Shown here: positions 1-64,000 of the stretch, in pieces | Position numbering within the stretch: position 1 is the first letter of the stretch | Layout of the letters: each line of letters begins with the position of its first letter | Virus record (IMG/VR): IMGVR_UViG_3300028829_003739 | Span: 4,253 to 68,252 of that record | DNA length: 64,000 bases | From: a virus | Strand: one strand, 5' to 3' | The notes under the pieces: model-generated | Database searches by the model: none | Seen by the model: the letters and a program-made list of their open reading frames with translations, nothing else | What the model was told of the DNA's origin: nothing | Program-made: the position numbers and the translations under genes

Positions 1-55
1 TCTAGTCTTTCTGTTGGTGTCAGTATGTGATTGTACTTATAATCTGAATGCATAT

Positions 56-1153
56 TTATTTAAAATAGTGTGTAATATGAGCAATACGCCCATCATGCTT
101 TGAATGTACAAAACCTTCTACAGCTACTTGTGATTTAAATTGTTTTTCTGCATGCCATAGGTCAGCATTTGACGGAGAACGCAAGTAAGTAACATTTACT
201 CCTACAAAATCCTTACCTGATTTAAACTGATGTTTTATTTGATGATGTAAATGATGCAGATAGGCGTATCTAAATTTAGTATTAGCCCACATACTAGGTT
301 CTTCCTGAGCCATAATTAAAGGTACTGTATCCATTTTACCTTTATCTCCATGTTCAAATTCAAGCATATTATCAAAGTACTGATAATACTTACGATACTT
401 AGGGGATACATCAAACTTAACATTCTTGTTCTTTCTAAACCATGACTGTAATGAATCTGCTAAAAAGCATCCTGACATCAGGTCGTGATTACTAGGACAA
501 TGTATAACATCTACATTTGCATATTGTAAACAGGTTTCTATACACTTTACATAACATCTCCTGGCAATAAGGAATGCTTCCCACCAGTGAACATCTGTGT
601 CTTGAGGAGTACCTGAAGTTGTTGTTTTAAATATAGAATCTGTATTAAGGACATCATTACCTACTATAAATAGAATCTTTTCAATATCAAATCCTTTTAC
701 TTTTTCTAATAAAGCTTCTGTGCCTTTAATAGCACGTTCAACAGCAATCTCACTATTATATTCTGCTCCAGTTAATTTAGCGGAAGCATATTTATTAATA
801 TGTAAGTCTGCAATATCAATAACAAATAAATGACCGTCTGATTTTTTCTTTCTTGTGATTTTTGGATATACCGGAGAGTACTCATCCATTTCAGCTATAA
901 TATCCTTTCTTATATCACTTATAGACTTGTGAGTAGGTATAGCTTCTATAGAGAATTGTTGTGATTTATACCAGTATCTTTTTATTGAATCATATCCAAT
1001 TCCTACTCTATTTATTTCTTCATGTAAAAGGCTTTCATGTTCATCGGAGCCTTCTATATATCCGTTTCTTAAATCTTTTAGGAATTTTTGTTCTTGCTTA
1101 TTAACCCAGATCCTTATGGATCTTTTACGGTACGGTTTCTGATTTTTACTCAT
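56..1153 (-). CDS. Calcineurin-like metallophosphoesterase
   Basis: Motifs DIADLH, VGND, PSNHD, EHGD and HHLHH match the five metal-binding motifs of the family. It is the only long minus-strand ORF. Confidence 0.8.
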   Translation of the reverse strand: MSKNQKPYRKRSIRIWVNKQEQKFLKDLRNGYIEGSDEHESLLHEEINRVGIGYDSIKRYWYKSQQFSIEAIPTHKSISDIRKDIIAEMDEYSPVYPKITRKKKSDGHLFVIDIADLHINKYASAKLTGAEYNSEIAVERAIKGTEALLEKVKGFDIEKILFIVGNDVLNTDSIFKTTTSGTPQDTDVHWWEAFLIARRCYVKCIETCLQYANVDVIHCPSNHDLMSGCFLADSLQSWFRKNKNVKFDVSPKYRKYYQYFDNMLEFEHGDKGKMDTVPLIMAQEEPSMWANTKFRYAYLHHLHHQIKHQFKSGKDFVGVNVTYLRSPSNADLWHAEKQFKSQVAVEGFVHSKHDGRIAHITHYFK

Positions 1154-1164
1154 CTTAGGGTTCT

Positions 1165-1187
1165 TATATAATAATATAGTGAAAATT
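1165..1187 (-). promoter_or_regulatory. Phage promoter motif driving the minus-strand gene
   Basis: Reverse complement reads AATTTTCACTATATTATTATATA, the same motif found upstream of plus-strand operons. Confidence 0.55.
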
Positions 1188-1250
1188 ATTATGTTAAATG
1201 AGCATTTTGTTTTAAAGATATATTATTTATACTTTTTGTATTAGCTTTAT

Positions 1251-1268
1251 TTTTAGTATATTATATTA
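1251..1268 (+). promoter_or_regulatory. Phage promoter motif (TTTTAGTATATTATATTA)
   Basis: Copy of the recurrent WTTWASTATATTA motif, upstream of ORF 1325. Confidence 0.55.
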
Positions 1269-1324
1269 CATAGATAATCTTCAACAGAGGTTCTATAAAA
1301 CGTTTTATATATAAAATTTATGAT

Positions 1325-2638
1325 ATGAGTCTAGGCAATGGAAATCCTAAATATGGAGATAAAGGCAGTAACTTTAGTTACGAATATGCTGTATTAAAAT
1401 TATTAAACGCGATTAAAGATAATAGCGGGGGCGGTGGCGGAGGCGGTGACGCTTCTGCAGCTAATCAGCAAACTCAAATTACTGAAGCACTAGCTGCAAA
1501 TACAGAATTAACAGCTATTAAAACAGCAATTGAAACATTTGACGCACAAAATGGAGCCGATTTAACTAGTTTAATTAGTGCATTTAATACATTTGCTAAT
1601 CAAAATAACATTGATATAGTAGATGTTAAAGCTGCTATTCAAACTTTTGATGCACAGAATGGAACTGATTTAAGTGCTATACTTACAGCATTACAAAACG
1701 GAGATCAATTAGCTAACATAAGATCTAATACTGCAAAAGACGGTTCAGGAACAGCGTTATATCCTTTACTTGATGCAGATGGTCACTTACAAGTAGATGT
1801 ACTCTCAGGAGGAGCAGGAGGAGCTTCTAATGTGATTGATTCTAATAACAGTACTGCAACACCATTAGGTGCTGGAGCAGTCTTTACAGGTACAGGTACT
1901 GATGTATCTGCATATAACTCTGTAACAATACAATTATTTGCTGATCAAGATTCTGCTGCAGACGGTATGTCATTTCAGTTTTCACCAGATAATGTTAACT
2001 GGGATGAACAAAATGATTATAACCTAGAGATTACAGTATCTGAAACAAGAAGATTTCAATTTCCTGTAACAGCTCAGTACTTTAGAGTTGTTTATACAAA
2101 TGGAGGAGTTGCTCAGACAGCATTTAGAGTACAGACAATTCTTCATACATCAGATGTACTTACAAGTATACATAGATTAGATACAGGACTTACTAATGAT
2201 AGATCTGTAACAGTAACTAAATCAGTTATTGCTGGAGAAACATCAGCAGGAGGGGGAGCTTTTGTTAATGTGAAAGTAGCACCTTCTGGGTCATTAGAAA
2301 CAAATGCTAGTCAAGATACACATGATAATCTTAATGCAAATGCTAATATTCAAGTAGGAGATGTTGATGTATCTGGAGCTAATCCAGTTCCTACTACTAT
2401 GGCTAGCACAACAATAACACCTAATTTAGTAAGAGCAACTAGTGCTGGAACAATTGCTGCAGGAGCAAGATCATTTAGTATTGCAAATATAGGAGCAGCG
2501 GATGCTGACATCTTAGGTGGTACTAATAACCTTAAGGTAGGCGAAGTAGTAAACTTTGATGCAGGACTGAACAATACATATGGATCCGTAGCCTATGATG
2601 CTACAGGAACTGAATTATTAATTACATATAATAACTAA
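1325..2638 (+). CDS. Virion fibre/decoration-like structural protein
   Basis: Gly linker, helical internal repeat (AIETFDAQNGADL / AIQTFDAQNGTDL) and beta-rich Thr/Ala/Gly C-terminal domains. Confidence 0.55.
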   Translation: MSLGNGNPKYGDKGSNFSYEYAVLKLLNAIKDNSGGGGGGGDASAANQQTQITEALAANTELTAIKTAIETFDAQNGADLTSLISAFNTFANQNNIDIVDVKAAIQTFDAQNGTDLSAILTALQNGDQLANIRSNTAKDGSGTALYPLLDADGHLQVDVLSGGAGGASNVIDSNNSTATPLGAGAVFTGTGTDVSAYNSVTIQLFADQDSAADGMSFQFSPDNVNWDEQNDYNLEITVSETRRFQFPVTAQYFRVVYTNGGVAQTAFRVQTILHTSDVLTSIHRLDTGLTNDRSVTVTKSVIAGETSAGGGAFVNVKVAPSGSLETNASQDTHDNLNANANIQVGDVDVSGANPVPTTMASTTITPNLVRATSAGTIAAGARSFSIANIGAADADILGGTNNLKVGEVVNFDAGLNNTYGSVAYDATGTELLITYNN

Positions 2639-2640
2639 TC

Positions 2641-3033
2641 ATGAGCACAAGCATAGGAAATATAAACTCAATTGTAAGACTAGAAGAAATTCAATTAGCA
2701 GCATCAGATGAAACAACTGATTTAGTTGTAGGTACAGATGCAGTAACTTTTAGAATGCCTTACGGTATGACATTAGAAGACTTAAGAGCTAGTGTTACAA
2801 CAGCACCAGTAGGAGCAGATATACAAGTAACAGTAAATCAAGGAGGTAGTGCAGTAGCATCAGTTATCATAATTGAAGCAGGAGCAACTACAAGTACTTC
2901 AGCTACAACACAACCTACAATAAGTAATTCTAATTTGATTGATGACGCACAAATAACAGTAGATATATCACAAATAGGAAGTACAACTGCAGGTGCAGGA
3001 CTTAAAGTAACCTTAATAGGAAAAAGAGCATAA
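2641..3033 (+). CDS. Tail fibre-associated beta-rich protein
   Basis: SDETTDL..TFRMPY..ITVDISQIGS..GAGLKVTLIG resembles a recurrent phage fibre domain. It is translationally adjacent to ORF 1325. Confidence 0.5.
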   Translation: MSTSIGNINSIVRLEEIQLAASDETTDLVVGTDAVTFRMPYGMTLEDLRASVTTAPVGADIQVTVNQGGSAVASVIIIEAGATTSTSATTQPTISNSNLIDDAQITVDISQIGSTTAGAGLKVTLIGKRA

Positions 3034-3036
3034 ATT

Positions 3037-3657
3037 ATGGGGTATATTATTAATCCATATATGTTTGGTCCTGTTAGCGGATGTTCCGCAGCACAAGGTC
3101 TTTCAATAGTACCTGTTTCAGGATCTACTGCAGTAGACGATATTCCTATGGATACTTGGTATAATTATAATTTTTATGCAGGTATGATTTTACAAAGTGA
3201 AATTGGTTCTGGCGAAAAATTAATAACTGGTATGCAATTTGAATTAGGAACTACTATTTCTAGTTTAGTAACAAGAAGCAATGTTACTGTAAAGTTATAT
3301 CATACTACAGGAACAGATTTAGATAATAGTTATACAAAAGATGTAGAAAATGAATTACCAAATGTTACAGGGTTAGTTAAAGTGCTTGATGCAGGTAATT
3401 TTACAGTACAAGGTTCAAGTAATACTTACATAACATGTTTTACGTTTGAACAAAACTTTTGCTATTACGGAGTAAACAACTTAGTTATTCAGATAGAAGA
3501 TCAAACAGGAAGTGCAGGAACTAATTATAGTGGTATGTGGGAATGTAGTAGCCCTAGTGGTACTAGATATACTTTAGCTGCTAGAGAAGATGGTTCATGG
3601 GCCGATACTGATCCTTTCGCGCAACTTCAAAGACCTAATATAAAATTACTTTACTAA
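3037..3657 (+). CDS. Putative receptor-binding/adhesin-like protein
   Basis: N-terminal IINPY motif typical of phage fibre-tip proteins, then a beta-sandwich-like domain (P..TWYNY..Y..SEIG..ITG...RPNIKL). Confidence 0.45.
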   Translation: MGYIINPYMFGPVSGCSAAQGLSIVPVSGSTAVDDIPMDTWYNYNFYAGMILQSEIGSGEKLITGMQFELGTTISSLVTRSNVTVKLYHTTGTDLDNSYTKDVENELPNVTGLVKVLDAGNFTVQGSSNTYITCFTFEQNFCYYGVNNLVIQIEDQTGSAGTNYSGMWECSSPSGTRYTLAAREDGSWADTDPFAQLQRPNIKLLY

Positions 3658-3896
3658 TGGACATTGAAAAATTAAAAGAAGATTTAGATCAAATAGGTGA
3701 GCTTTATGAATTAGATTTAAAATCTAATTATATTAGTATTTGGTATAATAGTGTAACCGAAGAAATAAAAGATAATATAGATACTATAGTATTAGTAAAC
3801 ACAAGCCCTGAGTTTACTAATATTGATTCAACATTACAATATATAGATCCAGGAACAAAAAGTCTAGGTTTTAGATATAAAGCAAGAGTCAAATAA
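3657..3896 (+). CDS. Hypothetical protein
   Basis: 79-aa ORF with a TAATG overlap with the preceding gene. Confidence 0.6.
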   Translation: MDIEKLKEDLDQIGELYELDLKSNYISIWYNSVTEEIKDNIDTIVLVNTSPEFTNIDSTLQYIDPGTKSLGFRYKARVK

Positions 3897-3921
3897 TGCA
3901 CCCATATAACAAAATAAGGTC

Positions 3922-4245
3922 ATGGAAATAAATACAATTACAATAGGAATAGGGGCATTGATCTCTTTAGTAACAGGTTTAATAGGAGCTGCAGGATTTT
4001 GGTTTAAAATTAAAAATCATGTTGAAATTATAGAAGTAAAGCTAGCTTCAATTGAAAAAGATAGTTGTGATCTTAAAAAAGATACTGAAAAAGATCAAGA
4101 CATAATTCATAAAAGAATTGCAAATCTTAAAAAAGAAGTAGAAAAGAATCGTGAGAAGAATGATGAAGCATTATCAGACTTAACACAGAAAATGGCAGAT
4201 ATGGAGTTACGTATTATTAAAGCCATTAATGATATCAAAAAATAA
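3922..4245 (+). CDS. Membrane-anchored coiled-coil protein (holin/spanin-like candidate)
   Basis: N-terminal TM helix (ITIGIGALISLVTGLIGAAGFWF) followed by a coiled coil. It lies two genes upstream of the endolysin. Confidence 0.5.
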   Translation: MEINTITIGIGALISLVTGLIGAAGFWFKIKNHVEIIEVKLASIEKDSCDLKKDTEKDQDIIHKRIANLKKEVEKNREKNDEALSDLTQKMADMELRIIKAINDIKK

Positions 4246-4317
4246 TCATTTAGTTTAAACTTTGCATATTTAAACTTATTTAGTTACATTTATCATGATA
4301 ACTAAAATAAGTTTATT

Positions 4318-4572
4318 ATGTCAAAGAAAACCAACACTCAAGAAGAATTTACTGAAGAGCAACTAGCAGAAATGCGAAAAAATGCTCTTGAAAACATGGC
4401 TCATGAAATAGAGTATCTTGAAGTAGAATCTAAGTATTACAATTTATTAGCAGAAGTTGAAGAAGCAAAGTTAAGACAGTTTCACGCAATGGTGAAGCAT
4501 AGTCAACTATATGCAAGTACTCAACCTAATGAAGAACCGGCTGCTAAAGAAAAAGAATTACATACTACTTAA
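4318..4572 (+). CDS. Hypothetical helical protein
   Basis: 84-aa acidic helical ORF with an A-rich leader. Confidence 0.65.
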   Translation: MSKKTNTQEEFTEEQLAEMRKNALENMAHEIEYLEVESKYYNLLAEVEEAKLRQFHAMVKHSQLYASTQPNEEPAAKEKELHTT

Positions 4573-5475
4573 ATGAGCACGTATATTAGAAAAGGCTCTC
4601 AAGATAGAGCTATGGTTAAAGAGTTACAAAGAGCATTAGGATTAATTGTAGATGGTGTTTTCGGTTCTAAAACACAAGCTGCACTTATGAACTTTCAGAG
4701 TCAGGCTAATTTAGTAGCTGACGGTATTGCGGGTCCTAAAACATTCCAAGCATTAGGATTATTAGATACAGATCTAAAAAGTAATATTATAAGAACTGAA
4801 AACGGTTTAATTATTCAAAAACATCATTTAGATAGTGATGAGTATATATGGGATAAAGAATATCCCATATTAAATGATTATCTAATGCTTCATCATACTG
4901 CAGGTCATGCTAATCCTTTTAGGTGTATTGATCACTGGAATAGAGATAAAAGAGGTAGAATAGCTACTGAATTTGTATTAGGTGGTCAAGATCTTAGAAA
5001 TACAAACTCTGATCATGACGGTGTAGTAGTACAAGCATTTCCTGAAGGATGCCAAGGGTGGCATATAGGAAGCTCAGGATCTTATTACATGAATAGACAT
5101 ACCGTAGGTATAGAGATATGCGGATTTGGGTATCTTAACAAAGAAATGAAAAATTATGTAGGTGTAAAAGCTCATGAAGATCAAATAGCTGTACTAGAAG
5201 AATCTTTTAGAGGATATACTCACTGGCATAAGTATTCAGATGAGCAGTTAAAATCCCTTAAAAAATTAATATTATACATCGCAAGAAGAGATGATATTGA
5301 TTTAGAAGTAGGCTTAATACCATGGGTAAGAGAAGAAGGAGCTAAAGCTTTTGGATTTAAACAAAAAGCTTATGATGGTAAAGTAAAAGGTTTACTAACT
5401 CATACTAATGTAAGGAAAGATAAATTTGATTGCTTTCCACAAGAAGAGTTATTAGACATGCTATTAAGTATTTAA
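4573..5475 (+). CDS. Endolysin: peptidoglycan-binding domain + N-acetylmuramoyl-L-alanine amidase (Amidase_2-like)
   Basis: N-terminal LQRALG..DGVFG.KT..FQ..L.ADGIAGPKT PG-binding repeat. Catalytic HHTAG, WHIG, VGIEI and HTNVRKDKFD motifs. Confidence 0.85.
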   Translation: MSTYIRKGSQDRAMVKELQRALGLIVDGVFGSKTQAALMNFQSQANLVADGIAGPKTFQALGLLDTDLKSNIIRTENGLIIQKHHLDSDEYIWDKEYPILNDYLMLHHTAGHANPFRCIDHWNRDKRGRIATEFVLGGQDLRNTNSDHDGVVVQAFPEGCQGWHIGSSGSYYMNRHTVGIEICGFGYLNKEMKNYVGVKAHEDQIAVLEESFRGYTHWHKYSDEQLKSLKKLILYIARRDDIDLEVGLIPWVREEGAKAFGFKQKAYDGKVKGLLTHTNVRKDKFDCFPQEELLDMLLSI

Positions 5476-5498
5476 TTAATAAATGTAAAACCAACATT

Positions 5499-5867
5499 AT
5501 GGCACAAGCAAATTTAGTACAGAAAAAAGTACGTATGGGTCATAGAGATATTATAAAGTATCAACTTGTCACACATTGTTTTATAAATAACATCCAGCTC
5601 AGTAACAATGAGCTGGATTGTTTAACTCTATTAGGAGTAAGTGGTGAAAATGAATTATCAGCATTTTGTAATTTATCAGTAGACGAAAAGATATTTAAAA
5701 CATCTCAGACAGTACGTAATTTTTTAGGTAAAGCTGTTAAAAATAAATTAGTATATAAAACGGGAACTGCAAAAAAACGTATAGGACTAGGTAAATCTTT
5801 AAGTATTCAAACAGATGGTAACATTGTTTTAGATTTTAAGTTAGTATATGCTACCAAAGAGCAGTAA
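5499..5867 (+). CDS. Putative winged-helix DNA-binding protein
   Basis: Likely start is ATG 5499 (MAQANLV), after the AAAACCAACA leader. LSNNELDCLTLL..SQTVRNFL.K..K.KLV is HTH-like. Confidence 0.5.
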   Translation: MAQANLVQKKVRMGHRDIIKYQLVTHCFINNIQLSNNELDCLTLLGVSGENELSAFCNLSVDEKIFKTSQTVRNFLGKAVKNKLVYKTGTAKKRIGLGKSLSIQTDGNIVLDFKLVYATKEQ

Positions 5868-6231
5868 ACATTATATACAACCGACAGCTGATCTATTAAA
5901 TATAGATCAACAACTAGTAGAAGACTTAGTAAGTTTTTACTATAGTCGTTTAAGAAAAGCATTATCTGAGTTAGAAGCTCCTCAAATTAGAGTAGAAAAC
6001 ATGGGTACTTTTAAAGCAAAAAATAAAAAGCTAAAAGAGTTATATGTTAGATATTCAAAGCATTTAGAAGTTACAAGTTCAGATACTATAAAGCAAATGC
6101 GGGTTAAAAAAAGAACTGAGCAAAAACTTGAAAGAGTAATGCATATACAGAACTTGATTAATGAAGAAAGAAAAAGAAGAAATAAATTTTTAAAAGAAAA
6201 GCATGAGTCGTCTACAAAAACTAAAAGCTAA
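5848..6231 (+). CDS. HU/IHF-like DNA-binding protein
   Basis: A..LNID..LVEDLV..Y...L......IRVENMGTFK matches the HU/IHF fold pattern. Confidence 0.55.
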   Translation: MLPKSSKHYIQPTADLLNIDQQLVEDLVSFYYSRLRKALSELEAPQIRVENMGTFKAKNKKLKELYVRYSKHLEVTSSDTIKQMRVKKRTEQKLERVMHIQNLINEERKRRNKFLKEKHESSTKTKS

Positions 6232-6544
6232 ATTACAAGTACTTTATGATAATAAAGGTAAAATCTTTGAAGGATTAAAAAACTCTGTTGTTAAAAATGA
6301 ATTCGTAGAAAATGTAGCTAGGGCTAGATGGGAAATATGTATGAACTGTGAGCAGTTAGACAGTGAAGGAAGTAAGTGTTTAGTAAAAGGAACACAACCT
6401 TGCTGTGGAGCATGCGGATGTAAATTACATTTTAAAGTAAGATCTCTCTCATCAGATTGTGGTGATACAAAAAATCCTAAATGGTTTGCTGTACTAACTC
6501 AAGAAGAAGAAGATGATTTAGAACTAGATGAACCTGAAAACTAA
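6203..6544 (+). CDS. Cys-rich zinc-binding protein
   Basis: R.EICMNC...C....PCCGACGC.L..K.R.LSSDC....KW motif. Confidence 0.6.
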   Translation: MSRLQKLKAKLQVLYDNKGKIFEGLKNSVVKNEFVENVARARWEICMNCEQLDSEGSKCLVKGTQPCCGACGCKLHFKVRSLSSDCGDTKNPKWFAVLTQEEEDDLELDEPEN

Positions 6545-6549
6545 TTATT

Positions 6550-7368
6550 ATGAAACTAAAATTTAGTGCAGACACACATACTTATGAAAGTATTGAAGAA
6601 CCTGATAAGAAATGGACTAGTGTAACAAGTATTATTAAGTTGTTTAAAGAACCTTTTGATCAAGAAAAAATTGCTAAAAAGTCTTCTAAAAATAAAAGAT
6701 CTAAATGGTACGGTAAAACACCAGAAGAAATAATTGAAATATGGGAATCTGAAACTAATAGAGCACTTACATTAGGGTCTTGGTATCATGATCAAAGAGA
6801 AGCTGAATTAATAGCCTGTGATACAATTAGAAGAAATGGTATTGACTTACCTATTTTTAGACCTTTGGTTGACGGTTCAATTAAGTTATCTCCAGATCAA
6901 AAATTAGTTCCGGGTATATATCCAGAGCATCTTGCTTATTTAAACTCTGCAAAAATATGCGGTCAAGCAGATAGAGTAGAAGTTGTAGGTGATGTAGTTA
7001 ATATATATGATTATAAAACTAATAAAGAAATTAAAAGTGAGTCATATAAAAACTGGGAAGGTCAGCATAAGATGATGTTAGCTCCTCTAAATAATATTCA
7101 AGATTGCAATTTAATGCATTACGCTTTACAACTGAGTATTTACATGTATATGATTTTAAAACATAATCATAACTTAAAACCTGGTAAACTTCAAATACAC
7201 CATATCATATTTGAGAAAGATGGTGAAGATGAAAATGGTTATCCAATTGTATCTATTGATGCACAAGGAGATCCTTTAGTAAAAGAAGTTGTGCCTTATG
7301 ACTTACCATATATGAAAAAAGAAATTAATCAGATAATTAAATATTTAAAGACGCATAAAAATGATTAG
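6550..7368 (+). CDS. PD-(D/E)xK (RecB/Cas4-like) nuclease
   Basis: SVT..I, G.WYH, E, GQAD, DYKT and Y.LQLSIY motifs. Confidence 0.8.
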   Translation: MKLKFSADTHTYESIEEPDKKWTSVTSIIKLFKEPFDQEKIAKKSSKNKRSKWYGKTPEEIIEIWESETNRALTLGSWYHDQREAELIACDTIRRNGIDLPIFRPLVDGSIKLSPDQKLVPGIYPEHLAYLNSAKICGQADRVEVVGDVVNIYDYKTNKEIKSESYKNWEGQHKMMLAPLNNIQDCNLMHYALQLSIYMYMILKHNHNLKPGKLQIHHIIFEKDGEDENGYPIVSIDAQGDPLVKEVVPYDLPYMKKEINQIIKYLKTHKND

Positions 7369-7873
7369 ACTTTTTGAAATAGAAAATAGAACAGTAAAAC
7401 CTACTGTACACTGTCATCAAATCATGTGGTTAAAAGCTATTATGGATAATTTTCCAGATAACTATTTACAAGTATATGCTTATGTGTTTTATATGGCTTG
7501 TCCTTCAGAAGAAAACCCATACTTTAATGTAAAGCATGATTTAAGAGAAGAAGTTATATTACTTGATATTGATGGGGAAATAGATACAGAACATGATTTA
7601 ATTATAGAAGCGGTAGATAAAGCTATTATTTTATATGAAACTCCAACTGTTAGAGCTTATAAAGGTATTACGACAATGCTTGATAATTTAACAGAGTATA
7701 TGGAAACTACTCAAGTTACTGCAGGTAGAGATGGTAACATAAATTCTTTACTTAGAATAGCAAAAGAATTTGATGCAATAAGACAATCATATAAAGGCGT
7801 AGCAAAAGATTTAGAAGCTGAACAAGAAACACATGTTAGAGGAAGTCAGCAATTAGGTTATGATCAAATGTAA
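7361..7873 (+). CDS. Conserved protein upstream of terminase (possible small terminase subunit)
   Basis: Lies directly before TerL and has a helical C-terminus. Function inferred from position only. Confidence 0.45.
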   Translation: MIRLFEIENRTVKPTVHCHQIMWLKAIMDNFPDNYLQVYAYVFYMACPSEENPYFNVKHDLREEVILLDIDGEIDTEHDLIIEAVDKAIILYETPTVRAYKGITTMLDNLTEYMETTQVTAGRDGNINSLLRIAKEFDAIRQSYKGVAKDLEAEQETHVRGSQQLGYDQM

Positions 7874-7875
7874 AT

Positions 7876-10083
7876 ATGGAGTTATTAGATTTTCATAAAA
7901 TAATTCCTACATGGGATAACGGAACATGGGGGGAAACAGAGTTTACTGATATGCAAGAATATCGGGACTTTGTTAAATCAACTTTTAAGGAACCTGGAAA
8001 ATATAATTTAGATGATACAAGTAGAATATTTAATGAACAAGCAAGATTCTTCAGAGAACAAGGTGACGTATACTGTATGGATGCCTTCAGATCTAAAGAT
8101 TTTATTAAGTACTGGGACGCTGAAAAAAGAAAATCTACCAATGGAGCTATATTCCACAGTAACGGAAAAACCTGGTTTTTGCCAAGGGATTACTACTTTT
8201 GGATTAATTTCTTACCAATATATGATAAGATAAAAAAGAAATTTGATTTTGCTCAAGTATGGGATGTTCAATTACATATGGCCTTATATGAAGAGTTAGC
8301 AGAAATACATTATAAACATGCTAGCATTACAAAGAAAAGGCAGATTGCTTCTTCATATTTTCATATGGCGAAACTAATTAACCGTATGTGGTTTGATGAA
8401 GGTTGTGTACTTAAAATAGGAGCTTCATTAAAAGATTACATAAACGGTAACGGATCCTGGAAATTCTTAGATGAATATAAAACTTTTCTTAATTCTAGTA
8501 CAGCATGGTACCGTCCTATGAATCCTAGCAAGACTTTATTGTGGCAACAAAAAATTGAAGTAACAAAAAGTGGTAGAAAAAAAGAAGTGGGGTTAAAAGG
8601 AACAATGTCAGGTATGTCATTTGAACAATCTCCTACAAAAGGTGTAGGTGGACCTTGTTCTATATTCTTTTATGAAGAAGCAGGTATTGCACCTACTATG
8701 GATCAAACAGCAGAATACTTATTTCCAGCAATGCAAGCAGGTGATATAACAACTGGTTTATTTATAGGTGCGGGATCAGTAGGTAAACTTAAAGATTGCG
8801 AACCGTTAAAAGCAATGACTTTATATCCTGATGATAATTCTATATATGCAGTTGACACAGATTTAATAGATGATAAAGGTACTGTAGGTAAATCAGGTTT
8901 ATTTATTCCTGAACAATGGGGAATGCCACCTCATATAGATAATTTTGGTAACTCTTTAGTCAAAGAAGCATTAGAATCTTTAGAAATAAAGTTTGCTGAA
9001 TGGAAGAAGCAACTGCGTCCTGAGCTTTATCAATTAAGAATATCTCAGCATCCAAGAAATATCAAAGAAGCTTTTGACTATAGAGAAGAATCTAAATTCC
9101 CTCTTACTCTTATAGGTGATCAAAAGAAAAAAATAGAAGACAAGGAATATCCTTATGAGCTTATAGATTTATCAGAAAATCACAAAGGTGAGCTTATAGT
9201 AAAGAAAACAACTAAGGCACCTATTACAAAATTTCCTATAAAACTAAATGAAGAAGATAAAACAGGAAGTATTGTAGTATGGGAAAGACCTGAAGAAAAG
9301 CCTCCATTTGGAATGTACCTTGCATCAATTGACCCTGTATCAGAAGGTAAAACAACAACCTCTGAATCATTGTGTTCTATATATGTTTATAAAACAGGAA
9401 CAGAAGTCAAACGTTACACAGAAGATAAAGTAGAAAACTTTATTGAAGGAGATAAAATTGTAGCTGCCTGGTGCGGAAGATTTGATGATCTTAATAAAAC
9501 TCATAACAGATTAAGAATGCTGATTGAGTGGTATAATGCATGGACATTAGTTGAGAATAACATTTCTTTGTTTATTCAATATATGATTAAAGAACGTAAA
9601 CAAAAGTATTTAGTACCTAAAAATCAAATGTTATTCTTAAAAGAAGCACAATCTAATAAATCTGTTTATCAGGAATACGGTTGGAAGAATACAGGTACTA
9701 TATTTAAAAATCATTTACTTAACTATCTTATAGAGTATTTAAAAGAAGTTGTAGAAGAAGATATTAATGATGATGGTGAAATTTTAAAAAAGCATTTTGG
9801 TATAAGAAGAATACCTGATAGAATGGCTTTAATAGAAATGGAAGCATACCGTGACGGTGTTAACGTTGATAGACTTATATCATTAGCGGCTTTAATAGCA
9901 TTTGCAAAAATAAGAGAATCAAATACAGCAAGGCCCGTCAGGATTGAGAATGAATTAGATAATACCTTGCAAAATTCAGGAAATTTATATAAATTAAATA
10001 GTAGTGCCTTTCGTAATATTTCTAAGAATAAAGGTTACACTAAAGGAAATAATAAAAGGTCACCATTTAAACGTATACGCTAG
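7876..10083 (+). CDS. terL: Terminase large subunit
   Basis: Walker A-like KKRQIASS, Walker B FFYEEAG, nuclease IDP and ENN, and C-terminal NVDR. It precedes the portal gene. Confidence 0.9.
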   Translation: MELLDFHKIIPTWDNGTWGETEFTDMQEYRDFVKSTFKEPGKYNLDDTSRIFNEQARFFREQGDVYCMDAFRSKDFIKYWDAEKRKSTNGAIFHSNGKTWFLPRDYYFWINFLPIYDKIKKKFDFAQVWDVQLHMALYEELAEIHYKHASITKKRQIASSYFHMAKLINRMWFDEGCVLKIGASLKDYINGNGSWKFLDEYKTFLNSSTAWYRPMNPSKTLLWQQKIEVTKSGRKKEVGLKGTMSGMSFEQSPTKGVGGPCSIFFYEEAGIAPTMDQTAEYLFPAMQAGDITTGLFIGAGSVGKLKDCEPLKAMTLYPDDNSIYAVDTDLIDDKGTVGKSGLFIPEQWGMPPHIDNFGNSLVKEALESLEIKFAEWKKQLRPELYQLRISQHPRNIKEAFDYREESKFPLTLIGDQKKKIEDKEYPYELIDLSENHKGELIVKKTTKAPITKFPIKLNEEDKTGSIVVWERPEEKPPFGMYLASIDPVSEGKTTTSESLCSIYVYKTGTEVKRYTEDKVENFIEGDKIVAAWCGRFDDLNKTHNRLRMLIEWYNAWTLVENNISLFIQYMIKERKQKYLVPKNQMLFLKEAQSNKSVYQEYGWKNTGTIFKNHLLNYLIEYLKEVVEEDINDDGEILKKHFGIRRIPDRMALIEMEAYRDGVNVDRLISLAALIAFAKIRESNTARPVRIENELDNTLQNSGNLYKLNSSAFRNISKNKGYTKGNNKRSPFKRIR

Positions 10084-12852
10084 ATGAAAATATTTAACGC
10101 ACTAGATCTTAAAAAAGGAGCTAAAGCAGAGCACAATAGATTGTGGAATGTATCCCAACCTTTACAGTTTTTACCTAAATCTGAAAAAGATGACCAATGG
10201 GCAGCATGGAACCTAGACTGGCTTGAGTGGAACGGCTTAAAGCAAATAAGAAGAAATGCTAAAAAACTTATGAAAAACTATAAGTTAGCGGCAGGTCAAA
10301 TTGATAGAGCTGATTATATTGTAGAAGAAAATAATGATATGCGTGATATTGTAGAGCAACTTGCTTCTACAGATGATAATGCATTAGAATTAAAATTCTA
10401 TCCAATAATCCCTAATGTAGTAAATACTTTAGTTGCAGAATTTGCTAAAAGAAATACAAAAGTAAGTTTTAGAGCAGTTGACGAATATACACATAATGAG
10501 ATCTTAGAAAGGAAAAGAGGTGAAATAGAAGATGTACTTGTAAAATACGCTGAAGCAAGATTATTAAATAATCTAATTGAGCAAGGTGCTGATCCTGCAG
10601 ATCCTGAAATCGCACAAAAAATGCAAGAACAGTTACAACCAGACGTTCTTAAAAGATTACCTGAAATACAAGATTTTTATAATAAAGACTATGAAGTAAT
10701 ACCTGAAAAATGGGCTTCTAAACAACATCTTATAGATACTGAAAGGTTTCATATGGATGAATTAGAAGAAACAGGATTTTATGATAAGCTTGTTACTGAC
10801 CGTGAATTTTGGCATATGAAAATGATGGAGGATGACTATGATATTGAGTTATGGAATCCTGTATTGACTTTTTATCACAAATCGCCAGATGTTAGATATA
10901 TTGCTGATGGAAGTTATGTAGGTAAAATAGAACAGATGTCAGTACCTGATGTAATTGACAAGTACGGCTGGTTAATGAATGAACAGCAATTAGAATCATT
11001 ACAAAGACATTATCCAATAGGTGGAGCAGGTTATCCAATAGCAGGTTATCAGAATGACGGTACATTTTACGATGCAACAAGATCACATGACTGGAATACA
11101 GGATCACCATCATTAGGGTATAGACAGTATTCTTCTATGAGAGATAATTTTGCTTCTAATGGTAATGATATTATAGAATGGGTATTAGGTGAATCTGAAG
11201 ATTACTTAGGAGAAAATGCTCCTAATATGTTAAGAGTAACAACATCTTATTGGAAGTCCCAAGTAAAAATTGGACATCTAACAAAAATTTCAGAAAGTGG
11301 TGAAGTTACTACAAGCATTATAACAGAAGATTATCATGTAACAGACAAGCCTGTATATAATACTCAACTTATTATTAATAAGACTAGACAAAATTTAGTA
11401 TTCGGAGAACATATAGACTGGGTATGGATAAATAATGTATGGGGAGGAGTAAAGATAGGGCCGCAAGGACCAACATTCTTAGGTTTAGAAAACAGTAGCG
11501 GAATAAATCCAATATATTTAGGAATAAATCAAAACAATATAAAACCCCTTAAGTTTCAGTTTAAAGGAGAGAATACTCTTTACGGGTGTAAACTACCTGT
11601 AGAAGGTAGAGTCTTTACAGACAGAAATACAAGATCACATTCTTTAGTAGATTCAATGAAACCTTTTCAAATAGGTTACAACATTGTAAATAATCAAATA
11701 GCTGATATACTTATTGATGAGATAGGTACAGTAGTAATGTTAGATCAAAATACATTACCTAAGCATTCTTTAGGAGAAGACTGGGGTAAAGGTAATTTAG
11801 CTAAAGCATATGTTGCAATGAAAGATTTTAGCATGCTTCCTTTAGATACTTCTATTACTAATACAGAGAACGCATTAAATTTTAATCACTTCCAACAGTT
11901 AGACTTATCACAAACACAAAGGTTAATGTCTAGAATACAGTTGTCTACGTTCTTTAAGCAACAAGCTTATGAACAAGTAGGTGTAAGTGCACCAAGAATG
12001 GCACAACAATTAGGAGGTAAAGTTTCTGCAACAGAAGTAGAACAAATTCAAACAGGTTCTTATGCTCAAACAGAAATGCATTTTGTAGAGCACTGTGATC
12101 ACTTAATGCCAAGAGTACATCAAATGAGAACAGACTTATCACAATGGTACCATTCTACTAAACCGTCATTTAGATTACAAATTACTACATCTTTAGATGA
12201 AAGAGTTAATTTTGAAATAAACGGTAAAGACTTAATGCTACGTGATATTAATGTTTATTGTAGTACTAAAGCAAATCATAGAAAGTTATTAGAGCAAATG
12301 CAACAACTTGCTGTACAAAATAATACTACCGGAGCTTCTATTTATGACTTAGGACAAGTGATGCAAGCAGATTCAATGGGTGCATTAGAGAGTAGTTTAA
12401 AATCTATTGAAGCTAAGAATATGGCACAAGCTCAAGAGCAACGTGCTCATGAAGAAAAAATGGCTCAATCTGCTATGGAGCAAGCACAACAAGAAAAAGC
12501 TATGGAGTTAGAAGCTGAAGCTAGAGAAAATGAAAAAGATAGACGTAAAGATTTATTAGTAGCAGAAATTAAAGCATCTGGTTATGGTGCTATGCAAGAT
12601 ATAAATCAGAATTTACAATCTGACTTTGCAGATCAATTAGATAAAATTAAGGATACACAACAATATCAAGATACAGTTAACATACAACAAGAAAAGTTAA
12701 ATCAAAATCAAGCAAATCAAAGTCAGAAGATGAATTTGAAACGTGAAGAGATGGCTTTAAAAAGGGATATGAAGAATAAAGATCTTGAAATTGCAAGAGA
12801 AAATAAAAATCAATATGAATTAAAAAATCAAAAAGGTGGAAAAGATAAATAG
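10084..12852 (+). CDS. Portal protein
   Basis: 922 aa directly after TerL, with FYPIIPNVVN.L..EF.KR, KLPVEG..F.DRN....SLVD.MKPFQ and a coiled-coil crown tail. Matches crAss-like gene order. Confidence 0.85.
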   Translation: MKIFNALDLKKGAKAEHNRLWNVSQPLQFLPKSEKDDQWAAWNLDWLEWNGLKQIRRNAKKLMKNYKLAAGQIDRADYIVEENNDMRDIVEQLASTDDNALELKFYPIIPNVVNTLVAEFAKRNTKVSFRAVDEYTHNEILERKRGEIEDVLVKYAEARLLNNLIEQGADPADPEIAQKMQEQLQPDVLKRLPEIQDFYNKDYEVIPEKWASKQHLIDTERFHMDELEETGFYDKLVTDREFWHMKMMEDDYDIELWNPVLTFYHKSPDVRYIADGSYVGKIEQMSVPDVIDKYGWLMNEQQLESLQRHYPIGGAGYPIAGYQNDGTFYDATRSHDWNTGSPSLGYRQYSSMRDNFASNGNDIIEWVLGESEDYLGENAPNMLRVTTSYWKSQVKIGHLTKISESGEVTTSIITEDYHVTDKPVYNTQLIINKTRQNLVFGEHIDWVWINNVWGGVKIGPQGPTFLGLENSSGINPIYLGINQNNIKPLKFQFKGENTLYGCKLPVEGRVFTDRNTRSHSLVDSMKPFQIGYNIVNNQIADILIDEIGTVVMLDQNTLPKHSLGEDWGKGNLAKAYVAMKDFSMLPLDTSITNTENALNFNHFQQLDLSQTQRLMSRIQLSTFFKQQAYEQVGVSAPRMAQQLGGKVSATEVEQIQTGSYAQTEMHFVEHCDHLMPRVHQMRTDLSQWYHSTKPSFRLQITTSLDERVNFEINGKDLMLRDINVYCSTKANHRKLLEQMQQLAVQNNTTGASIYDLGQVMQADSMGALESSLKSIEAKNMAQAQEQRAHEEKMAQSAMEQAQQEKAMELEAEARENEKDRRKDLLVAEIKASGYGAMQDINQNLQSDFADQLDKIKDTQQYQDTVNIQQEKLNQNQANQSQKMNLKREEMALKRDMKNKDLEIARENKNQYELKNQKGGKDK

Positions 12853-12925
12853 CTATAGCTATATAATGCGAAATTCTTTTTTATTTACCGTTATTTTTTA
12901 AATCTAATAGATTTATTTTATATAT

Positions 12926-12945
12926 AATTGTGTATATTAATATTA
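12926..12945 (+). promoter_or_regulatory. Phage promoter motif (AATTGTGTATATTAATATTA)
   Basis: Recurrent motif upstream of the scaffold/capsid operon. Confidence 0.5.
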
Positions 12946-12971
12946 GTTAGTCATAACAAAAACCAATAGAT

Positions 12972-14303
12972 ATGAGTAAAAAAGAAGAAACCACTAATGT
13001 TTCTCAGGTCGAAGTTGACATTGATGAATTATTAGGTGTAGGGACAGACACGGTAATGTTAGCAGATGAATCAAATGATACAGCTGTTAAAGAAGATACA
13101 GATAAGAAAAGTATTTTTGCTCCATTAAGTCCCGACTTATCGTTCCTTGACAAGCCAGAAAATAAATCTGGCAATGAGAATAAAGTAGAAGCTAAAGCAG
13201 ATGCTACTGAAGATAAAGAAGAAGAAACTGTTGCAGAAAATGCAACAACTGAAACTTCTAAAGAAGAAGTAGCTGATTTTCTTGATACTCCTGAATTTGA
13301 AAATGAAGTTGAAAATTCAGAAGATGATAAAAAGAAAGGTGGTAGACCTACAGCGTTAGTTTCAGCAACTAAAAATCTAATTGAAAACGGATTATTAAAT
13401 CCTTTTAGAGATGATAATGGTGATGCTGAATCTGTTGAAAACTACACTGCTGAAGATTTTGAAGAATTGATTAAAGTTAATTTAGAACATAAATCTAAAG
13501 AACTTGAGGAAAAAATGCCTGAACAATTCTTTAAAAACATGCCTCGTGAAATGCAAGAAGCCTACGCATATATTGCTGAAGGTGGGACTGATATCAAAAG
13601 CATGTTTTCTGCCCTATCTACATCTGTTGAAGTTGCCGAGTTAGATCCTGGCAAAGAACCTCATCAGAAGCAAATAATTAGAACATATTTAAATGCTACT
13701 AATTACGGAACTCCTGAAGAAATAGAAGATGAACTTTATAGTTTAGAAGATAGAGGAGATTTAGAAAAGAAAGCTAATCAGTTTAAACCAAAACTTGATA
13801 AAATGCAAGAGCAGATAGTTGCTGATAAAATTGCAAGACAACAAGAAGAAGTTAAACAAAGACAAGCATCTTCACAAATGTACATTGATAGTGTATATTC
13901 TACTTTAGAAAAAGGTGAGTTAAATGGACTTAAACTTGACACACAAACACAGAATATGTTATATTCAGGTTTAGTACAGTCTAATTACTCATCAATGAAT
14001 GGCAACGGTTATACAAATATGTTAGGTAACCTTTTAGAAAAATACCAGTGGGGTACTAAAGATGAAAAACCAAGACATGATTTGATTGCTGAAGCATTAT
14101 GGTTGTTAGCTGATCCGACTGGATATAAGTCAAAGCTTAAAGAAGACACGGAAAAGCAAACACATGAAAAGACATTAAGAACTTTAAAGACTGAGCAGTC
14201 TAGTAAAAATATTTCTAGTAGTTCAGTTAAAGAAGAAAAACCTTCTAGCAGAAGTGTATCAAGGGGAATACCAAGACCTAAGAGAAACTTTTTCGGAAGA
14301 TAA
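12972..14303 (+). CDS. Putative capsid scaffolding protein
   Basis: Acidic disordered N-terminus, coiled coil and basic C-terminal tip. Lies between portal and MCP. Confidence 0.6.
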   Translation: MSKKEETTNVSQVEVDIDELLGVGTDTVMLADESNDTAVKEDTDKKSIFAPLSPDLSFLDKPENKSGNENKVEAKADATEDKEEETVAENATTETSKEEVADFLDTPEFENEVENSEDDKKKGGRPTALVSATKNLIENGLLNPFRDDNGDAESVENYTAEDFEELIKVNLEHKSKELEEKMPEQFFKNMPREMQEAYAYIAEGGTDIKSMFSALSTSVEVAELDPGKEPHQKQIIRTYLNATNYGTPEEIEDELYSLEDRGDLEKKANQFKPKLDKMQEQIVADKIARQQEEVKQRQASSQMYIDSVYSTLEKGELNGLKLDTQTQNMLYSGLVQSNYSSMNGNGYTNMLGNLLEKYQWGTKDEKPRHDLIAEALWLLADPTGYKSKLKEDTEKQTHEKTLRTLKTEQSSKNISSSSVKEEKPSSRSVSRGIPRPKRNFFGR

Positions 14304-14341
14304 AAAAGTAAATTAATTATAAACAATAAACCTGTAACACA

Positions 14342-15970
14342 ATGAGTACACCAGTATGGAACAATGGGCTGTTTTTAAGAGATACCTCTTATCAAGCAAG
14401 CTCGCACATTGATTCTTACCACTTAGCTAGCATGTTGAAAGATGCAGAACCTATGGACATGGGACCAGTAGATATCTGGGCTATGACACAGAAGGTTGAA
14501 ATGCCTCTTTACCAAATGTCAAGCTTTGGAGGAAAGAACGTGATCGAAGTAGACAATATCAGAGGTGAGTATAAGTGGACAACGCCAGTGGCAAATGATC
14601 TTCCTTATATCGTTGAAGATATTGAAACTGCAAACAAAAGAAAAGGTATTGACGGTACCACTTTCAAAATCAAACTTAATAAGAGAGAGTTTGGACACGG
14701 AGATATCATTACTTATGATAAGTATAATGGTGTTGAATTATTAATTTCTAGTGAAGAAGATATCTTACCTTTAGGTGACGGTTTCATTTACACTGTGCAA
14801 TTAGTGAACAATGACTCTTATAAGTTTTTAGATGACAAGTTTTTAGCATCTGGAACTAAGTTTTTCAGAAAAGGTTCTGCTAGAGGTGAGTACGGAGAAA
14901 GATTCTCTGACATCACAACTAAGTCAGGATACAGAGAATTCTACAACTATGTAGGAGGAGCTGAAGCACACGTTCATTATTCTATCTCATCTAGAGCTGA
15001 TATGCAGATCAAAGGTGGTATGAATGCTGACGGTACTGTACCAGTTACTGAAATCTGGAGAAACTTTGATAAGTCTATGGATCCATCAGTATCTTCTATT
15101 GAAGACATGGTATCTAAAATGGGTAAAGATTATGTAAAGAGAGCTGTTGCTAACGGTGACCTTTCTAGATCTTTCTTAACTAATCTTGAAGCAGCTCACT
15201 TAACTAAAGTAGCTACCGATATTGAAACTTACTTAATGTGGGGTCATGGTGGTAGAGCTAGACAAGACGGTCCAGATGATATCAGATTATCTGTAGGTTT
15301 ATGGAAGCAACTTGATAACTCTTTCAAAAGAGTGTACAACAAGTCTTCTTTCAACTTAGAGTTATTCAGAGCAGAGTTATATAACTTCTATGCTGGTAAA
15401 GTTGACTTCCAAGGTCCAGATCCAGGTAGAAAAGTTGTAGTTCAAACAGGTATGGGAGGAATGAGAATGATTAATGAAGCTATCAAAAGAGAAGCTGCAT
15501 CTCAAAACTTCTACATTGATCCGTCTGAGAAATCAGGTATCGGAGCAATCAAAGGTACAGGTATGAACTTAGGACTTGGTTATTCTTACACTAGCTATGT
15601 AATTCCATTCTTAGCTAATGTAGAATTTGTAATCAACCCTGCATTTGATAATGTTCACACTAATGATATTGAGAACCCAATCATTGATGGTAATCCTTTA
15701 TCTTCTTATTCATTCATCATCTTTGATATCACTGATAACACTAATGACAACATTTATATGTTGAAACTTAAGTGGGATTCAGAACTTAAATGGTGGTACC
15801 AAAACGGTACAATGGATTACATGGGAAGAACTCAAGGATTCCAGTCTTCAGGTCAGTTTAACGGATATAGAGTTTATATGACTCAAGTAATGCCGGCAAT
15901 CTGGGTAAAAGACCCGACTAAAGTTCTTAAAATTGTAATGAGAAACCCAGTTACTGGAGGATCATTCTAA
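14342..15970 (+). CDS. Major capsid protein (crAss-like)
   Basis: 542 aa with strongly biased codon use (ttc, aac, atc) and E.YLMWG..G, GLW.QL and TG.GG motifs. Followed by a terminator. Confidence 0.88.
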   Translation: MSTPVWNNGLFLRDTSYQASSHIDSYHLASMLKDAEPMDMGPVDIWAMTQKVEMPLYQMSSFGGKNVIEVDNIRGEYKWTTPVANDLPYIVEDIETANKRKGIDGTTFKIKLNKREFGHGDIITYDKYNGVELLISSEEDILPLGDGFIYTVQLVNNDSYKFLDDKFLASGTKFFRKGSARGEYGERFSDITTKSGYREFYNYVGGAEAHVHYSISSRADMQIKGGMNADGTVPVTEIWRNFDKSMDPSVSSIEDMVSKMGKDYVKRAVANGDLSRSFLTNLEAAHLTKVATDIETYLMWGHGGRARQDGPDDIRLSVGLWKQLDNSFKRVYNKSSFNLELFRAELYNFYAGKVDFQGPDPGRKVVVQTGMGGMRMINEAIKREAASQNFYIDPSEKSGIGAIKGTGMNLGLGYSYTSYVIPFLANVEFVINPAFDNVHTNDIENPIIDGNPLSSYSFIIFDITDNTNDNIYMLKLKWDSELKWWYQNGTMDYMGRTQGFQSSGQFNGYRVYMTQVMPAIWVKDPTKVLKIVMRNPVTGGSF

Positions 15971-15986
15971 GAATAGTTAATTTAGA

Positions 15987-16013
15987 AAAGGAGGGGGTAA
16001 CTCCTCCTTTTTT
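15987..16013 (+). terminator. Intrinsic terminator after MCP
   Basis: AAAGGAGGGG-GTAA-CTCCTCCTTT hairpin followed by a T tract. Confidence 0.85.
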
Positions 16014-16056
16014 ATTTTAGTTGTCAATACATATTAACCAACAAAAATTAAATAAA

Positions 16057-17190
16057 ATGGCAAAAAGATCATTATCAAAAGAAACGACTGCGGACATAAA
16101 AGGCGCACCTACAGCTTCAGTATTAGAAGCAAAAGTTCCAGATACATTAACTAAAACTCCAAAAGTGGTGAAGAAAAAAGCAAAAGCACATTTTACTGAA
16201 ATCTTCAAAGGCACTGGAAAGATTGCAGTTAAACCATATGTAGATCCTGATTCAGAAAACATGGGATTAGAAGATTATGGTTTTGCTTTATTTCCAGGTA
16301 CATATCATGAAGAGCAAATTGCTGCAATAGAAAGAAATGGTATTGTAAGGTTTATTACAGGATTAGACGAGTATGCTCCTGAAGTACAAAACATTAAAAA
16401 TGTTGAGCAAAAAGAAGCTGTTATAGGAAACATAAGAGAAGTAGTTGCTTACTTAGAAAAAGCATTAGCAACTAATGTACTTAAAACAGAAGATGAGGAT
16501 TTTTGGAATAAAGTAAAATTACTTAGACCTGATAATCACGATTTTTGGTCAAAAATATCTATTAAGTGTAGTAATGAACCTACACACATAAATCCTCAGA
16601 ATGATCCTTACGACCTAATCAAATTTATGGCTATAGAAGCAGGAGGATTTGATTTAGTAGCAAAATCATTTGAAGATGCTCAGGCTCAAGCAGTTGCGCC
16701 TAAATTCTTTTTAGATAAAGAGATACATACAACATCAAGTAGAACTAGTTACAAGAAATTACGTAACAAAGCTCTTTCAGCACTTGACAAAATGTTTAAT
16801 AGCAATCCTAAAAAATTATTCTATGTGTCTAAAGTATTAGATACTGATAGTGCAAGTTATAAAACAAACACTCCTACTGACGTATTATATGACGTTATGG
16901 ATGACTTTATAGCAGGGTTAGGTATTGAAACAAATAAATCTAAAGCAGCTGAAAGATTTATTGATACTTGTGATCTTGATATGGAAACTTTAAAATTAAA
17001 AGCAGTTGTTAAAGATGCAACGTTTTTTAGATTTATAAGTTTAAAAACAGATGGAATGTTATATCATAGCGCAACAAGTACTATGTTAGGTAGAAATGTT
17101 GCAGATGTAGTTATATATTTAAAGAATCCTGTAAATGAAGATATACTTATAAGCATATTGCAAGAAGTTGAATCTTTTTGGAATGAGTAA
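16057..17190 (+). CDS. Conserved crAss-like protein downstream of MCP
   Basis: Likely start is ATG 16057 (MAKRSL). Call rests on conserved position in the crAss capsid module. Confidence 0.6.
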   Translation: MAKRSLSKETTADIKGAPTASVLEAKVPDTLTKTPKVVKKKAKAHFTEIFKGTGKIAVKPYVDPDSENMGLEDYGFALFPGTYHEEQIAAIERNGIVRFITGLDEYAPEVQNIKNVEQKEAVIGNIREVVAYLEKALATNVLKTEDEDFWNKVKLLRPDNHDFWSKISIKCSNEPTHINPQNDPYDLIKFMAIEAGGFDLVAKSFEDAQAQAVAPKFFLDKEIHTTSSRTSYKKLRNKALSALDKMFNSNPKKLFYVSKVLDTDSASYKTNTPTDVLYDVMDDFIAGLGIETNKSKAAERFIDTCDLDMETLKLKAVVKDATFFRFISLKTDGMLYHSATSTMLGRNVADVVIYLKNPVNEDILISILQEVESFWNE

Positions 17191-17191
17191 G

Positions 17192-17211
17192 AAATTTAGT
17201 ATATTATTATA
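17192..17211 (+). promoter_or_regulatory. Phage promoter motif (AAATTTAGTATATTATTATA)
   Basis: Recurrent motif in an intergenic gap. Confidence 0.6.
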
Positions 17212-17221
17212 CAAGCTTTAA

Positions 17222-17260
17222 TAAACAAGGGTAACTTTCTTTAAAGTTTACCCTTGTTTA
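17222..17260. repeat. Inverted repeat/hairpin in the leader of ORF 17296
   Basis: TAAACAAGGGTAA...TTACCCTTGTTTA, 13-bp perfect arms. Confidence 0.7.
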
Positions 17261-17295
17261 GTAAATAAGAGTCAATAACACTAAATAAGAAGAAA

Positions 17296-18000
17296 ATGAA
17301 TAATGCCGCAATTCAGTTAAAGATAAAACAAAGACTTAATAAGTTAGACAGTTCTGATTATGATAACATAGAAGCGTGGCAACTTATTGAAGCGTTTAAC
17401 AAAGGTCAAGTAACTTGGTGTAGAAGACAGTTACATGGAACTAATACTAAACAGGAAGGTGATGAACAATCTAAAAGACGTATAGATGATTTACAAAGAT
17501 TGTTAAAGGAAAAAGATATGCCTTTAACAATGAGTGATACATATTTTATAAGTCAAGAATTACCTGATGATTATTTTGAATGGAAAAGAATCAGTGTAAC
17601 TGCCGTAGATAAATGTTGTGATGATCCTAGAAAAATGGTAATCTATTTAGCGGAAGAAGCTAATGTAGATGAGCTATTACGTGATGATATTAAAAAACCT
17701 AGCTTTGCTTGGGCAGAAAGTTTTTGCACATTAAAAAATAATAAAATACGAGTATTTACAAACAATGAGTTTGAAATTAATGATGCTGTATTATCTTATT
17801 ATAGACAACCTGTAAGAATACAAATTGCAGGGATACAAGATCCTTACAATCAATTAGTATCATTAATTGATGTTGAATGTGAGTTTAAAGATGACATTGT
17901 AGAAGTGCTTGTAGACGAAGCGGTTAAGATATTAGCTGGTGATATAGAATCAGTAAATCAAAGACAAATCGCAACTAATGAAGTAGAATCAAATAATTAA
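17296..18000 (+). CDS. Tail ring / head-tail connector protein
   Basis: LNKLDS..Y, LP.DY, Y.R.P and ILVDEAV-like patterns typical of crAss ring proteins, plus position. Confidence 0.6.
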   Translation: MNNAAIQLKIKQRLNKLDSSDYDNIEAWQLIEAFNKGQVTWCRRQLHGTNTKQEGDEQSKRRIDDLQRLLKEKDMPLTMSDTYFISQELPDDYFEWKRISVTAVDKCCDDPRKMVIYLAEEANVDELLRDDIKKPSFAWAESFCTLKNNKIRVFTNNEFEINDAVLSYYRQPVRIQIAGIQDPYNQLVSLIDVECEFKDDIVEVLVDEAVKILAGDIESVNQRQIATNEVESNN

Positions 18001-18024
18001 TACTTTATTAGTATATGTTCTAAG

Positions 18025-18044
18025 AAATTTTTACTATATTATAT
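18025..18044 (+). promoter_or_regulatory. Phage promoter motif (AAATTTTTACTATATTATAT)
   Basis: Recurrent motif upstream of ORF 18080. Confidence 0.6.
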
Positions 18045-18079
18045 GTATATATATTTTGTTTAATTAAATTTTTAAAAAA

Positions 18080-19474
18080 ATGGCTTATTTTAACCATGCG
18101 TACAAAAAGTCTTTCCTAGCAGTTGTTGGAGATAGACAAGTTAACGTAGAGAACAGTCCTCTAAGAGATGACGAGTTACCTCTACCAAATGATATTGAAA
18201 TCAAACTTGGTGTCTTAGACACAGATGGAGTTCATATTTCATATCTTAAAGAACCAGAATTAGGAATGGGTCCTGGAGTAGTAGGATTTTTTAAAGCAAC
18301 TGAAAAAGATAAAGATTTATCTGTTAGACCAGGTGTGTTAGCTGCAGACTGTTGCCCATTTTATGTTGCAGGTGCTGCAATTAAAACTAAAGACAAGCAA
18401 GGACCTTACCATGGTGGGTACAGAGAACCTGCTAGATCTAAAGTTATCAATCCTAAGTATACAAGAAAAACTTGGGGTGTTGTTCCTAATGCTGCTTCAC
18501 AAGCTGTATTAGAAATTGGAGGTACTGCAGATAATATCGCAGCTAACCCAGCATGTGCAAAAGAATTTATTTGCGGTGAAGATTATAACTTAAGAATAGA
18601 TATTAAAGGAACACCTGCATTAAGGTTTGCTAATCATAACTTGTACCATACTTTTCAAGCTAATGGTGGATGTTGTGCAGATCCAACTTTACCAGCAGCA
18701 GTAGGTCCTGAAACTATATACACGCAATGGGCAACACAAATTGCTGAAAGTGAATTCACTAAAGATTTTGTTTTACCATTAGTAGAAGTAACATATGATG
18801 ATCCTGCTAACCCAGGAACTCCAGTTACTAATACATACGCCTATGATAAAGCTTCAGCATTAGCTGCAGGTTTACCAGCAGTAAATATTTTATCTGCAAT
18901 TGATGCTTTAACAGCAATTGAATCAGCAGGTTTAATTTTATTAGGTGCATATGTTGATACTAAATTTGGAGATTGTACTTTCCAAGTATCTGATTTCTAT
19001 GGACAAGATCCAGTACAGTTATTTGCTTCTGAAGTAGATTACAATGGTGATCCTTGTGCATTTGAAGGTTTATGTGTAACTGATGTTTGTTTAGGTATTA
19101 AAGCTGAAGGACTAGGTGAATCAGTAGTTAGAGATGTAATTTTATCTGAAAGCTACCTTCAAAACTTCTTCTCTACTGATGAGAGAATTAGAGAAATTAC
19201 TCAAGGTACAGCAGTATTTGATTTAGTTGATAGAACTGCATTATATAGCAGAACTTATATTTTACATTCTGTTCCAAGATTCAATAATCCAACTGGAGTA
19301 TTTGATAATGATCAGTACTTACTTGAAATTATTGGTGATGGTGACACTGTAAAATTCTTAGCTGATGCACTTAATGACTGGACAGCTAATTGTGCAGTTT
19401 CTTGTGATGAGCATAAGTTATTCATAGTTGAGCCTTGTGAGTTTGATCCTAAATTTGTAACTCCAAAAGTGTAA
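18080..19474 (+). CDS. Auxiliary capsid (abundant structural) protein
   Basis: Has its own promoter and terminator and sits third after MCP, as in crAss-like phages. Beta-rich and Cys-containing. Confidence 0.55.
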   Translation: MAYFNHAYKKSFLAVVGDRQVNVENSPLRDDELPLPNDIEIKLGVLDTDGVHISYLKEPELGMGPGVVGFFKATEKDKDLSVRPGVLAADCCPFYVAGAAIKTKDKQGPYHGGYREPARSKVINPKYTRKTWGVVPNAASQAVLEIGGTADNIAANPACAKEFICGEDYNLRIDIKGTPALRFANHNLYHTFQANGGCCADPTLPAAVGPETIYTQWATQIAESEFTKDFVLPLVEVTYDDPANPGTPVTNTYAYDKASALAAGLPAVNILSAIDALTAIESAGLILLGAYVDTKFGDCTFQVSDFYGQDPVQLFASEVDYNGDPCAFEGLCVTDVCLGIKAEGLGESVVRDVILSESYLQNFFSTDERIREITQGTAVFDLVDRTALYSRTYILHSVPRFNNPTGVFDNDQYLLEIIGDGDTVKFLADALNDWTANCAVSCDEHKLFIVEPCEFDPKFVTPKV

Positions 19475-19496
19475 TTTAAATTAATAATTAATAATC

Positions 19497-19538
19497 AAAG
19501 GGAGAGTGGAGTTTATATTCTTCTCTCCTTTTTTTTTT
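19497..19538 (+). terminator. Intrinsic terminator
   Basis: AAAGGGAGAG...TTCTCTCCTTT hairpin followed by a long T tract. Confidence 0.8.
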
Positions 19539-19549
19539 AAATAATAAAT

Positions 19550-20104
19550 ATGGGACAGCATAAGTTAAGTTTAGAAGCACCTCTCACGATGAATGATTGT
19601 GTGTTAAGAGTTGTAGATACAAGTATATACGACTCAAATGTGGACATAGATTGTCCATTATTAGAAATTACATTACCAGGCTTTTCGTATAGTGTTCAAT
19701 TAGGGGAAAATAAAATTAGCCCCAATTTTATTTTAAACTTGTCAGCTTGCGATCTTGAAATACAAACAGCTAATTGTGGTACTGTTTTCAATAGTTTACC
19801 AGATGGGATATACATTATCAAATATAGCGTATCACCCAATGACACCGTCTATGTTGAATATAATCACTTACGCATTACTAGTGCATTAACTACGTACGAA
19901 AAAATACTATGTGACATTGACGTATCGGATTGCTCACCAACTTCTAAAGTTGCTAAACAGTTAGAAGATTTAAGACAGATAAAAATGTATCTTGAAGCTG
20001 CTAAAGCAAAAGTAGAAACATGTCATGAACCTAAAAAGGGAATGACTCTATATAATTATGCTGTAAAACAACTAAGTAAATTTACATGCAGTAGTTGTCA
20101 TTAG
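19550..20104 (+). CDS. Structural protein (tail hub-like)
   Basis: LPDGIY.IKYSV.P motif, Cys-containing, in the structural module. Confidence 0.5.
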   Translation: MGQHKLSLEAPLTMNDCVLRVVDTSIYDSNVDIDCPLLEITLPGFSYSVQLGENKISPNFILNLSACDLEIQTANCGTVFNSLPDGIYIIKYSVSPNDTVYVEYNHLRITSALTTYEKILCDIDVSDCSPTSKVAKQLEDLRQIKMYLEAAKAKVETCHEPKKGMTLYNYAVKQLSKFTCSSCH

Positions 20105-20126
20105 TAAATATTTAAAACCAACAAAT

Positions 20127-20264
20127 ATGAAATGTACAAATTGTGGAGCTACGTTAACTTGCGGATGTAAGAAAAGAGTGGCTAAAGATGGAGCTAAAGT
20201 ATGTGCTCACTGTGTTAAATCATATAACGCAAAACTAAAAGAAACAGAAAATAAAAAAGAATAA
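20127..20264 (+). CDS. Small Cys-rich metallothionein/Zn-finger-like protein (45 aa, not in ORF track)
   Basis: MKCTNCGATLTCGCKKRVAKDGAKVCAHCVKSYNAKLKETENKKE. It fills the intergenic gap and follows the AAAACCAACAAAT leader. Confidence 0.75.
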   Translation: MKCTNCGATLTCGCKKRVAKDGAKVCAHCVKSYNAKLKETENKKE

Positions 20265-20267
20265 GTT

Positions 20268-22106
20268 ATGTGTGATATTGCTGTTAAGTATAAATCAAAA
20301 TGTGATGGTGTTGAATACTTTAAATCAATAGAAGGTTTTGATGCATCAAATTCTGAATGGCCTAGTTTAGTAGATCTTATAGCTAATAATTGTCCTGGTG
20401 ATATAATAAGTATTACTACACAAATACAAGGTCAGCCAGATAGCATAAATGAACAAGCAGCAGAAGTAATAGCATGGTCTACACGATGTGACGGACCTAT
20501 ACTTCCTTGTTTAACAGTAAATGCCGATAATACAGGTGCAGAAATAATAGGTGATACGTCAGGTCCAGTAGCATTTAATAGTTATGCGGGACCGTTTTAT
20601 AAATTAACACCTTGTGATTTTGAGGTTGATGAAAAAACATATTATTTTGAAAATAATGCTTTAGATTTTTATGTTGGTAGAACAATATCATATACAATAT
20701 CTGATTCTGCAAAAATATGCGGTACAGTATCTTTAGTAGATTGTGTACCAGAAGGCGAACCTATAAAAGAAATTACATGGATAAGTATTATAGACTACTA
20801 TACAGATTGTGAAACTTGTAAAGACATACCTGTAATAACTGAAGAAAAAAAAGTAAAAAGAAGATCAGTAAAACCTGGTTATAATACACCGGGATGTCCT
20901 CCTGAATATTATGATAAAACAAGTTGTAAATTTGGAGAAGCTCAGTTTCAAGAAGTAGCTAACAAAAGATACGGTATTGAATTTTGCTGTGACCCTGATC
21001 AACAGAAGTGGGAAATAAAAAAAGAATTACTTGATTTAGCAGCAGCTAAAGATCCGGATATATGTGAAACCATTTGCCCTACACCTGAAGAAGAATGTAG
21101 TACTAAATGCTTAAATATTGTTGACTGTTTTACAGCTAATCAATTTGGATTATTTCTATCAATGGGTGACTTACAATTATCACCAATAACAGATTATATA
21201 AATTCATATCAAACAAGTAATCCTACAGCGTATGCTCAAATGATGGAGTCTTACGAATGTATTACAGAAACTGATTATTGCGTATCAGGAATATGCTATT
21301 ATACTTTAAGCTGTTATCAAAATATGCATGAAAGTTTAACAGGTATAACGTCTGAGATACAGGTTTGTAGAGCAGAAGCTGATTATAATGAAACAACACA
21401 ACAAGATGAGTATGAGAAAACTATACAAGATATACAGCAATGTATAAAAGAACAAGAAAGCACACAAGAAGAAATTGATAATCTTAATGAGGAGCTTGCA
21501 AATTTACAAGCTCAATTAGCTGTAGCAACAGACCCTGTTGAAATTGCTGAATTAGAGCAAGAAATAGCGGCTGTACAGGAGCAGATTGATTCACTTGAAG
21601 CTTATATAGCAGCTGTAATAGAAGAATGTGGTGGAAATATTACACAACTTCAACAACAGCTTATTGATATTACTTTAATAAGACAAATTGTAAATGCTGG
21701 TTATCAATATATGAGGCAATGGTTAGATAATTTACTTGCGTATTTATCAAAACTAAGAGATAGAATTCAAGAAACCTATCAAGGTGCTTCTAATTATACA
21801 TGTTGTGATCTATATCCGATTATATGTGGTAATTCTACAATTACTTTTACAGGATGTAGCGGTAATGAATTAACTGTTCCATTAGGAGCCATAAATAGAA
21901 AGGTTTATTATAAGGAAGGAACAACTATTACATTTAATAATCCTGACTATGCTACAGCAATTATAGCAATTGTTGAATCACCTACTCCTCCATTAACATT
22001 TAATGAATTTGCAAATCAAATATTTACATGGGATGACGAATGTGTTTCATCAAGTTGTTCAGATGACCCTAATCCACCTTATGATCCAGGAGCAAATCCT
22101 GCATAA
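20268..22106 (+). CDS. Cys-rich structural protein with acidic coiled coil
   Basis: Many Cys, the motif YTDCETC..PGY.TPGC..RYGI.FCC, and a heptad segment at about aa 380-460. Confidence 0.55.
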   Translation: MCDIAVKYKSKCDGVEYFKSIEGFDASNSEWPSLVDLIANNCPGDIISITTQIQGQPDSINEQAAEVIAWSTRCDGPILPCLTVNADNTGAEIIGDTSGPVAFNSYAGPFYKLTPCDFEVDEKTYYFENNALDFYVGRTISYTISDSAKICGTVSLVDCVPEGEPIKEITWISIIDYYTDCETCKDIPVITEEKKVKRRSVKPGYNTPGCPPEYYDKTSCKFGEAQFQEVANKRYGIEFCCDPDQQKWEIKKELLDLAAAKDPDICETICPTPEEECSTKCLNIVDCFTANQFGLFLSMGDLQLSPITDYINSYQTSNPTAYAQMMESYECITETDYCVSGICYYTLSCYQNMHESLTGITSEIQVCRAEADYNETTQQDEYEKTIQDIQQCIKEQESTQEEIDNLNEELANLQAQLAVATDPVEIAELEQEIAAVQEQIDSLEAYIAAVIEECGGNITQLQQQLIDITLIRQIVNAGYQYMRQWLDNLLAYLSKLRDRIQETYQGASNYTCCDLYPIICGNSTITFTGCSGNELTVPLGAINRKVYYKEGTTITFNNPDYATAIIAIVESPTPPLTFNEFANQIFTWDDECVSSSCSDDPNPPYDPGANPA

Positions 22107-22121
22107 ATTGTATGAGTGAAA

Positions 22122-22141
22122 AAAATTAACTATATTATATA
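22122..22141 (+). promoter_or_regulatory. Phage promoter motif (AAAATTAACTATATTATATA)
   Basis: Recurrent motif upstream of ORF 22170. Confidence 0.6.
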
Positions 22142-22169
22142 TAAGGACTTTGAAAAAAAATAAGAATAA

Positions 22170-23033
22170 ATGAAACCTATTAATAACAACGAAGAGGGAT
22201 GTTCTCCAATATCATCAAATTGTGTGATATGGCAAGGTCCTGACATAGATTGTATAAATTTATGTAAAGGAGATACTGTAAGTGATGTTGTACATAAACT
22301 TGCAACTGAATTATGTGCAATATTAGATGGAACAAACGTAACTGTATATGATTTAAGCTGTTTAGATTTGATACAGCAAGATCCGCCAACATTCCAAGCT
22401 CTTATACAATTATTAATAGATAAGATTTGTCAATTAGAAAATATTAATCCAGATCCTGATACAAAAGCAGGTAGTGTATGTCCTGATCAATGTATAGTGC
22501 AGCTTGCACAGTGTTTACAGTATACTGATAATCTTGGTAATTTAGTTACTACTTTACCTTTAAAAGATTACGTTATACTTGTAGGTAATAAGATTTGTGA
22601 TATACTTACTAGTATTGATACTATAAACTTAGAGTTGGCTAATCATGAAACAAGAATTGCAACTCTAGAAGATTATTTTCCTTTACCTCCAGTAACACTT
22701 CCACAAGTAACACCACAATGCGTTACTTCTAATCCAGGAACAGCACAAGAAATAGATGCTGTATTAACTGATTTAGAAGCAGCATTCTGTAACTTAAGAG
22801 AAGTTCTGGGAGGTGCTACTCCTGACGCAACAATATTGAATGCTATTAATTCAATGTGTCAAGATTTAAGTACACAAACATCACTTTTAGATCCTAATAT
22901 ACCAATGTCAAATCTTACTACTGGTACTAACGGTAGTATAGGATGGACAGTTACTCCAAGTAATTTAGCACAATCATTTACAAATGCTTGGATTACTATC
23001 TGTGATTTAAGAAATGCTGTAACACAGAAATGA
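22170..23033 (+). CDS. Cys-rich fibre protein, N-terminal part
   Basis: CSPISSNCVIWQGPDI.C..LC.GD motif and short helical repeats ending in 'IC'. Confidence 0.55.
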   Translation: MKPINNNEEGCSPISSNCVIWQGPDIDCINLCKGDTVSDVVHKLATELCAILDGTNVTVYDLSCLDLIQQDPPTFQALIQLLIDKICQLENINPDPDTKAGSVCPDQCIVQLAQCLQYTDNLGNLVTTLPLKDYVILVGNKICDILTSIDTINLELANHETRIATLEDYFPLPPVTLPQVTPQCVTSNPGTAQEIDAVLTDLEAAFCNLREVLGGATPDATILNAINSMCQDLSTQTSLLDPNIPMSNLTTGTNGSIGWTVTPSNLAQSFTNAWITICDLRNAVTQK

Positions 23034-23647
23034 TTAACTCAACTCAAATGAGGTTAATATTCTCTGGTAATATACCTAGTAATTATGCTGATACTAATAC
23101 AGCATCAACAATTGTTATTACGGATACTGTAACTGGATTAAGCATGACATTAAATAGTGTTACTATTATATCTAGTTATTATTCTACAAATACACCATAT
23201 ATTGTTACGTTAGCAAATGGTATTAGTGGAACAAATAATATGACTGTAGCTACTACTTTACAAGCAACAGATCCAGAATTAGGTAATGAGTGTGTTATTC
23301 AAGATCAAACGTTAGCGTTAGGTGCTGATGCTTGTCCAACATTAACTATACAACCTTCATTTGAATCAGTACAAGTAGATTTTACATGGACAGGAGCAAC
23401 ACCAACAGTAATGACTGCAAAAGTATATGACGCATCAGGAACTACTTTACAAGCTAGTTTACAATTTACCGTAAGTACTTCAGCTGGAACAGTTACAATA
23501 AATAACTTAGTTCAAGGAACTGATTATAAATTTGAATTAGTAATAAACGGTAACGCTTGTCCACAAGAAGCTTTTACAACTTTATTAGAAAATTGTAATC
23601 CACCTACTAACGTAAGTGCTACTTCTTTACAAGAATCACCTGCATAA
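23030..23647 (+). CDS. Fibronectin type III-like fibre protein (possibly the C-terminal part of the previous gene)
   Basis: V.FTW..TI.NLVQGTDY.FEL FN3 pattern and an ATGA overlap with the previous ORF. Confidence 0.55.
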   Translation: MINSTQMRLIFSGNIPSNYADTNTASTIVITDTVTGLSMTLNSVTIISSYYSTNTPYIVTLANGISGTNNMTVATTLQATDPELGNECVIQDQTLALGADACPTLTIQPSFESVQVDFTWTGATPTVMTAKVYDASGTTLQASLQFTVSTSAGTVTINNLVQGTDYKFELVINGNACPQEAFTTLLENCNPPTNVSATSLQESPA

Positions 23648-23658
23648 AATAAAAAGAA

Positions 23659-24186
23659 ATGAGTAACGACTGTAAACATAAAAATCCATGTGGCTGTAAT
23701 GATTCAGCACAAACTACACCACCTCCTTGTAATGAAGCTGCTCCTTGTACAGGAGAGCCTTGTTCAGAGGTATTTTGTCAAGAGTGTATATCATATTGCA
23801 ATGACACTTTTTCTATTGATTTAGGAGGAGCATCACCGTTTACTATAAGTCAAGGTGATAGATTAGATTATATATTGCAAAAACTACTTATACAATTATC
23901 AGGAGCTGCAAACTGTATTAACACTGCAGCACTAGCATTACATTCTACTTTAATTTTAGAAGATCAAATAGATATTGAATGGATAGGATCTGCAGCTGAT
24001 CAATATAAAGTAACTTACAAAGATGTGAGTACTGGCGTATCAGTTGATAGTCCAAATTTAGCAGTAGGAGTAAGTTCTTATTCTATACAAGGGTTAGTAC
24101 CTGCATCTACATATGAAATATTGGTTACTAATTTAACTGATAATTGTGAGTCAGTTACTATTACAGTTACAACTAAAACTACATAA
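23659..24186 (+). CDS. Cys-rich protein with C-terminal FN3 domain
   Basis: Cys-rich N-terminus. I.W....Y.V.YK....Y.IQGLVPASTYEILV is an FN3 signature. Confidence 0.65.
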   Translation: MSNDCKHKNPCGCNDSAQTTPPPCNEAAPCTGEPCSEVFCQECISYCNDTFSIDLGGASPFTISQGDRLDYILQKLLIQLSGAANCINTAALALHSTLILEDQIDIEWIGSAADQYKVTYKDVSTGVSVDSPNLAVGVSSYSIQGLVPASTYEILVTNLTDNCESVTITVTTKTT

Positions 24187-24187
24187 G

Positions 24188-25264
24188 ATGAGTAATCCGC
24201 AAATACCATTATATAATAGACTTTATATACAATACACTCCTCAGTCAACTGAGGTGCACTATATAGGATATAGAATACAAGGTTCAGGTGATGATTATAT
24301 TGTTGACTCTGAATCAGCCACTAGCGGGAATGCAGAAACTTATAATACATTTATAAGTGCTAATACATACTGTGGTGATGTTGTAATAGAATACTGGGTA
24401 GTGCCTGAATGCGGGTATAACCCTGAAGTAATTCCACCTACACATCCTTCAGCTGTATTTGGTACAGTTACATTTAATCAAGTAGAAGCAGAATGTGGTA
24501 ATAAAGTTTATGATCTTAAATATGTAGCTACAGATCCTCCATCTAATAATGTTCCTATTGATGTTATAAACTGCAAAGGTGCTGAACCTACTTTTTTAAC
24601 TAATGTTAATTATGTAACAAATGAATCATCTACTTTATGTATAGATCCTTTAGTAGCAGCAAAACTTGATTTAGATCCTACTTATGAAGTGACTCTTTTA
24701 GAAGACAATCCTTGTGAATGTTCTTGCTATGATATTATTAGAGTATATAACACAGAACCTGATGGTGCTGAAGGAGAAAAAGCAAAGATAGTTTACGTAA
24801 AATATGTAGAAAACTTTTTTAGTCCTACTGTTTCAGAAACTGATCAATCTGTATTATTTGCCGTAGATGTACCTTATGGTGTAGGAAATGCTATAGAGTT
24901 AAAAATAATTCCAGGTAGTTATAAGTTAGCTTATGATCACGGTGTTGTTATTGTAGATCAAATAGGAGATTGTAATAATGCAACACTTTGCGGAATTGGG
25001 CCAGTATTGACTCCTATTCAAATGTCTGCTAGTTACTGTGGTGGTCCAACTCCACCTGTTTCAGTAGATATGACTTTAAATGAATTGTCTGGATATACGT
25101 ATACTTATTATACAACAGCAAAGTATGCTACAGAAATACCAAATGCTACAGTATCTTGGGCACAAGCATCTAATATTGAGATTATAGCATATGCAATATT
25201 AATTAATGATACTACTGGTTGTGAATATAGAAGACCTATTTATGCAGAAGTACTAGCTTGCTAA
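24188..25264 (+). CDS. Putative fibre/receptor-binding protein
   Basis: Likely start is ATG 24188. Beta-rich and Cys-containing. N-terminus resembles the next ORF (YTPQST.VH.I vs FTPNTS.DH.I; NTYCGD vs NGYCDS). Confidence 0.5.
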   Translation: MSNPQIPLYNRLYIQYTPQSTEVHYIGYRIQGSGDDYIVDSESATSGNAETYNTFISANTYCGDVVIEYWVVPECGYNPEVIPPTHPSAVFGTVTFNQVEAECGNKVYDLKYVATDPPSNNVPIDVINCKGAEPTFLTNVNYVTNESSTLCIDPLVAAKLDLDPTYEVTLLEDNPCECSCYDIIRVYNTEPDGAEGEKAKIVYVKYVENFFSPTVSETDQSVLFAVDVPYGVGNAIELKIIPGSYKLAYDHGVVIVDQIGDCNNATLCGIGPVLTPIQMSASYCGGPTPPVSVDMTLNELSGYTYTYYTTAKYATEIPNATVSWAQASNIEIIAYAILINDTTGCEYRRPIYAEVLAC

Positions 25265-25276
25265 AACATTTAAAAT

Positions 25277-26662
25277 ATGACACTTATAAACGAATCTCAA
25301 GATTTTTGTAGCGAAACAGTAGTAATACAAGTTACTTTTACACCTAATACATCAGGTGATCATACTATAGATATTGACGGTGGTACACCTGTTATACACG
25401 ATGTTGCATTAATAGATGTTGGTACTCCTGTTACCGTAAATGCAAATTATATTAGCGTAAATGGTTACTGTGATTCAACAACTATAACAGGTAATGTATT
25501 TGCAAATTGTGATCCTGAAACTGAAGTACCATTTAGTGTTATAATACCTGTACAAACAGAAGATTGTAGAAATGGTGCTATAGTAGGAGAAGGTATGTAT
25601 CCTATTAGAACTGTAGATATTATTAATGGTGGTGCAGGATATAATAACGGAGGATCAACTACATACACTAATGTTCCTGTTATAGCTTATGATATCTCAA
25701 ACGCATTGCATGGTACAGGATTTTTATTAAATCTTGTTATACAAAGTGGTGTAATAGTTACTGCAACTGTAGCAGCAATAGGTGATGGTTATGCGCCTGT
25801 TGATTGGGCAACATCACCTATTACTGTAGGTTTTCAACCAGATCCTGCAGTAGTAGGTACTCCAACTACAATAGCAAGAATAGAAGGTAACTTTAATAGT
25901 GGTGATGCATATACTTTACCTATTGATTTAGCAGGATCTTCATGTGAACCTGGCACAGGTCAAACAGATTTAATAATAGAACAATCATATCAAGACTTTA
26001 TAAAATTTACTGGGTGTATAGATACTGACACATTACCATATGATTTAGATTTTAGTGGCAAACAACCGATAAATAATTGCTGTTGCATGGAATGTAAAGT
26101 AGGTGTTGTTATTGTAGAAGATATAGCCAGCGGATCAGGAACAATGTTTTTTCAAGATTACGGTACTAGAAAAATACTTACAAGAGATTTTGATAATCAA
26201 CTATCAGACGTTTATATATTTGCTAATAATACATATTATGAAAAATTTGACACAACAAATGATATTATAGATCAATCATTATATTTAGGTAATCATAGTG
26301 CTAATAACGGATCAAGATTAATAGATAGTAATGGAGCATTATGTGTAGGAAATATACATTATGCTGACTGTGATGGTCCGGAAGTATTTAATGGTAATAT
26401 AGTTGAGTGTTCTAATACAGGAGTTTCTGCATCATATGATTTAGCTAGTATGGGAGGAGATATTGCACCATTTGATCCATCTCCAACATTTGAATTCTAT
26501 GATGATTACACTTTAACAACTCCAATAAGTAATACTTCATCATATCAAAATAGTGTTAATAGAAAACTTATAATTGTTGTGACAACAGGCGCAAATGGTA
26601 AAAAATCTATAAGTAGATTAAGTTTACAATATCAAACACCTTGTCCTCCTGCAGAGTCATAA
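25277..26662 (+). CDS. Putative tail fibre/receptor-binding protein
   Basis: V.IINGGAGY and V.AIGDGY fibre-type repeats. N-terminus appears paralogous to ORF 24188. Confidence 0.55.
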   Translation: MTLINESQDFCSETVVIQVTFTPNTSGDHTIDIDGGTPVIHDVALIDVGTPVTVNANYISVNGYCDSTTITGNVFANCDPETEVPFSVIIPVQTEDCRNGAIVGEGMYPIRTVDIINGGAGYNNGGSTTYTNVPVIAYDISNALHGTGFLLNLVIQSGVIVTATVAAIGDGYAPVDWATSPITVGFQPDPAVVGTPTTIARIEGNFNSGDAYTLPIDLAGSSCEPGTGQTDLIIEQSYQDFIKFTGCIDTDTLPYDLDFSGKQPINNCCCMECKVGVVIVEDIASGSGTMFFQDYGTRKILTRDFDNQLSDVYIFANNTYYEKFDTTNDIIDQSLYLGNHSANNGSRLIDSNGALCVGNIHYADCDGPEVFNGNIVECSNTGVSASYDLASMGGDIAPFDPSPTFEFYDDYTLTTPISNTSSYQNSVNRKLIIVVTTGANGKKSISRLSLQYQTPCPPAES

Positions 26663-26677
26663 AAATATACAAAAAGA

Positions 26678-26750
26678 AGTCATAGTTTGTTGGTTTTACT
26701 GTGATTGACAACGGGGGATCTAAGAATTTTTTCTTAGGTCCCTTTTTATT
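26678..26750 (+). ncRNA. Candidate small RNA: stem-loop displaying UUGUUGGUUUU followed by terminator
   Basis: Stem AGTCATAGT(26678-86)/ACTGTGATT(26698-706) with two G-U pairs and an 11-nt loop complementary to the AAAACCAACAA leader motif. Confidence 0.45.
26713..26750 (+). terminator. Intrinsic terminator
   Basis: GGGATCTAAGAA-loop-TTCTTAGGTCCC followed by TTTTTATT. Confidence 0.85.
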
Positions 26751-26811
26751 TTATATTATTTTATACTTGTGATATAGTATTTTCATTAACTTAACGTGTT
26801 GTAGAAATCAG

Positions 26812-26833
26812 AAAAATTAACTATATTATATTA
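26812..26833 (+). promoter_or_regulatory. Phage promoter motif (AAAAATTAACTATATTATATTA)
   Basis: Near-identical to the copy at 22122. Confidence 0.65.
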
Positions 26834-26844
26834 AGAGTAGTTTT

Positions 26845-27429
26845 ATGAAAAAGATGCGTATTCCTGACTTAAAAGCCCCTAGATTTAAGCAAAGCTATAC
26901 AAGTATAGTTAATAAAGATACTATAGCTGAGTTTAATAGGAGGTATCCTGAATATGGAAATTTAACATATAGTGAATTTAAAAACATTATATCAACTTAT
27001 AATGGGCTACTTGTAAAAGGTATTATAGATAATAGAAATGGTGTTGAATTACCAGACGGTTTAGGATACATTTTTTTAGGAACATGTCCTAAAGCTAAGA
27101 AACAAAATATTGATTATAGAAGTTCTATAGAAAACGGATTTGTAACAGAACACAAAAATTGGGATTCTGATAATAAACTTCTTAAAATATTTTATAGCAA
27201 CTATGAAGCTAAGTATCCTTTTAAACATAAAGATGTTTGGACATTTACTGCTGTAAGGCAATTCAAAAGAGAAGCATCTAAAGCTTATAAAGAAAATTGG
27301 GCTAAGTACATTGAGGTATCTCCTAAAAAGAAAATATCTAAAATGTATGATAGATACAGAAAAAAAGAATATGTCAAAAATCTTAAGCCTATAGTGCCTG
27401 AAGATTATGACGAATTTAAATTAGATTGA
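26845..27429 (+). CDS. IHF/HU-like protein of the crAss tail module
   Basis: Basic, with I...N..L...II....GVELPDGLGYIFL. It precedes the tail ring genes as in crAss-like phages. Confidence 0.55.
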   Translation: MKKMRIPDLKAPRFKQSYTSIVNKDTIAEFNRRYPEYGNLTYSEFKNIISTYNGLLVKGIIDNRNGVELPDGLGYIFLGTCPKAKKQNIDYRSSIENGFVTEHKNWDSDNKLLKIFYSNYEAKYPFKHKDVWTFTAVRQFKREASKAYKENWAKYIEVSPKKKISKMYDRYRKKEYVKNLKPIVPEDYDEFKLD

Positions 27430-27430
27430 A

Positions 27431-28105
27431 ATGACTAAAGTTAGCGAAACTATATCAAGAGTACGTAATGTACTTAAAGCTGTAAAAGAAGATCCGTTTA
27501 TGACGGACCGTTTTATTTATAGCATAATAATGAAACATTCAAAAACTTTAATTAAAAGAGAATCTGATAGAACAAACTTATTTAAGTATGTAAGCTTATT
27601 TACTGAAATACCATGTGTAGATTTAATTGAAGTAGATAAAGTAGATGCTTGCTGTATAGGAATTAAAACAGGATGTACTTTTAAAAGAAGTAAAGAAGAA
27701 TTACCTAAACTATTTAATCTTAGCACAGGACCTGTAATAAAACATATCTCATCTCTAGATTACTCTGAAGGACTTACAGAAACACAACCTGAATTATACA
27801 CTACTCTTACAAAGTCATCAAGCTTTAAATATAATAAGGCTAAGTATTTCTGGATAGTAGACAACTACTTATACATTCCTAACGTAGAATGGGATGCTGT
27901 AAGAATGCACGCAATGTTTGATCAAGATATTTCTGCAAGCTTATGTGGCATTAATGCAAGTGATTGCGTAAAAGAACAAGATAGAGAATTAGCTGTTCCT
28001 GATTATTTGTTTTCTGAAGTAGAACAATTAACAATAACAGAAATATTAACTGCAGGTCAAGTACCATCTGATGGTGCTGATGATAGCCAAAACGTATTGA
28101 GATAA
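27431..28105 (+). CDS. Tail ring/tubular protein
   Basis: RS...LP, YFWIVDNYLYI and VPDYL...VE patterns, plus position. Confidence 0.55.
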   Translation: MTKVSETISRVRNVLKAVKEDPFMTDRFIYSIIMKHSKTLIKRESDRTNLFKYVSLFTEIPCVDLIEVDKVDACCIGIKTGCTFKRSKEELPKLFNLSTGPVIKHISSLDYSEGLTETQPELYTTLTKSSSFKYNKAKYFWIVDNYLYIPNVEWDAVRMHAMFDQDISASLCGINASDCVKEQDRELAVPDYLFSEVEQLTITEILTAGQVPSDGADDSQNVLR

Positions 28106-28290
28106 TGGCAGCAAAAAAGAAAAAAACAACTGCTAAAAAAAAGAGTACAGTAAACTCAGCAGGTAACTACACAAAACCTGGATTGAGAAAAAGAATCTTT
28201 AATCAAATTAAAGCAGGAAGCAAAGGCGGTAGGCCTGGACAATGGTCTGCCCGTAAAGCACAAATGCTTGCAAAAAAATATAAAGCTTAA
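28105..28290 (+). CDS. Small basic protein
   Basis: Lys-rich, YTKP.LR..I...IKAGSKGG.PGQWSARKAQ.LAK.YK motif. Confidence 0.7.
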   Translation: MAAKKKKTTAKKKSTVNSAGNYTKPGLRKRIFNQIKAGSKGGRPGQWSARKAQMLAKKYKA

Positions 28291-28315
28291 ACATTAACAA
28301 TTGAAACTAGAAATC

Positions 28316-28474
28316 ATGGGGAAAAAGTGTATAACAACAGGACTAAAAAATACTAAGTCAATAACTAAGTATATGAGTGGAGGAGCAGTAACTAAAAAAG
28401 CTAGCTCTTACAGAAGCGGTGGAGAAGCTGGTGCAAAGGCACTTGCAAAAGCATTAAAAGCTAAAGGTTATTAA
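28316..28474 (+). CDS. Small basic protein (52 aa, not in ORF track)
   Basis: MGKKCITTGLKNTKSITKYMSGGAVTKKASSYRSGGEAGAKALAKALKAKGY. It fills the gap between two basic ORFs. Confidence 0.65.
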   Translation: MGKKCITTGLKNTKSITKYMSGGAVTKKASSYRSGGEAGAKALAKALKAKGY

Positions 28475-28476
28475 AA

Positions 28477-28719
28477 ATGGCTAAAAAGAAGCAACAGAAA
28501 AGTTTAGATAGATGGACAAAACAGAAGTGGAGAACTGCTTCAGGTAAAAAGTCTTCTAAAACAGGAGAAGTATATGCTCCTGCAAAAACTATTGCTAAGT
28601 TAAAAAGTACAGCAGCAGGTAGAAAAAAACTTGCTGCTGCTAATAAAAAGAAAAGAGCCGCAACTAAAAAAGGTAAACAACATGCTAAGCATGGTTTACA
28701 TAAAAAGAAAAAAAGATAA
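28477..28719 (+). CDS. Small basic protein
   Basis: SLDRWTKQKWRT..GK.S..TGE.Y.P motif, very Lys-rich. Confidence 0.7.
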   Translation: MAKKKQQKSLDRWTKQKWRTASGKKSSKTGEVYAPAKTIAKLKSTAAGRKKLAAANKKKRAATKKGKQHAKHGLHKKKKR

Positions 28720-28720
28720 T

Positions 28721-28987
28721 ATGGCTAAAAAGAAAGATAGTAGATTAACTAAAGCAGGTGTATCTGGATATAATAAACCTAAGAGAACTCCTAGTCATAA
28801 AACTAAGTCACATGTAGTTGTAGCTAAAGTAGGTGATAAAGTTAAAACTATAAGGTTTGGTCAACAAGGTGTTTCGGGAGATAGAAAAAAAACTAAAAGA
28901 TCTGATGCATTTAAAGCAAGACATGCTAAGAATATTAAAAAGGGTAAAATGTCTGCTGCTTACTGGGCTAATAGAGTCAAGTGGTAG
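28721..28987 (+). CDS. Small basic protein
   Basis: Likely start is ATG 28721 (MAKKKDSRL). VKTIRFGQQG...FKARH...SAAYWA..VKW motif. Confidence 0.7.
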   Translation: MAKKKDSRLTKAGVSGYNKPKRTPSHKTKSHVVVAKVGDKVKTIRFGQQGVSGDRKKTKRSDAFKARHAKNIKKGKMSAAYWANRVKW

Positions 28988-29005
28988 AAAATAAATTTAT
29001 AAAGA

Positions 29006-29992
29006 ATGAGTTATAATTATACATTAAAATATAGAACTTTTGATACATTGCTTGCTGATGTAGCAAATGATTTTAAAAAGTATCAGTTACAAGATATAAT
29101 TGATCCTAGTGATACTATTAAGGTCGCTAGAAGAGTTAATTATGATTTAGGTCTTAGGATATATAAAACTAATGAAGTTGTCTTAGAAGTAGAAAAAAAC
29201 AGAGTAAGGCTTCCAAATGATTTTTACGTATTAAACTTTGCGTTAGCATGTGCTAACTATGAAGCTAAAGTTTATCATCCTCAAGGAACTCATATTGAAG
29301 AAAAAGTAGTAGGCGGAGCACCTGTATATCAAACAGCACCTCCAGAAGTGATTGACTTCTGTGAAACTCCACCAACTCCTATAACACCGGTTAATCCTTG
29401 TACAGATCCATGTGCTCAATGCGGTACAGTTTCTACTACTTGTGAACCATGTAACACTTGTTGTGCTAATCCAGATTCATGCAGTTTAGATTGTAAAGGT
29501 AATGTAGTACAACTTGTACAAGTTCTTAGTTATGAAACTAGAAGGTATAAAGAAGTCTTACCTATTAGAATTAAAATGAACCCTGAAACAATTGATGAAG
29601 GTTGTCCTAATCTACATTGGAATTCAGAAATAACAGCATATATAAAAGACGGTTGGTTATATACAAGCTTTGAAACAGGCCATGTATATATAAATTACCA
29701 AGGTCATTTAGAAGATAATGAAGGTAACTTATTAGTGCCTGATCATGAAGCTATTAATGAATACTATGAATATGCATTAAAGCAAAGGATTATTGAAAAT
29801 CTCATCATGAACGATGAAGAAGTTAATCCTAGCAAAATACAATTAATAGAACAAAGATATAGAGCTGCTAGAAATAACGCGTTAAGTATAGTAAATACTC
29901 CTAACTTTGCTGAACTAAGAGATTTATATTATGCTAATAGAAAAGCTATGCATGCAAAATATTATAATATGTTTAGTAGTTTTTCAAGATAA
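29006..29992 (+). CDS. Tail tubular/ring protein with Cys-rich insertion
   Basis: LP.DF, Y.KDG.LYTSF..G.VYINY and LLVPD patterns of ring proteins. It precedes the muzzle gene. Confidence 0.6.
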   Translation: MSYNYTLKYRTFDTLLADVANDFKKYQLQDIIDPSDTIKVARRVNYDLGLRIYKTNEVVLEVEKNRVRLPNDFYVLNFALACANYEAKVYHPQGTHIEEKVVGGAPVYQTAPPEVIDFCETPPTPITPVNPCTDPCAQCGTVSTTCEPCNTCCANPDSCSLDCKGNVVQLVQVLSYETRRYKEVLPIRIKMNPETIDEGCPNLHWNSEITAYIKDGWLYTSFETGHVYINYQGHLEDNEGNLLVPDHEAINEYYEYALKQRIIENLIMNDEEVNPSKIQLIEQRYRAARNNALSIVNTPNFAELRDLYYANRKAMHAKYYNMFSSFSR

Positions 29993-30010
29993 TATAGAAA
30001 TAGAAGATAT

Positions 30011-31741
30011 ATGAAAAATCCTCAAAATACTAGTTCTGCTGAAAGCGGTAGTTTTGATAAAAGTTTAAATACAGATAATCAAGGATTTGCGCAATCTCCA
30101 AATCAGTGGGTACAAGCACGTAATGCATCTAACAATACTGTAGAAGGTGATATATTACAATTAAGTAATGAAGCTTCAAATAGATTTTGTGCTGCTGTTA
30201 AAAAAGGATATAGTGTTATTGGTGCTATTCATGCAGGAGGAGATAAGTGGGCCATATACTCTACTAATAACACAGACTCTGAAATAGGAATATATGACGA
30301 ATCAGAATGCGATTATAAAGAGTTAGTTAATGATCCTTGTCTTAAGTTCAATACTAAAAATCTTATAACTGGTACATCAAAAGAAAGTTTTGATTGTACT
30401 AGACAATTATATTGGTCTGATGGTAGAAGAAATCCTAACAGGACATTAAATATAGATAATATACCGTGGGTAAAAACTCCAGTTCCCGTTACTGGCAATA
30501 CTGATTGTATAGAGTATGAAGTAGCAGAACCAAAAGTACTTGATTGTGATAAAATTAGATTAGCCCCTTTATATAACAACCTAAGTTTTGAAATTAAAGA
30601 AGGTACACAGGCAGGAGAAATCTTAAATGGTTCTTACTATGTTGTAGGAGGATATATAAAAAACGGTGTTAGAGTTACAGATTGGTCATTACCATCAAAT
30701 GTAGCTGGATTATTTAAACATGCTAATGTAGGATCATCCTTAGAAATAACATTAGTAGATGTAGATGAAGACTATGATGAGTATGAATTAATATTAGTTC
30801 AATTTGCTAACTTCCAAAACCTAGATTATTACGTAATCGGTACGTATGACACAAGGCAAACAAAGATTACTCTTACCTCTATAAACAATAACTTAGCAAG
30901 ACTAAGTAAAGAAGAAGCCCAAGATATAATTATACGTAACCCAATAGTAGATAAATCAGATGCTTTATATAAAGCTGGTGATTATAATATGCTTGCAGGA
31001 CCTGAATATAAGTTTGATTTTAATTATCAACCTTTAGCAAATGAAATTACATCTAATTGGGTATCAGTAGAATACGACCCTGACTATTATAGAAACGGTG
31101 GTACAAATACAGGATACATGAGAGATGAGGTATACCCGTTCTTTATTAGATGGGTATATAACACAGGAGATAAATCTCCTTCATTTCATATTCCAGGAAG
31201 AGCACCGATAACAGCTAGTAACTTTGATTTATTTGGTAATAATGTAAGTGAAACAGATCTTACATCAGGTGATGATGCATTTGAAACTACACAACAAAGA
31301 GTATGGCAAGTACATAATACTGCTAGAGTAGATGCGTTAAGTACATTAGCAGCAAATCAATACACGCTTCCTGATGGAGGTGTTGTAATAGGTAAAGGTA
31401 AAATGGGTTACTGGGAATCAACAGAAACATATGACGATGATAATTCAACTGTGTGGGCAGATTTGTGTGGTAAACCAATACGACATCATAAGTTCCCTGA
31501 CAATGCTACTCATAAAACTGGCAATATTGTTACTAACCATTATGATCCTAATAATGGTGAAAAAATAAGAATACTAGGAATAGAATTTAAAAATATTAAC
31601 CCGCCTGTAGATAATAACGGTGACCTGATAAAAAATGTTGTAGGTTATGAATTATTAAGAGGGTCAAGAGAAGGAAACAGAACAGTATTTGCAAAAGGCA
31701 TGATTAATACAGTCCTAATAATACTGCACTTAATCCTATAG
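30011..31741 (+). CDS. Tail stabilisation/muzzle protein, N-terminal segment
   Basis: Beta-propeller-like start (ARNA, LYWSDG..NP.R.LNI), GYMRDEVY.F.I and PIRHHKFP motifs. Confidence 0.7.
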   Translation: MKNPQNTSSAESGSFDKSLNTDNQGFAQSPNQWVQARNASNNTVEGDILQLSNEASNRFCAAVKKGYSVIGAIHAGGDKWAIYSTNNTDSEIGIYDESECDYKELVNDPCLKFNTKNLITGTSKESFDCTRQLYWSDGRRNPNRTLNIDNIPWVKTPVPVTGNTDCIEYEVAEPKVLDCDKIRLAPLYNNLSFEIKEGTQAGEILNGSYYVVGGYIKNGVRVTDWSLPSNVAGLFKHANVGSSLEITLVDVDEDYDEYELILVQFANFQNLDYYVIGTYDTRQTKITLTSINNNLARLSKEEAQDIIIRNPIVDKSDALYKAGDYNMLAGPEYKFDFNYQPLANEITSNWVSVEYDPDYYRNGGTNTGYMRDEVYPFFIRWVYNTGDKSPSFHIPGRAPITASNFDLFGNNVSETDLTSGDDAFETTQQRVWQVHNTARVDALSTLAANQYTLPDGGVVIGKGKMGYWESTETYDDDNSTVWADLCGKPIRHHKFPDNATHKTGNIVTNHYDPNNGEKIRILGIEFKNINPPVDNNGDLIKNVVGYELLRGSREGNRTVFAKGMINTVLIILHLIL

Positions 31742-34700
31742 ATCCTGCAACAGGTCAACAACAAAATACTCCAGGTACACAAATTGACACAGATGGTAGA
31801 AGAAAGTTATATCCTAACTATCCTTATAACCCTTTATATAATGAAGCTTACTTAAGTAGTAGACCTACTACTAATAACGCAGGTTCTAATTTTAATAATG
31901 ATGGTAGTGTGCCTGACGATGAAATACCAAGTGAAGGTGGAGATTATGTTAGTGCAAAACCATATAAAGGTTTTGAATATAATTCAAGTAGTGAAACTTG
32001 GACTATAAACGGGCATTCAGATATTAAACGTGACTTCTTTACTTTCCACTCACCTGAAACTAACTTTAGAAATCCTTATTTATCTGCTAAAGAAATTAAA
32101 GTTTACGGAGAGGTAAATGGTACTATGAGAGGAACTTTTGAAGTTCCTAATGGTCATCCAAAACATAAATTTTTATCTGATTTAGCACTTATAACATCTA
32201 CTTTGATAGGTGTAGGTTTTACTATAGTTAAAACTATGGGTAAAGGTAGTGTAAAAACTAGCGGTATTGGAGCAAGTGTAGGAGGAGGTTACTCACAAGC
32301 AGGTGTGTCTTCAGGTAGTACATTTTTAGGATACGCACCTATTGCTGCAGGTGCTGGAGGAGGAACAGCAGCTCAAGTTGCTACTAACCAGTTATTAAGA
32401 CAAACAGGATGGTTTAGTACTGTAGTAGGATTTAACCCTAACTTAGTATCAGATAATGCATACCAAGTAACTAGAGGTATTGCATCAGCAGCCGGAGCAA
32501 CTGGTGGTGAAACAGAGTATTCTAGAGAAATGTCTGAATGGGAAGCTGTTCCGGATTGGTTAAGAATAATTGCAGGATTACCTTCATTTATGATAATGCT
32601 GGGTAACGGTATTCAAGATTACTATGATATTATTAAATCATTTACTTCATATAAGCATTACGCATTACAACAAGTATCACATTCATATTATGATAAATTT
32701 AGAATTCCTAGAACACAGAATACTAGAAGAAAAATAAATACAGCATCATATATAGATGATGAATTACAAGATTTTGATAATCTATATCGTATTAATAATT
32801 TAATGCGGGTTAGATCTGTAGCATTAAATACAGAAGGTATAATAGAAAATCCAAAGACTAGAGATTTAAGTCAACAAATTTTATCTTCTGCCTTTAGAGA
32901 TAAAAATGATACCCCTATAAACTTAGATCAAGGTAAAGTTGATTGGAATGCATATATCGGACAAACCTTTCAACAACCTACTGCATCTCATTATGTTGCA
33001 TTAAAACAAAGAATTGATAATCAGTATGGGCAAATACCTACAATAGTACAATTACCTATATCAACAGGAACAAAATATAATAATCAAGTTATTTCAACTT
33101 CTGATGTTATGTTTAACGGAGATACATACATAGGTAGATATACTGAAAAAAACACAATGTATTTCTTCTATGAATGGTTAAAAGGACAGCCTAATGGAAC
33201 TGAGGTAGATTATAGAAAATATAGAAATGTATCTCATCCTAAATTTTGGATGGATTCAGATCCTTTTGATGTAAATGAATTTACATCTTCTATAGGTACT
33301 ATATTTAAAAATAATTCTAATGATCCACAACCTCCTGGTAGTTTTGATTTCTTTACAAATGCTAATGATCCAAATGCTAATGAATGTGAGTGTGATTTAG
33401 ATACAGGGGTTTTAAGTTTTTCTAATCCTAATAATGAAAGTGCTTGTAAATTAACTGAATGTGATAGCATAGATGGAGATGATTTAACAGATATATGTCA
33501 AGCACAATTTAATATTACAGCTAGCGCAAATTATCTAACTTTCTTAGAAGATGTGTTAGCAGCACAACAAGAAAATGCATCAAAAAATTGTGACGGTAAT
33601 CCTATGGATGCTGTTGATCCACAGACTGATAACGGTGGGCCAAGTAACCCTAACAATCAATATTATCCTTGTCCTGAGTGTGTAGATATGGCTGCTAATG
33701 ATCCTTGTGACATTACAGATTTTTGTGGAAGCGGTACCAACGGGTGGAAATTAAAAAAATGTACTGCACTATCTGGTAATTTTGATTGTGATGATGATGA
33801 CGCTGGTGAACCAAGAAGTAAATGGAAAAGAAAGCTTAGAAGAGCTGAAAGAGCTGTAGATAAATCTACTAAAAAATATAATAAAGTTGCTAATAAAGTA
33901 TATGAGAATTATTTAGATTGTCAAGATCCTGAAGGTGATAGCAGTTGGTTCCAGTCATTATTTGATGAGGTTGTTACACCTAACAAAAAATTTGCTTTTG
34001 ATAGAAAAGGATTAGGTTTAAACTTTGGAATTAAAAATGCATTTATGTATTTATTTAATTCAGGTGTAAGAGATTTCTATGTAGAATCTGAAGTAAATGT
34101 AGATTATAGAGATTGGGGAGATAAGCTTTCTGAACAACATTTTGATTATAGAAGGTTCTCAAATCTTCAAACTATTTTTAATACTGATAGAATTAGAGAA
34201 GGTAACTTCTTTAAATATGATTACAGTTTAAGTCATAGTAAGTTATTTACAGGATTTACATCTTGGGGTAATACACAACTAAGAGATTACGACCCTACAG
34301 TATCTGAAAAATGTTATGTACATAGACCTGATAGATTAATGTATTCTATGAAAAGAAGTGATGAAAATAAGAATGACTTCTGGAGAATATATCTACCAAA
34401 TAATTATAAAGACTTTCCTAGTCCAGTTTCAAATATTAAGACTATAGGAGCTAACGGTGTTTTAATTACATTTAAATCTCATAGCCCTGTATCTTTTGCA
34501 GCTGTAGATAATTTAAAGTTAGATAGCGGTACTAAGATTACAATAGGAGATGGTGAATTATTTTCACAACCTATACAGAATCTTGTAAATGCAGAAACAC
34601 CATATGAGTATGGTGCATGTCAAGATGGTCTTTCAGTAATTAATACTCCTGTAGGAACATATTACATATCACAAAATCAAGGTAAGATATATCAAGTATC

Positions 34701-35712
34701 CGGTAAAGGACTTAAAGAGATATCTAATCTAGGTTTAAAATGGTGGTTTGCAAAATACCTACCTTATCAGTTAACAAAAGACTTTCCTGAGTTTAGTTTA
34801 TTAGGAAATCCTGTAGCAGGTATTGGATGTCAGGCTATTTTTGACAACGAAAATCAAATACTATATTTTACTAAGAAAGATTATGCTGTTAGAGATAACG
34901 TTACATTAACATGGAATGAAGATCTTAAAACATTTACAGCTGGTGCTACTAACGTTCCAATAGAGTTAGGTAATCCTACATTCTTTGAAGATGCATCATG
35001 GACTATAAGTTTTGATCCAAAATATAATAGCTGGATATCATATCATGACTGGCATCCTGATTATCTATTACCTAGTAAGAATACCTTTATGTCAGTTAAA
35101 GAAAACGGTATTTGGAAACATAACGATAGATGTGATAGCTATTGTAACTTCTATAATGAAAATTATCCTTTTGAGATAGAATTTGCAATGCATAGTAAAA
35201 CACAAGTGTTTACACTGCGTAACTTATTATACTTTTTAGAAGTTTATAAATATGCTAATAACTGTGATGATAGATTCCACGTATTAGATGCAAACTTTGA
35301 TGAAGCAATAGTATTTAACTCTGAGCAATGTTCAGGGTTATTAAATTTAATTTTAGCTCCTAAAAATGATCCTGCTGGATTATTAGAGTATCCTAAATTA
35401 AATGCTAATGGTGTAAGCTTTGATATACTATTTCATAAAGAAGAACAAAAATATAGATTTAATCAATTCTCTGATATTACTAATATTAGAGGAGAGTTTG
35501 ATCCTAACGTACAACAGACTATTTTTGATACCCAAGCAAACGGATATGTTAAAGACTTGAACAATAATAATCTTGATTATACAAAGGATCCTTTCCAACG
35601 TAAAAAATTCAGACACTTGAAGAACTCATTACTTCTACGTAAAAAAGTTTCAGGTAATGAAAACATGATTATATCTGTTGCTATACAAATGAATTTAAAA
35701 TCTTCTAGATAA
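31708..35712 (+). CDS. Tail stabilisation/muzzle protein, C-terminal segment (frame opens at 31708; ORF track starts at GTG 31909)
   Basis: FTFHSPE, F.GDTYI.RY, SWTISF...WISYHDW.P and IWKHN motifs. The frame is open with no ATG from 31708. Confidence 0.7.
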   Translation, partial: YSPNNTALNPIDPATGQQQNTPGTQIDTDGRRKLYPNYPYNPLYNEAYLSSRPTTNNAGSNFNNDGSVPDDEIPSEGGDYVSAKPYKGFEYNSSSETWTINGHSDIKRDFFTFHSPETNFRNPYLSAKEIKVYGEVNGTMRGTFEVPNGHPKHKFLSDLALITSTLIGVGFTIVKTMGKGSVKTSGIGASVGGGYSQAGVSSGSTFLGYAPIAAGAGGGTAAQVATNQLLRQTGWFSTVVGFNPNLVSDNAYQVTRGIASAAGATGGETEYSREMSEWEAVPDWLRIIAGLPSFMIMLGNGIQDYYDIIKSFTSYKHYALQQVSHSYYDKFRIPRTQNTRRKINTASYIDDELQDFDNLYRINNLMRVRSVALNTEGIIENPKTRDLSQQILSSAFRDKNDTPINLDQGKVDWNAYIGQTFQQPTASHYVALKQRIDNQYGQIPTIVQLPISTGTKYNNQVISTSDVMFNGDTYIGRYTEKNTMYFFYEWLKGQPNGTEVDYRKYRNVSHPKFWMDSDPFDVNEFTSSIGTIFKNNSNDPQPPGSFDFFTNANDPNANECECDLDTGVLSFSNPNNESACKLTECDSIDGDDLTDICQAQFNITASANYLTFLEDVLAAQQENASKNCDGNPMDAVDPQTDNGGPSNPNNQYYPCPECVDMAANDPCDITDFCGSGTNGWKLKKCTALSGNFDCDDDDAGEPRSKWKRKLRRAERAVDKSTKKYNKVANKVYENYLDCQDPEGDSSWFQSLFDEVVTPNKKFAFDRKGLGLNFGIKNAFMYLFNSGVRDFYVESEVNVDYRDWGDKLSEQHFDYRRFSNLQTIFNTDRIREGNFFKYDYSLSHSKLFTGFTSWGNTQLRDYDPTVSEKCYVHRPDRLMYSMKRSDENKNDFWRIYLPNNYKDFPSPVSNIKTIGANGVLITFKSHSPVSFAAVDNLKLDSGTKITIGDGELFSQPIQNLVNAETPYEYGACQDGLSVINTPVGTYYISQNQGKIYQVSGKGLKEISNLGLKWWFAKYLPYQLTKDFPEFSLLGNPVAGIGCQAIFDNENQILYFTKKDYAVRDNVTLTWNEDLKTFTAGATNVPIELGNPTFFEDASWTISFDPKYNSWISYHDWHPDYLLPSKNTFMSVKENGIWKHNDRCDSYCNFYNENYPFEIEFAMHSKTQVFTLRNLLYFLEVYKYANNCDDRFHVLDANFDEAIVFNSEQCSGLLNLILAPKNDPAGLLEYPKLNANGVSFDILFHKEEQKYRFNQFSDITNIRGEFDPNVQQTIFDTQANGYVKDLNNNNLDYTKDPFQRKKFRHLKNSLLLRKKVSGNENMIISVAIQMNLKSSR

Positions 35713-38700
35713 TGAAATTTATAAAACAGGAAAGTAGTGAAGAAAAGAAAGGTTTACCTGGTGGTAGAAATGAAACGTTAACTTCTATTAATAAAACAAC
35801 TTCAGTTGAATCAACGAGTGATGATTACGAAGAAGTTGAACTTACTGATGAAGAGATCGACTTTTATAAATCACAAGGTTTCTTTGTTGAAGAAATAGAA
35901 CCTACAATTGAAAAAGAATTTGATCTTCAATTACCACATAAGGAGCACAAAGATCACAAAGGTATTGAAGCTCATGGTGATGTACATATTAACCCTGAAC
36001 ATATTATGGGTCATGCTAGCATAGGAACAGATAAAGTTAATATTGACTTTTTAGGTTCAACACCAACTTCAGCTCAAGAAAGAAAATATCATCTTGGGAA
36101 TATTGCAAGTAATTTAAATTATAAAGTAAATGATAACCTTTCTTTATCAGGAGGATTAAATTTAGAACCACATAAAAAACCTCAAGTAAATGTAGGTTTA
36201 AAATATAAGTTTAATGAAGGTGGTGAGTTTGATAAAGAAGAATATGGATGGCAATACAAAAAAGAAGGTGACAAATATTTAACTAGAAAATCTGGTGATA
36301 CAGATTGGATTACCGCTACAGGAGATCCTTTGAATCATATTAAATCAAAAGTATATGGTGAGATAGTACAAAACTTTGATCCTTCTGTTGTTCAATCAAG
36401 TTCTAAAAGTCAAAAAACTAAAGTTAAAAGTAAAGAAATACAAGATATACAGAATGAACTTTTAGATAATGATTATTATTTAGGAGGTTATGGTGCTGAT
36501 GGTATAGACGGAGAATTTACACAAGATGCATTAGCAGCATATCAATCAGGTATATCTTCAGAAGACTACAATAAACAGTTTGGAAATACTAAACTTCCTA
36601 ATAGTAATATAACTGTACCAAATACTATTATAAATAATACAAATGGTATAAAAAATCCAGTAGCACCTACTTTATCAGAAACTGCTCAACAATCTCTTAA
36701 TCAAAACATTGAAGCTGATTTAGAACAAGACTCTGATGTAGACCCTTTAGTTACATCAAAGACATCTAAAAAAGAAGAAGAAAAAGGTGTTAGAGTATTT
36801 TCAGAAGAAGGTGACTACTTTGAATTAAGTTCTGTACCAGATTTAGATGACAGAATATATCAACACGCAGATGATTTTATTATAGAAGATTTTGACAATA
36901 GTCGTAAATACTATGGAGGTACTGAATTTAGCAACCCCGAACAAAAAAAAATACATAAACAATTTAAATATATAGATAGAAAAACAGGCGGTAGTTGTTT
37001 AGCAGGAGCATTAAATTGTAATTCAGATTTCGTATCTGTAAGAGCAGGTGCACCATCTATAAGACAATTAATGGAAGATCATGATAATTGGGTTAGAGCT
37101 GATTTATCTAAATATTCTGTAAAGAGTGGTGACTTATTGGATAGTGAAAATTCTTATGAACATACTAAAGGTTATGATTCTTGGGAAATAGGTGACGCTT
37201 TAGTAGGCGAAGGGTTAGCAAAAGATTTATGGGTTGTATCAGATGAAGAAGCTAAAAATGTAAATAAGCATATACCTGACAGCTTCCGAAAATTAATAGA
37301 TGAAGGTAGAATACCGGTAGGAACTATGTTATTTCAAGGTACAAGTCTTCATGATGGTTATACAGGTTATACTTCAAAAAAGGATGGGAACAGAGCTAGA
37401 CATTCAATGACTGTAGTAGGTTTTGATAAAGATGGTACACCATTAGTTTATGAAACAGGTAACTTAATGAGAATTGATGATACGAAGTATGGTGGACATA
37501 ACTTTGTAATGAATAGAATGATTGTACCAAATGGTTATGAAAATTATACATTTGAAAACTTAAAAAAAGGTAAAGCAGAAAGATATAAGCAATTAGGTTA
37601 TGATGCCAATCCTGAAGAGATTAAGTACACTGATAATAAAGAATATAAGCCCTACGTTAATGGCATGAAAAAAGCTATGCATAATGTAGAATATAAAGTA
37701 GCAAATGATTATGATATTGATAAGTCAGTAATGGATAAAATTTCTAATAGGGTTATTGGACATGCTGCACAAGAAAGTAATTTTAATAATCAGGGTGAAG
37801 ATACTAAACCTTTTTTTAGTACTAATCCAAGTCATTTATTTATGGGTAGCGGTATGAAAATAGCAACAGAAGGTTATTTGCAAGATTTAGGTAAAGGTGC
37901 TCTTAAACTGGGATATGATCTATTTAATATAGAAGAGGAAGGTGGTGTTTATGATTATCAGGTGCAAATGCAAGCTTTAAAAAATCTAAAAAATAAAAAC
38001 ATTAACCCATACGCTATAGGAAAAACTAAAAAAGCTGATGGTACATCAAGAACTTTATTAGATGAAGAGTTTAATAAATTAAGAGAATCTGGAGATTATC
38101 CAAAACCTGATAAAGATTATGGCAATTATACATCTTCAACAGGACCTTTGCAAATAAAAAAAGTACCGTCTTATGTTACAGAAACGTTTGGTATAAGTAA
38201 AGGTGATCTTTATGGATCTAATATAGACGATAATAAAGAACTAGGAAATAGTAGTATTGCAGCTTTAGTTTTACTAACTGAAAATTATAAAAAATATAAA
38301 GCTAAGTATCAAAATAAGTATAATTTAACTGATGATGATTTAATTGATATTGCTTCAATAGCTTATAATAGTGCTAGTAAACCCAATAATGATAAGTTTA
38401 TAGAAACATATATAAAAAACAAAGAACTAGCTGATGGATACTTATCTAAAGTACGAAGATTTGAAGCAGCTTATACAAATACAGAAGATCTATATAATAA
38501 AGGTTTTACTGAAAAAATAAATTTAGCTCAAACTAAACCTGTTCAAGAATCTCCGACAGAGCAATATGTTATGATGCAAGAGCCAAAAATTAATATGTTC
38601 AGATCTGACGGAACAATTGATACATCAGGCTTAGGTTCAATCTTTACTGAGGTTAATAATAAACCTAATCCGTCTACAAATGAACAACGTTTTCCTTATG

Positions 38701-38804
38701 TAGCATCATTAGAAAAAGGAGGAGAGTTTGTTGATATGGAACTTACCGAAGATGAAATAAAAGCTTATATAGCAAAGGGATACAGGATAGAAGAATTAGA
38801 ATAA
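35712..38804 (+). CDS. Multidomain virion cargo protein / peptidoglycan hydrolase
   Basis: PG-binding motif (IQ..L....Y.LG.YGADG..G..TQ.AL..YQ), Cys-His peptidase-like region, and lysozyme-like QESNF, GPLQI and AYN motifs. Confidence 0.6.
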   Translation: MKFIKQESSEEKKGLPGGRNETLTSINKTTSVESTSDDYEEVELTDEEIDFYKSQGFFVEEIEPTIEKEFDLQLPHKEHKDHKGIEAHGDVHINPEHIMGHASIGTDKVNIDFLGSTPTSAQERKYHLGNIASNLNYKVNDNLSLSGGLNLEPHKKPQVNVGLKYKFNEGGEFDKEEYGWQYKKEGDKYLTRKSGDTDWITATGDPLNHIKSKVYGEIVQNFDPSVVQSSSKSQKTKVKSKEIQDIQNELLDNDYYLGGYGADGIDGEFTQDALAAYQSGISSEDYNKQFGNTKLPNSNITVPNTIINNTNGIKNPVAPTLSETAQQSLNQNIEADLEQDSDVDPLVTSKTSKKEEEKGVRVFSEEGDYFELSSVPDLDDRIYQHADDFIIEDFDNSRKYYGGTEFSNPEQKKIHKQFKYIDRKTGGSCLAGALNCNSDFVSVRAGAPSIRQLMEDHDNWVRADLSKYSVKSGDLLDSENSYEHTKGYDSWEIGDALVGEGLAKDLWVVSDEEAKNVNKHIPDSFRKLIDEGRIPVGTMLFQGTSLHDGYTGYTSKKDGNRARHSMTVVGFDKDGTPLVYETGNLMRIDDTKYGGHNFVMNRMIVPNGYENYTFENLKKGKAERYKQLGYDANPEEIKYTDNKEYKPYVNGMKKAMHNVEYKVANDYDIDKSVMDKISNRVIGHAAQESNFNNQGEDTKPFFSTNPSHLFMGSGMKIATEGYLQDLGKGALKLGYDLFNIEEEGGVYDYQVQMQALKNLKNKNINPYAIGKTKKADGTSRTLLDEEFNKLRESGDYPKPDKDYGNYTSSTGPLQIKKVPSYVTETFGISKGDLYGSNIDDNKELGNSSIAALVLLTENYKKYKAKYQNKYNLTDDDLIDIASIAYNSASKPNNDKFIETYIKNKELADGYLSKVRRFEAAYTNTEDLYNKGFTEKINLAQTKPVQESPTEQYVMMQEPKINMFRSDGTIDTSGLGSIFTEVNNKPNPSTNEQRFPYVASLEKGGEFVDMELTEDEIKAYIAKGYRIEELE

Positions 38805-38831
38805 ACATATGAGGTTTATTAATATGTAATT

Positions 38832-38852
38832 AAAATTTAGTATATTTAATTA
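38832..38852 (+). promoter_or_regulatory. Phage promoter motif (AAAATTTAGTATATTTAATTA)
   Basis: Recurrent motif upstream of ORF 38862. Confidence 0.55.
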
Positions 38853-38861
38853 GAAGGTGTT

Positions 38862-41645
38862 ATGAAAAAGAAAGTTAGAATATATAAAAACCCTGAGATG
38901 AAAAAGGGCGGTGATTTTAAACCTCATATGATGTATGATCCTAAAACAGGACAAGGGTATGAGGCTAAAACTATGGAAGATCATTTACGAATGAAAGAAA
39001 TGGGATATCTCCATGATGATGAATTACCTAAGAAACAAATGGGAGCTAATATACCAGCACCTAATTTTGATGTTAACTTAATGAAATCTATTCAAAAGGA
39101 AAGAACTCCTTTTTCATCATCATCCTTACAAAATGAAAGTACAGACGAGATAATTGAACAGCGTAAACAAACGTTTACTAATTATTTATCTGACAATAAT
39201 ACTAGAATCATGGCCGGTGAGGCAATGAATGAAGTAGTAGCAAATCTTGGAAAGAATGTAGATCAAGCTTACTTAGATAGAATTAATCAGTTAAGAGGTA
39301 ATACAAATAATACAGGCTTACCAGCAAAACAAAATATATTTGGTAATGTTACAACTGGAATATATGGTGATGTAGCTACTAACCCTTTTGAATTATTTTC
39401 TAAAATGGGTAATAGATCTTTTACATCTAAACTAAAATTAAACTTAGATGAAGATGAAAAAGATGCATACAAAAATTACTATAACCAGAGTAAGGAAAAT
39501 CAATTAACTGCACAGAATAATTTTGAAAATGAAGTAAACCAAGGTGTTGCTGGTGGGTTCCAAGCATTTAATAATAGAATGCAAGAACTTAATGAAAAGT
39601 ATCCTGATGGCAAGATACCTTTAAGTGAAAATATAAAAGCTACTAGTTCTATAGTAGGTAACAATGGTATTATTAATTTACCAGGTAATAGATATGGAGG
39701 ATTAAAACAGTATGAGCCTGGCGGATCATCTGAAGATGAAAACAATGGTGCAACAGGAGTAACTGGCGTAACAGGTGTAACAGGTGTTACAGGAACAGTA
39801 GGTCCTGACGGTAATGCTACTGAAGTTATACCAAATATTAATTATAGTGACTATGGTTTAGGTACTACAGGAGCTGTAGGAGTAAATGATTATTATACTG
39901 CGCAACGTGATAATACTTATGTCAATTTACCAAATTTACCACAAACAGACTTTGATGAAATAGCTATATCAGGTAATATAAATGAAGACATACCAATAAG
40001 TTTAGATAATACTGGTACTTATGAGGAACCTGAAGAAGAAGCTGTAATTTCAACATCTGATAATAATACAACTAGTAATACAACTAATAATACAAAAGAA
40101 GTGCCAGCTGTAACAACAGAAGTAGAACCTGAAGTCGAAGTTGAAGAGCCTAAAGGTAATTATACTGAAGAATATTATAAAGAGATAGGTGCAAATGTTG
40201 ATGAAGGTTCTAACGGATCATCAGAAAATGTTGATCCTGTTACAGGTAGACAGTTATATATGACTGACTATAAATATAAAGGTAGGAGATTTGGTAAAGG
40301 ACCGAGAAAAGTTAAAATGAGTTTTGCTTTAGTTCCTGATCAAGTAGGTAACAGTGCAGAATCAAATATAGTAAAACAAGTAGACGCTAATAAAGTTACA
40401 GAACAACAAGTTGAACAGCAACAAAATAGAGTTGATTATGATGGTGATGGTGTTCCAGATTCTTATCCTAAGAATCCAAATGCTACTGTTGATTATGACG
40501 GAGATGGTATTTTAGATTCTTATCCTGTAAGACCTGAAGACGCACCTGTAAGTACACCTGCTGTAACATCAAATCCTGCAACTGGAGATATAGTTAGAGA
40601 TCAAAGTAATCGTGCTGCAATGGAAGCAAACTTATATGGTAATCAAGCTATAGAAGAAGAAGTTGAAACACCTAATATGTTTGGACCTACAAATCAAGCA
40701 GGGCCAATAGCAGGATCTACTGAAATGTTTGATCCGCAAAAAACTGATGCTAATATAACTCGTAACCAGCTTGAACAAGAAGCTGATGCTTTAAGTGGTT
40801 TTAGAGATAATATAACGGATATGATGGATCAAGGCATTGTACCTTCAGGTAACTATAGATTTGACGGTCAACAAGCAGCAGTAGCTAAAGCTATTGAAGA
40901 AGCATGGTTAGAACAAGGTAAACCTTCTAAAGAAGATTTTGTAAATCCTTATCCTGATTTTTATATGTTTCCAGAAAACAATGCTGCAACAAATGCAAAT
41001 GGTTCTTCAGCTCCAGCCTTAACACAAGGCAATGCAGTTTCTGCTCCTACACCACAAACAGAAGATAGATATCAGATGTCAGAAGGTGAGCAGTATATGA
41101 GAAATCAAATGCAAAGACAAGACAGTAGAGCACCTAAAGGTTCATATGAAGCATACAATAACAGGTATGGAGGATTAAAAAGATTTAACCCAGGTGGAGA
41201 AGCAGATATAGCAATGCCTGAATTTAATACAGATTGGTTAAAAGCTGATGAAGAAGGTAGAGGGCCATTAGATATTACAACTAAGATGGGTCCAACATTT
41301 GCTGATTATGTAGGAGGATTAGAAGGTACTGCTAGAAAGGGAGTATTAAACTTTATGAATAATAGAGAAGCAGATAGCTTAGAAGCTAGTTTACCTGGCA
41401 CAAGTGCTGATGATATGTTTAAAGTAAGTGGAGCTGATTCTGGTAAAAACTTAGTTAATGCTCAAGGTATTGGAGCAACATTTGATCCAAGAGGCGTTAT
41501 GATGAGAGAACAATTTGACGGTGCATCGGGATATCAATATACTCAATACGGAGGTTCAATTGAATCAGGAGGAGTATATGATCTTACAGAAAATGAAATA
41601 CAAGAAATATTAAGATCTGGAGGACAGGTTCAATACTTAGATTAA
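38862..41645 (+). CDS. Low-complexity virion cargo protein
   Basis: Largely disordered, with a (GVT)n collagen-like run, two DYDGDG repeats and multiple xxGG motifs. Confidence 0.55.
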   Translation: MKKKVRIYKNPEMKKGGDFKPHMMYDPKTGQGYEAKTMEDHLRMKEMGYLHDDELPKKQMGANIPAPNFDVNLMKSIQKERTPFSSSSLQNESTDEIIEQRKQTFTNYLSDNNTRIMAGEAMNEVVANLGKNVDQAYLDRINQLRGNTNNTGLPAKQNIFGNVTTGIYGDVATNPFELFSKMGNRSFTSKLKLNLDEDEKDAYKNYYNQSKENQLTAQNNFENEVNQGVAGGFQAFNNRMQELNEKYPDGKIPLSENIKATSSIVGNNGIINLPGNRYGGLKQYEPGGSSEDENNGATGVTGVTGVTGVTGTVGPDGNATEVIPNINYSDYGLGTTGAVGVNDYYTAQRDNTYVNLPNLPQTDFDEIAISGNINEDIPISLDNTGTYEEPEEEAVISTSDNNTTSNTTNNTKEVPAVTTEVEPEVEVEEPKGNYTEEYYKEIGANVDEGSNGSSENVDPVTGRQLYMTDYKYKGRRFGKGPRKVKMSFALVPDQVGNSAESNIVKQVDANKVTEQQVEQQQNRVDYDGDGVPDSYPKNPNATVDYDGDGILDSYPVRPEDAPVSTPAVTSNPATGDIVRDQSNRAAMEANLYGNQAIEEEVETPNMFGPTNQAGPIAGSTEMFDPQKTDANITRNQLEQEADALSGFRDNITDMMDQGIVPSGNYRFDGQQAAVAKAIEEAWLEQGKPSKEDFVNPYPDFYMFPENNAATNANGSSAPALTQGNAVSAPTPQTEDRYQMSEGEQYMRNQMQRQDSRAPKGSYEAYNNRYGGLKRFNPGGEADIAMPEFNTDWLKADEEGRGPLDITTKMGPTFADYVGGLEGTARKGVLNFMNNREADSLEASLPGTSADDMFKVSGADSGKNLVNAQGIGATFDPRGVMMREQFDGASGYQYTQYGGSIESGGVYDLTENEIQEILRSGGQVQYLD

Positions 41646-41655
41646 ATAAGATACT

Positions 41656-44600
41656 ATGAAAAGGAAAGTAAAAATAACTAAACTACCTAAAAAGGTACAT
41701 GGTGGTGAAACTAGAATGTTTGGCCCGCAAACTCCTCCAGTAGACAATACATCTAATCCTGGGCCAGGTTCTTATATAGGAGGAAATGATCCTAAAATTA
41801 AAACTAGAAGAACATTAAAACCTACTACAGAAGAGAATGCTAACTTAGAAGCTGAATTAGGAGAAACAGTAGTTACTAATTTAGATCAAGGTGGTATTCC
41901 TGAATTTTATAAGATAGGAGGTAAAAGACATTCTAGAGGAGGAACATTTTTAAATTTACCTGAAAACTCATTTATCTATTCTAGAGATAATAAAATGAAA
42001 ATTAAAGATCCAGACATTTTAGAAATGTTTGGTAAGACAGGTAAAAAGGGATACACTCCTGCTGAATTATCTAAGACTTATGATTTAAATAAGTATAGAG
42101 AAATATTAGCAAATAATACATCTTCACCAAGAGCTATTGAAACTGCAGAAGCAATGATTCAAAATTATAATCTTAAGCTTGGTGCATTAGCTTTAGTTCA
42201 AGAATCTATGAAAGGATTTGAAAATGGTATACCTGATATAGCACAACCTTATTTACAATCTGTAGGAATAGATCCTTCTCAACTTGTTTCACCTCAGAAT
42301 CCACCTACACAACAACAAGTAGAAATGGCAATGTTTGGTAAAGAAGTTTCTCCAAAAAAAAGGAGAGTAGCTGTATATAAGAAAGGTGGTCAAACATTAT
42401 TATCAAGAGATGTTGAGTTACAAATGTTTAATAAAGGTGGTAACATTCCTAAAGATGATTTAGCTTATATAGATCAAATTATAGATTTTGAATTATCACA
42501 CGGTGCAGCAGACGGTACAGGATTATCATATGAAGAATTTACAAAAAATGGCGCAACAGATAGAGCTAGCGCAAGAAGATTTATATATGACAACTATGTA
42601 GTACCTAATCAAGATTTACCTATAGAATTAAGAAAGAGAGCTGTAGATATGCATCTTAATAGTGAAGATCCTAGAGGAGCTTTGTTAGAAGCAGCAGGTA
42701 AACTTGATGCTACAACTAAAGGAGCTTTATATAGAAATAAAGATGAAGTAACTAAATTAATAGCAGAAGAAAAAGGTATACCGGTTGAACAAGTAACTCC
42801 AGAAATTTATGATGCAAATCGTAGAAAACATTTAGGATTTGACGAAGGTAGATTAAATGCAGCCTGGGATAATAATAAAGCTGATGTTGTAAAACTATAT
42901 AAAGACAAAGGTTTTGTAAATAGTTTTGATAAAGCAAAAGATAGAAGCTATCGAAATACTAATGGTGGTGTAGCTTATGATACGCAATACAAGTATAGGG
43001 TTGATATGTGGAACAAAGATGCTGCTAATTATAAAGATCCTTCATTATATAAAAATGCAGATTACAATGGTGGAGCACCTGTAATAGGAACAAGTAATAC
43101 TTATGATACAAAATTAGTTGTTCCAGAAAATAATGCTCCAGCAGAAGTTGTAGAAGCTCCAGTTGTAACACCTGAAGCTACAATTGAACAGCCAGTTCAG
43201 GGACAACCTAATACTGAAATAAACGTTCCTAATTTTGTTCCTGATTTATCTGGTGCAGGTAATCCTAATAGTATTCCTGCTAATAATATAGTAGACAGGC
43301 AATCACCAAAAGAAGGTGAAACAAGATCTGAATTTATGGGTAGAACAATTGGAAATCCAGGTACCTTTGCAGATAACAGTGTTTGGAATGGAACTGAATT
43401 TGTAAAACCTAATGCACAAGTAGAAGAAGTTAACGTTCCTAAAACAACAGGACGTACTACTAAAAAACAAAATATACCTGACGGTTCACAAATTCATAAT
43501 CCTGAAGCAGCTAATTATAATCCTGACAATGTTAGAGCAGGACATTATATTAGAAAAGATGATGGTACATATGAAAAAGTAACTAAGGTTGTAAAAGAAT
43601 CTCCTTACAGTGGAAGAAGTATTGAAGAGATAGATGAAAAATTAGGAGAGTCTAGAGAAGCATATGGTAGACTTGAGCAAAAATTATTGAATGATAAGGA
43701 TTTACAAAATGCTATTGTAACTAAATATAAAGAAAGAATAGCTAACGCTAAACCTAATAAAGTATTAACTCAAGCTGATATAGATGCTGCTGCAGCAATG
43801 TCACCAGAAGAGATTATTAAAAATTATCTTGATGCTGAAAAGCAAATGATGATTATTAATGCAACAGCACCAGAAGGTCAAAGTAAAGGTCATAGTAAAT
43901 ATGATAAGATAGGAGCTGATGGTAAGCTTGCTTATACTGATAAAGCTACTTCATTAGGACTAAATCCTTTAAATCCTGCACAAGCTTTAGGATTCCAAGC
44001 AGTAACTAACAGTATGTTAGATTTAGGTGAAGATGAAAAGACTAAAGGTCTTGTAAAAGGAATTAAGATTGAGGGCTTAGGTTATAAAGGTGATGTTGGT
44101 AGAAAAGGTAGATCAGAAATTTCTTTAGACGATGGTATCATAGGTGATCAAACTATAGGTCAAATAGCTACGTATTCAGATAATAAAAAATCATTTGAAA
44201 CAGAAGCTTTACCTGATGCAGTTAATAAGACAAAAGAAGTCAAAACACAAGATACACCGTTTAAAACTCCTACTCAACAACCAAAAAAATGGTGGACGCA
44301 AGATTTATTATCTACTGGTAATTTAGCAGGTATATATGCAGGTATTAAAAAATCTCCTGTTTATACTGCACCTTTAGCAACACCACCAGAAATAGATCCA
44401 ACATTTGTTGACTTTAGAGGTACTGCTTCTAATATAGCTTCTAATGTTGCATCAGGACAAAGACAAGCTGCAACATTTGCAGGTCCACAAGCTTATAACG
44501 CAAGAGCTTCACAAATCTCTGCTAAAGCTGATGATCAAATTAGAAAAGCTCAAGCATTAGAATATCAAACTAATCAAGGAGCTGCAATGAAAGCTGATCA

Positions 44601-45048
44601 AATAAATACAATGACAGCTGCAAGGTTAGCTCCTTATATGCAAGCAACTAATCAAAGAAGGTTTGATGCTCCTATTATAGCAGAACAACAATATAAAAAT
44701 GCTAAAAATAAGGCAAGAACATCTTTAGTAGGACAAATCAATCAAGGTTTAACAAATGCTGGTAATACTGCTGCATTAAACGCAATGACTCCTAACTTCC
44801 AAGTAGATCCTGGAGGATTAAATATTAATAGAACAGGTGACATATATAAAACAGGTGTTGCTAATATAGATAAGAATGCTGCAGCACAGATGACATATGA
44901 AAAAGCATTTAACCAAGCAAAAAGTTTAAAGCCTGGAGCTTCAGGTACAGAATTAGATAAAATTGCAAGGGGATTAATGGGTCAAGTTGAAGTACCTAAT
45001 GTTGCAGATGCAACACAACTAATGTATCCAGGAGCAGCTAGAACATAA
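41656..45048 (+). CDS. Virion cargo/ejection protein
   Basis: N-terminal ANLEAE.GETV..IGG.RHS.GGT.L.LP..SFIYS motif and an Ala/Gln-rich helical C-terminus. Confidence 0.6.
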   Translation: MKRKVKITKLPKKVHGGETRMFGPQTPPVDNTSNPGPGSYIGGNDPKIKTRRTLKPTTEENANLEAELGETVVTNLDQGGIPEFYKIGGKRHSRGGTFLNLPENSFIYSRDNKMKIKDPDILEMFGKTGKKGYTPAELSKTYDLNKYREILANNTSSPRAIETAEAMIQNYNLKLGALALVQESMKGFENGIPDIAQPYLQSVGIDPSQLVSPQNPPTQQQVEMAMFGKEVSPKKRRVAVYKKGGQTLLSRDVELQMFNKGGNIPKDDLAYIDQIIDFELSHGAADGTGLSYEEFTKNGATDRASARRFIYDNYVVPNQDLPIELRKRAVDMHLNSEDPRGALLEAAGKLDATTKGALYRNKDEVTKLIAEEKGIPVEQVTPEIYDANRRKHLGFDEGRLNAAWDNNKADVVKLYKDKGFVNSFDKAKDRSYRNTNGGVAYDTQYKYRVDMWNKDAANYKDPSLYKNADYNGGAPVIGTSNTYDTKLVVPENNAPAEVVEAPVVTPEATIEQPVQGQPNTEINVPNFVPDLSGAGNPNSIPANNIVDRQSPKEGETRSEFMGRTIGNPGTFADNSVWNGTEFVKPNAQVEEVNVPKTTGRTTKKQNIPDGSQIHNPEAANYNPDNVRAGHYIRKDDGTYEKVTKVVKESPYSGRSIEEIDEKLGESREAYGRLEQKLLNDKDLQNAIVTKYKERIANAKPNKVLTQADIDAAAAMSPEEIIKNYLDAEKQMMIINATAPEGQSKGHSKYDKIGADGKLAYTDKATSLGLNPLNPAQALGFQAVTNSMLDLGEDEKTKGLVKGIKIEGLGYKGDVGRKGRSEISLDDGIIGDQTIGQIATYSDNKKSFETEALPDAVNKTKEVKTQDTPFKTPTQQPKKWWTQDLLSTGNLAGIYAGIKKSPVYTAPLATPPEIDPTFVDFRGTASNIASNVASGQRQAATFAGPQAYNARASQISAKADDQIRKAQALEYQTNQGAAMKADQINTMTAARLAPYMQATNQRRFDAPIIAEQQYKNAKNKARTSLVGQINQGLTNAGNTAALNAMTPNFQVDPGGLNINRTGDIYKTGVANIDKNAAAQMTYEKAFNQAKSLKPGASGTELDKIARGLMGQVEVPNVADATQLMYPGAART

Positions 45049-45101
45049 ACTTACAGGGTTTGATAAACTTGTATTATTTTTATAAAAATAAATAGAAAAA
45101 A

Positions 45102-45290
45102 ATGGCAACATATTTAAAAGGCGTAACAGACTATATACCAGAGGTGCAACCTTTTACACCAAACTATAATTTATATGGTAAGGTATTAAGTTTCAAACAA
45201 GGAAAGTTTGATGCAGCATCAAAACAGTTGAGTAGTTTATATAGATTTATCATTACAACAAAATTTAGATGCTGCAAAGGATGTATTTAA
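45102..45290 (+). CDS. N-terminal fragment of cargo protein (frame break near 45240)
   Basis: Strong A-rich start (MATYLKGVTDYIP) with protein-like sequence up to SSLY, then atypical residues. Confidence 0.55.
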   Translation: MATYLKGVTDYIPEVQPFTPNYNLYGKVLSFKQGKFDAASKQLSSLYRFIITTKFRCCKGCI

Positions 45291-47925
45291 TGGTTTACTT
45301 GACAATAAGAATATTGCTAAAGATATGGTCTGGACTAAAAACTGGATGAATGAAATGCAAAGAGGTGAATCATTAAGAAATTGTGTTGATCCTAAAAAGT
45401 GCGGAGGTACTTGGTGGGAAGGAGGAGATCAGTATATGAACTTAAAAAGAATGGAGTTCAAAAATGCAGATCCTAATCAAGCAATGGCTATGGGTAAAAC
45501 TAATTATGTTGCTGCACAAAACATTACAGAAAAAGCAATGGCTATAGCTAAAGATTTAGATATAGAGATTGAAGCTGATCCTGTACGTCAAGGAGGTTTT
45601 ATTATTAAAGGTTCTGATGATGCAAAAGAAGCACAAGTATTCAATAATTTACTTATGGGTGCTATAGGTAAAGATCCTTTGGTACAAGATTATTATAGAG
45701 CACAGCAATACAATAAAAGAATGAACTTTGCTTTATCTAATGAACAAAAATACGGTTCTATTGATGCAGCTAATACAGCATATATAAATGAAAACTTTGC
45801 TGTACTTTCTAATTTAGAAACTAGAGAAGCTCAAGCAGAAGATGATTTAAATAATACTAAAGCTAAACAGACTGAGTTACAGAAGATTGCTGCTAATACT
45901 ATACCTGCTAATAGAAGAAGTATGGTAGATATTAATAATGAGCTTCAAAAAGAAACTGCAGCATATACAGAAACAGTTGGTGTATTAAAAGAAGCTAATG
46001 GTCACGGGAGAGTTGCTGTAAATAATGCTAATAATCCTGCAATGAGTGCTAGCAGTATGGATAAAGTTTTAGGTAATCTACAACTATCAGGTGAAATTAC
46101 AGGTGTTGCTAATAACTTAGCAATGGCTAAAGTAACTAGGGATATAGAAGTAGATGATTACGCATTAGAAAATGTTAAGTTTAAAAATAGACTTTTCATG
46201 GAAGATGTAAAATCTCAAAACAAGTTTAAATTAGAAAAGTTTAAATTCAATTTAGAACAAGCGGCTGAACAATTAAAAGCTCAAGGTACTTCAAATATGA
46301 ATACTTCGACTAAAATTGATATTAAGGGAGCTAACGCAGTAGGCGACTTAGACAGTGATTCAGATGAAAATATGATGCGAACATATAACGCATTTGACAA
46401 AAAAATTAAAAAAGCATCTAATTCATTAAGTGCTTCTGAGAATGCTCTTATTACAGAAGTATTATACAAAACTAAGAATGAGGGTAGACTAGGTGACGTA
46501 CAAGCAAAAGAAGATTATGTGAATATGGTATATGGATATTTCAATGCATATAACGATGCACCTAGTGATGATCCTAATGACGCTACTCTTCCTAAATTAA
46601 ACGCTATAGTTAGACAAATGCAAGGTGCTAAAACTCTAAATGAAAGATATAAGATTGCTGAAAAAGCAGAATTAGATTTAGAAAAACTTGCAGGTCCAGC
46701 TTTAGATGGAATGTATGATAAGATATACGCACCAATATTAAATCCAAAATCTAAAAAAGCAGCACTAAGGAAAAAATATCTTAATGAAGTTTGGCAACAA
46801 TCATTTAAACATAAGCAAACTATTAAGGCTAAAGATATGATATTATCACAAATGGATGATGTATATGTAGATCAGGTTACGCAGGTTATGGGAGGAGTAA
46901 ATAGTAGTCCTCAAATGAGTGCGCTTGGTCCAATACTTAAAGCATATATAGATCCTAGTACAGGAAGGCCTAGATCAAATGATGAGTTTGCAAGAATACT
47001 TGCTAATGATCCTAATTACACTTATAGAGATGGTATTGACATGATTAATGGTGATTACGATGACATGGATGATATTGTAGGAGATGACTTAGAAGACTAT
47101 AAATTAAATGATTTATGGAAAGTTGCTTTTACTGAATTTGCTGTACCTAATTCTAGTGGTATTGCACCAGGCTTAGGTGATAAGTTTACACAAGGTAATT
47201 TGTATTCTATGGTAGATCCTGATGCATATAGTAGTAACGCTGTTCAAGGTACTGTAAGTTATTTAAGAAACGCTTTAACTGCAAAAGATGTAATATTTGC
47301 AAAAGGAGATTTTGAAGAAAACCTTCCATCTGATGATTCTGATGCTAAGTTAATGACACGTCAGATATTAAACGGTATTAATACTTATAAAGGAAAAGAC
47401 TATAGACCTATATTTGATGTAACTTATTCTAATATAGCAGGTAGTACTGATTCTCATGTTGGCTTAAACATTAAAGTTCTCAATGAACAATTCTTTGATA
47501 AATTCAAAGGTGTTAAAGATGACCGAAGTGATTTATATGAAAAGAGAGAAGATATAATGCAAAATGGTATAACTATTTATCTTCCTAGAACAGAAGCAAA
47601 TAATATTTTTACTCAAAGAGCAGAACAATCACCGCTTGATGATGTAATGACTTTAGCAAACGAAATTGATTTTGATCAATATGATCCTAACTATATAAAA
47701 GACCTTAAACTTACAAATTCAAGAGAAGGTTATATTTTAACAGGTGATGTAAGAGTTGGTTTAAATCCAGATGGAACTCCTGAATTTGACGCAATAAGAG
47801 AAGTATATAATAAAGGTGGTGCAGGAACATTAGAAGCTATAGCATCTGATATTAATTTAAAAATGGAACCTTTATTACAAATAGGACAAGCTCAAGATAA
47901 TCAGTACATGCAAAATAATAGGTAA
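45232..47925 (+). CDS. Virion cargo/ejection protein, main part (frame opens at 45232; ORF track starts 45325)
   Basis: Open frame IDLSLQQNLDAAKDVFNGLLDNKNIAKD precedes the first Met. Helical protein. Confidence 0.6.
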   Translation, partial: VVYIDLSLQQNLDAAKDVFNGLLDNKNIAKDMVWTKNWMNEMQRGESLRNCVDPKKCGGTWWEGGDQYMNLKRMEFKNADPNQAMAMGKTNYVAAQNITEKAMAIAKDLDIEIEADPVRQGGFIIKGSDDAKEAQVFNNLLMGAIGKDPLVQDYYRAQQYNKRMNFALSNEQKYGSIDAANTAYINENFAVLSNLETREAQAEDDLNNTKAKQTELQKIAANTIPANRRSMVDINNELQKETAAYTETVGVLKEANGHGRVAVNNANNPAMSASSMDKVLGNLQLSGEITGVANNLAMAKVTRDIEVDDYALENVKFKNRLFMEDVKSQNKFKLEKFKFNLEQAAEQLKAQGTSNMNTSTKIDIKGANAVGDLDSDSDENMMRTYNAFDKKIKKASNSLSASENALITEVLYKTKNEGRLGDVQAKEDYVNMVYGYFNAYNDAPSDDPNDATLPKLNAIVRQMQGAKTLNERYKIAEKAELDLEKLAGPALDGMYDKIYAPILNPKSKKAALRKKYLNEVWQQSFKHKQTIKAKDMILSQMDDVYVDQVTQVMGGVNSSPQMSALGPILKAYIDPSTGRPRSNDEFARILANDPNYTYRDGIDMINGDYDDMDDIVGDDLEDYKLNDLWKVAFTEFAVPNSSGIAPGLGDKFTQGNLYSMVDPDAYSSNAVQGTVSYLRNALTAKDVIFAKGDFEENLPSDDSDAKLMTRQILNGINTYKGKDYRPIFDVTYSNIAGSTDSHVGLNIKVLNEQFFDKFKGVKDDRSDLYEKREDIMQNGITIYLPRTEANNIFTQRAEQSPLDDVMTLANEIDFDQYDPNYIKDLKLTNSREGYILTGDVRVGLNPDGTPEFDAIREVYNKGGAGTLEAIASDINLKMEPLLQIGQAQDNQYMQNNR

Positions 47926-50900
47926 TGGCAGAAGAACAAGAATCATTAGGTTTTGATTTAGGCGCAGAATTAACTCCTCCTAAAATTTCTACATCTAATC
48001 CTTTAGATGTACCAATACCAGAACCTTCTTATAATAAACAAGTTAAGCAACTAGAACAACTAGATGTTAATTTAAAAAATGAAGAATATCAAAATCTATT
48101 AGATGATGTTGAAACTGGTAATTTACCTAATCCTCAAGTAGAAATTACAGATCCTTTATCTATAGATGCTGCAAGAAAGCAGATACAAAATTCATTTACA
48201 TACGGACCTGAAAATGCTAAAGATCCTTTTGGTTTAGCACAAACATTAGACGGTGATTTTAGAGATCCTAAAAAACAAAATACTTTTTATAAAAGATATA
48301 AAGAGCATGGTGCATATGAAGACTTAGGCTTTTCTCCATATAGAGATAATGAAGAATACTATAATGAAAGAACTAGTACTTTTGGTGATTTTGGAAGAGC
48401 ATCAGGACAATGGTGGGAACTAGCTAAATTAGGTTTTAGTGACATGATAGGTATATCAGATATGGATAATCTAGCAGGAGCACGTAAATATGCAGAAGCA
48501 TCAGCTATAGGTTCATCTACTAAAGATGGATTAGGAGCATTTGGTGTAAACACCTTTTTAAACTCAGGTTATACATTAGGTATCATAGGTGAAATGGTAG
48601 TTGAAGAAGCTGCTCTTTTAGGAGTAGAAGCATTAGCTGCTATGGCAGTTCCTGTTACTCTTGGAGCATCAGCTTCAGTTAATGTTGCAGCAGGAGCAAG
48701 AATGGCATATACTGCACAGAAAGGTACAAGAAGAATAGCAAAAGCATGGAAACAAGCAGCTAAGATGCGTAAAACAATGGACGCTATGCAGGATGCTAAT
48801 AAAGCAAGATCTTTCTTTGGTAAATCAATGCAATTTTTAAACCCATTTGAAAACACAACAGCTTTTATAAAAGGTGTTGGTGATATGGGTGACATAGGTA
48901 AACTTACTAAAACTGTAAGAGGTGCCGGAGGATTCATTAGAGATATGCGAGGTATCAGAGGTACTTACAATGAAGCAATCTTAGAAGCTAACATGGTACA
49001 AGATGATATGCATTCAGCAATGTTAGATGACTTTAGAGCTAAACATGGCAGAGCACCTAATGAAGCAGAAGCTCAGGAAATGTTATCTAGTATTAAAAAA
49101 GCTGGTGCAAGTACTGCAATCTGGAATAGTGCTCTTATTGGGGTTACAAATAAATTTACTTTAGGACCATTACTAAGACCAATGAATAGAGGTATAGGTA
49201 TGGGAATGTTTGACTTAGCAAAAACAGGTAGAAAGTTTGTACAGCAATCTTATAAGAAAGGTACGCCTGAAGCTTATAAGTTGTTATCAAGAAACATGTT
49301 TAAAAGAGGTTATGAGTTAGTAAGAAACCCAAGAGCACTTATTGGCAAGTCTTTACTTTACAGTAGCGACAACTTTGCTGAAGGATTACAAGAAGTAGGA
49401 CAAGAAGCAATCTCAGGTTGGCAAAAAGATTACCATACAGCACAGTTTCAAGGTAACGAAGTTAGGGGAGGTTACTATTCATATTTAGCAGACAACTTAG
49501 TAGAGCAAGTAAGCCCACAAGGTTTTGAAACATTTATGTCTGGTTTCTTAATGCAAAAGTTTGTAGCACCTGTTACATCTGCAGGTAGTGCATTAGCAAG
49601 ACCTGATAATTATTCTTCAACAAAAGATTTTTTTACAAATAGAAATAAGTGGAGAGAAGACAGAGCTGAGAATGATGTAAAAGCACAAGAAATTGTAGAT
49701 AACTTAAATAAGTTTTACAAGAATCCTGAAAACTACTTATCAAAAGATTTAATGAGTGCTGTAAGGCAAGGTGAGTATGCAACTATGATGGCAGACGCTG
49801 AAAAAGACGGTGATGTTAAATCATATTATGATGTAAAGGATTCTCAAATGTTTGACAACATTTTACTTGCAATTCAAACAGGTAGACTAGACTCTATGGT
49901 AGGTCAATTAGAAGGTTTAAAAGATCTTACTAATGAAGAAACTCAACAAGAGTACGGTATGGATCAAAGCACCTTTCATGACATGATTGATAAGTCTGTT
50001 AAGAGAGCTAAACATATAGAAAATAGTTATAATGGGTTACAGAAAAAATTTAATAACCCTGTTAACTTTAAACAATATAAGTATGGTAGTCCTGAAAGAG
50101 CTGAAGCTTTTAAAAATCATCAGGCTTGGGAAGCTGCTTTAGGAGATATAGCATTTAATAGCTACTCTTTTACTAGATCTTTAGAAAGAGCTGAATCTAT
50201 CTTAGGTAAAGTAAGTGAAAGTACTGGTTTTAAAAATACCCCTTTAAATGAAATAACTAGCATATTTAGTGTAGGTGAAGTACAAAAAGAATTACAGTTA
50301 TTATCTGCAGAAATAAGTTCTATTGAACAATCTGGTAAAGTAACTCCAGAACTAGGTAAACAAGTAAAAGAAAAAAAAGATAAACAAAAAAAACTTACAA
50401 CTCTTGTTGCTAGTTTAAAAGCTTTAGAAGACGTTACTGAAAACGAAAATGCTGAAGACGTGTACGAAGTAGCAAAAAAAGCATATGAAGATTATATGAC
50501 TTTTATTGCTAAAAAGAATGGTGATCATGCACATAAAGATAAATTAGAAGAATCTTTTAATGAGTTAATAGATTACTACAAGTTAAAAGGTAGAAGTGAA
50601 TCAATGGTAGAAAGGGTAAACCAAATGCTTGACCCTGAAAACTTTATCAATATTCAAAGAAGACTAAAAGATACGTATGATCAAGCCATGGCTATGAGAT
50701 ATGATGAAATCAAAAAGTCTTACAAAGAATATATGAAAGGTAGCACCTTAGATAATAAACTTTTAAATGCTTTAGCTGACATCGGTGTATTCTTAGACGT
50801 AGAAGAACTTAAGAAATTAAAAGAAGAAGGTATCTTTCCTGATGCATTATATTATACTGATCCGGGACAAGGTGGTGAATATGAAGTTGCAAAAACTTCA

Positions 50901-52946
50901 CCCTTGTATAAAAAAGCAGTAGACGTAATTGGTACATACTACGATATAAAAGGAAACATTAGCTTAAGTGAGTTTAAAGAAAACTATAATATATACAAGT
51001 TAGCTTCTCGTAAAAAGAAAGAAGGTGATAACAGAACTTATGATGATATTGCAGCACAGTATGGTTTTGACCCTAAAGCAGAAACAGCTAAAGTTCCTTT
51101 AACTAAAGTACTACAGTCTATAATAGATAGTGAGTTTTCTGACACTAGAGAAAAAGAATTAGCTAAAATATTATTAGCTAAAGCATCTCCAGAAGAATAT
51201 GTTACATTTTCAAAATCAGCAGGCTTACCTTCTAAATATACTGTAGCAGAACAAAATACGGTTAATGCTAAATTTAGTTCTGATAATTACAAGGAAGGTA
51301 AAATAAACAGCCCTATTGAATATTTTATTCTTAATGGTGAAATACAAAGACGATTAAACATAGCATTAGCAGAAGATAAAGACTTTAGAGCAGAGCTAGA
51401 AGGATTAATGAAAGAAGCTCAAGCTGAGTGGAATAAATTATCTCCTGAAGAAAAAGCTATGTATGGTGGTGAAATGTTTGCATTAGAAAATATTGAATCA
51501 TTTGCAGTAGATGCTATGACAAATAAAAGAGTTCAAGCATTTTTAACTACTGTAAAAACAAATCAGACTTTTGAAAATAGTTTATGGAAAAAGTTTGTTG
51601 ATGCTGTCATTAATAACATGTCTAAAATATTAAATATAGCTGCCGTAAATGGTACTGTACTTAATGCAGCTTTAGATGTAATTACTACTAAGATAGATCC
51701 ATCAGGAACAGCTAAGGCTAAAGAAGCTGCTGAAACTACAGGGACTACTGAAAAAGTCACACGAGATATTTCTATTAATGATTTAAAAATTAATCATCCT
51801 GAACTTCTTAATGATCTTATAGAATCTTTTATAGAGTATAATGATAAACAAGTTGCTTTAGGAGAGGATAGTATAATACCAGAAGGAATTAATAAAGCTG
51901 ATATAGCAGGACTTGAAGTATTTAAAAACTATATTTCTAATAGAGAGTTTACTTCTCCAGAAGAAGTCTTTGAAAAATACAATGAAGAATTAGGTGCGCA
52001 AACAGAAACTAGCACAAATGCTACTTTTACACCTACAACTCCTTACGGTACAGAAACAGGTCCAGAAATGACTACAAGCACAGAATCAGTGAATCAAGGT
52101 TTAACAACAGAAGCTCCTAAATCAAAACCTTCTACAGAAGTTAAATTTGTAGCACCTAAGTCTGGAATTGTAACTAGAGCAGTCAAAACTAAACTAAATG
52201 AACTTGGATACAATGAAGTTGAAATTCAAGGAATGGGTAATGCACAAGCTTACGCTATTGCTAATGAAGGCTTAACAAAAGAACAGAGAGCACAGAATGA
52301 TGCACAAATTGATACAGAAGATAGCGCATTAGAAGAAGAACGTCAAGCAGCAAGAGAAGAGATTGAAAGTATTATCGACAAAGCTAAAAATTACAGTGAG
52401 TATGAAAACATGGTAAAGCAAATTAATGATATTATAGCTGACGCTTCAAATCCTTTGTTTTCATTATCTCAATTAAGTATAGATCAGCTTGATGAATTAA
52501 TGAATATAAAGCGTAAATCATTAGCAGAAGATGTTAATTTTGATGATCTTGTAATCGGTGAAGTTGTAATGATACAACGAACAAGCAAGGCAGGTAAAAA
52601 ATACCTTGTATCTGTTAAAGTTTCTGCAAAAGACTCTGACAGCATTACATTAGAATATTTAAATCCTGATAAGAAAGGAAAAATAAATAGCTTTAAAGTT
52701 ATGAAAGATAAAATCAATACCGAGATTAAATATAAATATTCAGAAGCACTTGAAAATTCTGATTTAGATAATGCTGATGATGCAGTATCAGAAGAAGAAG
52801 TAGAAAATGCAAAAGAAACTATTGATAAGTTAGAAGATCTTGAAGATAGTGATACAGTAAATCAAGATAGAGAAGACTCTAAAAACAAGACGCAAGAAGA
52901 AATAGATGCTGCGTTTATTGAAGAAATTAATAATAACTGTGAATAA
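47925..52946 (+). CDS. Large virion cargo protein with hydrophobic helices (DNA-delivery channel candidate)
   Basis: 1673 aa with hydrophobic Gly/Ala segments, an EGLQE..QE motif, coiled coils and a degenerate zincin-like region. Confidence 0.6.
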   Translation: MAEEQESLGFDLGAELTPPKISTSNPLDVPIPEPSYNKQVKQLEQLDVNLKNEEYQNLLDDVETGNLPNPQVEITDPLSIDAARKQIQNSFTYGPENAKDPFGLAQTLDGDFRDPKKQNTFYKRYKEHGAYEDLGFSPYRDNEEYYNERTSTFGDFGRASGQWWELAKLGFSDMIGISDMDNLAGARKYAEASAIGSSTKDGLGAFGVNTFLNSGYTLGIIGEMVVEEAALLGVEALAAMAVPVTLGASASVNVAAGARMAYTAQKGTRRIAKAWKQAAKMRKTMDAMQDANKARSFFGKSMQFLNPFENTTAFIKGVGDMGDIGKLTKTVRGAGGFIRDMRGIRGTYNEAILEANMVQDDMHSAMLDDFRAKHGRAPNEAEAQEMLSSIKKAGASTAIWNSALIGVTNKFTLGPLLRPMNRGIGMGMFDLAKTGRKFVQQSYKKGTPEAYKLLSRNMFKRGYELVRNPRALIGKSLLYSSDNFAEGLQEVGQEAISGWQKDYHTAQFQGNEVRGGYYSYLADNLVEQVSPQGFETFMSGFLMQKFVAPVTSAGSALARPDNYSSTKDFFTNRNKWREDRAENDVKAQEIVDNLNKFYKNPENYLSKDLMSAVRQGEYATMMADAEKDGDVKSYYDVKDSQMFDNILLAIQTGRLDSMVGQLEGLKDLTNEETQQEYGMDQSTFHDMIDKSVKRAKHIENSYNGLQKKFNNPVNFKQYKYGSPERAEAFKNHQAWEAALGDIAFNSYSFTRSLERAESILGKVSESTGFKNTPLNEITSIFSVGEVQKELQLLSAEISSIEQSGKVTPELGKQVKEKKDKQKKLTTLVASLKALEDVTENENAEDVYEVAKKAYEDYMTFIAKKNGDHAHKDKLEESFNELIDYYKLKGRSESMVERVNQMLDPENFINIQRRLKDTYDQAMAMRYDEIKKSYKEYMKGSTLDNKLLNALADIGVFLDVEELKKLKEEGIFPDALYYTDPGQGGEYEVAKTSPLYKKAVDVIGTYYDIKGNISLSEFKENYNIYKLASRKKKEGDNRTYDDIAAQYGFDPKAETAKVPLTKVLQSIIDSEFSDTREKELAKILLAKASPEEYVTFSKSAGLPSKYTVAEQNTVNAKFSSDNYKEGKINSPIEYFILNGEIQRRLNIALAEDKDFRAELEGLMKEAQAEWNKLSPEEKAMYGGEMFALENIESFAVDAMTNKRVQAFLTTVKTNQTFENSLWKKFVDAVINNMSKILNIAAVNGTVLNAALDVITTKIDPSGTAKAKEAAETTGTTEKVTRDISINDLKINHPELLNDLIESFIEYNDKQVALGEDSIIPEGINKADIAGLEVFKNYISNREFTSPEEVFEKYNEELGAQTETSTNATFTPTTPYGTETGPEMTTSTESVNQGLTTEAPKSKPSTEVKFVAPKSGIVTRAVKTKLNELGYNEVEIQGMGNAQAYAIANEGLTKEQRAQNDAQIDTEDSALEEERQAAREEIESIIDKAKNYSEYENMVKQINDIIADASNPLFSLSQLSIDQLDELMNIKRKSLAEDVNFDDLVIGEVVMIQRTSKAGKKYLVSVKVSAKDSDSITLEYLNPDKKGKINSFKVMKDKINTEIKYKYSEALENSDLDNADDAVSEEEVENAKETIDKLEDLEDSDTVNQDREDSKNKTQEEIDAAFIEEINNNCE

Positions 52947-55900
52947 TGGCAAGTTGTAGTGTAAATCCAAAAGTACTAAGAGCTTTAAGAGTAAAGGTTT
53001 TTAGTGAGATAGATAGTAAAGTAGCAGCTAAAGAATCATTTGATATTAATTCATACATGAAAGACATGTATGATTTTATATTTAATGCAAGCAATGACAA
53101 AGCATTAGCACTTGATGCCGTAAGGATGGTGCCTTTATTTGTTGTTCAGCTAGCATCATTAGACAGAACAGTAAGAAAATTAGATGGTGTTGATTTAACA
53201 AAATTAGCAGACATGACTGATGACTTACTTGATAATGAGTTATCAGCTACTGAAAAAATTCTAGGATTAGCACAAGGAGAAGAAGTTAAAAAAAAATTAA
53301 AACATCTTAATCAAGATAATTCTGTAGAACCTGCTAAAGTAAAATCTAAAAAAGAAGTAAATCCAGACTTTAAAGGTAAAATTGTTTACATAACAATGGG
53401 ATCTGGTAAATCTGAATTTGCAGAAAACTATGAAGGTGTTATTGACGCAGATAGAATTAAAGTGCGTGTAATAGGAAGAACTGAATGGGGAATAAATAAT
53501 CCTAAGAAAGATCAAGAAACTGATGCTGAATACATTGGTAGATATTCTTATGACCCTTCAGTATTAAGCACTGCAGAAGTAAATAAACAAACTTTAGATT
53601 TATTAAAAGAATATGCTAATAGAGGTTTTACTGTATTAACAGGTACTAAAAAACTTATACCTGAAGCTGATATAGTTATTATTACATCTCAAGGTGTCGC
53701 TAATAGAATAGAAGACCCTGTACAACAAGCTGCTTTTAAACAAGATGAAGCTAGATATACATCTAGTAAAAAGAACGTTATCTATTCTGATAAGTTTGCA
53801 GAAGATATTCTTTTTAAATCTTTGCCTGTAGAAGAGGTTGCAGAAGAAGTAGTAGATGATATCACTACACCTGCAGCACCTAAACAAACTATAGCTGGTA
53901 TTAGACCTGTACAAAGTATATCTTTAAAAGAAGCTAATGAAGAAAGTATATCTGCTATACCAGGTACATTTAGATCTACAAACCCTATTGAATCTCCAGG
54001 TAATGACTTTAGCTTTAAAGTACAACGTAAACTACTTACGTTGCTAGAAGAGCAAGGTGTATCTGATATGTCAGAGGTTGAAAGCGAAATGGAAAAAGGA
54101 TTTTACATTTCAATTAAAAGATCTAAAGATGTAAGTTCTGATATAAACTCTGATACAACACCTTTTGTATATGTTATTACTGATAAAAACGGTGCAATTA
54201 CAGAATTTAATGATGATTTAACTCCTGTTATTATAGGGGGTAAACCTGCATATTTTAATATTCAAAAGTATGACGGTAAAAATTCTAAAGGTCAGTTATC
54301 AAAAAGAGATAGCACATTTGTAAGCAAGCTTTTAAAAAACTTAATGTCCTTAACAGGAATGTCAGCAACCGCAGCTAAAGAAGTTAGAGGTCCAGAAGCA
54401 GCTGAAATGCAAAAGGTATTAGACTATATTAAAGCTAATCCTAATGCAAACATAGTTTATAATATTACAGGTGGTTCTAAAGGCATTATAGTTGCATCTA
54501 CAGAAAAAAAACAGAGAACATCTCCTAGTCAATTTAAAAATGTTACTGGAGAGAAGTTTGCAATAGGTCAAATTTTAAAGCCATCACAAATATTAGATCA
54601 AAAAGATCCTGTTAAAAATGTTGTTTATTATACTAATGATCAATTAGGCGGTGTCTATATTGAATTAAAGAGAGAACCATATAGAGAAATAAATAATGGA
54701 GTTTCTATACGAAGCACAATTGATTTAATTGTAGAAGATATTTACGATGAGAAAGGTAAGTTATTAAACGGATATGATAAAATAGCAGAGTTACAAAAAA
54801 CTCTTAATGTAAATAACGTTAACGGTATTAAAATTACAGTAGATAGAGATACTAAAGAATTTACTCTTTCATTAAATGATTGGAGTGATCAAAACTTTGG
54901 AGTTACAACTGTCTTTGATTTATCAAATGATGACGGTAAAATGCAAGCAAGAATAGCTCTTCAGAACTATCTAGAAGCAAACGTTTACAAAAAGAATTAT
55001 CCTGTTTCAGAAGCAAACTTTAACAACAAGGCTTATGAAGAAAATAAAAACTTATACCGTGTTGAACTAAATGAAGAAACTGGTAGACGAGTATTACTAG
55101 ATAGCGGTGTATCTTATATAGACTATTTAAAAAACAATATGTCTTTGACTGCTGTTCCAAATACAGAGTCAGGGAATATCGTAACAAGTAATTCATTCTT
55201 TACTCTACAATTATCAGATGATTCTATAACAGAAGTATTTGAAGAAAAGAAAAAAGAGCAAGAGAAAGAAGAAGCAGTTGTTGAAATTAAAAAAGAAATA
55301 GATACAACAACTCAAGAGCCATCTAATGATGTGTCAGATGACGAATTATTTAGAACATTAGATGTAAGAAATAGAAGTAAGCAAGCAACACAAAAACAAA
55401 TAGAAGACGCTGAAGCTTGGTATAACCAAAGTGAATTAAGTAAGTACATTCCTTTTAAAGGTATGTTTGATCTTGTAAATAGTAAGAATCCTGATGCTGT
55501 TGCATCATGGGCTACAAGTGGTATTACTTTATTTAAAGGTTCTGACTTCTCTGATTTATATCATGAAGCTTGGCATGGATTTACACAAACGTTTATGACT
55601 AAGGATCAAAAGAAATCTTTGTATTCTGAAGTACGTAAAAAGAGTGGTAATTTTATGGACCATAATGGTAACAGAGTAAGATTTACAAAAGCTACAGATT
55701 TACAAATAGAAGAGTATTTAGCAGAGTCATTTAGAAATTACATGTTATCTGATCAAAAAGCTTTAAAAGGATCTCCTAAACAAAACTCTTTTTTCAGAAA
55801 GATCTATAACATTTTAAAATCTTTATTTTCTGATTCTTCATATAAAGATGTTGTTACTGATGAGTCAGTTGACTACAAAGTAAATGAGTTATTTAACAAA

Positions 55901-58900
55901 CTAAGAGTTGGTGATATAAAAGAGTATAGCTTCTCTTTACAAAATGCATCTTTTAACTCATTAAACAAAGGTCCTAAAGCTATTGAAACAAGGACTGATG
56001 GTATTACTGAACTTAACTTTCAAGATGCCTTAGATGGTGTAAACATGATAGATTACTTTATATCAGAGTTTATCACATTTGAAAACGCAGCTCTTAATCC
56101 AGAACAAAGAGAAGAATATATTAAGCATGCTAAAGTATCTAAAGAAGATATTAATAACATGACTAAAGCAGAAAAGCTAGCATACAAAAATATGTCTGAT
56201 AGCTTTATGCCTACAAAATATTCTGGTTTAAGTAAAGTATTAAAAGATCCTACTGCAGCATATAAACATGCTAAAAGCAGATTAGAAGATGTATTAGTAG
56301 AACTTAATGATCAAAAGAAAGCTGCTACTGATCCTGGACAGATTGCTTCTTTGCAAAATAAGATGCAAACTATAGAATGGATGATATCTGAGTTTGGTAA
56401 TACTGACAATATTAAAAGAAATCTTACAGAGTCTAATGAAGATGTAAAAGGTATGATTGGGTATCATATGAAGCATACCAAGTTTTATCAAGAACAACTA
56501 GAAGAAATTGACTTTGAAAATGTAAACGAAGATGACATTACAGCTAATTCACAAAGATCTGGTATTGATAGAAAAGGTAATGAATCTTCTCATGTAGATG
56601 ATGCTAAACCTGAAGTATTATATTTATTTCAATCTATTGTTGATAGAAGTAAGCTTAACAAATACGGTATACCTGTAAAAGCAAGCTGGCGTGAAAACTT
56701 TGTAAAAGTGATTAGAGCTACTGAGAATGCACAAACATTACAAGAATGGGCACCTAAGTTTCTTGAACTAGCTAAAAAGGATCCTCAAATTAGACAAATT
56801 ATTGAAAAAATTGGTAGTCCTTTAAGTACAAATGCTAATACTCCTGAAACAAACATGTGGACAAACATTTGGCAAACATTTAATAAAAGTAGAGTTGGTT
56901 TTATACAAGCAACAACTACTACATCTATTAATGAAGAAGGAGATCTTGTTGTAAATACTAATGTTGGTCAAGCATTAACAGATGAAGGTAAGCTATCAAG
57001 AAATTGGGATACTTTATTTCAAAGTGGTAATTCTATAGATCAAACATACGTTTTATACGATGATCAAGGAGCATATGTAAATATGCCTAAAGTATTAAAA
57101 GCATTTCCTAATCTTAATTCAGCTAAAGAAAATTCATTTGAATTCTTTAGAGCATTGGGTATGAGCTTATCTGACATACCAGAAATAAAAACCGCACTTA
57201 AAAAAGGTGACTATAGAGTAGATAAATATTACGAATACATAACTGATGCAAAGAATCAAAAATATAAAGTCAGAAAACCTTCAGATATAACTTTTGATTT
57301 ATCAAAGATTTATAAAAAGCTTTTAAACTTAGAAGGAGAATACTCTAACTTGTTTACAAACTTTGCAAGGTTAAATGCTGAAAACAATGTTCAATATGAA
57401 CATTCATTAAATAACTTTTTAACTACAGTTACAAATGCTATAAACAACGTAAACTCATATGATGAGTTAATAGCTTTACCTTATATGGAAAGGTATAACG
57501 TTGATACAAATCCTTTTATTAAAAACTCAGTATGGTTTAACTCCATCTTTGATATGAATAATGGAGGAATAAAAAGGCAGGACGTAAGTTTAGAGTTATA
57601 CAATATAGCTGGTAGTAAAGTAATAGAAGAAGGAGTTGCTTCTGCAAAAGCTGATGAGTCAACTAAGTTTAATTTAGATGTTAATTTAATTTTATCAGGT
57701 TATCCTGAATTACCAAGACACTCTGATAAAAGTACTTCTTACGGTATTAGAATTAACGGAAAACTATACGGAGGACAAACAGCTGCTGATACCTATGTAT
57801 CTATAAATGATATTGCTCAAGGTGATACTCAAATGTATAGTAAGCTTAACGAAAGAATATTACCTATACTAGAAGCAGAGTTATCTAGAATTAGAACTTT
57901 AAATAGTTATTCTGATGATATTATGTATGATCACTCTTATGTTAAGGATGGTCAAGAAATTCAAATTTTTGATGATATCTTAAGTGAATCAACTGTTAAG
58001 AAATTAAAAGCTTTAGCTATATCAAAAGAAGGTTATAAAACAGCATTAGATACTAATCAAGATAATATTGTTGATACTATACAAGAAGAAGTACAGGAAT
58101 ATTTTGAATGGCTAATAAATAAAGATGGTAAAACACCTATGAATGAAATAGGTATATTATCTGATAACTTAAGAAAAACTATTTTAAGTAAACTTATTGC
58201 TAATAAACAACCTACAGATAGACAAAGTATTTTAGATGTTGCTTCTAAAGGATATGTAATCAACGGCTGGTTAAACAATGTAGAATCTACTATGTTTTTA
58301 TATGGAGATCCTGCACAATATGATCATGCAAAACAAGGTTTTCATAAACGTAATGCTGGAACAGGATCTACTGGTACAATATACCGTACTGATGATATTA
58401 TAGCAGGTGTAATAGATAAATTAAATGGTATAAGAAGTTATGCTAAAACAATAGGTGCTGAACCAAATAAATTTACAGGTTCAATGAATACAGCTGTTGT
58501 AGAAGATAATGAAATAGCATCTATATACTATAAAGAGCTTGTAAAATCATTAGGTAGCGAAGAAAAAGCTGCAGATTATTTAAAGCAAAATGAAGGAGAT
58601 GCTCAAGGTCTTATTACTATTGATGCATATAGAGAGTTAAAAGTTTCTCAAGGTACTTGGACTAATGATCATCAGCTTATGTACTCAAAAGTAATCGAAG
58701 GAAAAAGTATTGCAGCTGAAGATGTAGAATCTTTCTTTCCTGTTATCAAAGGACAGTACTGGGGGCAAATAGCTACAGATGGTAAGTTACCATTAAATGC
58801 ATTCCATAAATACTCATTGTACCCATTAATTCCTACAGTAATTAAAGGAACTAATGCTCAAATAGTACATGACAGAATGGTTAGAGAAGGTATATCTTAT

Positions 58901-61900
58901 TTAACATTTGAATCAGGATCTAAAGTAGGTAACATCACAACTAAATCTGGCTTTGATAAATTATATAATGACAAGCAAAATAAATCTTTAGTTGAAGAAA
59001 TTAAAAGTAAAGATGTATCTACACCTTATTTTACTAAAAACACTATAAGACTAGAGTACCTAAAAGATCAATTATATATTGCTGATACAGATAAGAATAA
59101 AGTAATCTTCTCTACACAATTAAGAAAATTAGTAGAAGACGGATTATTTGTAAACGGTGTACCAAAGTCATTTGAAGAGGGAATGATTAACACAAACCCT
59201 GAAGAAAGAGTAAGAAAGTGGAGAGCTACTAAAGACAAGACTAAGTATCTTGAATATAAGTTAGCAAAAGAATATGAAGAGTTAATTGATAAGTTATCTA
59301 ACTTAAATAAGGCAAAATTATTTAAACAGATAGGTTATTCTGGTACAGGAGAATTAACACTAGCTTCTAGAAAAGCTCTTGTCAAATTAGCTAAGAATGA
59401 ATTAGAAAGAAAAGATGTAGGGTTTCATAGAATTGAAGCTTTAAATAATTCTAACTCTGATCTATCAACAACACTGGATGCAGAAACAATTGATAAGGTT
59501 ATTAATTCATTAATAGAAAAACGATTAGTAAAACAAAAAGTAACTGGTGAATCCTTAGTACAAGTAGCAACTACACTAATGGAAAAATCAGATTCAGCTA
59601 CTGACATTAATTTTAAAACCCCTACAGCAGAAGACTTTGAAAAGTATGATGCTAAGAACTTGCCTTTCTATATACCAACTCCTGAAGGAACAAAAGCAAT
59701 GAAAGTTAAAGTTGCTTTACGTAGAGATTTTCAAAACTTACTTGAGTTTAAAGATTTAGATGGTAATAAAATTAGAAATATAGATAGACTCAATGAGCTG
59801 ATTAAGAATGATAAATGGCTCAACAAAGATAATAACCGTGCTGCAATAACTATGATTGGTGTAAGAATTCCTGTACAGGGTATGAACTCTATGGAGGTTA
59901 TGGAAGTATATGAATTCTTACCAGAAGAAGCAGGTAACGTTATAATACCTCCTACAGAAATCGTAACTAAATCAGGAGCTGATTTTGACGTTGATAAAAT
60001 GACAATCATGATGCCGAGTATTGGTCTTGATGTACAACGTGCTAAACTTAGTGATAGTTTTATTAAACAGTTAGATAATGTATATCCTGACTTAGATTTT
60101 AGCAGAATGAATCTTGACATTATATTTGATACTGTTAAGAATGATGGTGAAGTATCAGCTTTATCTGTAGAAGATAAAGAAATATTAGATATCATAGAAA
60201 GCTATACTACTGTTGATGGTTTTTACAATACTGGTAATACTATACCAGGTGTACAAAATGATTTGATTAGTAAAATGCAAGAGATAATATCTTTACCACA
60301 AAACTATGAATCATTAGTTACTCCAAACAGTACTAACATTTTTACAGAAGCTCAGGATGGTTTAGATAAATCATTAGTAGAAGAAGCAGCAATGTATAAT
60401 CTTACTGGATATGATGTTAACGACTCATTTAGAGATAAGAAAAGAAAGCGTCCTTCAAGTGGTAGAAGTATGATGTCACCTACAAAGATATTTGAACCTG
60501 GTTATAATATGGCTAAGCATCAATATAATAAAGTAGGTAAAGAAGTATTAGGTTTAGGTGCAGTTGATAATACATATAATGTATTACTTAACAGAATCGG
60601 TTTAGTAATGACTCCGCAAAATATGTCTGATGCTTTAATGGCTGATATAGCATCTGAAATATCAGCATTAGAAAGTAAAAAAAGAAAATCAGCTGTAGAT
60701 TATCTTGAGCTTAGGGATTTAAGAAAAGAACAAGCTCAGTTTAGAAAACATAGATTACTTCTTAGTCATAATAAAGTAGGTGAAGGTATTAGTTTATCAT
60801 CTGAATTTAGTAAAGGAACAGATACAAAAATATCTGATGTAATTAACCAATTAATTAACGGATGGGTAGATGTTGCTGCTGATGCATGGATATTTGATAT
60901 TCAAGGTAATAAAGAATTATCACCAGCTTTACTATTTATGGTACAAGCAGGAGTTCCTGTAAGAGAAGCTGTACTATTTATCTCTAACCCGCTTATTCAA
61001 AAGTATGCTATAAAAGCTAGACAGTATTCTAGTCCACAAACTTTGACAAATCAAAGTGAAATGCAAAACTTTAATAAAACTAGATTTAGATCTTTAGCAG
61101 CTAAGTCAATAATGGGTGAAATCGGATTTGACATAGATGTTGACAGTCCAGCGTATGAAGTTACAGCTGTTAGAGAAGATAAAATGAAAACTAGAAGTAA
61201 AAACTTTACTATAGAAAGCATGAAAAGTGACTTAGAAAGATATAAAAACTCTAAGGACAAATCTTCTTATAAATATAGTGATAATGAAATAGCAGGATTC
61301 TTACACTTCTTACAAATACAAGAGATGTCTAATCATGTTCGTGATATCAAAATGTCTACAAACGTTGATACATCAAAAGATGGTACTAGTGTAGAGGCAA
61401 GAGCAAGATTAGCTAAGCTTAATAATTTAGCTGAAAACGTATTTGAACAGGATGTTGTAAATCAATTTCAAAGAGAAACACCTATTGGTGCATTCTTTAA
61501 TTCTGAATTACAAATTAATCTTCTAGAAGGTTTATTACCATTCAGAAATGATAGAGCAATATATAGTTCTATTCAAGGAGTTATTGATTCTGATGAGATG
61601 AAAGCAGTAAATGCTGACAGAAATAAAAGAATTAGAATTTTACTTAATGATTTTAATAATTACGTTTTTCAAAATGAATTAAGATATTTTGATGCAGATA
61701 ATATAAAATCATATAGAGGATATAAGATAAGTAAGTCTGTTCCTAAAGATGTAAAAGAAACACCTGGTTTTGAATATGGGTTATTAATTAAGGACGGTAC
61801 AATATATTTGAATATTCCTGCACTAAAAAAACAGTATGCAACTGCTGAATATAATAGTAATAAATATAATAGTAAGTATGGTTTAGCAAAAATTCAAAAT

Positions 61901-64000
61901 GCAAATCAGTTTACAGATGTAAATGAATACATACATTTTGTATTGCAAAGAGAAGTTTTAAGATCTCAAAATCCTATAAACGAAGATCTTTACATGTCAG
62001 AAAAGTTTCAATACATTCATAATCATGTTAAAAAAACATTTAATAAACAATCTACGGAAGATAACAAAGCGTATAACTTAAGAGTTATAAGTTATGCTTA
62101 TGAAACGTATCTAAGAGAAGAAGCGTTAAGAGGTATTTATAATCATATGAATTTATTTACTGCAAATACAAATGCATTTCATAATGCTTATGCAGATGAT
62201 TTTATGAGAATAAAACAAAACTTCCCTGAATTACAAGAACTTAGTATATTCCAAGAGTTGCAATTAGCACCAATGAAAGAAGGTGATAAGCGTTATAACT
62301 TAATATTTAGAGATGCTAAGTTAGATGGTGACATGATTAATGTGTTAAATGAAAACTTAAAAAATCTAACAGACCTAAATTATTTAAATGACACATTAGA
62401 AAATGTAAGTCAGAGAGATAAACAAGACATTGTTAAATATTTTGAGCAATTTCCTATAGTAGCTTTTTTACAATCAGGATTTGAATCATCAGGAGCTTAT
62501 TCAATTAATAGAATAGTTGATCAAGATAAGATACAAGCTGTATTAGAAGAGCCTGTTTCAAAATTAAAAACTTTATTTACTAATATTAAGAAAGAAGGTG
62601 AGCAAGGTTTAGAAGCTACAGAAATATTTGGTCGTTACTTTAGCCCATTTATATCTAAATTTACTAGAAATAGAAATTCTAAAAATTATGGTAATGCTGT
62701 AAGAGGTATAAACTATAACAGTAGTTTAAGTATTACTGATACTAACAGTTTAGAAGATGCAACTGAATTAACTTCTGAACAAGAGTATTTATTAGATCCA
62801 AAAGAAGTTAATGATCCTTTACTAAATGTAACTATAGACATTCCTAATTATGATATAGATAGATCACTTACTATGCGTGATGGTACTAAAGTTTTAGCGG
62901 TAACAAGAGGTGGTGTAAAAATTATACTTAATCCTGTAGAATCTGTAGAAGAATTCTTTAGTTATTTTAAAGGTAATATTCCTAGTCCTACATCAGCACA
63001 AAAAGGTGTTGTTTTATCTGAATTAGAAAAAGCAGGATATCCTTTAGATAGACTTGAAAGAATAATTGATACAGTAGAAAAAGCAAATCTATTCCTTGTC
63101 TTACATGAAAACAGTCACGTAAAATACAAGGACGCTGTAAACTATTACAAGAATGGACAAGACCTACTAACGCCTGATAAAATAGCTATAGAAGTAAGAG
63201 CATCAATTGACGCATTACAGGCTATAGAATCATTGCCTCAACCTAAAATAGATTCTGTAATACCAGAGTCAAGTCAATTAGATATAGCTCAGCTATTAAC
63301 AAACGGTCTTGTTAATACAGCCGGTTTAGAAAAAATTGATGTTGAGGATGCAGAAGTATTTACAAAACAAATCTTTGATCAAAAAGAATCCCAAGAAGTC
63401 TTTGACATGATTGAACAGATGTATGAAGATACTTATGATACAGAACATAAAGCAGGAGATGGTAAATTTGGTGCAAGAAGAAGAAGCATGTATTTTTCTG
63501 ACAGACCTTACACTTATTCTGGTACAACAAAACCTGTAAATGCTGGATCTCCTGAACTACAAACTTTAGTAGCAAAAATAACTAAAGACTTAGGCTTCAG
63601 TGAAGGTTACTTTGATATGGTCCTTATCAATGAGTATAAAGACGGTACACAAAAAATAGGATTCCATACAGATAATGAACCTATACTTAATAATAAAGGT
63701 AAGTTAAATCCTTCTGTAGTAACTATAAGCTTCGGAGATGAAAGAACAATGGTATTAAAAGGAGCAGGTAAAACTCACAAAATACCTATGGCATCAGGAT
63801 TAGGTTTAATAATGGGTAAAGACGGTCAAATCAATTACAAGCATGGTATTCAAGCTGAGCAAAGTAAAGGAAAGAGATTTAGTATTACACTTAGACATAA
63901 TGCTGATAAAAGTAGAGGAGTTGATAAAGTTATCCAACCATCCCCAACACAAACTAGTGAGGTTAATTTAGGTTTTAAACTTTCAATAGATAAAACAGGT
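52946..64000 (+). CDS. Giant virion-packaged RNA polymerase polyprotein (partial, at least 3685 codons): P-loop, zincin, two-barrel RNAP, zincin, AlkB
   Basis: ATG 52946 overlaps the previous stop (TAATG). All motifs are in the same frame: GSGKS (~53400), HEAWH (55562), EGDAQG (58592), RIPVQG...SGADFDVDK (D at 59981), HENSH (63104) and AlkB HTD/H/RxxxxxR (63665-63900). Its absence from the ORF track is consistent with no stop before the window end. Confidence 0.88.
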   Translation, partial: MASCSVNPKVLRALRVKVFSEIDSKVAAKESFDINSYMKDMYDFIFNASNDKALALDAVRMVPLFVVQLASLDRTVRKLDGVDLTKLADMTDDLLDNELSATEKILGLAQGEEVKKKLKHLNQDNSVEPAKVKSKKEVNPDFKGKIVYITMGSGKSEFAENYEGVIDADRIKVRVIGRTEWGINNPKKDQETDAEYIGRYSYDPSVLSTAEVNKQTLDLLKEYANRGFTVLTGTKKLIPEADIVIITSQGVANRIEDPVQQAAFKQDEARYTSSKKNVIYSDKFAEDILFKSLPVEEVAEEVVDDITTPAAPKQTIAGIRPVQSISLKEANEESISAIPGTFRSTNPIESPGNDFSFKVQRKLLTLLEEQGVSDMSEVESEMEKGFYISIKRSKDVSSDINSDTTPFVYVITDKNGAITEFNDDLTPVIIGGKPAYFNIQKYDGKNSKGQLSKRDSTFVSKLLKNLMSLTGMSATAAKEVRGPEAAEMQKVLDYIKANPNANIVYNITGGSKGIIVASTEKKQRTSPSQFKNVTGEKFAIGQILKPSQILDQKDPVKNVVYYTNDQLGGVYIELKREPYREINNGVSIRSTIDLIVEDIYDEKGKLLNGYDKIAELQKTLNVNNVNGIKITVDRDTKEFTLSLNDWSDQNFGVTTVFDLSNDDGKMQARIALQNYLEANVYKKNYPVSEANFNNKAYEENKNLYRVELNEETGRRVLLDSGVSYIDYLKNNMSLTAVPNTESGNIVTSNSFFTLQLSDDSITEVFEEKKKEQEKEEAVVEIKKEIDTTTQEPSNDVSDDELFRTLDVRNRSKQATQKQIEDAEAWYNQSELSKYIPFKGMFDLVNSKNPDAVASWATSGITLFKGSDFSDLYHEAWHGFTQTFMTKDQKKSLYSEVRKKSGNFMDHNGNRVRFTKATDLQIEEYLAESFRNYMLSDQKALKGSPKQNSFFRKIYNILKSLFSDSSYKDVVTDESVDYKVNELFNKLRVGDIKEYSFSLQNASFNSLNKGPKAIETRTDGITELNFQDALDGVNMIDYFISEFITFENAALNPEQREEYIKHAKVSKEDINNMTKAEKLAYKNMSDSFMPTKYSGLSKVLKDPTAAYKHAKSRLEDVLVELNDQKKAATDPGQIASLQNKMQTIEWMISEFGNTDNIKRNLTESNEDVKGMIGYHMKHTKFYQEQLEEIDFENVNEDDITANSQRSGIDRKGNESSHVDDAKPEVLYLFQSIVDRSKLNKYGIPVKASWRENFVKVIRATENAQTLQEWAPKFLELAKKDPQIRQIIEKIGSPLSTNANTPETNMWTNIWQTFNKSRVGFIQATTTTSINEEGDLVVNTNVGQALTDEGKLSRNWDTLFQSGNSIDQTYVLYDDQGAYVNMPKVLKAFPNLNSAKENSFEFFRALGMSLSDIPEIKTALKKGDYRVDKYYEYITDAKNQKYKVRKPSDITFDLSKIYKKLLNLEGEYSNLFTNFARLNAENNVQYEHSLNNFLTTVTNAINNVNSYDELIALPYMERYNVDTNPFIKNSVWFNSIFDMNNGGIKRQDVSLELYNIAGSKVIEEGVASAKADESTKFNLDVNLILSGYPELPRHSDKSTSYGIRINGKLYGGQTAADTYVSINDIAQGDTQMYSKLNERILPILEAELSRIRTLNSYSDDIMYDHSYVKDGQEIQIFDDILSESTVKKLKALAISKEGYKTALDTNQDNIVDTIQEEVQEYFEWLINKDGKTPMNEIGILSDNLRKTILSKLIANKQPTDRQSILDVASKGYVINGWLNNVESTMFLYGDPAQYDHAKQGFHKRNAGTGSTGTIYRTDDIIAGVIDKLNGIRSYAKTIGAEPNKFTGSMNTAVVEDNEIASIYYKELVKSLGSEEKAADYLKQNEGDAQGLITIDAYRELKVSQGTWTNDHQLMYSKVIEGKSIAAEDVESFFPVIKGQYWGQIATDGKLPLNAFHKYSLYPLIPTVIKGTNAQIVHDRMVREGISYLTFESGSKVGNITTKSGFDKLYNDKQNKSLVEEIKSKDVSTPYFTKNTIRLEYLKDQLYIADTDKNKVIFSTQLRKLVEDGLFVNGVPKSFEEGMINTNPEERVRKWRATKDKTKYLEYKLAKEYEELIDKLSNLNKAKLFKQIGYSGTGELTLASRKALVKLAKNELERKDVGFHRIEALNNSNSDLSTTLDAETIDKVINSLIEKRLVKQKVTGESLVQVATTLMEKSDSATDINFKTPTAEDFEKYDAKNLPFYIPTPEGTKAMKVKVALRRDFQNLLEFKDLDGNKIRNIDRLNELIKNDKWLNKDNNRAAITMIGVRIPVQGMNSMEVMEVYEFLPEEAGNVIIPPTEIVTKSGADFDVDKMTIMMPSIGLDVQRAKLSDSFIKQLDNVYPDLDFSRMNLDIIFDTVKNDGEVSALSVEDKEILDIIESYTTVDGFYNTGNTIPGVQNDLISKMQEIISLPQNYESLVTPNSTNIFTEAQDGLDKSLVEEAAMYNLTGYDVNDSFRDKKRKRPSSGRSMMSPTKIFEPGYNMAKHQYNKVGKEVLGLGAVDNTYNVLLNRIGLVMTPQNMSDALMADIASEISALESKKRKSAVDYLELRDLRKEQAQFRKHRLLLSHNKVGEGISLSSEFSKGTDTKISDVINQLINGWVDVAADAWIFDIQGNKELSPALLFMVQAGVPVREAVLFISNPLIQKYAIKARQYSSPQTLTNQSEMQNFNKTRFRSLAAKSIMGEIGFDIDVDSPAYEVTAVREDKMKTRSKNFTIESMKSDLERYKNSKDKSSYKYSDNEIAGFLHFLQIQEMSNHVRDIKMSTNVDTSKDGTSVEARARLAKLNNLAENVFEQDVVNQFQRETPIGAFFNSELQINLLEGLLPFRNDRAIYSSIQGVIDSDEMKAVNADRNKRIRILLNDFNNYVFQNELRYFDADNIKSYRGYKISKSVPKDVKETPGFEYGLLIKDGTIYLNIPALKKQYATAEYNSNKYNSKYGLAKIQNANQFTDVNEYIHFVLQREVLRSQNPINEDLYMSEKFQYIHNHVKKTFNKQSTEDNKAYNLRVISYAYETYLREEALRGIYNHMNLFTANTNAFHNAYADDFMRIKQNFPELQELSIFQELQLAPMKEGDKRYNLIFRDAKLDGDMINVLNENLKNLTDLNYLNDTLENVSQRDKQDIVKYFEQFPIVAFLQSGFESSGAYSINRIVDQDKIQAVLEEPVSKLKTLFTNIKKEGEQGLEATEIFGRYFSPFISKFTRNRNSKNYGNAVRGINYNSSLSITDTNSLEDATELTSEQEYLLDPKEVNDPLLNVTIDIPNYDIDRSLTMRDGTKVLAVTRGGVKIILNPVESVEEFFSYFKGNIPSPTSAQKGVVLSELEKAGYPLDRLERIIDTVEKANLFLVLHENSHVKYKDAVNYYKNGQDLLTPDKIAIEVRASIDALQAIESLPQPKIDSVIPESSQLDIAQLLTNGLVNTAGLEKIDVEDAEVFTKQIFDQKESQEVFDMIEQMYEDTYDTEHKAGDGKFGARRRSMYFSDRPYTYSGTTKPVNAGSPELQTLVAKITKDLGFSEGYFDMVLINEYKDGTQKIGFHTDNEPILNNKGKLNPSVVTISFGDERTMVLKGAGKTHKIPMASGLGLIMGKDGQINYKHGIQAEQSKGKRFSITLRHNADKSRGVDKVIQPSPTQTSEVNLGFKLSIDKTG

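Follow-up and report, generated by a model that had tools for sequence, protein, structure and literature searches.

A conserved plus-strand hairpin of an uncultured marine phage family is a candidate 3'-UTR-borne antisense regulator of a C/A-rich motif before late-gene start codons

The 64,000-nucleotide stretch of viral DNA analysed here (the window) carries, between a variable gene and an intrinsic terminator, a genuine conserved plus-strand structured element, which is kept in an uncultured marine phage family, distant kin of the crAss-like phages. It is a hairpin whose G/U-rich loop is complementary to a C/A-rich motif found shortly before the ATG in a few late genes. We favour, at a probability of roughly 0.55, the reading that the hairpin, carried in a 3' UTR, is a G/U-rich antisense regulator acting on a C/A-rich element of initiation regions, comparable to GcvB or DapZ; judged from the sequence, it probably regulates a few late genes by base pairing with their leaders. 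An earlier note on this DNA had proposed a trans-acting small RNA or a Shine-Dalgarno-like adaptor, and its interpretation stands in part: the conserved hairpin and the enriched complementary motif are upheld, and the separate small transcript and the general adaptor are not. The hairpin and its surroundings comprise the following features.

26660-26662, plus strand: stop codon of the variable upstream gene ORF 25277-26662; the hairpin starts 16 nt later
26678-26706, plus strand: conserved hairpin, 9-bp stem AGTCATAGT / ACTGTGATT with two G-U pairs and an 11-nt loop
26678-26686, plus strand: 5' arm AGTCATAGT
26687-26697, plus strand: loop TTGTTGGTTTT (in RNA letters UUGUUGGUUUU), 11 nt, core UUGGUUU, complement of the leader motif AAAACCAACAA
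26698-26706, plus strand: 3' arm ACTGTGATT
26707-26712, plus strand: spacer GACAAC, 6 nt, between hairpin and terminator
26713-26749, plus strand: intrinsic terminator, 14-bp stem with a 4-nt loop (26713-26744) and a T run to 26749

The stem with its two G-U pairs and the terminator after it, both described in the earlier note, were confirmed by sequence and by folding. The predicted plus-strand fold of 26663-26760 consists of exactly the hairpin and the terminator hairpin, with a minimum free energy of -28 kcal/mol (z -4.5) that 0 of 200 shuffles matched. The minus strand of the same segment folds at -16.9 kcal/mol and does not form the first hairpin, and relatives agree (the plus-strand fold is the more stable in 66/66 elements, mean -7.6 vs -4.1 kcal/mol), bearing out the argument that the G-U pairs favour the plus strand. 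The covariance model R1 matches the window at 26675-26720 with 50 bits. No Rfam family reached its gathering threshold anywhere in the 64-kb window; the best sub-threshold match within 26600-26860 scored 20 bits against a 70-bit threshold (E 0.4), and the Rfam model of GcvB had no match in the window.

In 672 kb, R1 had 57 matches at E<1e-3, each of them on the coding strand. The model finds the element in 41 of 80 further loci, and 13 copies with variant loops were found by inspection. Every near-complete genome examined holds one syntenic copy, and the one secondary R1 match that was inspected, in genome G009, lacks the loop motif. The loop is near-invariant, with the core UUGGUUU, and the stems are replaced outright between relatives (GTCATAG/CTGTGAC, GTGATAG/CTATCAC, GTAGAG/CTCTAC, GTTGCAG/CTGTAAC and GTAGTGG/CTACTGC, for example). 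In alignment A3, double changes occur at 7/7 modelled stem pairs and 86.4% of cells are paired, with a covariation score of 0.483 against 0.249 when shuffled (0/500 reach it) and 0.08-0.17 when slid; a second set, A5, shows double changes at 6/7 pairs and a score of 0.599 against 0.298 (0/500), and G-U or U-G stem pairs are frequent in both. Stem covariation with loop conservation in related phages had been suggested in the earlier note as a check, and this supporting outcome is what was found. However it works, the hairpin stands as a new structured RNA motif with good support, on the strength of its covariation, its invariant loop, its fixed context and its absence from Rfam.

Among the matches listed, searches of the crAss-like and sRNA literature and with wider terms did not recover the element, and searches with the motif strings returned only primer- or siRNA-type matches. 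A nucleotide search of cultured phages with window positions 25277-27429 gave no match, and the closest capsid match among cultured relatives is that of a Leptolyngbya phage, at 29% identity. Capsid relatives also occur in metagenome-assembled genomes labelled as many unrelated taxa, with Bacteroidota labels in 5/17; such labels were rejected as host evidence, and the sequences were treated as mis-binned phage contigs.

On the leader side, four motifs and one additional copy were located in the window.

4327-4336, plus strand: fourth exact copy of AAAACCAACA, inside ORF 4318 (codons 4-6)
5485-5496, plus strand: leader motif GTAAAACCAACA, ending 2 nt before ATG 5499 (122-aa protein)
12959-12968, plus strand: leader motif AAAACCAATA, ending 3 nt before ATG 12972
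16036-16047, plus strand: leader motif AACCAACAAAAA, 9 nt before ATG 16057 (377-aa protein)
20114-20125, plus strand: leader motif AAAACCAACAAA, ending 1 nt before ATG 20127 (45-aa zinc-ribbon-like protein)

All four complementary sites named in the earlier note, before 5499, 12972, 16057 and 20127, are real. Their predicted duplexes with the loop range from -10.2 to -12.3 kcal/mol, against a median of -4.9 kcal/mol over 43 window genes: -11.4 for GTAAAACCAACA (12 nt complementary to 26688-26699), -10.2 for AAAACCAATA, -10.8 for AACCAACAAAAA and -12.3 for AAAACCAACAAA (12 nt complementary to the loop). The same four orthologous late genes carry the motif across 18 genomes, ACCAA[C/T] being present in 15/18 leaders of ORF 12972 orthologues, 13/18 of those of ORF 16057, 13/15 of the leaders found for ORF 20127 and, at most 55 nt upstream, in 7 of the 17 orthologues of ORF 5499 found among the 18 genomes. 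It is present in no capsid gene leader (0/18 genomes) and before no orthologue of ORF 26845 (0/17). Many leaders hold tandem copies; genomes G009 and G020 keep the hairpin and have only weak leader motifs. Membership of the 4327-4336 copy in the target set is uncertain.

ORF 12972 encodes a 443-aa protein between the portal and capsid genes, with a promoter-like TATATTA at 12933 upstream of the motif. Its structure prediction, of low quality (pLDDT 59), is largely helical, the N-terminus being disordered, and is compatible with a scaffold-like protein. ORFs 12972, 16057 and 5499 matched no PHROG or Pfam family, and the ORF 20127 product has a weak Zn_ribbon_3 match below the Pfam cut-off. Profile searches of PDB sequences with the targets came back empty, and the predicted model of ORF 16057 (pLDDT 80.6) had no Foldseek match in the PDB at E<=0.001.

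A further stretch of complementarity was noted beside the loop. The 3' arm and spacer together read ATTGACAAC and are complementary to GTTGTCAAT at 16020-16028 in the ORF 16057 leader; the spacer is kept, as (C)TGACAAC or TAACAAC, in the window's subclade only. GTCAG is enriched 6-fold (25 vs 4.1 expected), and GTCA occurs in 40/327 leaders, mostly 10-13 nt upstream of AACCAAC. By eye, the GTCA block tracks the CTGACA spacer across genomes only partly, with G014 and G018 as exceptions, so that GTCAG/TGAC is suggestive as a second pairing block.

Within the window the statistical case for the motif is weak, and it becomes strong only once relatives are added. AAACCAA is not over-represented in the window overall (14 copies vs 14.9 expected), and 7 of 200 shuffled loops reach five target leaders at <= -9 kcal/mol, a moderately significant result. 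The coding strand of 81 loci (1.26 Mb) contains 349 copies of AACCAAC where 78 are expected, and 51 of its reverse complement where 62 are expected; 249 of the 349 copies have an ATG-initiated ORF within 40 nt downstream, with a spacing peak of 3-6 nt. An unbiased k-mer test of the 22 nt before 1325 predicted starts (positions -22 to -1) ranked five 7-mers highest for enrichment: AACCAAC (168 vs 5.9 expected), CCAACAA, ACCAACA, AAAACCA and AAACCAA. The loop of the window has exactly these five as its complementary 7-mers. The earlier note had proposed counting AAACCAA before starts against background, and that word is thus among the top five family-wide. Within the 5' UTR the motif comes some 20 nt after a promoter-like TTTG..TATATTA; it is also present in leaders that stand behind a terminator and have no TATATTA box. 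AACCAAC was considered as a promoter element and rejected because it also occurs in these promoterless leaders and because its spacing is fixed to the ATG, with the peak at 3-6 nt.

Shine-Dalgarno-like words are depleted before the family's starts (47/1325 vs 10.2% of random windows), in agreement with the earlier inference of little Shine-Dalgarno use, and the leader motif is not GGAGG-like. We see a very slim chance that, in a lineage and host given up on Shine-Dalgarno pairing, the motif is a private ribosome-recruitment signal that pairs with a host RNA such as rRNA, the hairpin RNA being its partner in trans, either as an adaptor to the ribosome, standing in for the anti-Shine-Dalgarno, or as a host-RNA mimic and sponge. 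The Shine-Dalgarno-like spacing of motif and ATG, the depletion of Shine-Dalgarno words and the invariant loop core would fit such a role. The motif marks only ~3-8 genes per genome, however (34/377 late-block genes and fewer elsewhere), rather than initiation regions generally, which argues against the general Shine-Dalgarno-like adaptor of the earlier note, and the most expressed gene, that of the capsid, lacks it in all genomes surveyed. We know of no precedent for such a decoy or adaptor.

A signal at the level of DNA was also weighed and is very unlikely. It would be either a single-stranded DNA hairpin, serving priming or replication or as a promoter of an N4-type virion RNA polymerase, or one inverted copy of a double-stranded site (AACCAAC/GTTGGTT, joined by TTGTCA) recognised by a factor that binds leader regions as well. 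Promoters of the N4 type have a short stem and a 3-nt loop, occur in several copies upstream of early genes and direct transcription that proceeds downstream; here the loop has 11 nt, there is one copy per genome, and a terminator follows 6 nt downstream. The single copy at a module boundary speaks for a DNA-level signal, as does the minus strand, which reads TTGTCAAT-N6-AAAACCAACA, the same composite as the plus strand before ATG 16057 and 20127, and the virion RNA polymerase of a crAss-like phage is described as transcribing single-stranded DNA (10.1101/2020.03.07.982082). Against it, stem covariation with abundant G-U pairs fits RNA best, a transcript begun at the hairpin would be aborted by the terminator 6-10 nt downstream, TTGTCA/TGACAA is kept in a subclade only, and the leader motif keeps its distance to the ATG rather than to a promoter. 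A minus-strand promoter formed by the TTGTCAAT..AAAACCAACA..ATG composite was rejected in view of the 8-codon minus-strand ORF, the G-U covariation and the nature of AACCAAC as a 5'-UTR word.

The genomic context of the hairpin bears on how its RNA would arise. The earlier note had seen the layout of an sRNA gene here, a view that the relatives do not sustain. An sRNA with a gene of its own would have a conserved upstream promoter, and none was found before the hairpin, the upstream 70 nt being the 3' ends of unrelated coding sequences without a shared motif. In 60/66 elements the stop codon of an upstream ORF of at least 80 aa lies 3-50 nt away (median 10), and these upstream genes are not homologous. 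Because of the missing promoter and the nearby stop codon, an sRNA gene standing on its own is, judged on sequence grounds, less likely than a hairpin that forms the 3' end of late mRNAs, and a discrete small RNA would therefore need processing. ORF 25277 itself is hypervariable, with one 76% relative among 5.8 billion proteins and none in IMG/VR or in five related contigs; relatives of neighbouring genes in IMG/VR number at least 600, at least 318 and at least 571. ORF 26845 as a single query gave no confirmed relatives, and an alignment was required to find them. Parts of the stretch are contained in contigs of 24 runs; over 24188-28105, the contigs of four marine metatranscriptome runs leave 26546-27200 uncovered, and contigs could not show transcript ends. 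The nearest candidate start of a transcript ending at the hairpin and terminator would be the following promoter-like site, and further TATATTA sites of this kind lie at 17200 and 18035.

22131-22137, plus strand: promoter-like TATATTA before ORF 22170

No plus-strand terminator-like site was found in the two scanned intervals, 16014-23900 and 26300-26712. Transcripts begun at 17200 or 18035 would thus carry both the 20127 leader and the hairpin, and this allows a reading in which pairing occurs in cis only, the hairpin folding onto a leader of the same polycistronic late transcript, such as that of ORF 20127, and shaping mRNA architecture, decay or translational coupling with no diffusible regulator involved. 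We regard this as distinctly unlikely. The strong plus-strand terminator that follows the capsid gene (15983-16014, directly before AACCAACAAAAA) comes after the leaders of ORF 5499 and ORF 12972, which would therefore mostly be on molecules other than the hairpin's, and tandem motif copies fit the capture of a diffusible partner.

Loop and leader changes were compared in a sample of ~25 genomes that hold both hairpin and leaders. Loop G>A is associated with leader C>T (Fisher p 1.2e-5, confounded by descent and with G020 mis-typed, its true loop being of the G type), and genomes with an A loop have leader T, never C. On wider sampling, a whole deep clade has leaders of the form AACCAA[A/T], never C, including members with a G loop; the association accordingly reads as a clade-level shift rather than as clean compensatory change. 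In one C-loop genome (UUUCUUGGUUU) the leaders show no compensating G. Leaders stay AACCAACA in genomes whose loop is UUAGUUGG, and therefore only 7-8 bp are guaranteed family-wide. Base composition favours both U-rich loops and A-rich leaders.

Loop variants in G021, G002 and G003 that no leader change matches speak for a 3'-UTR element that acts through a protein or through the machinery of termination or degradation (by protecting against 3' exonucleases, setting termination efficiency or serving as the site of a phage RNA-binding protein), the leader complementarity having no pairing function. The constant position between stop codon and terminator and the single copy would suit such an element too, and an invariant loop on a variable stem is also a signature of protein-recognised hairpins. 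We nevertheless consider it unlikely: that the five top 7-mers at 1325 starts are the complement of the loop would be an improbable coincidence, and the capsid-gene terminator has no such hairpin upstream of it, so the hairpin is not a general terminator accessory.

We return to antisense regulation from the 3' UTR. As in base-pairing sRNAs and those from 3' UTRs, a conserved seed is accompanied by conserved sites in target initiation regions, and a terminator-like fold with a T run stands downstream, at the 3' end, in 66/66 distinct elements of the relatives. From the observed structure, conservation, strand and placement, and from the motif, its position and its complementarity to the loop, we infer how an RNA might be produced, how it would pair and what sign its effect would have. 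In late transcripts the hairpin would be a structured RNA at the 3' end, behind the last variable, fibre-like gene and ahead of the intrinsic terminator, and processing may set it free. Its exposed G/U-rich loop UUUGUUGGUUU would pair with the C/A-rich element AAACCAACAAA, found 3-6 nt ahead of the ATG in a small, conserved group of late genes. The putative targets are the two genes flanking that of the capsid, the gene of a 45-70-aa zinc-ribbon-like protein and that of a ~122-aa protein. In a family without Shine-Dalgarno use, AAACCAACAAA would most likely be an initiation signal that enhances translation; the loop, by pairing, would mask this signal together with the adjacent start codon, and would lower or time translation of the targets relative to that of the capsid protein, whose leader is without the motif.

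The seed region of GcvB is R1, and DapZ of enterobacteria is derived from a 3' UTR. The hairpin resembles both in having a seed-bearing structure followed by an intrinsic terminator, and DapZ in its putative origin in an mRNA 3' end. The resemblance is mechanistic only, no relationship in sequence or Rfam model being found; in contrast to both, the hairpin is phage-encoded with the phage's own late genes as putative targets, its seed lies in a loop rather than in a linear stretch, and in a family that seems to lack Shine-Dalgarno use initiation may depend chiefly on the C/A element, which would then be more than an accessory. Translation-enhancing ACA or C/A-rich elements that lie immediately before ribosome-binding sites are silenced by GcvB (PMC3879156), and the G/U-rich single-stranded seed of GcvB, directed at C/A-rich elements near several mRNA starts, is a further likeness.

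Staphylococcus RNAIII and RsaE have C-rich loops that mask Shine-Dalgarno sequences. Shared with them is a short conserved loop motif complementary to an initiation-region motif common to the regulon; here, however, the target is AAACCAA(CAAA) rather than a Shine-Dalgarno sequence, and one viral hairpin takes the place of several. CpxQ and SroC are sRNAs derived from 3' UTRs, and like them the element has a stop codon before it and the terminator of the mRNA itself after it, without a promoter of its own; unlike theirs, its short processed species is putative. Bacteroidota mRNAs lack Shine-Dalgarno sequences, their initiation being tuned by leader composition and structure, and the preferences described for them are single-position and Kozak-like, in contrast to the discrete 8-12-nt C/A-rich word seen here (PMC6847099, PMC7797042). 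The crAss-like phage phi14:2 has tripartite middle and late promoters, and in it, as here, the gene that separates portal from capsid is preceded by a -35/-10-like motif; the shared feature is a promoter rather than a leader motif or hairpin, and no such hairpin is reported in the available portion of that paper (10.1101/2020.03.07.982082).

Whatever its mechanism, the hairpin conveniently marks where the head/fibre transcription unit ends in these genomes. If the motif were a private recruitment signal, the virus would choose the start sites of some of its virion genes by an RNA-based system of its own. Bacteroidota-like systems pose the question of how certain mRNAs come to be strongly translated when Shine-Dalgarno pairing plays no part, and to this question the motif and its putative antagonist would bring a natural matched pair, testable by reporters. 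If the pairing is real, it would constitute a family-wide, phage-encoded riboregulator of virion gene translation, acting on a discrete C/A-rich initiation element that occupies the Shine-Dalgarno position in a Shine-Dalgarno-avoiding lineage.

The window carries a run of phage structural genes, mostly on the plus strand, and comes from a 68-kb contig of marine metagenomes. Its hairpin and terminator sit among the following features.

14342-15970, capsid protein (PHROG 11589)
15983-16014, strong intrinsic terminator 3' of the capsid gene
26660-26662, stop codon of ORF 25277-26662, 16 nt 5' of the hairpin
26678-26686 and 26698-26706, plus strand, 9-bp stem AGTCATAGT/ACTGTGATT with two G-U pairs
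26687-26697, plus strand, loop TTGTTGGTTTT, 11 nt
between hairpin and terminator, 6-nt spacer
26713-26749, plus strand, GC-rich 14-bp hairpin and T run
27431-28105, ORF 27431, crAss-type tail ring protein 2 (Pfam CrAss_Ring_2, E 2.5e-20)
47925-64000, two giant ORFs of 1673 aa and >3685 aa, the second exceeding the window edge

The CrAss_Ring_2 match means that the block 3' of the hairpin is also structural; what ends at the hairpin is thus a transcription unit and not the structural module. The giant ORFs, kept in relatives at 25-32% identity, may encode virion RNA polymerase-like or cargo proteins, which are typical of crAss-like phages. Cultured phages are all distant, with 29% identity (a Leptolyngbya phage) for the best capsid match and ~24% for crAss-like phages. 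IMG/VR holds at least 600 uncultured capsid matches at 80-89% identity, with 318 relatives of ORF 26845 and 571 of ORF 22170. Capsid relatives (66-88% identity) also occur in metagenome-assembled genomes (loci L347-L363) labeled Micavibrio, Clostridium, Rickettsiales, Campylobacteraceae, Chitinophagaceae, Bacteroidales and others across many phyla; several of these contigs are phage-length (114-120 kb), and they are probably phage genomes mis-binned in public MAGs.

Gene order is kept across relatives except for ORF 24188 and ORF 25277, neither of which has a homologue in five syntenic relatives; a single relative of ORF 25277 (76%) was found among 5.8 billion proteins. The hairpin's 5' neighbor is therefore a hypervariable gene, within a hypervariable block (24188-26662) that is probably receptor-binding. 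Genes 5' of the hairpin in relatives end in Cys-rich tails. A metatranscriptome contig (RNA run X24) fuses 24975 to 25270, with 29 other letters replacing 294 bases, a junction most simply attributed to strain variation in this variable gene region. Contigs from four metatranscriptome runs leave the hairpin uncovered.

The predicted plus-strand RNA fold is exactly hairpin plus terminator (-28 kcal/mol, z -4.5, 0/200 shuffles as good); the minus-strand fold does not form the first hairpin. The earlier note had described a candidate phage sRNA with its loop antisense to a shared translation-initiation motif, and the four complementary sites that it quoted do lie directly before ATG 5499, 12972, 16057 and 20127. 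The exact 10-mer AAAACCAACA has four copies in the window, and the loop-leader duplexes of the four targets are predicted at -10.2 to -12.3 kcal/mol, against a median of -4.9 over 43 window genes. AAACCAA is not over-represented in the window alone (14 vs 14.9 expected), and shuffled loops reached the observed five target leaders in 7/200 trials; window-only statistics are weak.

The hairpin and terminator recur 5' of ORF 26845 orthologues although the preceding gene differs. A covariance model built from 31 hairpin copies matched 57 places (E<1e-3) in 672 kb, every one on the coding strand, and 41 of 80 loci in a second, independent and more diverse set; 13 more copies with variant loops or stems were recognized by inspection. 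Near-complete genomes examined carry one syntenic copy each, and the one weak secondary model match inspected lacked the loop motif. Where the element seemed absent 5' of the ORF 26845 orthologue, an additional gene intervenes, with the element 1.3-1.4 kb upstream. Double changes affect 7/7 stem pairs in the first set (score 0.483 vs 0.249 shuffled, reached in 0/500; 0.08-0.17 with the structure slid) and 6/7 in the second (0.599 vs 0.298, 0/500). Both alignments were model-fitted, a bias towards the structure, but stem sequences differ outright among clades, which model fitting is unable to create. The loop, (U)UUGUUGGUUU(U) nearly everywhere, is kept in both sets while the stem covaries, as the earlier note anticipated, and even variant loops retain the UUGGUUU core. 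Clade-defining loop variants are UUUAUUGGUUUU, UUUUAUAUUGGUUUU and UUUCUUGGUUU (genomes G006-G008, G024, G025; loci L267-L271, L277; L282), the first clade having a conserved 2x2 internal mismatch in its stem (GTGAWGG / CCWAAAC). Conservation and covariation exclude chance and much strengthen the hairpin and its complementary sites; with nothing like it in Rfam, the element is a well-supported new structured RNA motif of a large uncultured phage family.

G-U pairs are common in the stems, the plus-strand fold is the more stable in 66/66 distinct elements, and a T run and terminator-like fold follow all 66. Beside this strand preference, a DNA-level signal or inverted binding site is a very improbable account of the element. 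A long-ORF stop codon lies 3-50 nt upstream (median 10) in 60/66 elements and no common motif occurs in the 70 nt 5' of them, so that the element, whose exposed G/U-rich loop is invariant, is better taken for the 3' end of the upstream mRNA than for a free-standing sRNA gene with its own promoter.

A tripartite promoter-like motif, GTTTA..TTTG..TATATTA, marks the larger plus-strand gaps and is kept before ORF 12972 and ORF 26845 orthologues; a GTCAG block (window form GTCA(A/T)T) lies near three of the leaders.

1219-1268, tripartite motif
12910-12939, tripartite motif
12941-12948, GTCAG block
16020-16028, GTCAG block
17200-17206, tripartite motif
18035-18041, tripartite motif
20094-20102, GTCAG block
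22131-22137, tripartite motif
26822-26833, tripartite motif

The tripartite motif resembles, by wording and not by logo, the 'extended tripartite' middle promoter that 10.1101/2020.03.07.982082 reports for the crAss-like phage phi14:2. No plus-strand terminator-like site was found in the scanned stretches 16014-23900 and 26300-26712, and transcripts begun at, for instance, 17200, 18035 or 22131, all promoter-like, would carry the hairpin as their tail. The ORF 16057 leader, here and in most relatives, lies directly 3' of the capsid terminator without a promoter-like box, and its expression would need read-through.

The leader word is specific. In 12 near-complete genomes, counted up to 25 nt from the start and with a window inside genes as control, AACCAA precedes 34/377 late-block genes (control 7/377), 8/353 other same-strand genes (4/353) and 35/719 opposite-strand ORFs (9/719), and is not a general initiation signal. 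In an 18-genome table read by hand, ACCAA[C/T] occurs in the leaders of a limited, conserved group of late genes, namely the orthologues of ORF 12972 (15/18), ORF 16057 (13/18), ORF 20127 (13 of 15 found) and ORF 5499 (7/17), and in none for the capsid gene (0/18) or ORF 26845 (0/17); two tandem copies are often present. Its position is Shine-Dalgarno-like: the coding strand of 81 capsid-centered loci (1.26 Mb) has 349 copies of AACCAAC vs 78 expected, 249 of them with an ATG-ORF within 40 nt 3' and a motif-end-to-ATG gap peaking at 3-6 nt, and its reverse complement stays near the chance level (51 vs 62 expected; 50/51 inside plus-strand ORFs). As a promoter element the word was rejected; it lies ~20 nt 3' of the tripartite motif before ORF 12972 orthologues and also occurs in box-less leaders 3' of the capsid terminator. 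Shine-Dalgarno words are depleted before starts (47/1325, 3.5%, vs 10.2% of random windows), as is GGAG (14 vs 58 expected; window 4000-27000 and 81 related loci), and the family apparently depends on leaders rich in A or in C/A. A loop serving as decoy or adaptor of host RNA is the least probable reading of all.

When every 7-mer was ranked in the 22 nt 5' of 1325 predicted starts, an unbiased test, the top five were AACCAAC (28.6-fold), CCAACAA, ACCAACA, AAAACCA and AAACCAA, the exact complements of the five 7-mers in the window's 11-nt loop. The enrichment before starts that the earlier note set as a test holds over related loci, and this exact match is the strongest single argument for a functional link between loop and leaders. 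Complementarity extends over 7-8 bp family-wide, AAACCAA(C)/(G)UUGGUUU, and 11-12 bp in the window's clade. Leaders of UUUAUUGG-loop genomes read AACCAAT or AACCAAA (AACCAAC in 0/16), and leader C accounts for 48 of 65 cases in G-loop genomes (T vs C by loop type, Fisher p 1.2e-5, from counts that had the G-loop genome G020 under the wrong loop type). UUAGUUGG-loop genomes retain AACCAACA leaders, and a compensating leader G, sought in one UUUCUUGG-loop genome, was not found. Wider sampling weakened compensation as evidence, leader C being absent throughout a deep clade (capsid ~73% identical to the window's), including its G-loop members G009, L273, L274 and G020. The variation is compatible with pairing, because it admits G-U and avoids placing C opposite A, and falls short of proof; a 3'-UTR hairpin read by a protein, its complementarity to leaders incidental, is an unlikely alternative. 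The GTCA block lies 10-13 nt 5' of AACCAAC in 40/327 leaders, near the predicted transcription start; in the window's subclade, GTCAG is complementary to TGAC(A) of the hairpin's 3' arm plus spacer, and the 5' arm likewise begins GTCA. A second pairing block in this subclade, spacer ATTGACAAC with GTTGTCAAT close to where the ORF 16057 leader is predicted to begin, is only suggestive.

From complementarity and conservation, an antisense regulator is the best available reading, with a probability of about 0.55; the same pairing confined to cis is distinctly less likely than the protein-read hairpin. Of the trans-acting RNA tuning a gene set that the earlier note proposed, the complementarity and the conserved, recurring late-gene leaders hold, and a separate sRNA gene is not supported. 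DapZ and other 3'-UTR-derived sRNAs are close to the proposed mode. Literature searches on crAss-like phage sRNA and on the motif strings yielded no relevant paper among the matches listed, and the target proteins have no recognizable family or fold in PHROG, Pfam, PDB-sequence profiles or predicted structures. The nearest working precedent is GcvB, described in PMC3879156 as silencing translation-enhancing ACA or C/A-rich elements adjoining ribosome-binding sites. The antisense loop would similarly pair with the leader word and mask the start region; the favored effect, its sign a guess, would be repression or dosing of the head genes flanking the capsid gene relative to the capsid protein.

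What the first reader, a model, noticed from the sequence alone, without database searches (positions are those of the whole stretch)
63330..63900. Intact AlkB-family 2OG-Fe(II) dioxygenase fused to the virion RNA polymerase
Seen: in frame with DFDVD, the ORF reads ..RRSMYFSDRPYTYSG..FDMVLINEYKDGTQKIGFHTDNEP..VVTISFGDERTMVL..IPMASGLGLIMGKDGQINYKHGI..RFSITLR. This has all the ALKBH2/3-type signatures (YxYSG, NxY, HxD, SFG, distal H, RxxxxxR). Established: crAss-like phages (e.g. phi14:2 gp66) package and inject this RNAP, and AlkB-replicase fusions are known in plant RNA viruses. Inference: the phage injects an oxidative demethylase tethered to its polymerase, to repair alkylated template or transcripts or to undo a host base-modifying defence at the first step of infection.
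Basis: partly seen in the sequence, partly recalled or inferred. Interest (0 to 1): 0.75.

Follow-up and report, generated by a model that had tools for sequence, protein, structure and literature searches.

The report
AlkB repair module on phage virion RNA polymerase
A marine crAss-like phage carries an intact AlkB-type DNA/RNA demethylase as a swappable module at the tail end of its giant, virion-type RNA polymerase gene, so the enzyme may enter the host cell with the phage DNA.

Summary
One uninterrupted ORF (52946-64000, 3685 codons) runs off the end of the contig. It contains a crAss-type virion RNA polymerase core: PDB 6VR4 (phi14:2 gp66) matches at E=6e-26, with DFDVD aligned to gp66's DFDID. 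Residues 3445-3662 (nt 63278-63931) form a complete AlkB domain. Pfam PF13532 scores 74 bits against a cutoff of 31.2. The AlphaFold model has pLDDT 86.5 and its best structural matches are ALKBH2 and ALKBH3. The HxD...H iron triad and the RxxxxxR motif are intact.

The domain behaves as an exchangeable cassette. It is 47-76% identical in giant proteins whose backbones are at most 31% identical or not alignable. The two closest backbones (44% identity) carry a different AlkB-like domain or a RecD-like helicase at that position. In three independent marine datasets, contigs bridge the 5' junction, and near-identical strains diverge exactly at its 3' edge. Some AlkB-like domain is present in 15 of 120 listed polymerase relatives; others carry NADAR, ART-PolyVal or helicase modules.

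Delivery into the host and the function are inferred, not shown. Repair of alkylated template or transcripts at entry is my preferred reading. I found no prior report of this fusion. I rate it a new variant of known kinds.

The parts
52946..64000 (+). Giant ORF, 3685 codons, open at the 3' end (cut by the end of the contig): vRNAP-type polyvalent protein
   Evidence: Collinear at 44% identity with P0158 (residues 1-3338) and P0159 (residues 1-3444).
55562..55576 (+). HEAWH motif (zincin-like HExxH) in the N-terminal part. The same YHEA[WF]H motif occurs in 6 of the 9 AlkB-bearing giant proteins (P0002, P0003, P0005, P0006, P0010; plus P0016 and P0017).
   Evidence: Regex. Pfam gives no hit for this region. 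The function of the motif was not tested.
58118..61036 (+). Region aligned in three blocks to the phi14:2 gp66 RNA polymerase (PDB 6VR4)
   Evidence: E=6.2e-26. Query residues 1725-1999, 2290-2403 and 2597-2697 align to gp66 839-1085, 1319-1434 and 1579-1681.
59981..59995 (+). DFDVD, the catalytic DxDxD motif of the two-barrel RNAP
   Evidence: Aligned to gp66 DFDID; regex.
62891..63277 (+). Small, mostly helical domain with an invariant HExxH (HENSH at 63104-63118). It lies between the RNAP body and the AlkB cassette.
   Evidence: Shared with 5 other giant proteins. H, E and H are invariant. AF2 pLDDT 84.6. No Pfam hit and no structural match.
63278..63931 (+). AlkB cassette (residues 3445-3662). 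It consists of a conserved LDIAxLLTNGLV leader plus a complete ALKBH2/3-like Fe(II)/2OG dioxygenase domain (Pfam envelope 63368-63895).
63665..63673 (+). H3574-T-D3576: the HxD of the Fe(II) facial triad
   Evidence: Invariant in alignment A1. Aligned to the HxD of ALKBH3.
63842..63844 (+). H3633: the distal His of the Fe(II) triad
   Evidence: Invariant in A1. Only a synonymous variant was seen among the listed sites in other strains.
63875..63895 (+). R3644-FSITL-R3650: the RxxxxxR 2-oxoglutarate-binding motif
   Evidence: R3650 is invariant and R3644 is conserved in at least 90% of A1. Present in all 9 giant homologues.
63932..64000 (+). First 23 codons of whatever follows the cassette. Near-identical strains in three other studies carry different sequence from exactly here on.
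   Evidence: table 7: the same loose end begins behind 63931 in X3, X6 and X9.

Best explanation
Shown:
- The window encodes a crAss-type virion RNA polymerase (vRNAP) homologue of at least 3685 residues.
- Its variable C-terminal tail contains a complete, catalytically intact AlkB (ALKBH2/3-like) Fe(II)/2-oxoglutarate dioxygenase.
- This module is a cassette with sharp boundaries. It has moved between very different vRNAP backbones and shows no stop, indel or catalytic-residue change among the listed variant sites.

Inferred:
- Like gp66 of phi14:2, the whole protein is packaged in the capsid, threaded into the host with the DNA and refolds there. Fe(II), 2-oxoglutarate and O2 are available in the host cell.
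- The AlkB module then removes alkyl groups from Watson-Crick positions (lesions of the 1-methyladenine / 3-methylcytosine type). Its substrates would be the incoming phage DNA where it is single-stranded for vRNAP, and possibly the first transcripts.
- Such lesions would come from damage the virion collected outside a cell, where nothing can repair it.
- Tethering puts the repair enzyme on the template before any phage gene is expressed and without relying on a host AlkB.
For: Identity of the domain:
- Pfam PF13532, 74 bits against a cutoff of 31.2.
- AF2 model with pLDDT 86.5 and pTM 0.84.
- Foldseek top hits are ALKBH2 (E=2e-14, TM 0.70/0.77) and ALKBH3.
- The profile of the module and its relatives matches ALKBH3 at 7e-60 and ALKBH2 at 5e-50, against E. 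coli AlkB at 2e-12.
- All metal and 2OG ligands are conserved.

Fusion to the vRNAP:
- One ORF.
- 6VR4 matches at E=6e-26 with the DxDxD motif aligned.
- TerL, portal and major capsid genes lie upstream.
- Contigs from 3 of 3 independent runs laid (X3, X6, X9) bridge the 63277/63278 junction, with no indels.

Recurrence and selection:
- 9 of 9 giant homologues keep the catalytic motif.
The first standalone-size full-length one scores 87 bits, against 98-355 bits for those 17.
- Of 19 listed strain variants in the module, 11 are synonymous, none is a stop, and none changes a catalytic residue.

Mechanistic fit:
- gp66 is translocated into the host and transcribes single-stranded or denatured DNA efficiently, but not native duplex (bioRxiv 10.1101/2020.03.07.982082, passages).
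- 1-meA and 3-meC arise preferentially in single strands.
- AlkB domains kept inside unprocessed plant-virus replicase polyproteins repair such lesions, and have spread among viruses by recombination (PMC2553587, passages).
Against: - No experiment or proteomic datum exists for this protein. Packaging, ejection, refolding and activity are all by analogy.
- The protein is truncated by the contig end, so its full architecture is unknown.
- A small HExxH domain lies directly upstream (62891-63277). If it is a protease, the module could be cut off.
- Sibling vRNAPs carry NADAR, ART-PolyVal or helicase modules in the same tail. In the literature those modules point to host conflict rather than housekeeping repair, so the theme of the tail favours the counter-defence rival.
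- Only 15 of the 120 listed vRNAP relatives have any AlkB-like domain, so it is an accessory, not a requirement of vRNAP function.
- Substrate (DNA or RNA, single or double strand, which adduct) cannot be read from the sequence.
Confidence: 0.45

Rival explanations
1. Counter-defence eraser. The ejected AlkB module removes alkyl or methyl groups that a host enzyme puts on phage DNA or RNA (or on a host nucleic acid) as part of an immune response. This would parallel the way NADAR reverses DarT1 guanine ADP-ribosylation.
For: - The same tail position in sibling vRNAPs holds NADAR: PF08719 in 8 of 120 listed relatives. In L002/P0003 NADAR sits directly after the same AlkB cassette.
- The tail also holds ART-PolyVal and RecD-like helicase modules (8 of 120).
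- NADAR enzymes reverse DNA guanine ADP-ribosylation, and phages use orphan NADAR-like enzymes against DarTG1 (PMC11543638 and PMC11825919; search listing and abstracts only).
- Cassette-like exchange and a strain-level breakpoint at the module edge are typical of arms-race genes.
- Iyer et al. suggested that sporadic phage AlkBs reset methyl marks rather than repair damage (PMC7824862, passage).
Against: - I know of no bacterial defence that alkylates phage bases at AlkB-reversible positions, and none came up in my searches. I did not search for one specifically.
- Among solved structures the domain is closest in sequence and fold to bona fide damage-repair enzymes (ALKBH2/3).
Confidence: 0.25
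2. Host or phage reprogramming by demethylation of regulatory marks. The module would erase enzymatic methylation (for example m6A, or m1A/m3C in tRNA, rRNA or mRNA, or DNA 6mA) to alter host translation, or to expose host DNA to its own restriction enzymes. It would not be repairing damage.
For: - Other AlkB-family members are RNA or 6mA-DNA demethylases and appear among the weaker structural and profile matches: ALKBH5, ALKBH1, NMAD-1, ALKBH8.
- Plant-virus AlkB domains are linked to m6A removal (PMC9452765; listing and abstract only).
- The suggestion by Iyer et al..
Against: The best matches by a wide margin are ALKBH3 and ALKBH2, not ALKBH5, ALKBH1 or ALKBH8: 7e-60 and 5e-50 against 1e-9 to 8e-13.
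Confidence: 0.1
3. Not delivered. The tail is cleaved off during maturation (for example by one of the HExxH domains), or the AlkB part is made separately. In either case it works late in the infected cell on replicating phage DNA, like an ordinary phage-encoded repair gene.
For: - Two HExxH motifs are in the protein, one directly upstream of the cassette.
- The gp66 paper discusses possible cleavage or refolding of domains on activation (passage in the section on regulation).
Against: - There is no stop, and no start codon at the module boundary, which begins at Leu3445.
- The module is almost never found as a standalone gene. The near-length search gave 1 hit, a 171-aa fragment on a 974-base contig.
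- This makes little sense if the fusion were irrelevant to its role.
Confidence: 0.1
4. Artefact or dead domain: a chimeric assembly joining an AlkB gene to the RNAP gene, or a decayed non-catalytic remnant.
For: The record is an incomplete metagenomic contig (57% complete, linear) that ends 69 bases after the module.
Against: - Contigs of three independent studies bridge the junction.
- At least 12 giant ORFs on other contigs carry the same module type.
- All catalytic residues are intact and conserved.
- The module's GC (0.33) is like the rest of the gene (0.26-0.33).
Confidence: 0.02

Closest known systems
Human ALKBH2 / ALKBH3 (and their standalone prokaryotic and viral relatives), Pfam PF13532
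   Same: - Same fold: Foldseek E=2e-14, TM 0.70/0.77.
- Same HxD...H iron triad, RxxxxxR, and the YxYSG, NxY and SFG motifs.
- The profile matches ALKBH3 at 7e-60 and ALKBH2 at 5e-50.
   Different: - Only 22-24% identical to ALKBH2/3.
- Embedded in a protein of at least 3685 residues rather than standing alone.
- Carries a conserved LDIAxLLTNGLV leader that is modelled with low confidence.
- Not an orthologue of E. coli AlkB: NCBIfam NF011930 gives 20.9 bits against a cutoff of 267.
AlkB domains inside replicase polyproteins of plant RNA viruses (Flexiviridae, Closteroviridae and others)
   Same: - An AlkB domain translationally fused to the virus's own polymerase polyprotein.
- Spread among viruses by recombination.
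- Active on 1-meA/3-meC while remaining part of the polyprotein (PMC2553587, passages).
- These domains are structural matches of the model (Vitivirus, GLRaV and other replicases).
   Different: - Those are RNA-dependent replicases of eukaryotic RNA viruses, made after entry.
- Here the partner is a DNA-dependent two-barrel RNAP of a dsDNA phage, and homology suggests it is pre-packaged in the virion.
Cellulophaga phage phi14:2 gp66, the crAss-like virion RNA polymerase (PDB 6VR4)
   Same: Three aligned blocks including the DxDxD catalytic motif, E=6e-26. The gene sits downstream of the structural genes.
   Different: - The 6VR4 chain has 2194 residues, and only RNAP blocks of the query align to it.
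- The window's protein has about 880 extra N-terminal residues and a modular tail.
- tblastn of the cassette against 50,697 phage records found 1 weak hit: 28.5% identity, in an uncultured 595-kb phage. I did not check that phi14:2 is among those records.
Polyvalent proteins of phages and conjugative elements (Iyer et al. 2017, PMC5512222)
   Same: Giant multi-domain proteins delivered with the DNA, built from shuffled enzymatic modules. ART-PolyVal (PF18760) is found in the tails of the sibling proteins P0006 and P0158.
   Different: The main text of that paper has 0 occurrences of AlkB, 2OGFeDO, dioxygenase, demethylase or NADAR. Its supplements could not be read. Here the scaffold is the crAss-type vRNAP.
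Orphan NADAR-type anti-DarTG1 enzymes of T4-like phages
   Same: The same logic: a phage enzyme that directly reverses a base adduct on phage DNA. NADAR modules occupy the same vRNAP tail, next to the AlkB cassette in L002/P0003.
   Different: A different enzyme family and chemistry. Those are separate genes (PMC11825919; listing and abstract only).

Membership tests
AlkB family (Pfam PF13532, 2OG-FeII_Oxy_2) | Score above the curated Pfam gathering threshold over the whole profile | tested here: met
   74 bits against a cutoff of 31.2, profile positions 6-194 of 194.
AlkB family (Pfam PF13532, 2OG-FeII_Oxy_2) | Double-stranded beta-helix fold with the AlkB-type N-terminal extension | tested here: met
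   AF2 pLDDT 86.5. Foldseek hits to ALKBH2 and ALKBH3 at E=2e-14 to 2e-13, TM 0.66-0.79.
AlkB family (Pfam PF13532, 2OG-FeII_Oxy_2) | HxD...H Fe(II) triad and the Arg pair that binds 2-oxoglutarate | tested here: met
   H3574, D3576, H3633, R3644 and R3650 are present. They are invariant or conserved in at least 90% of 70 sequences.
AlkB family (Pfam PF13532, 2OG-FeII_Oxy_2) | Fe(II)/2OG-dependent oxidative dealkylation of nucleic-acid bases | not testable with these tools
   Needs an enzyme assay.
E. coli AlkB orthologues (NCBIfam NF011930, equivalog) | Score above the equivalog cutoff | tested here: not met
   20.9 bits against a cutoff of 267. E. coli AlkB structures rank 41st in Foldseek and score 2e-12 against the profile.
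crAss-like virion RNA polymerase (gp66 type, two-barrel RNAP) | Sequence homology to gp66, including the DxDxD metal-binding motif | tested here: met
   6VR4 at E=6.2e-26 in three blocks; DFDVD aligned to DFDID.
crAss-like virion RNA polymerase (gp66 type, two-barrel RNAP) | Two double-psi beta-barrel fold | not tested
crAss-like virion RNA polymerase (gp66 type, two-barrel RNAP) | Presence in the virion and translocation into the host | not testable with these tools
   Shown only for gp66 of phi14:2 (bioRxiv 10.1101/2020.03.07.982082).
crAss-like virion RNA polymerase (gp66 type, two-barrel RNAP) | Genome context: a large gene downstream of the crAss-type structural module | tested here: met
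   TerL 7876-10083, portal 10084-12852 and major head protein 14342-15970 by PHROGs. Six large ORFs follow, then this gene.
Polyvalent proteins (Iyer et al. 2017) | A giant phage protein combining several unrelated enzymatic modules in variable order | tested here: met
   In this protein: RNAP, two HExxH motifs and AlkB. Siblings add NADAR, ART-PolyVal, M78 peptidase and RecD-like helicase. Module and backbone are incongruent.

The most novel reading that the evidence does not exclude
The crAss-type virion RNA polymerase of marine phages is a delivery scaffold for pre-made 'eraser' enzymes of nucleic-acid base adducts (AlkB types, NADAR). On this reading the AlkB cassettes answer a still undescribed bacterial defence that alkylates or methylates Watson-Crick positions of incoming single-stranded phage DNA or early RNA, the alkylation counterpart of DarT ADP-ribosylation. 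The cassette would then be a handle for finding that defence.
Probability: 0.2. Interest if true: 0.85.

Novelty: new variant of a known kind. Interest (0 to 1): 0.6.

Why it matters
Virion-packaged polymerases are the first phage enzymes to act in the host. Finding that a whole clade of marine crAss-like phages hangs exchangeable base-adduct-reversing modules (AlkB, NADAR) on that polymerase suggests that chemical modification of the incoming genome is a real barrier in the first minutes of infection, whether it comes from environmental alkylation or from host attack.

It gives a DNA-phage counterpart to the AlkB-replicase fusions of plant RNA viruses. It adds AlkB to the repertoire of polyvalent ejected proteins. 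It also supplies a compact, testable domain (218 residues) for biochemistry, and for asking whether alkylation-based anti-phage defence exists.

I found no prior description. Full-text searches pairing AlkB with crAss-like, crAssphage, virion RNA polymerase, polyvalent proteins, or bacteriophage plus virion-packaged, and Crassvirales with dioxygenase, gave nothing relevant. Most subscription-journal papers are not in the searched library, and supplements could not be read.

Tried and rejected
- **Several independent captures of AlkB by vRNAPs.** Bit scores suggested this: type 1 scores 57-87 bits against standalone AlkBs but only 23-33 bits against type 2, and does not detect type 3. The quick ML tree of 70 domains does not support it. 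Types 1 and 2 join at SH-aLRT 83 (unstarred), type 3 sits on a very long branch, and the standalone set needs only one change (support 29), so a single origin is not ruled out. I leave the number of captures open. The standalone rows were the 45 best hits of the type-1-centred profile built from A1, which is a biased sample.
- **HExxH mini-domain (62891-63277).** No Pfam hit at E<=1. No Foldseek match at E<=0.001. The best VIA-align Z is 4.9, within the noise for helical models. Its nature (protease or not) is unresolved.
- **N-terminal regions.** The segment around a P-loop-like GSGKS and the segment around HEAWH gave no Pfam hit at E<=1.
- **Upstream ORFs.** The six large ORFs at 31909-52943 gave no Pfam hit, and 47925-52943 gave no PHROG hit.
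- **Cultured or deposited phages.** tblastn of the cassette against 50,697 records gave 1 weak hit.
- **A close standalone version.** The near-length word search gave only a 171-aa fragment.
They give no evidence on expression.
- **A paper id recalled from memory** (meant to be the 2018 crAss-like family paper) is not held. That paper was therefore not checked.
- **Not attempted:** substrate preference (ss or ds, DNA or RNA) from ALKBH2- or ALKBH3-specific loops. My knowledge of those residues is recalled and would not be a test.

Full report
**What is there**

The window is the last 64,000 bases of a 68,252-base linear IMG/VR virus record estimated to be 57% complete. Nearly all of its genes are on the + strand. 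By PHROGs they include a large terminase (7876-10083), a portal (10084-12852) and a major head protein (14342-15970). Six large ORFs without any Pfam hit follow at 31909-52943.

Then comes one ORF from 52946 to the last base of the window: 3685 codons, no stop, open at the 3' end. The window end is the contig end, so the protein is truncated by the assembly.

**The polymerase**

phmmer of the whole product against PDB sequences gives the phi14:2 gp66 'DNA-dependent RNA polymerase' (6VR4) at E=6.2e-26. Three collinear blocks align: query 1725-1999, 2290-2403 and 2597-2697. GADFDVDKM aligns with gp66's GSDFDIDKM.

A search with residues 1700-2700 found 442 giant proteins. The best 120 were listed, at 35-58% identity and 2061-5278 residues. 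The two best, P0158 and P0159, are collinear with the window's protein at 44% identity over residues 1-3338 and 1-3444.

Runs that hold the last 2 kb are labelled marine or seawater metagenomes and come from 14 studies. I therefore read this as a marine crAss-like phage and its vRNAP-type gene.

According to the gp66 preprint (passages seen), gp66 is a virion component. [quoted passage not shown]

**The AlkB domain**

The evidence that it is an AlkB domain:
- Pfam PF13532 matches at E=2.5e-20, 74 bits (cutoff 31.2), over profile positions 6-194 of 194.
- PHROG 21963 'alkylated DNA repair' matches at E=1e-12.
- The E. coli AlkB equivalog model scores only 20.9 bits against a cutoff of 267.
- An AlphaFold2 model built on a 70-sequence alignment has mean pLDDT 86.5 and pTM 0.84.
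- Its best Foldseek matches in the PDB are ALKBH2 (E=2e-14, TM 0.70/0.77) and ALKBH3. E. coli AlkB ranks 41st.
- The profile of the alignment matches ALKBH3 at 7e-60, ALKBH2 at 5e-50 and E. coli AlkB at 2e-12. That profile is dominated by the standalone relatives.
- H3574, D3576, H3633 and R3650 are invariant. R3644, the YxYSG tyrosines and N3562 are conserved in at least 90% of sequences.

**A cassette, not just a domain**

The module's relatives are almost all in giant proteins:
- A region search restricted to proteins of 2026-6449 residues found 9 giant proteins with the module at 47-74% identity.
- All 9 keep HxD...H...RxxxxxR, and 7 of the 9 have a G[AS]DxDxD motif.
- A filter-free scan of 1.84 billion representatives gave 1700 hits at E<=0.001, but only 6 at E<=1e-30.
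The first standalone-size full-length AlkB follows at 87 bits.

Module and backbone disagree:
- The cassette is 72% identical to that of P0002 and 74% to that of P0004. P0002's backbone aligns to the window's over only about 100 residues at 31%. P0004's does not align at E<=1e-5.
- The 44%-identical backbones P0158 and P0159 lack this cassette. P0158 has a different AlkB-like domain (PF13532, 32.1 bits) followed by ART-PolyVal (32.5 bits). P0159 has a RecD-like helicase.
- In the domain tree the window's cassette pairs with P0002's (SH-aLRT 95).

The boundaries are sharp:
- The 5' edge is sharp. In P0001-P0005 similarity begins at the same LDIAxLLTNGLV motif (residue 3445, nt 63278), after unrelated sequence.
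- The 3' edge is a breakpoint even between strains. Contigs from three other studies (X3, X6, X9; 95-99% alike) follow the window up to 63931, which is a codon boundary. All three then continue with the same different sequence. The first 30 letters printed are in frame and without a stop, by my own reading.
- The same three runs each have a contig bridging the 63277/63278 junction by at least 39 letters on the shorter side, and no indels were reported.

The fusion is therefore not an assembly artefact.

Of the 19 variant sites listed inside the module, 11 are synonymous and 8 are not. None is a stop and none changes a catalytic residue. 29 further sites in the laid stretch were not listed by the tool.

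**The tail is a toolbox**

Among the 120 listed vRNAP relatives, the precomputed Pfam labels show:
- PF13532 in 7
- NADAR (PF08719) in 8
- RecD-like helicase domains (PF13604) in 8
- ART-PolyVal in 1

My own phmmer runs on those sequences found a second AlkB type in 5 and a third in 7 strongly plus 3 weakly. That makes 15 of 120 with some AlkB-like domain, and none with the window's type.

In the complete locus L002, the same cassette is followed by NADAR inside a 3856-codon ORF. In L003 it is followed by about 1170 more residues, with a sub-threshold ART-PolyVal match.

Whether the AlkB types were captured once or several times is unresolved. Bit scores suggested several captures. The quick tree does not exclude one.

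**How it most likely works**

Shown: an intact AlkB module is translationally tethered to a gp66-type polymerase, it recurs, it shows no stop, indel or catalytic-residue change among the listed variants, and it has been exchanged between backbones.

Inferred: the protein is packaged and ejected as gp66 is, and it refolds in the host where Fe(II), 2-oxoglutarate and O2 are available. The module then dealkylates bases on the incoming genome where vRNAP needs it single-stranded, or on the first transcripts.

This fits three established facts read in PMC2553587:
- 1-meA and 3-meC form preferentially in single strands.
- AlkB repair needs no template.
- Plant-virus AlkB domains work while part of the replicase polyprotein and spread by recombination.

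I put repair of pre-existing alkylation damage at 0.45. I put reversal of a host-inflicted modification (the NADAR-like logic; abstracts only) at 0.25, erasure of regulatory methyl marks at 0.10, cleaved or not delivered at 0.10, and artefact or dead domain at 0.02. The remainder is unassigned.

**Comparison with what is known**

The domain is a member of the AlkB family (Pfam threshold, fold and ligands all met). It is not an orthologue of E. coli AlkB (tested, not met). The host protein is a member of the gp66-type vRNAP family by sequence; its fold and its presence in virions were not tested.

The arrangement works like the AlkB-replicase fusions of plant RNA viruses and like the polyvalent ejected proteins of Iyer et al. 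2017. That paper's main text never mentions AlkB, dioxygenase or NADAR (supplements not readable).

Full-text searches found nothing relevant. They paired AlkB with crAss-like, crAssphage, virion RNA polymerase, polyvalent proteins, or bacteriophage plus virion-packaged, and Crassvirales with dioxygenase. For the Crassvirales search I read passages in three of the six listed papers. Most subscription-journal papers are not in that library. An id that I recalled for the 2018 crAss-like family paper was not held, so that paper was not checked.

**Verdict**

It is a new variant of known kinds: a virion-type phage RNA polymerase used as a scaffold for a mobile AlkB cassette.

Still open:
- the missing C-terminus
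- proof of packaging and ejection
- the substrate
- the role of the upstream HExxH mini-domain, for which no family or fold match was found

Noticed in passing
window 62891-63277: A small, mostly helical domain with an invariant HExxH (HENSH at 63104-63118) sits between the RNAP body and the tail modules. It is shared with 5 other giant proteins: P0168, P0180, P0251, P0159 and P0229. The model is confident (pLDDT 84.6), but there is no Pfam, Foldseek or VIA-align match. It may be a new zincin-like domain that processes the tail.
   Followed up: partly
window 63931-64000: Near-identical strains from three other studies diverge from the window exactly at the 3' edge of the AlkB cassette. The window's contig, and the corresponding contig of the likely source run, both end 69 bases later. 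The assembly probably broke on strain-level variation in the tail modules.
   Followed up: partly
window 31909-52946: Six consecutive large ORFs (1267, 1030, 927, 1130, 866 and 1673 aa) directly upstream of the vRNAP gene have no Pfam hit. The last also has no PHROG hit. They are candidates for tail or ejected cargo proteins.
   Followed up: partly
window 53336-53845 (around residue 150 of the giant ORF): A P-loop-like ITMGSGKSEF motif lies in the N-terminal extension, which gp66 lacks. Pfam gives no hit. One relative, P0208, carries AAA_33/KTI12-type kinase domains by precomputed Pfam.
   Followed up: partly
P0165 (protein), residues 2236-2417: In this vRNAP relative the type-2 AlkB domain lies N-terminal to the DxDxD motif (residue 2530). 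It is therefore inserted within the polymerase body rather than in the C-terminal tail.
   Followed up: no
P0229 (protein): A 3558-aa vRNAP homologue is named by NCBI as a hypothetical protein of a Candidatus Hodarchaeales (Asgard archaeon) MAG. This is probably a phage contig binned into the MAG.
   Followed up: no
window 4573-5475 and 6550-7368: An endolysin (Amidase_2 plus peptidoglycan-binding domain) and a PD-(D/E)XK nuclease lie upstream of the terminase gene.
   Followed up: no
L002 11735-17719; L003 14198-20035: In both complete related loci the giant AlkB-bearing ORF is followed immediately by another ORF of about 1950-1994 codons. The window's contig ends before any such gene.
   Followed up: no
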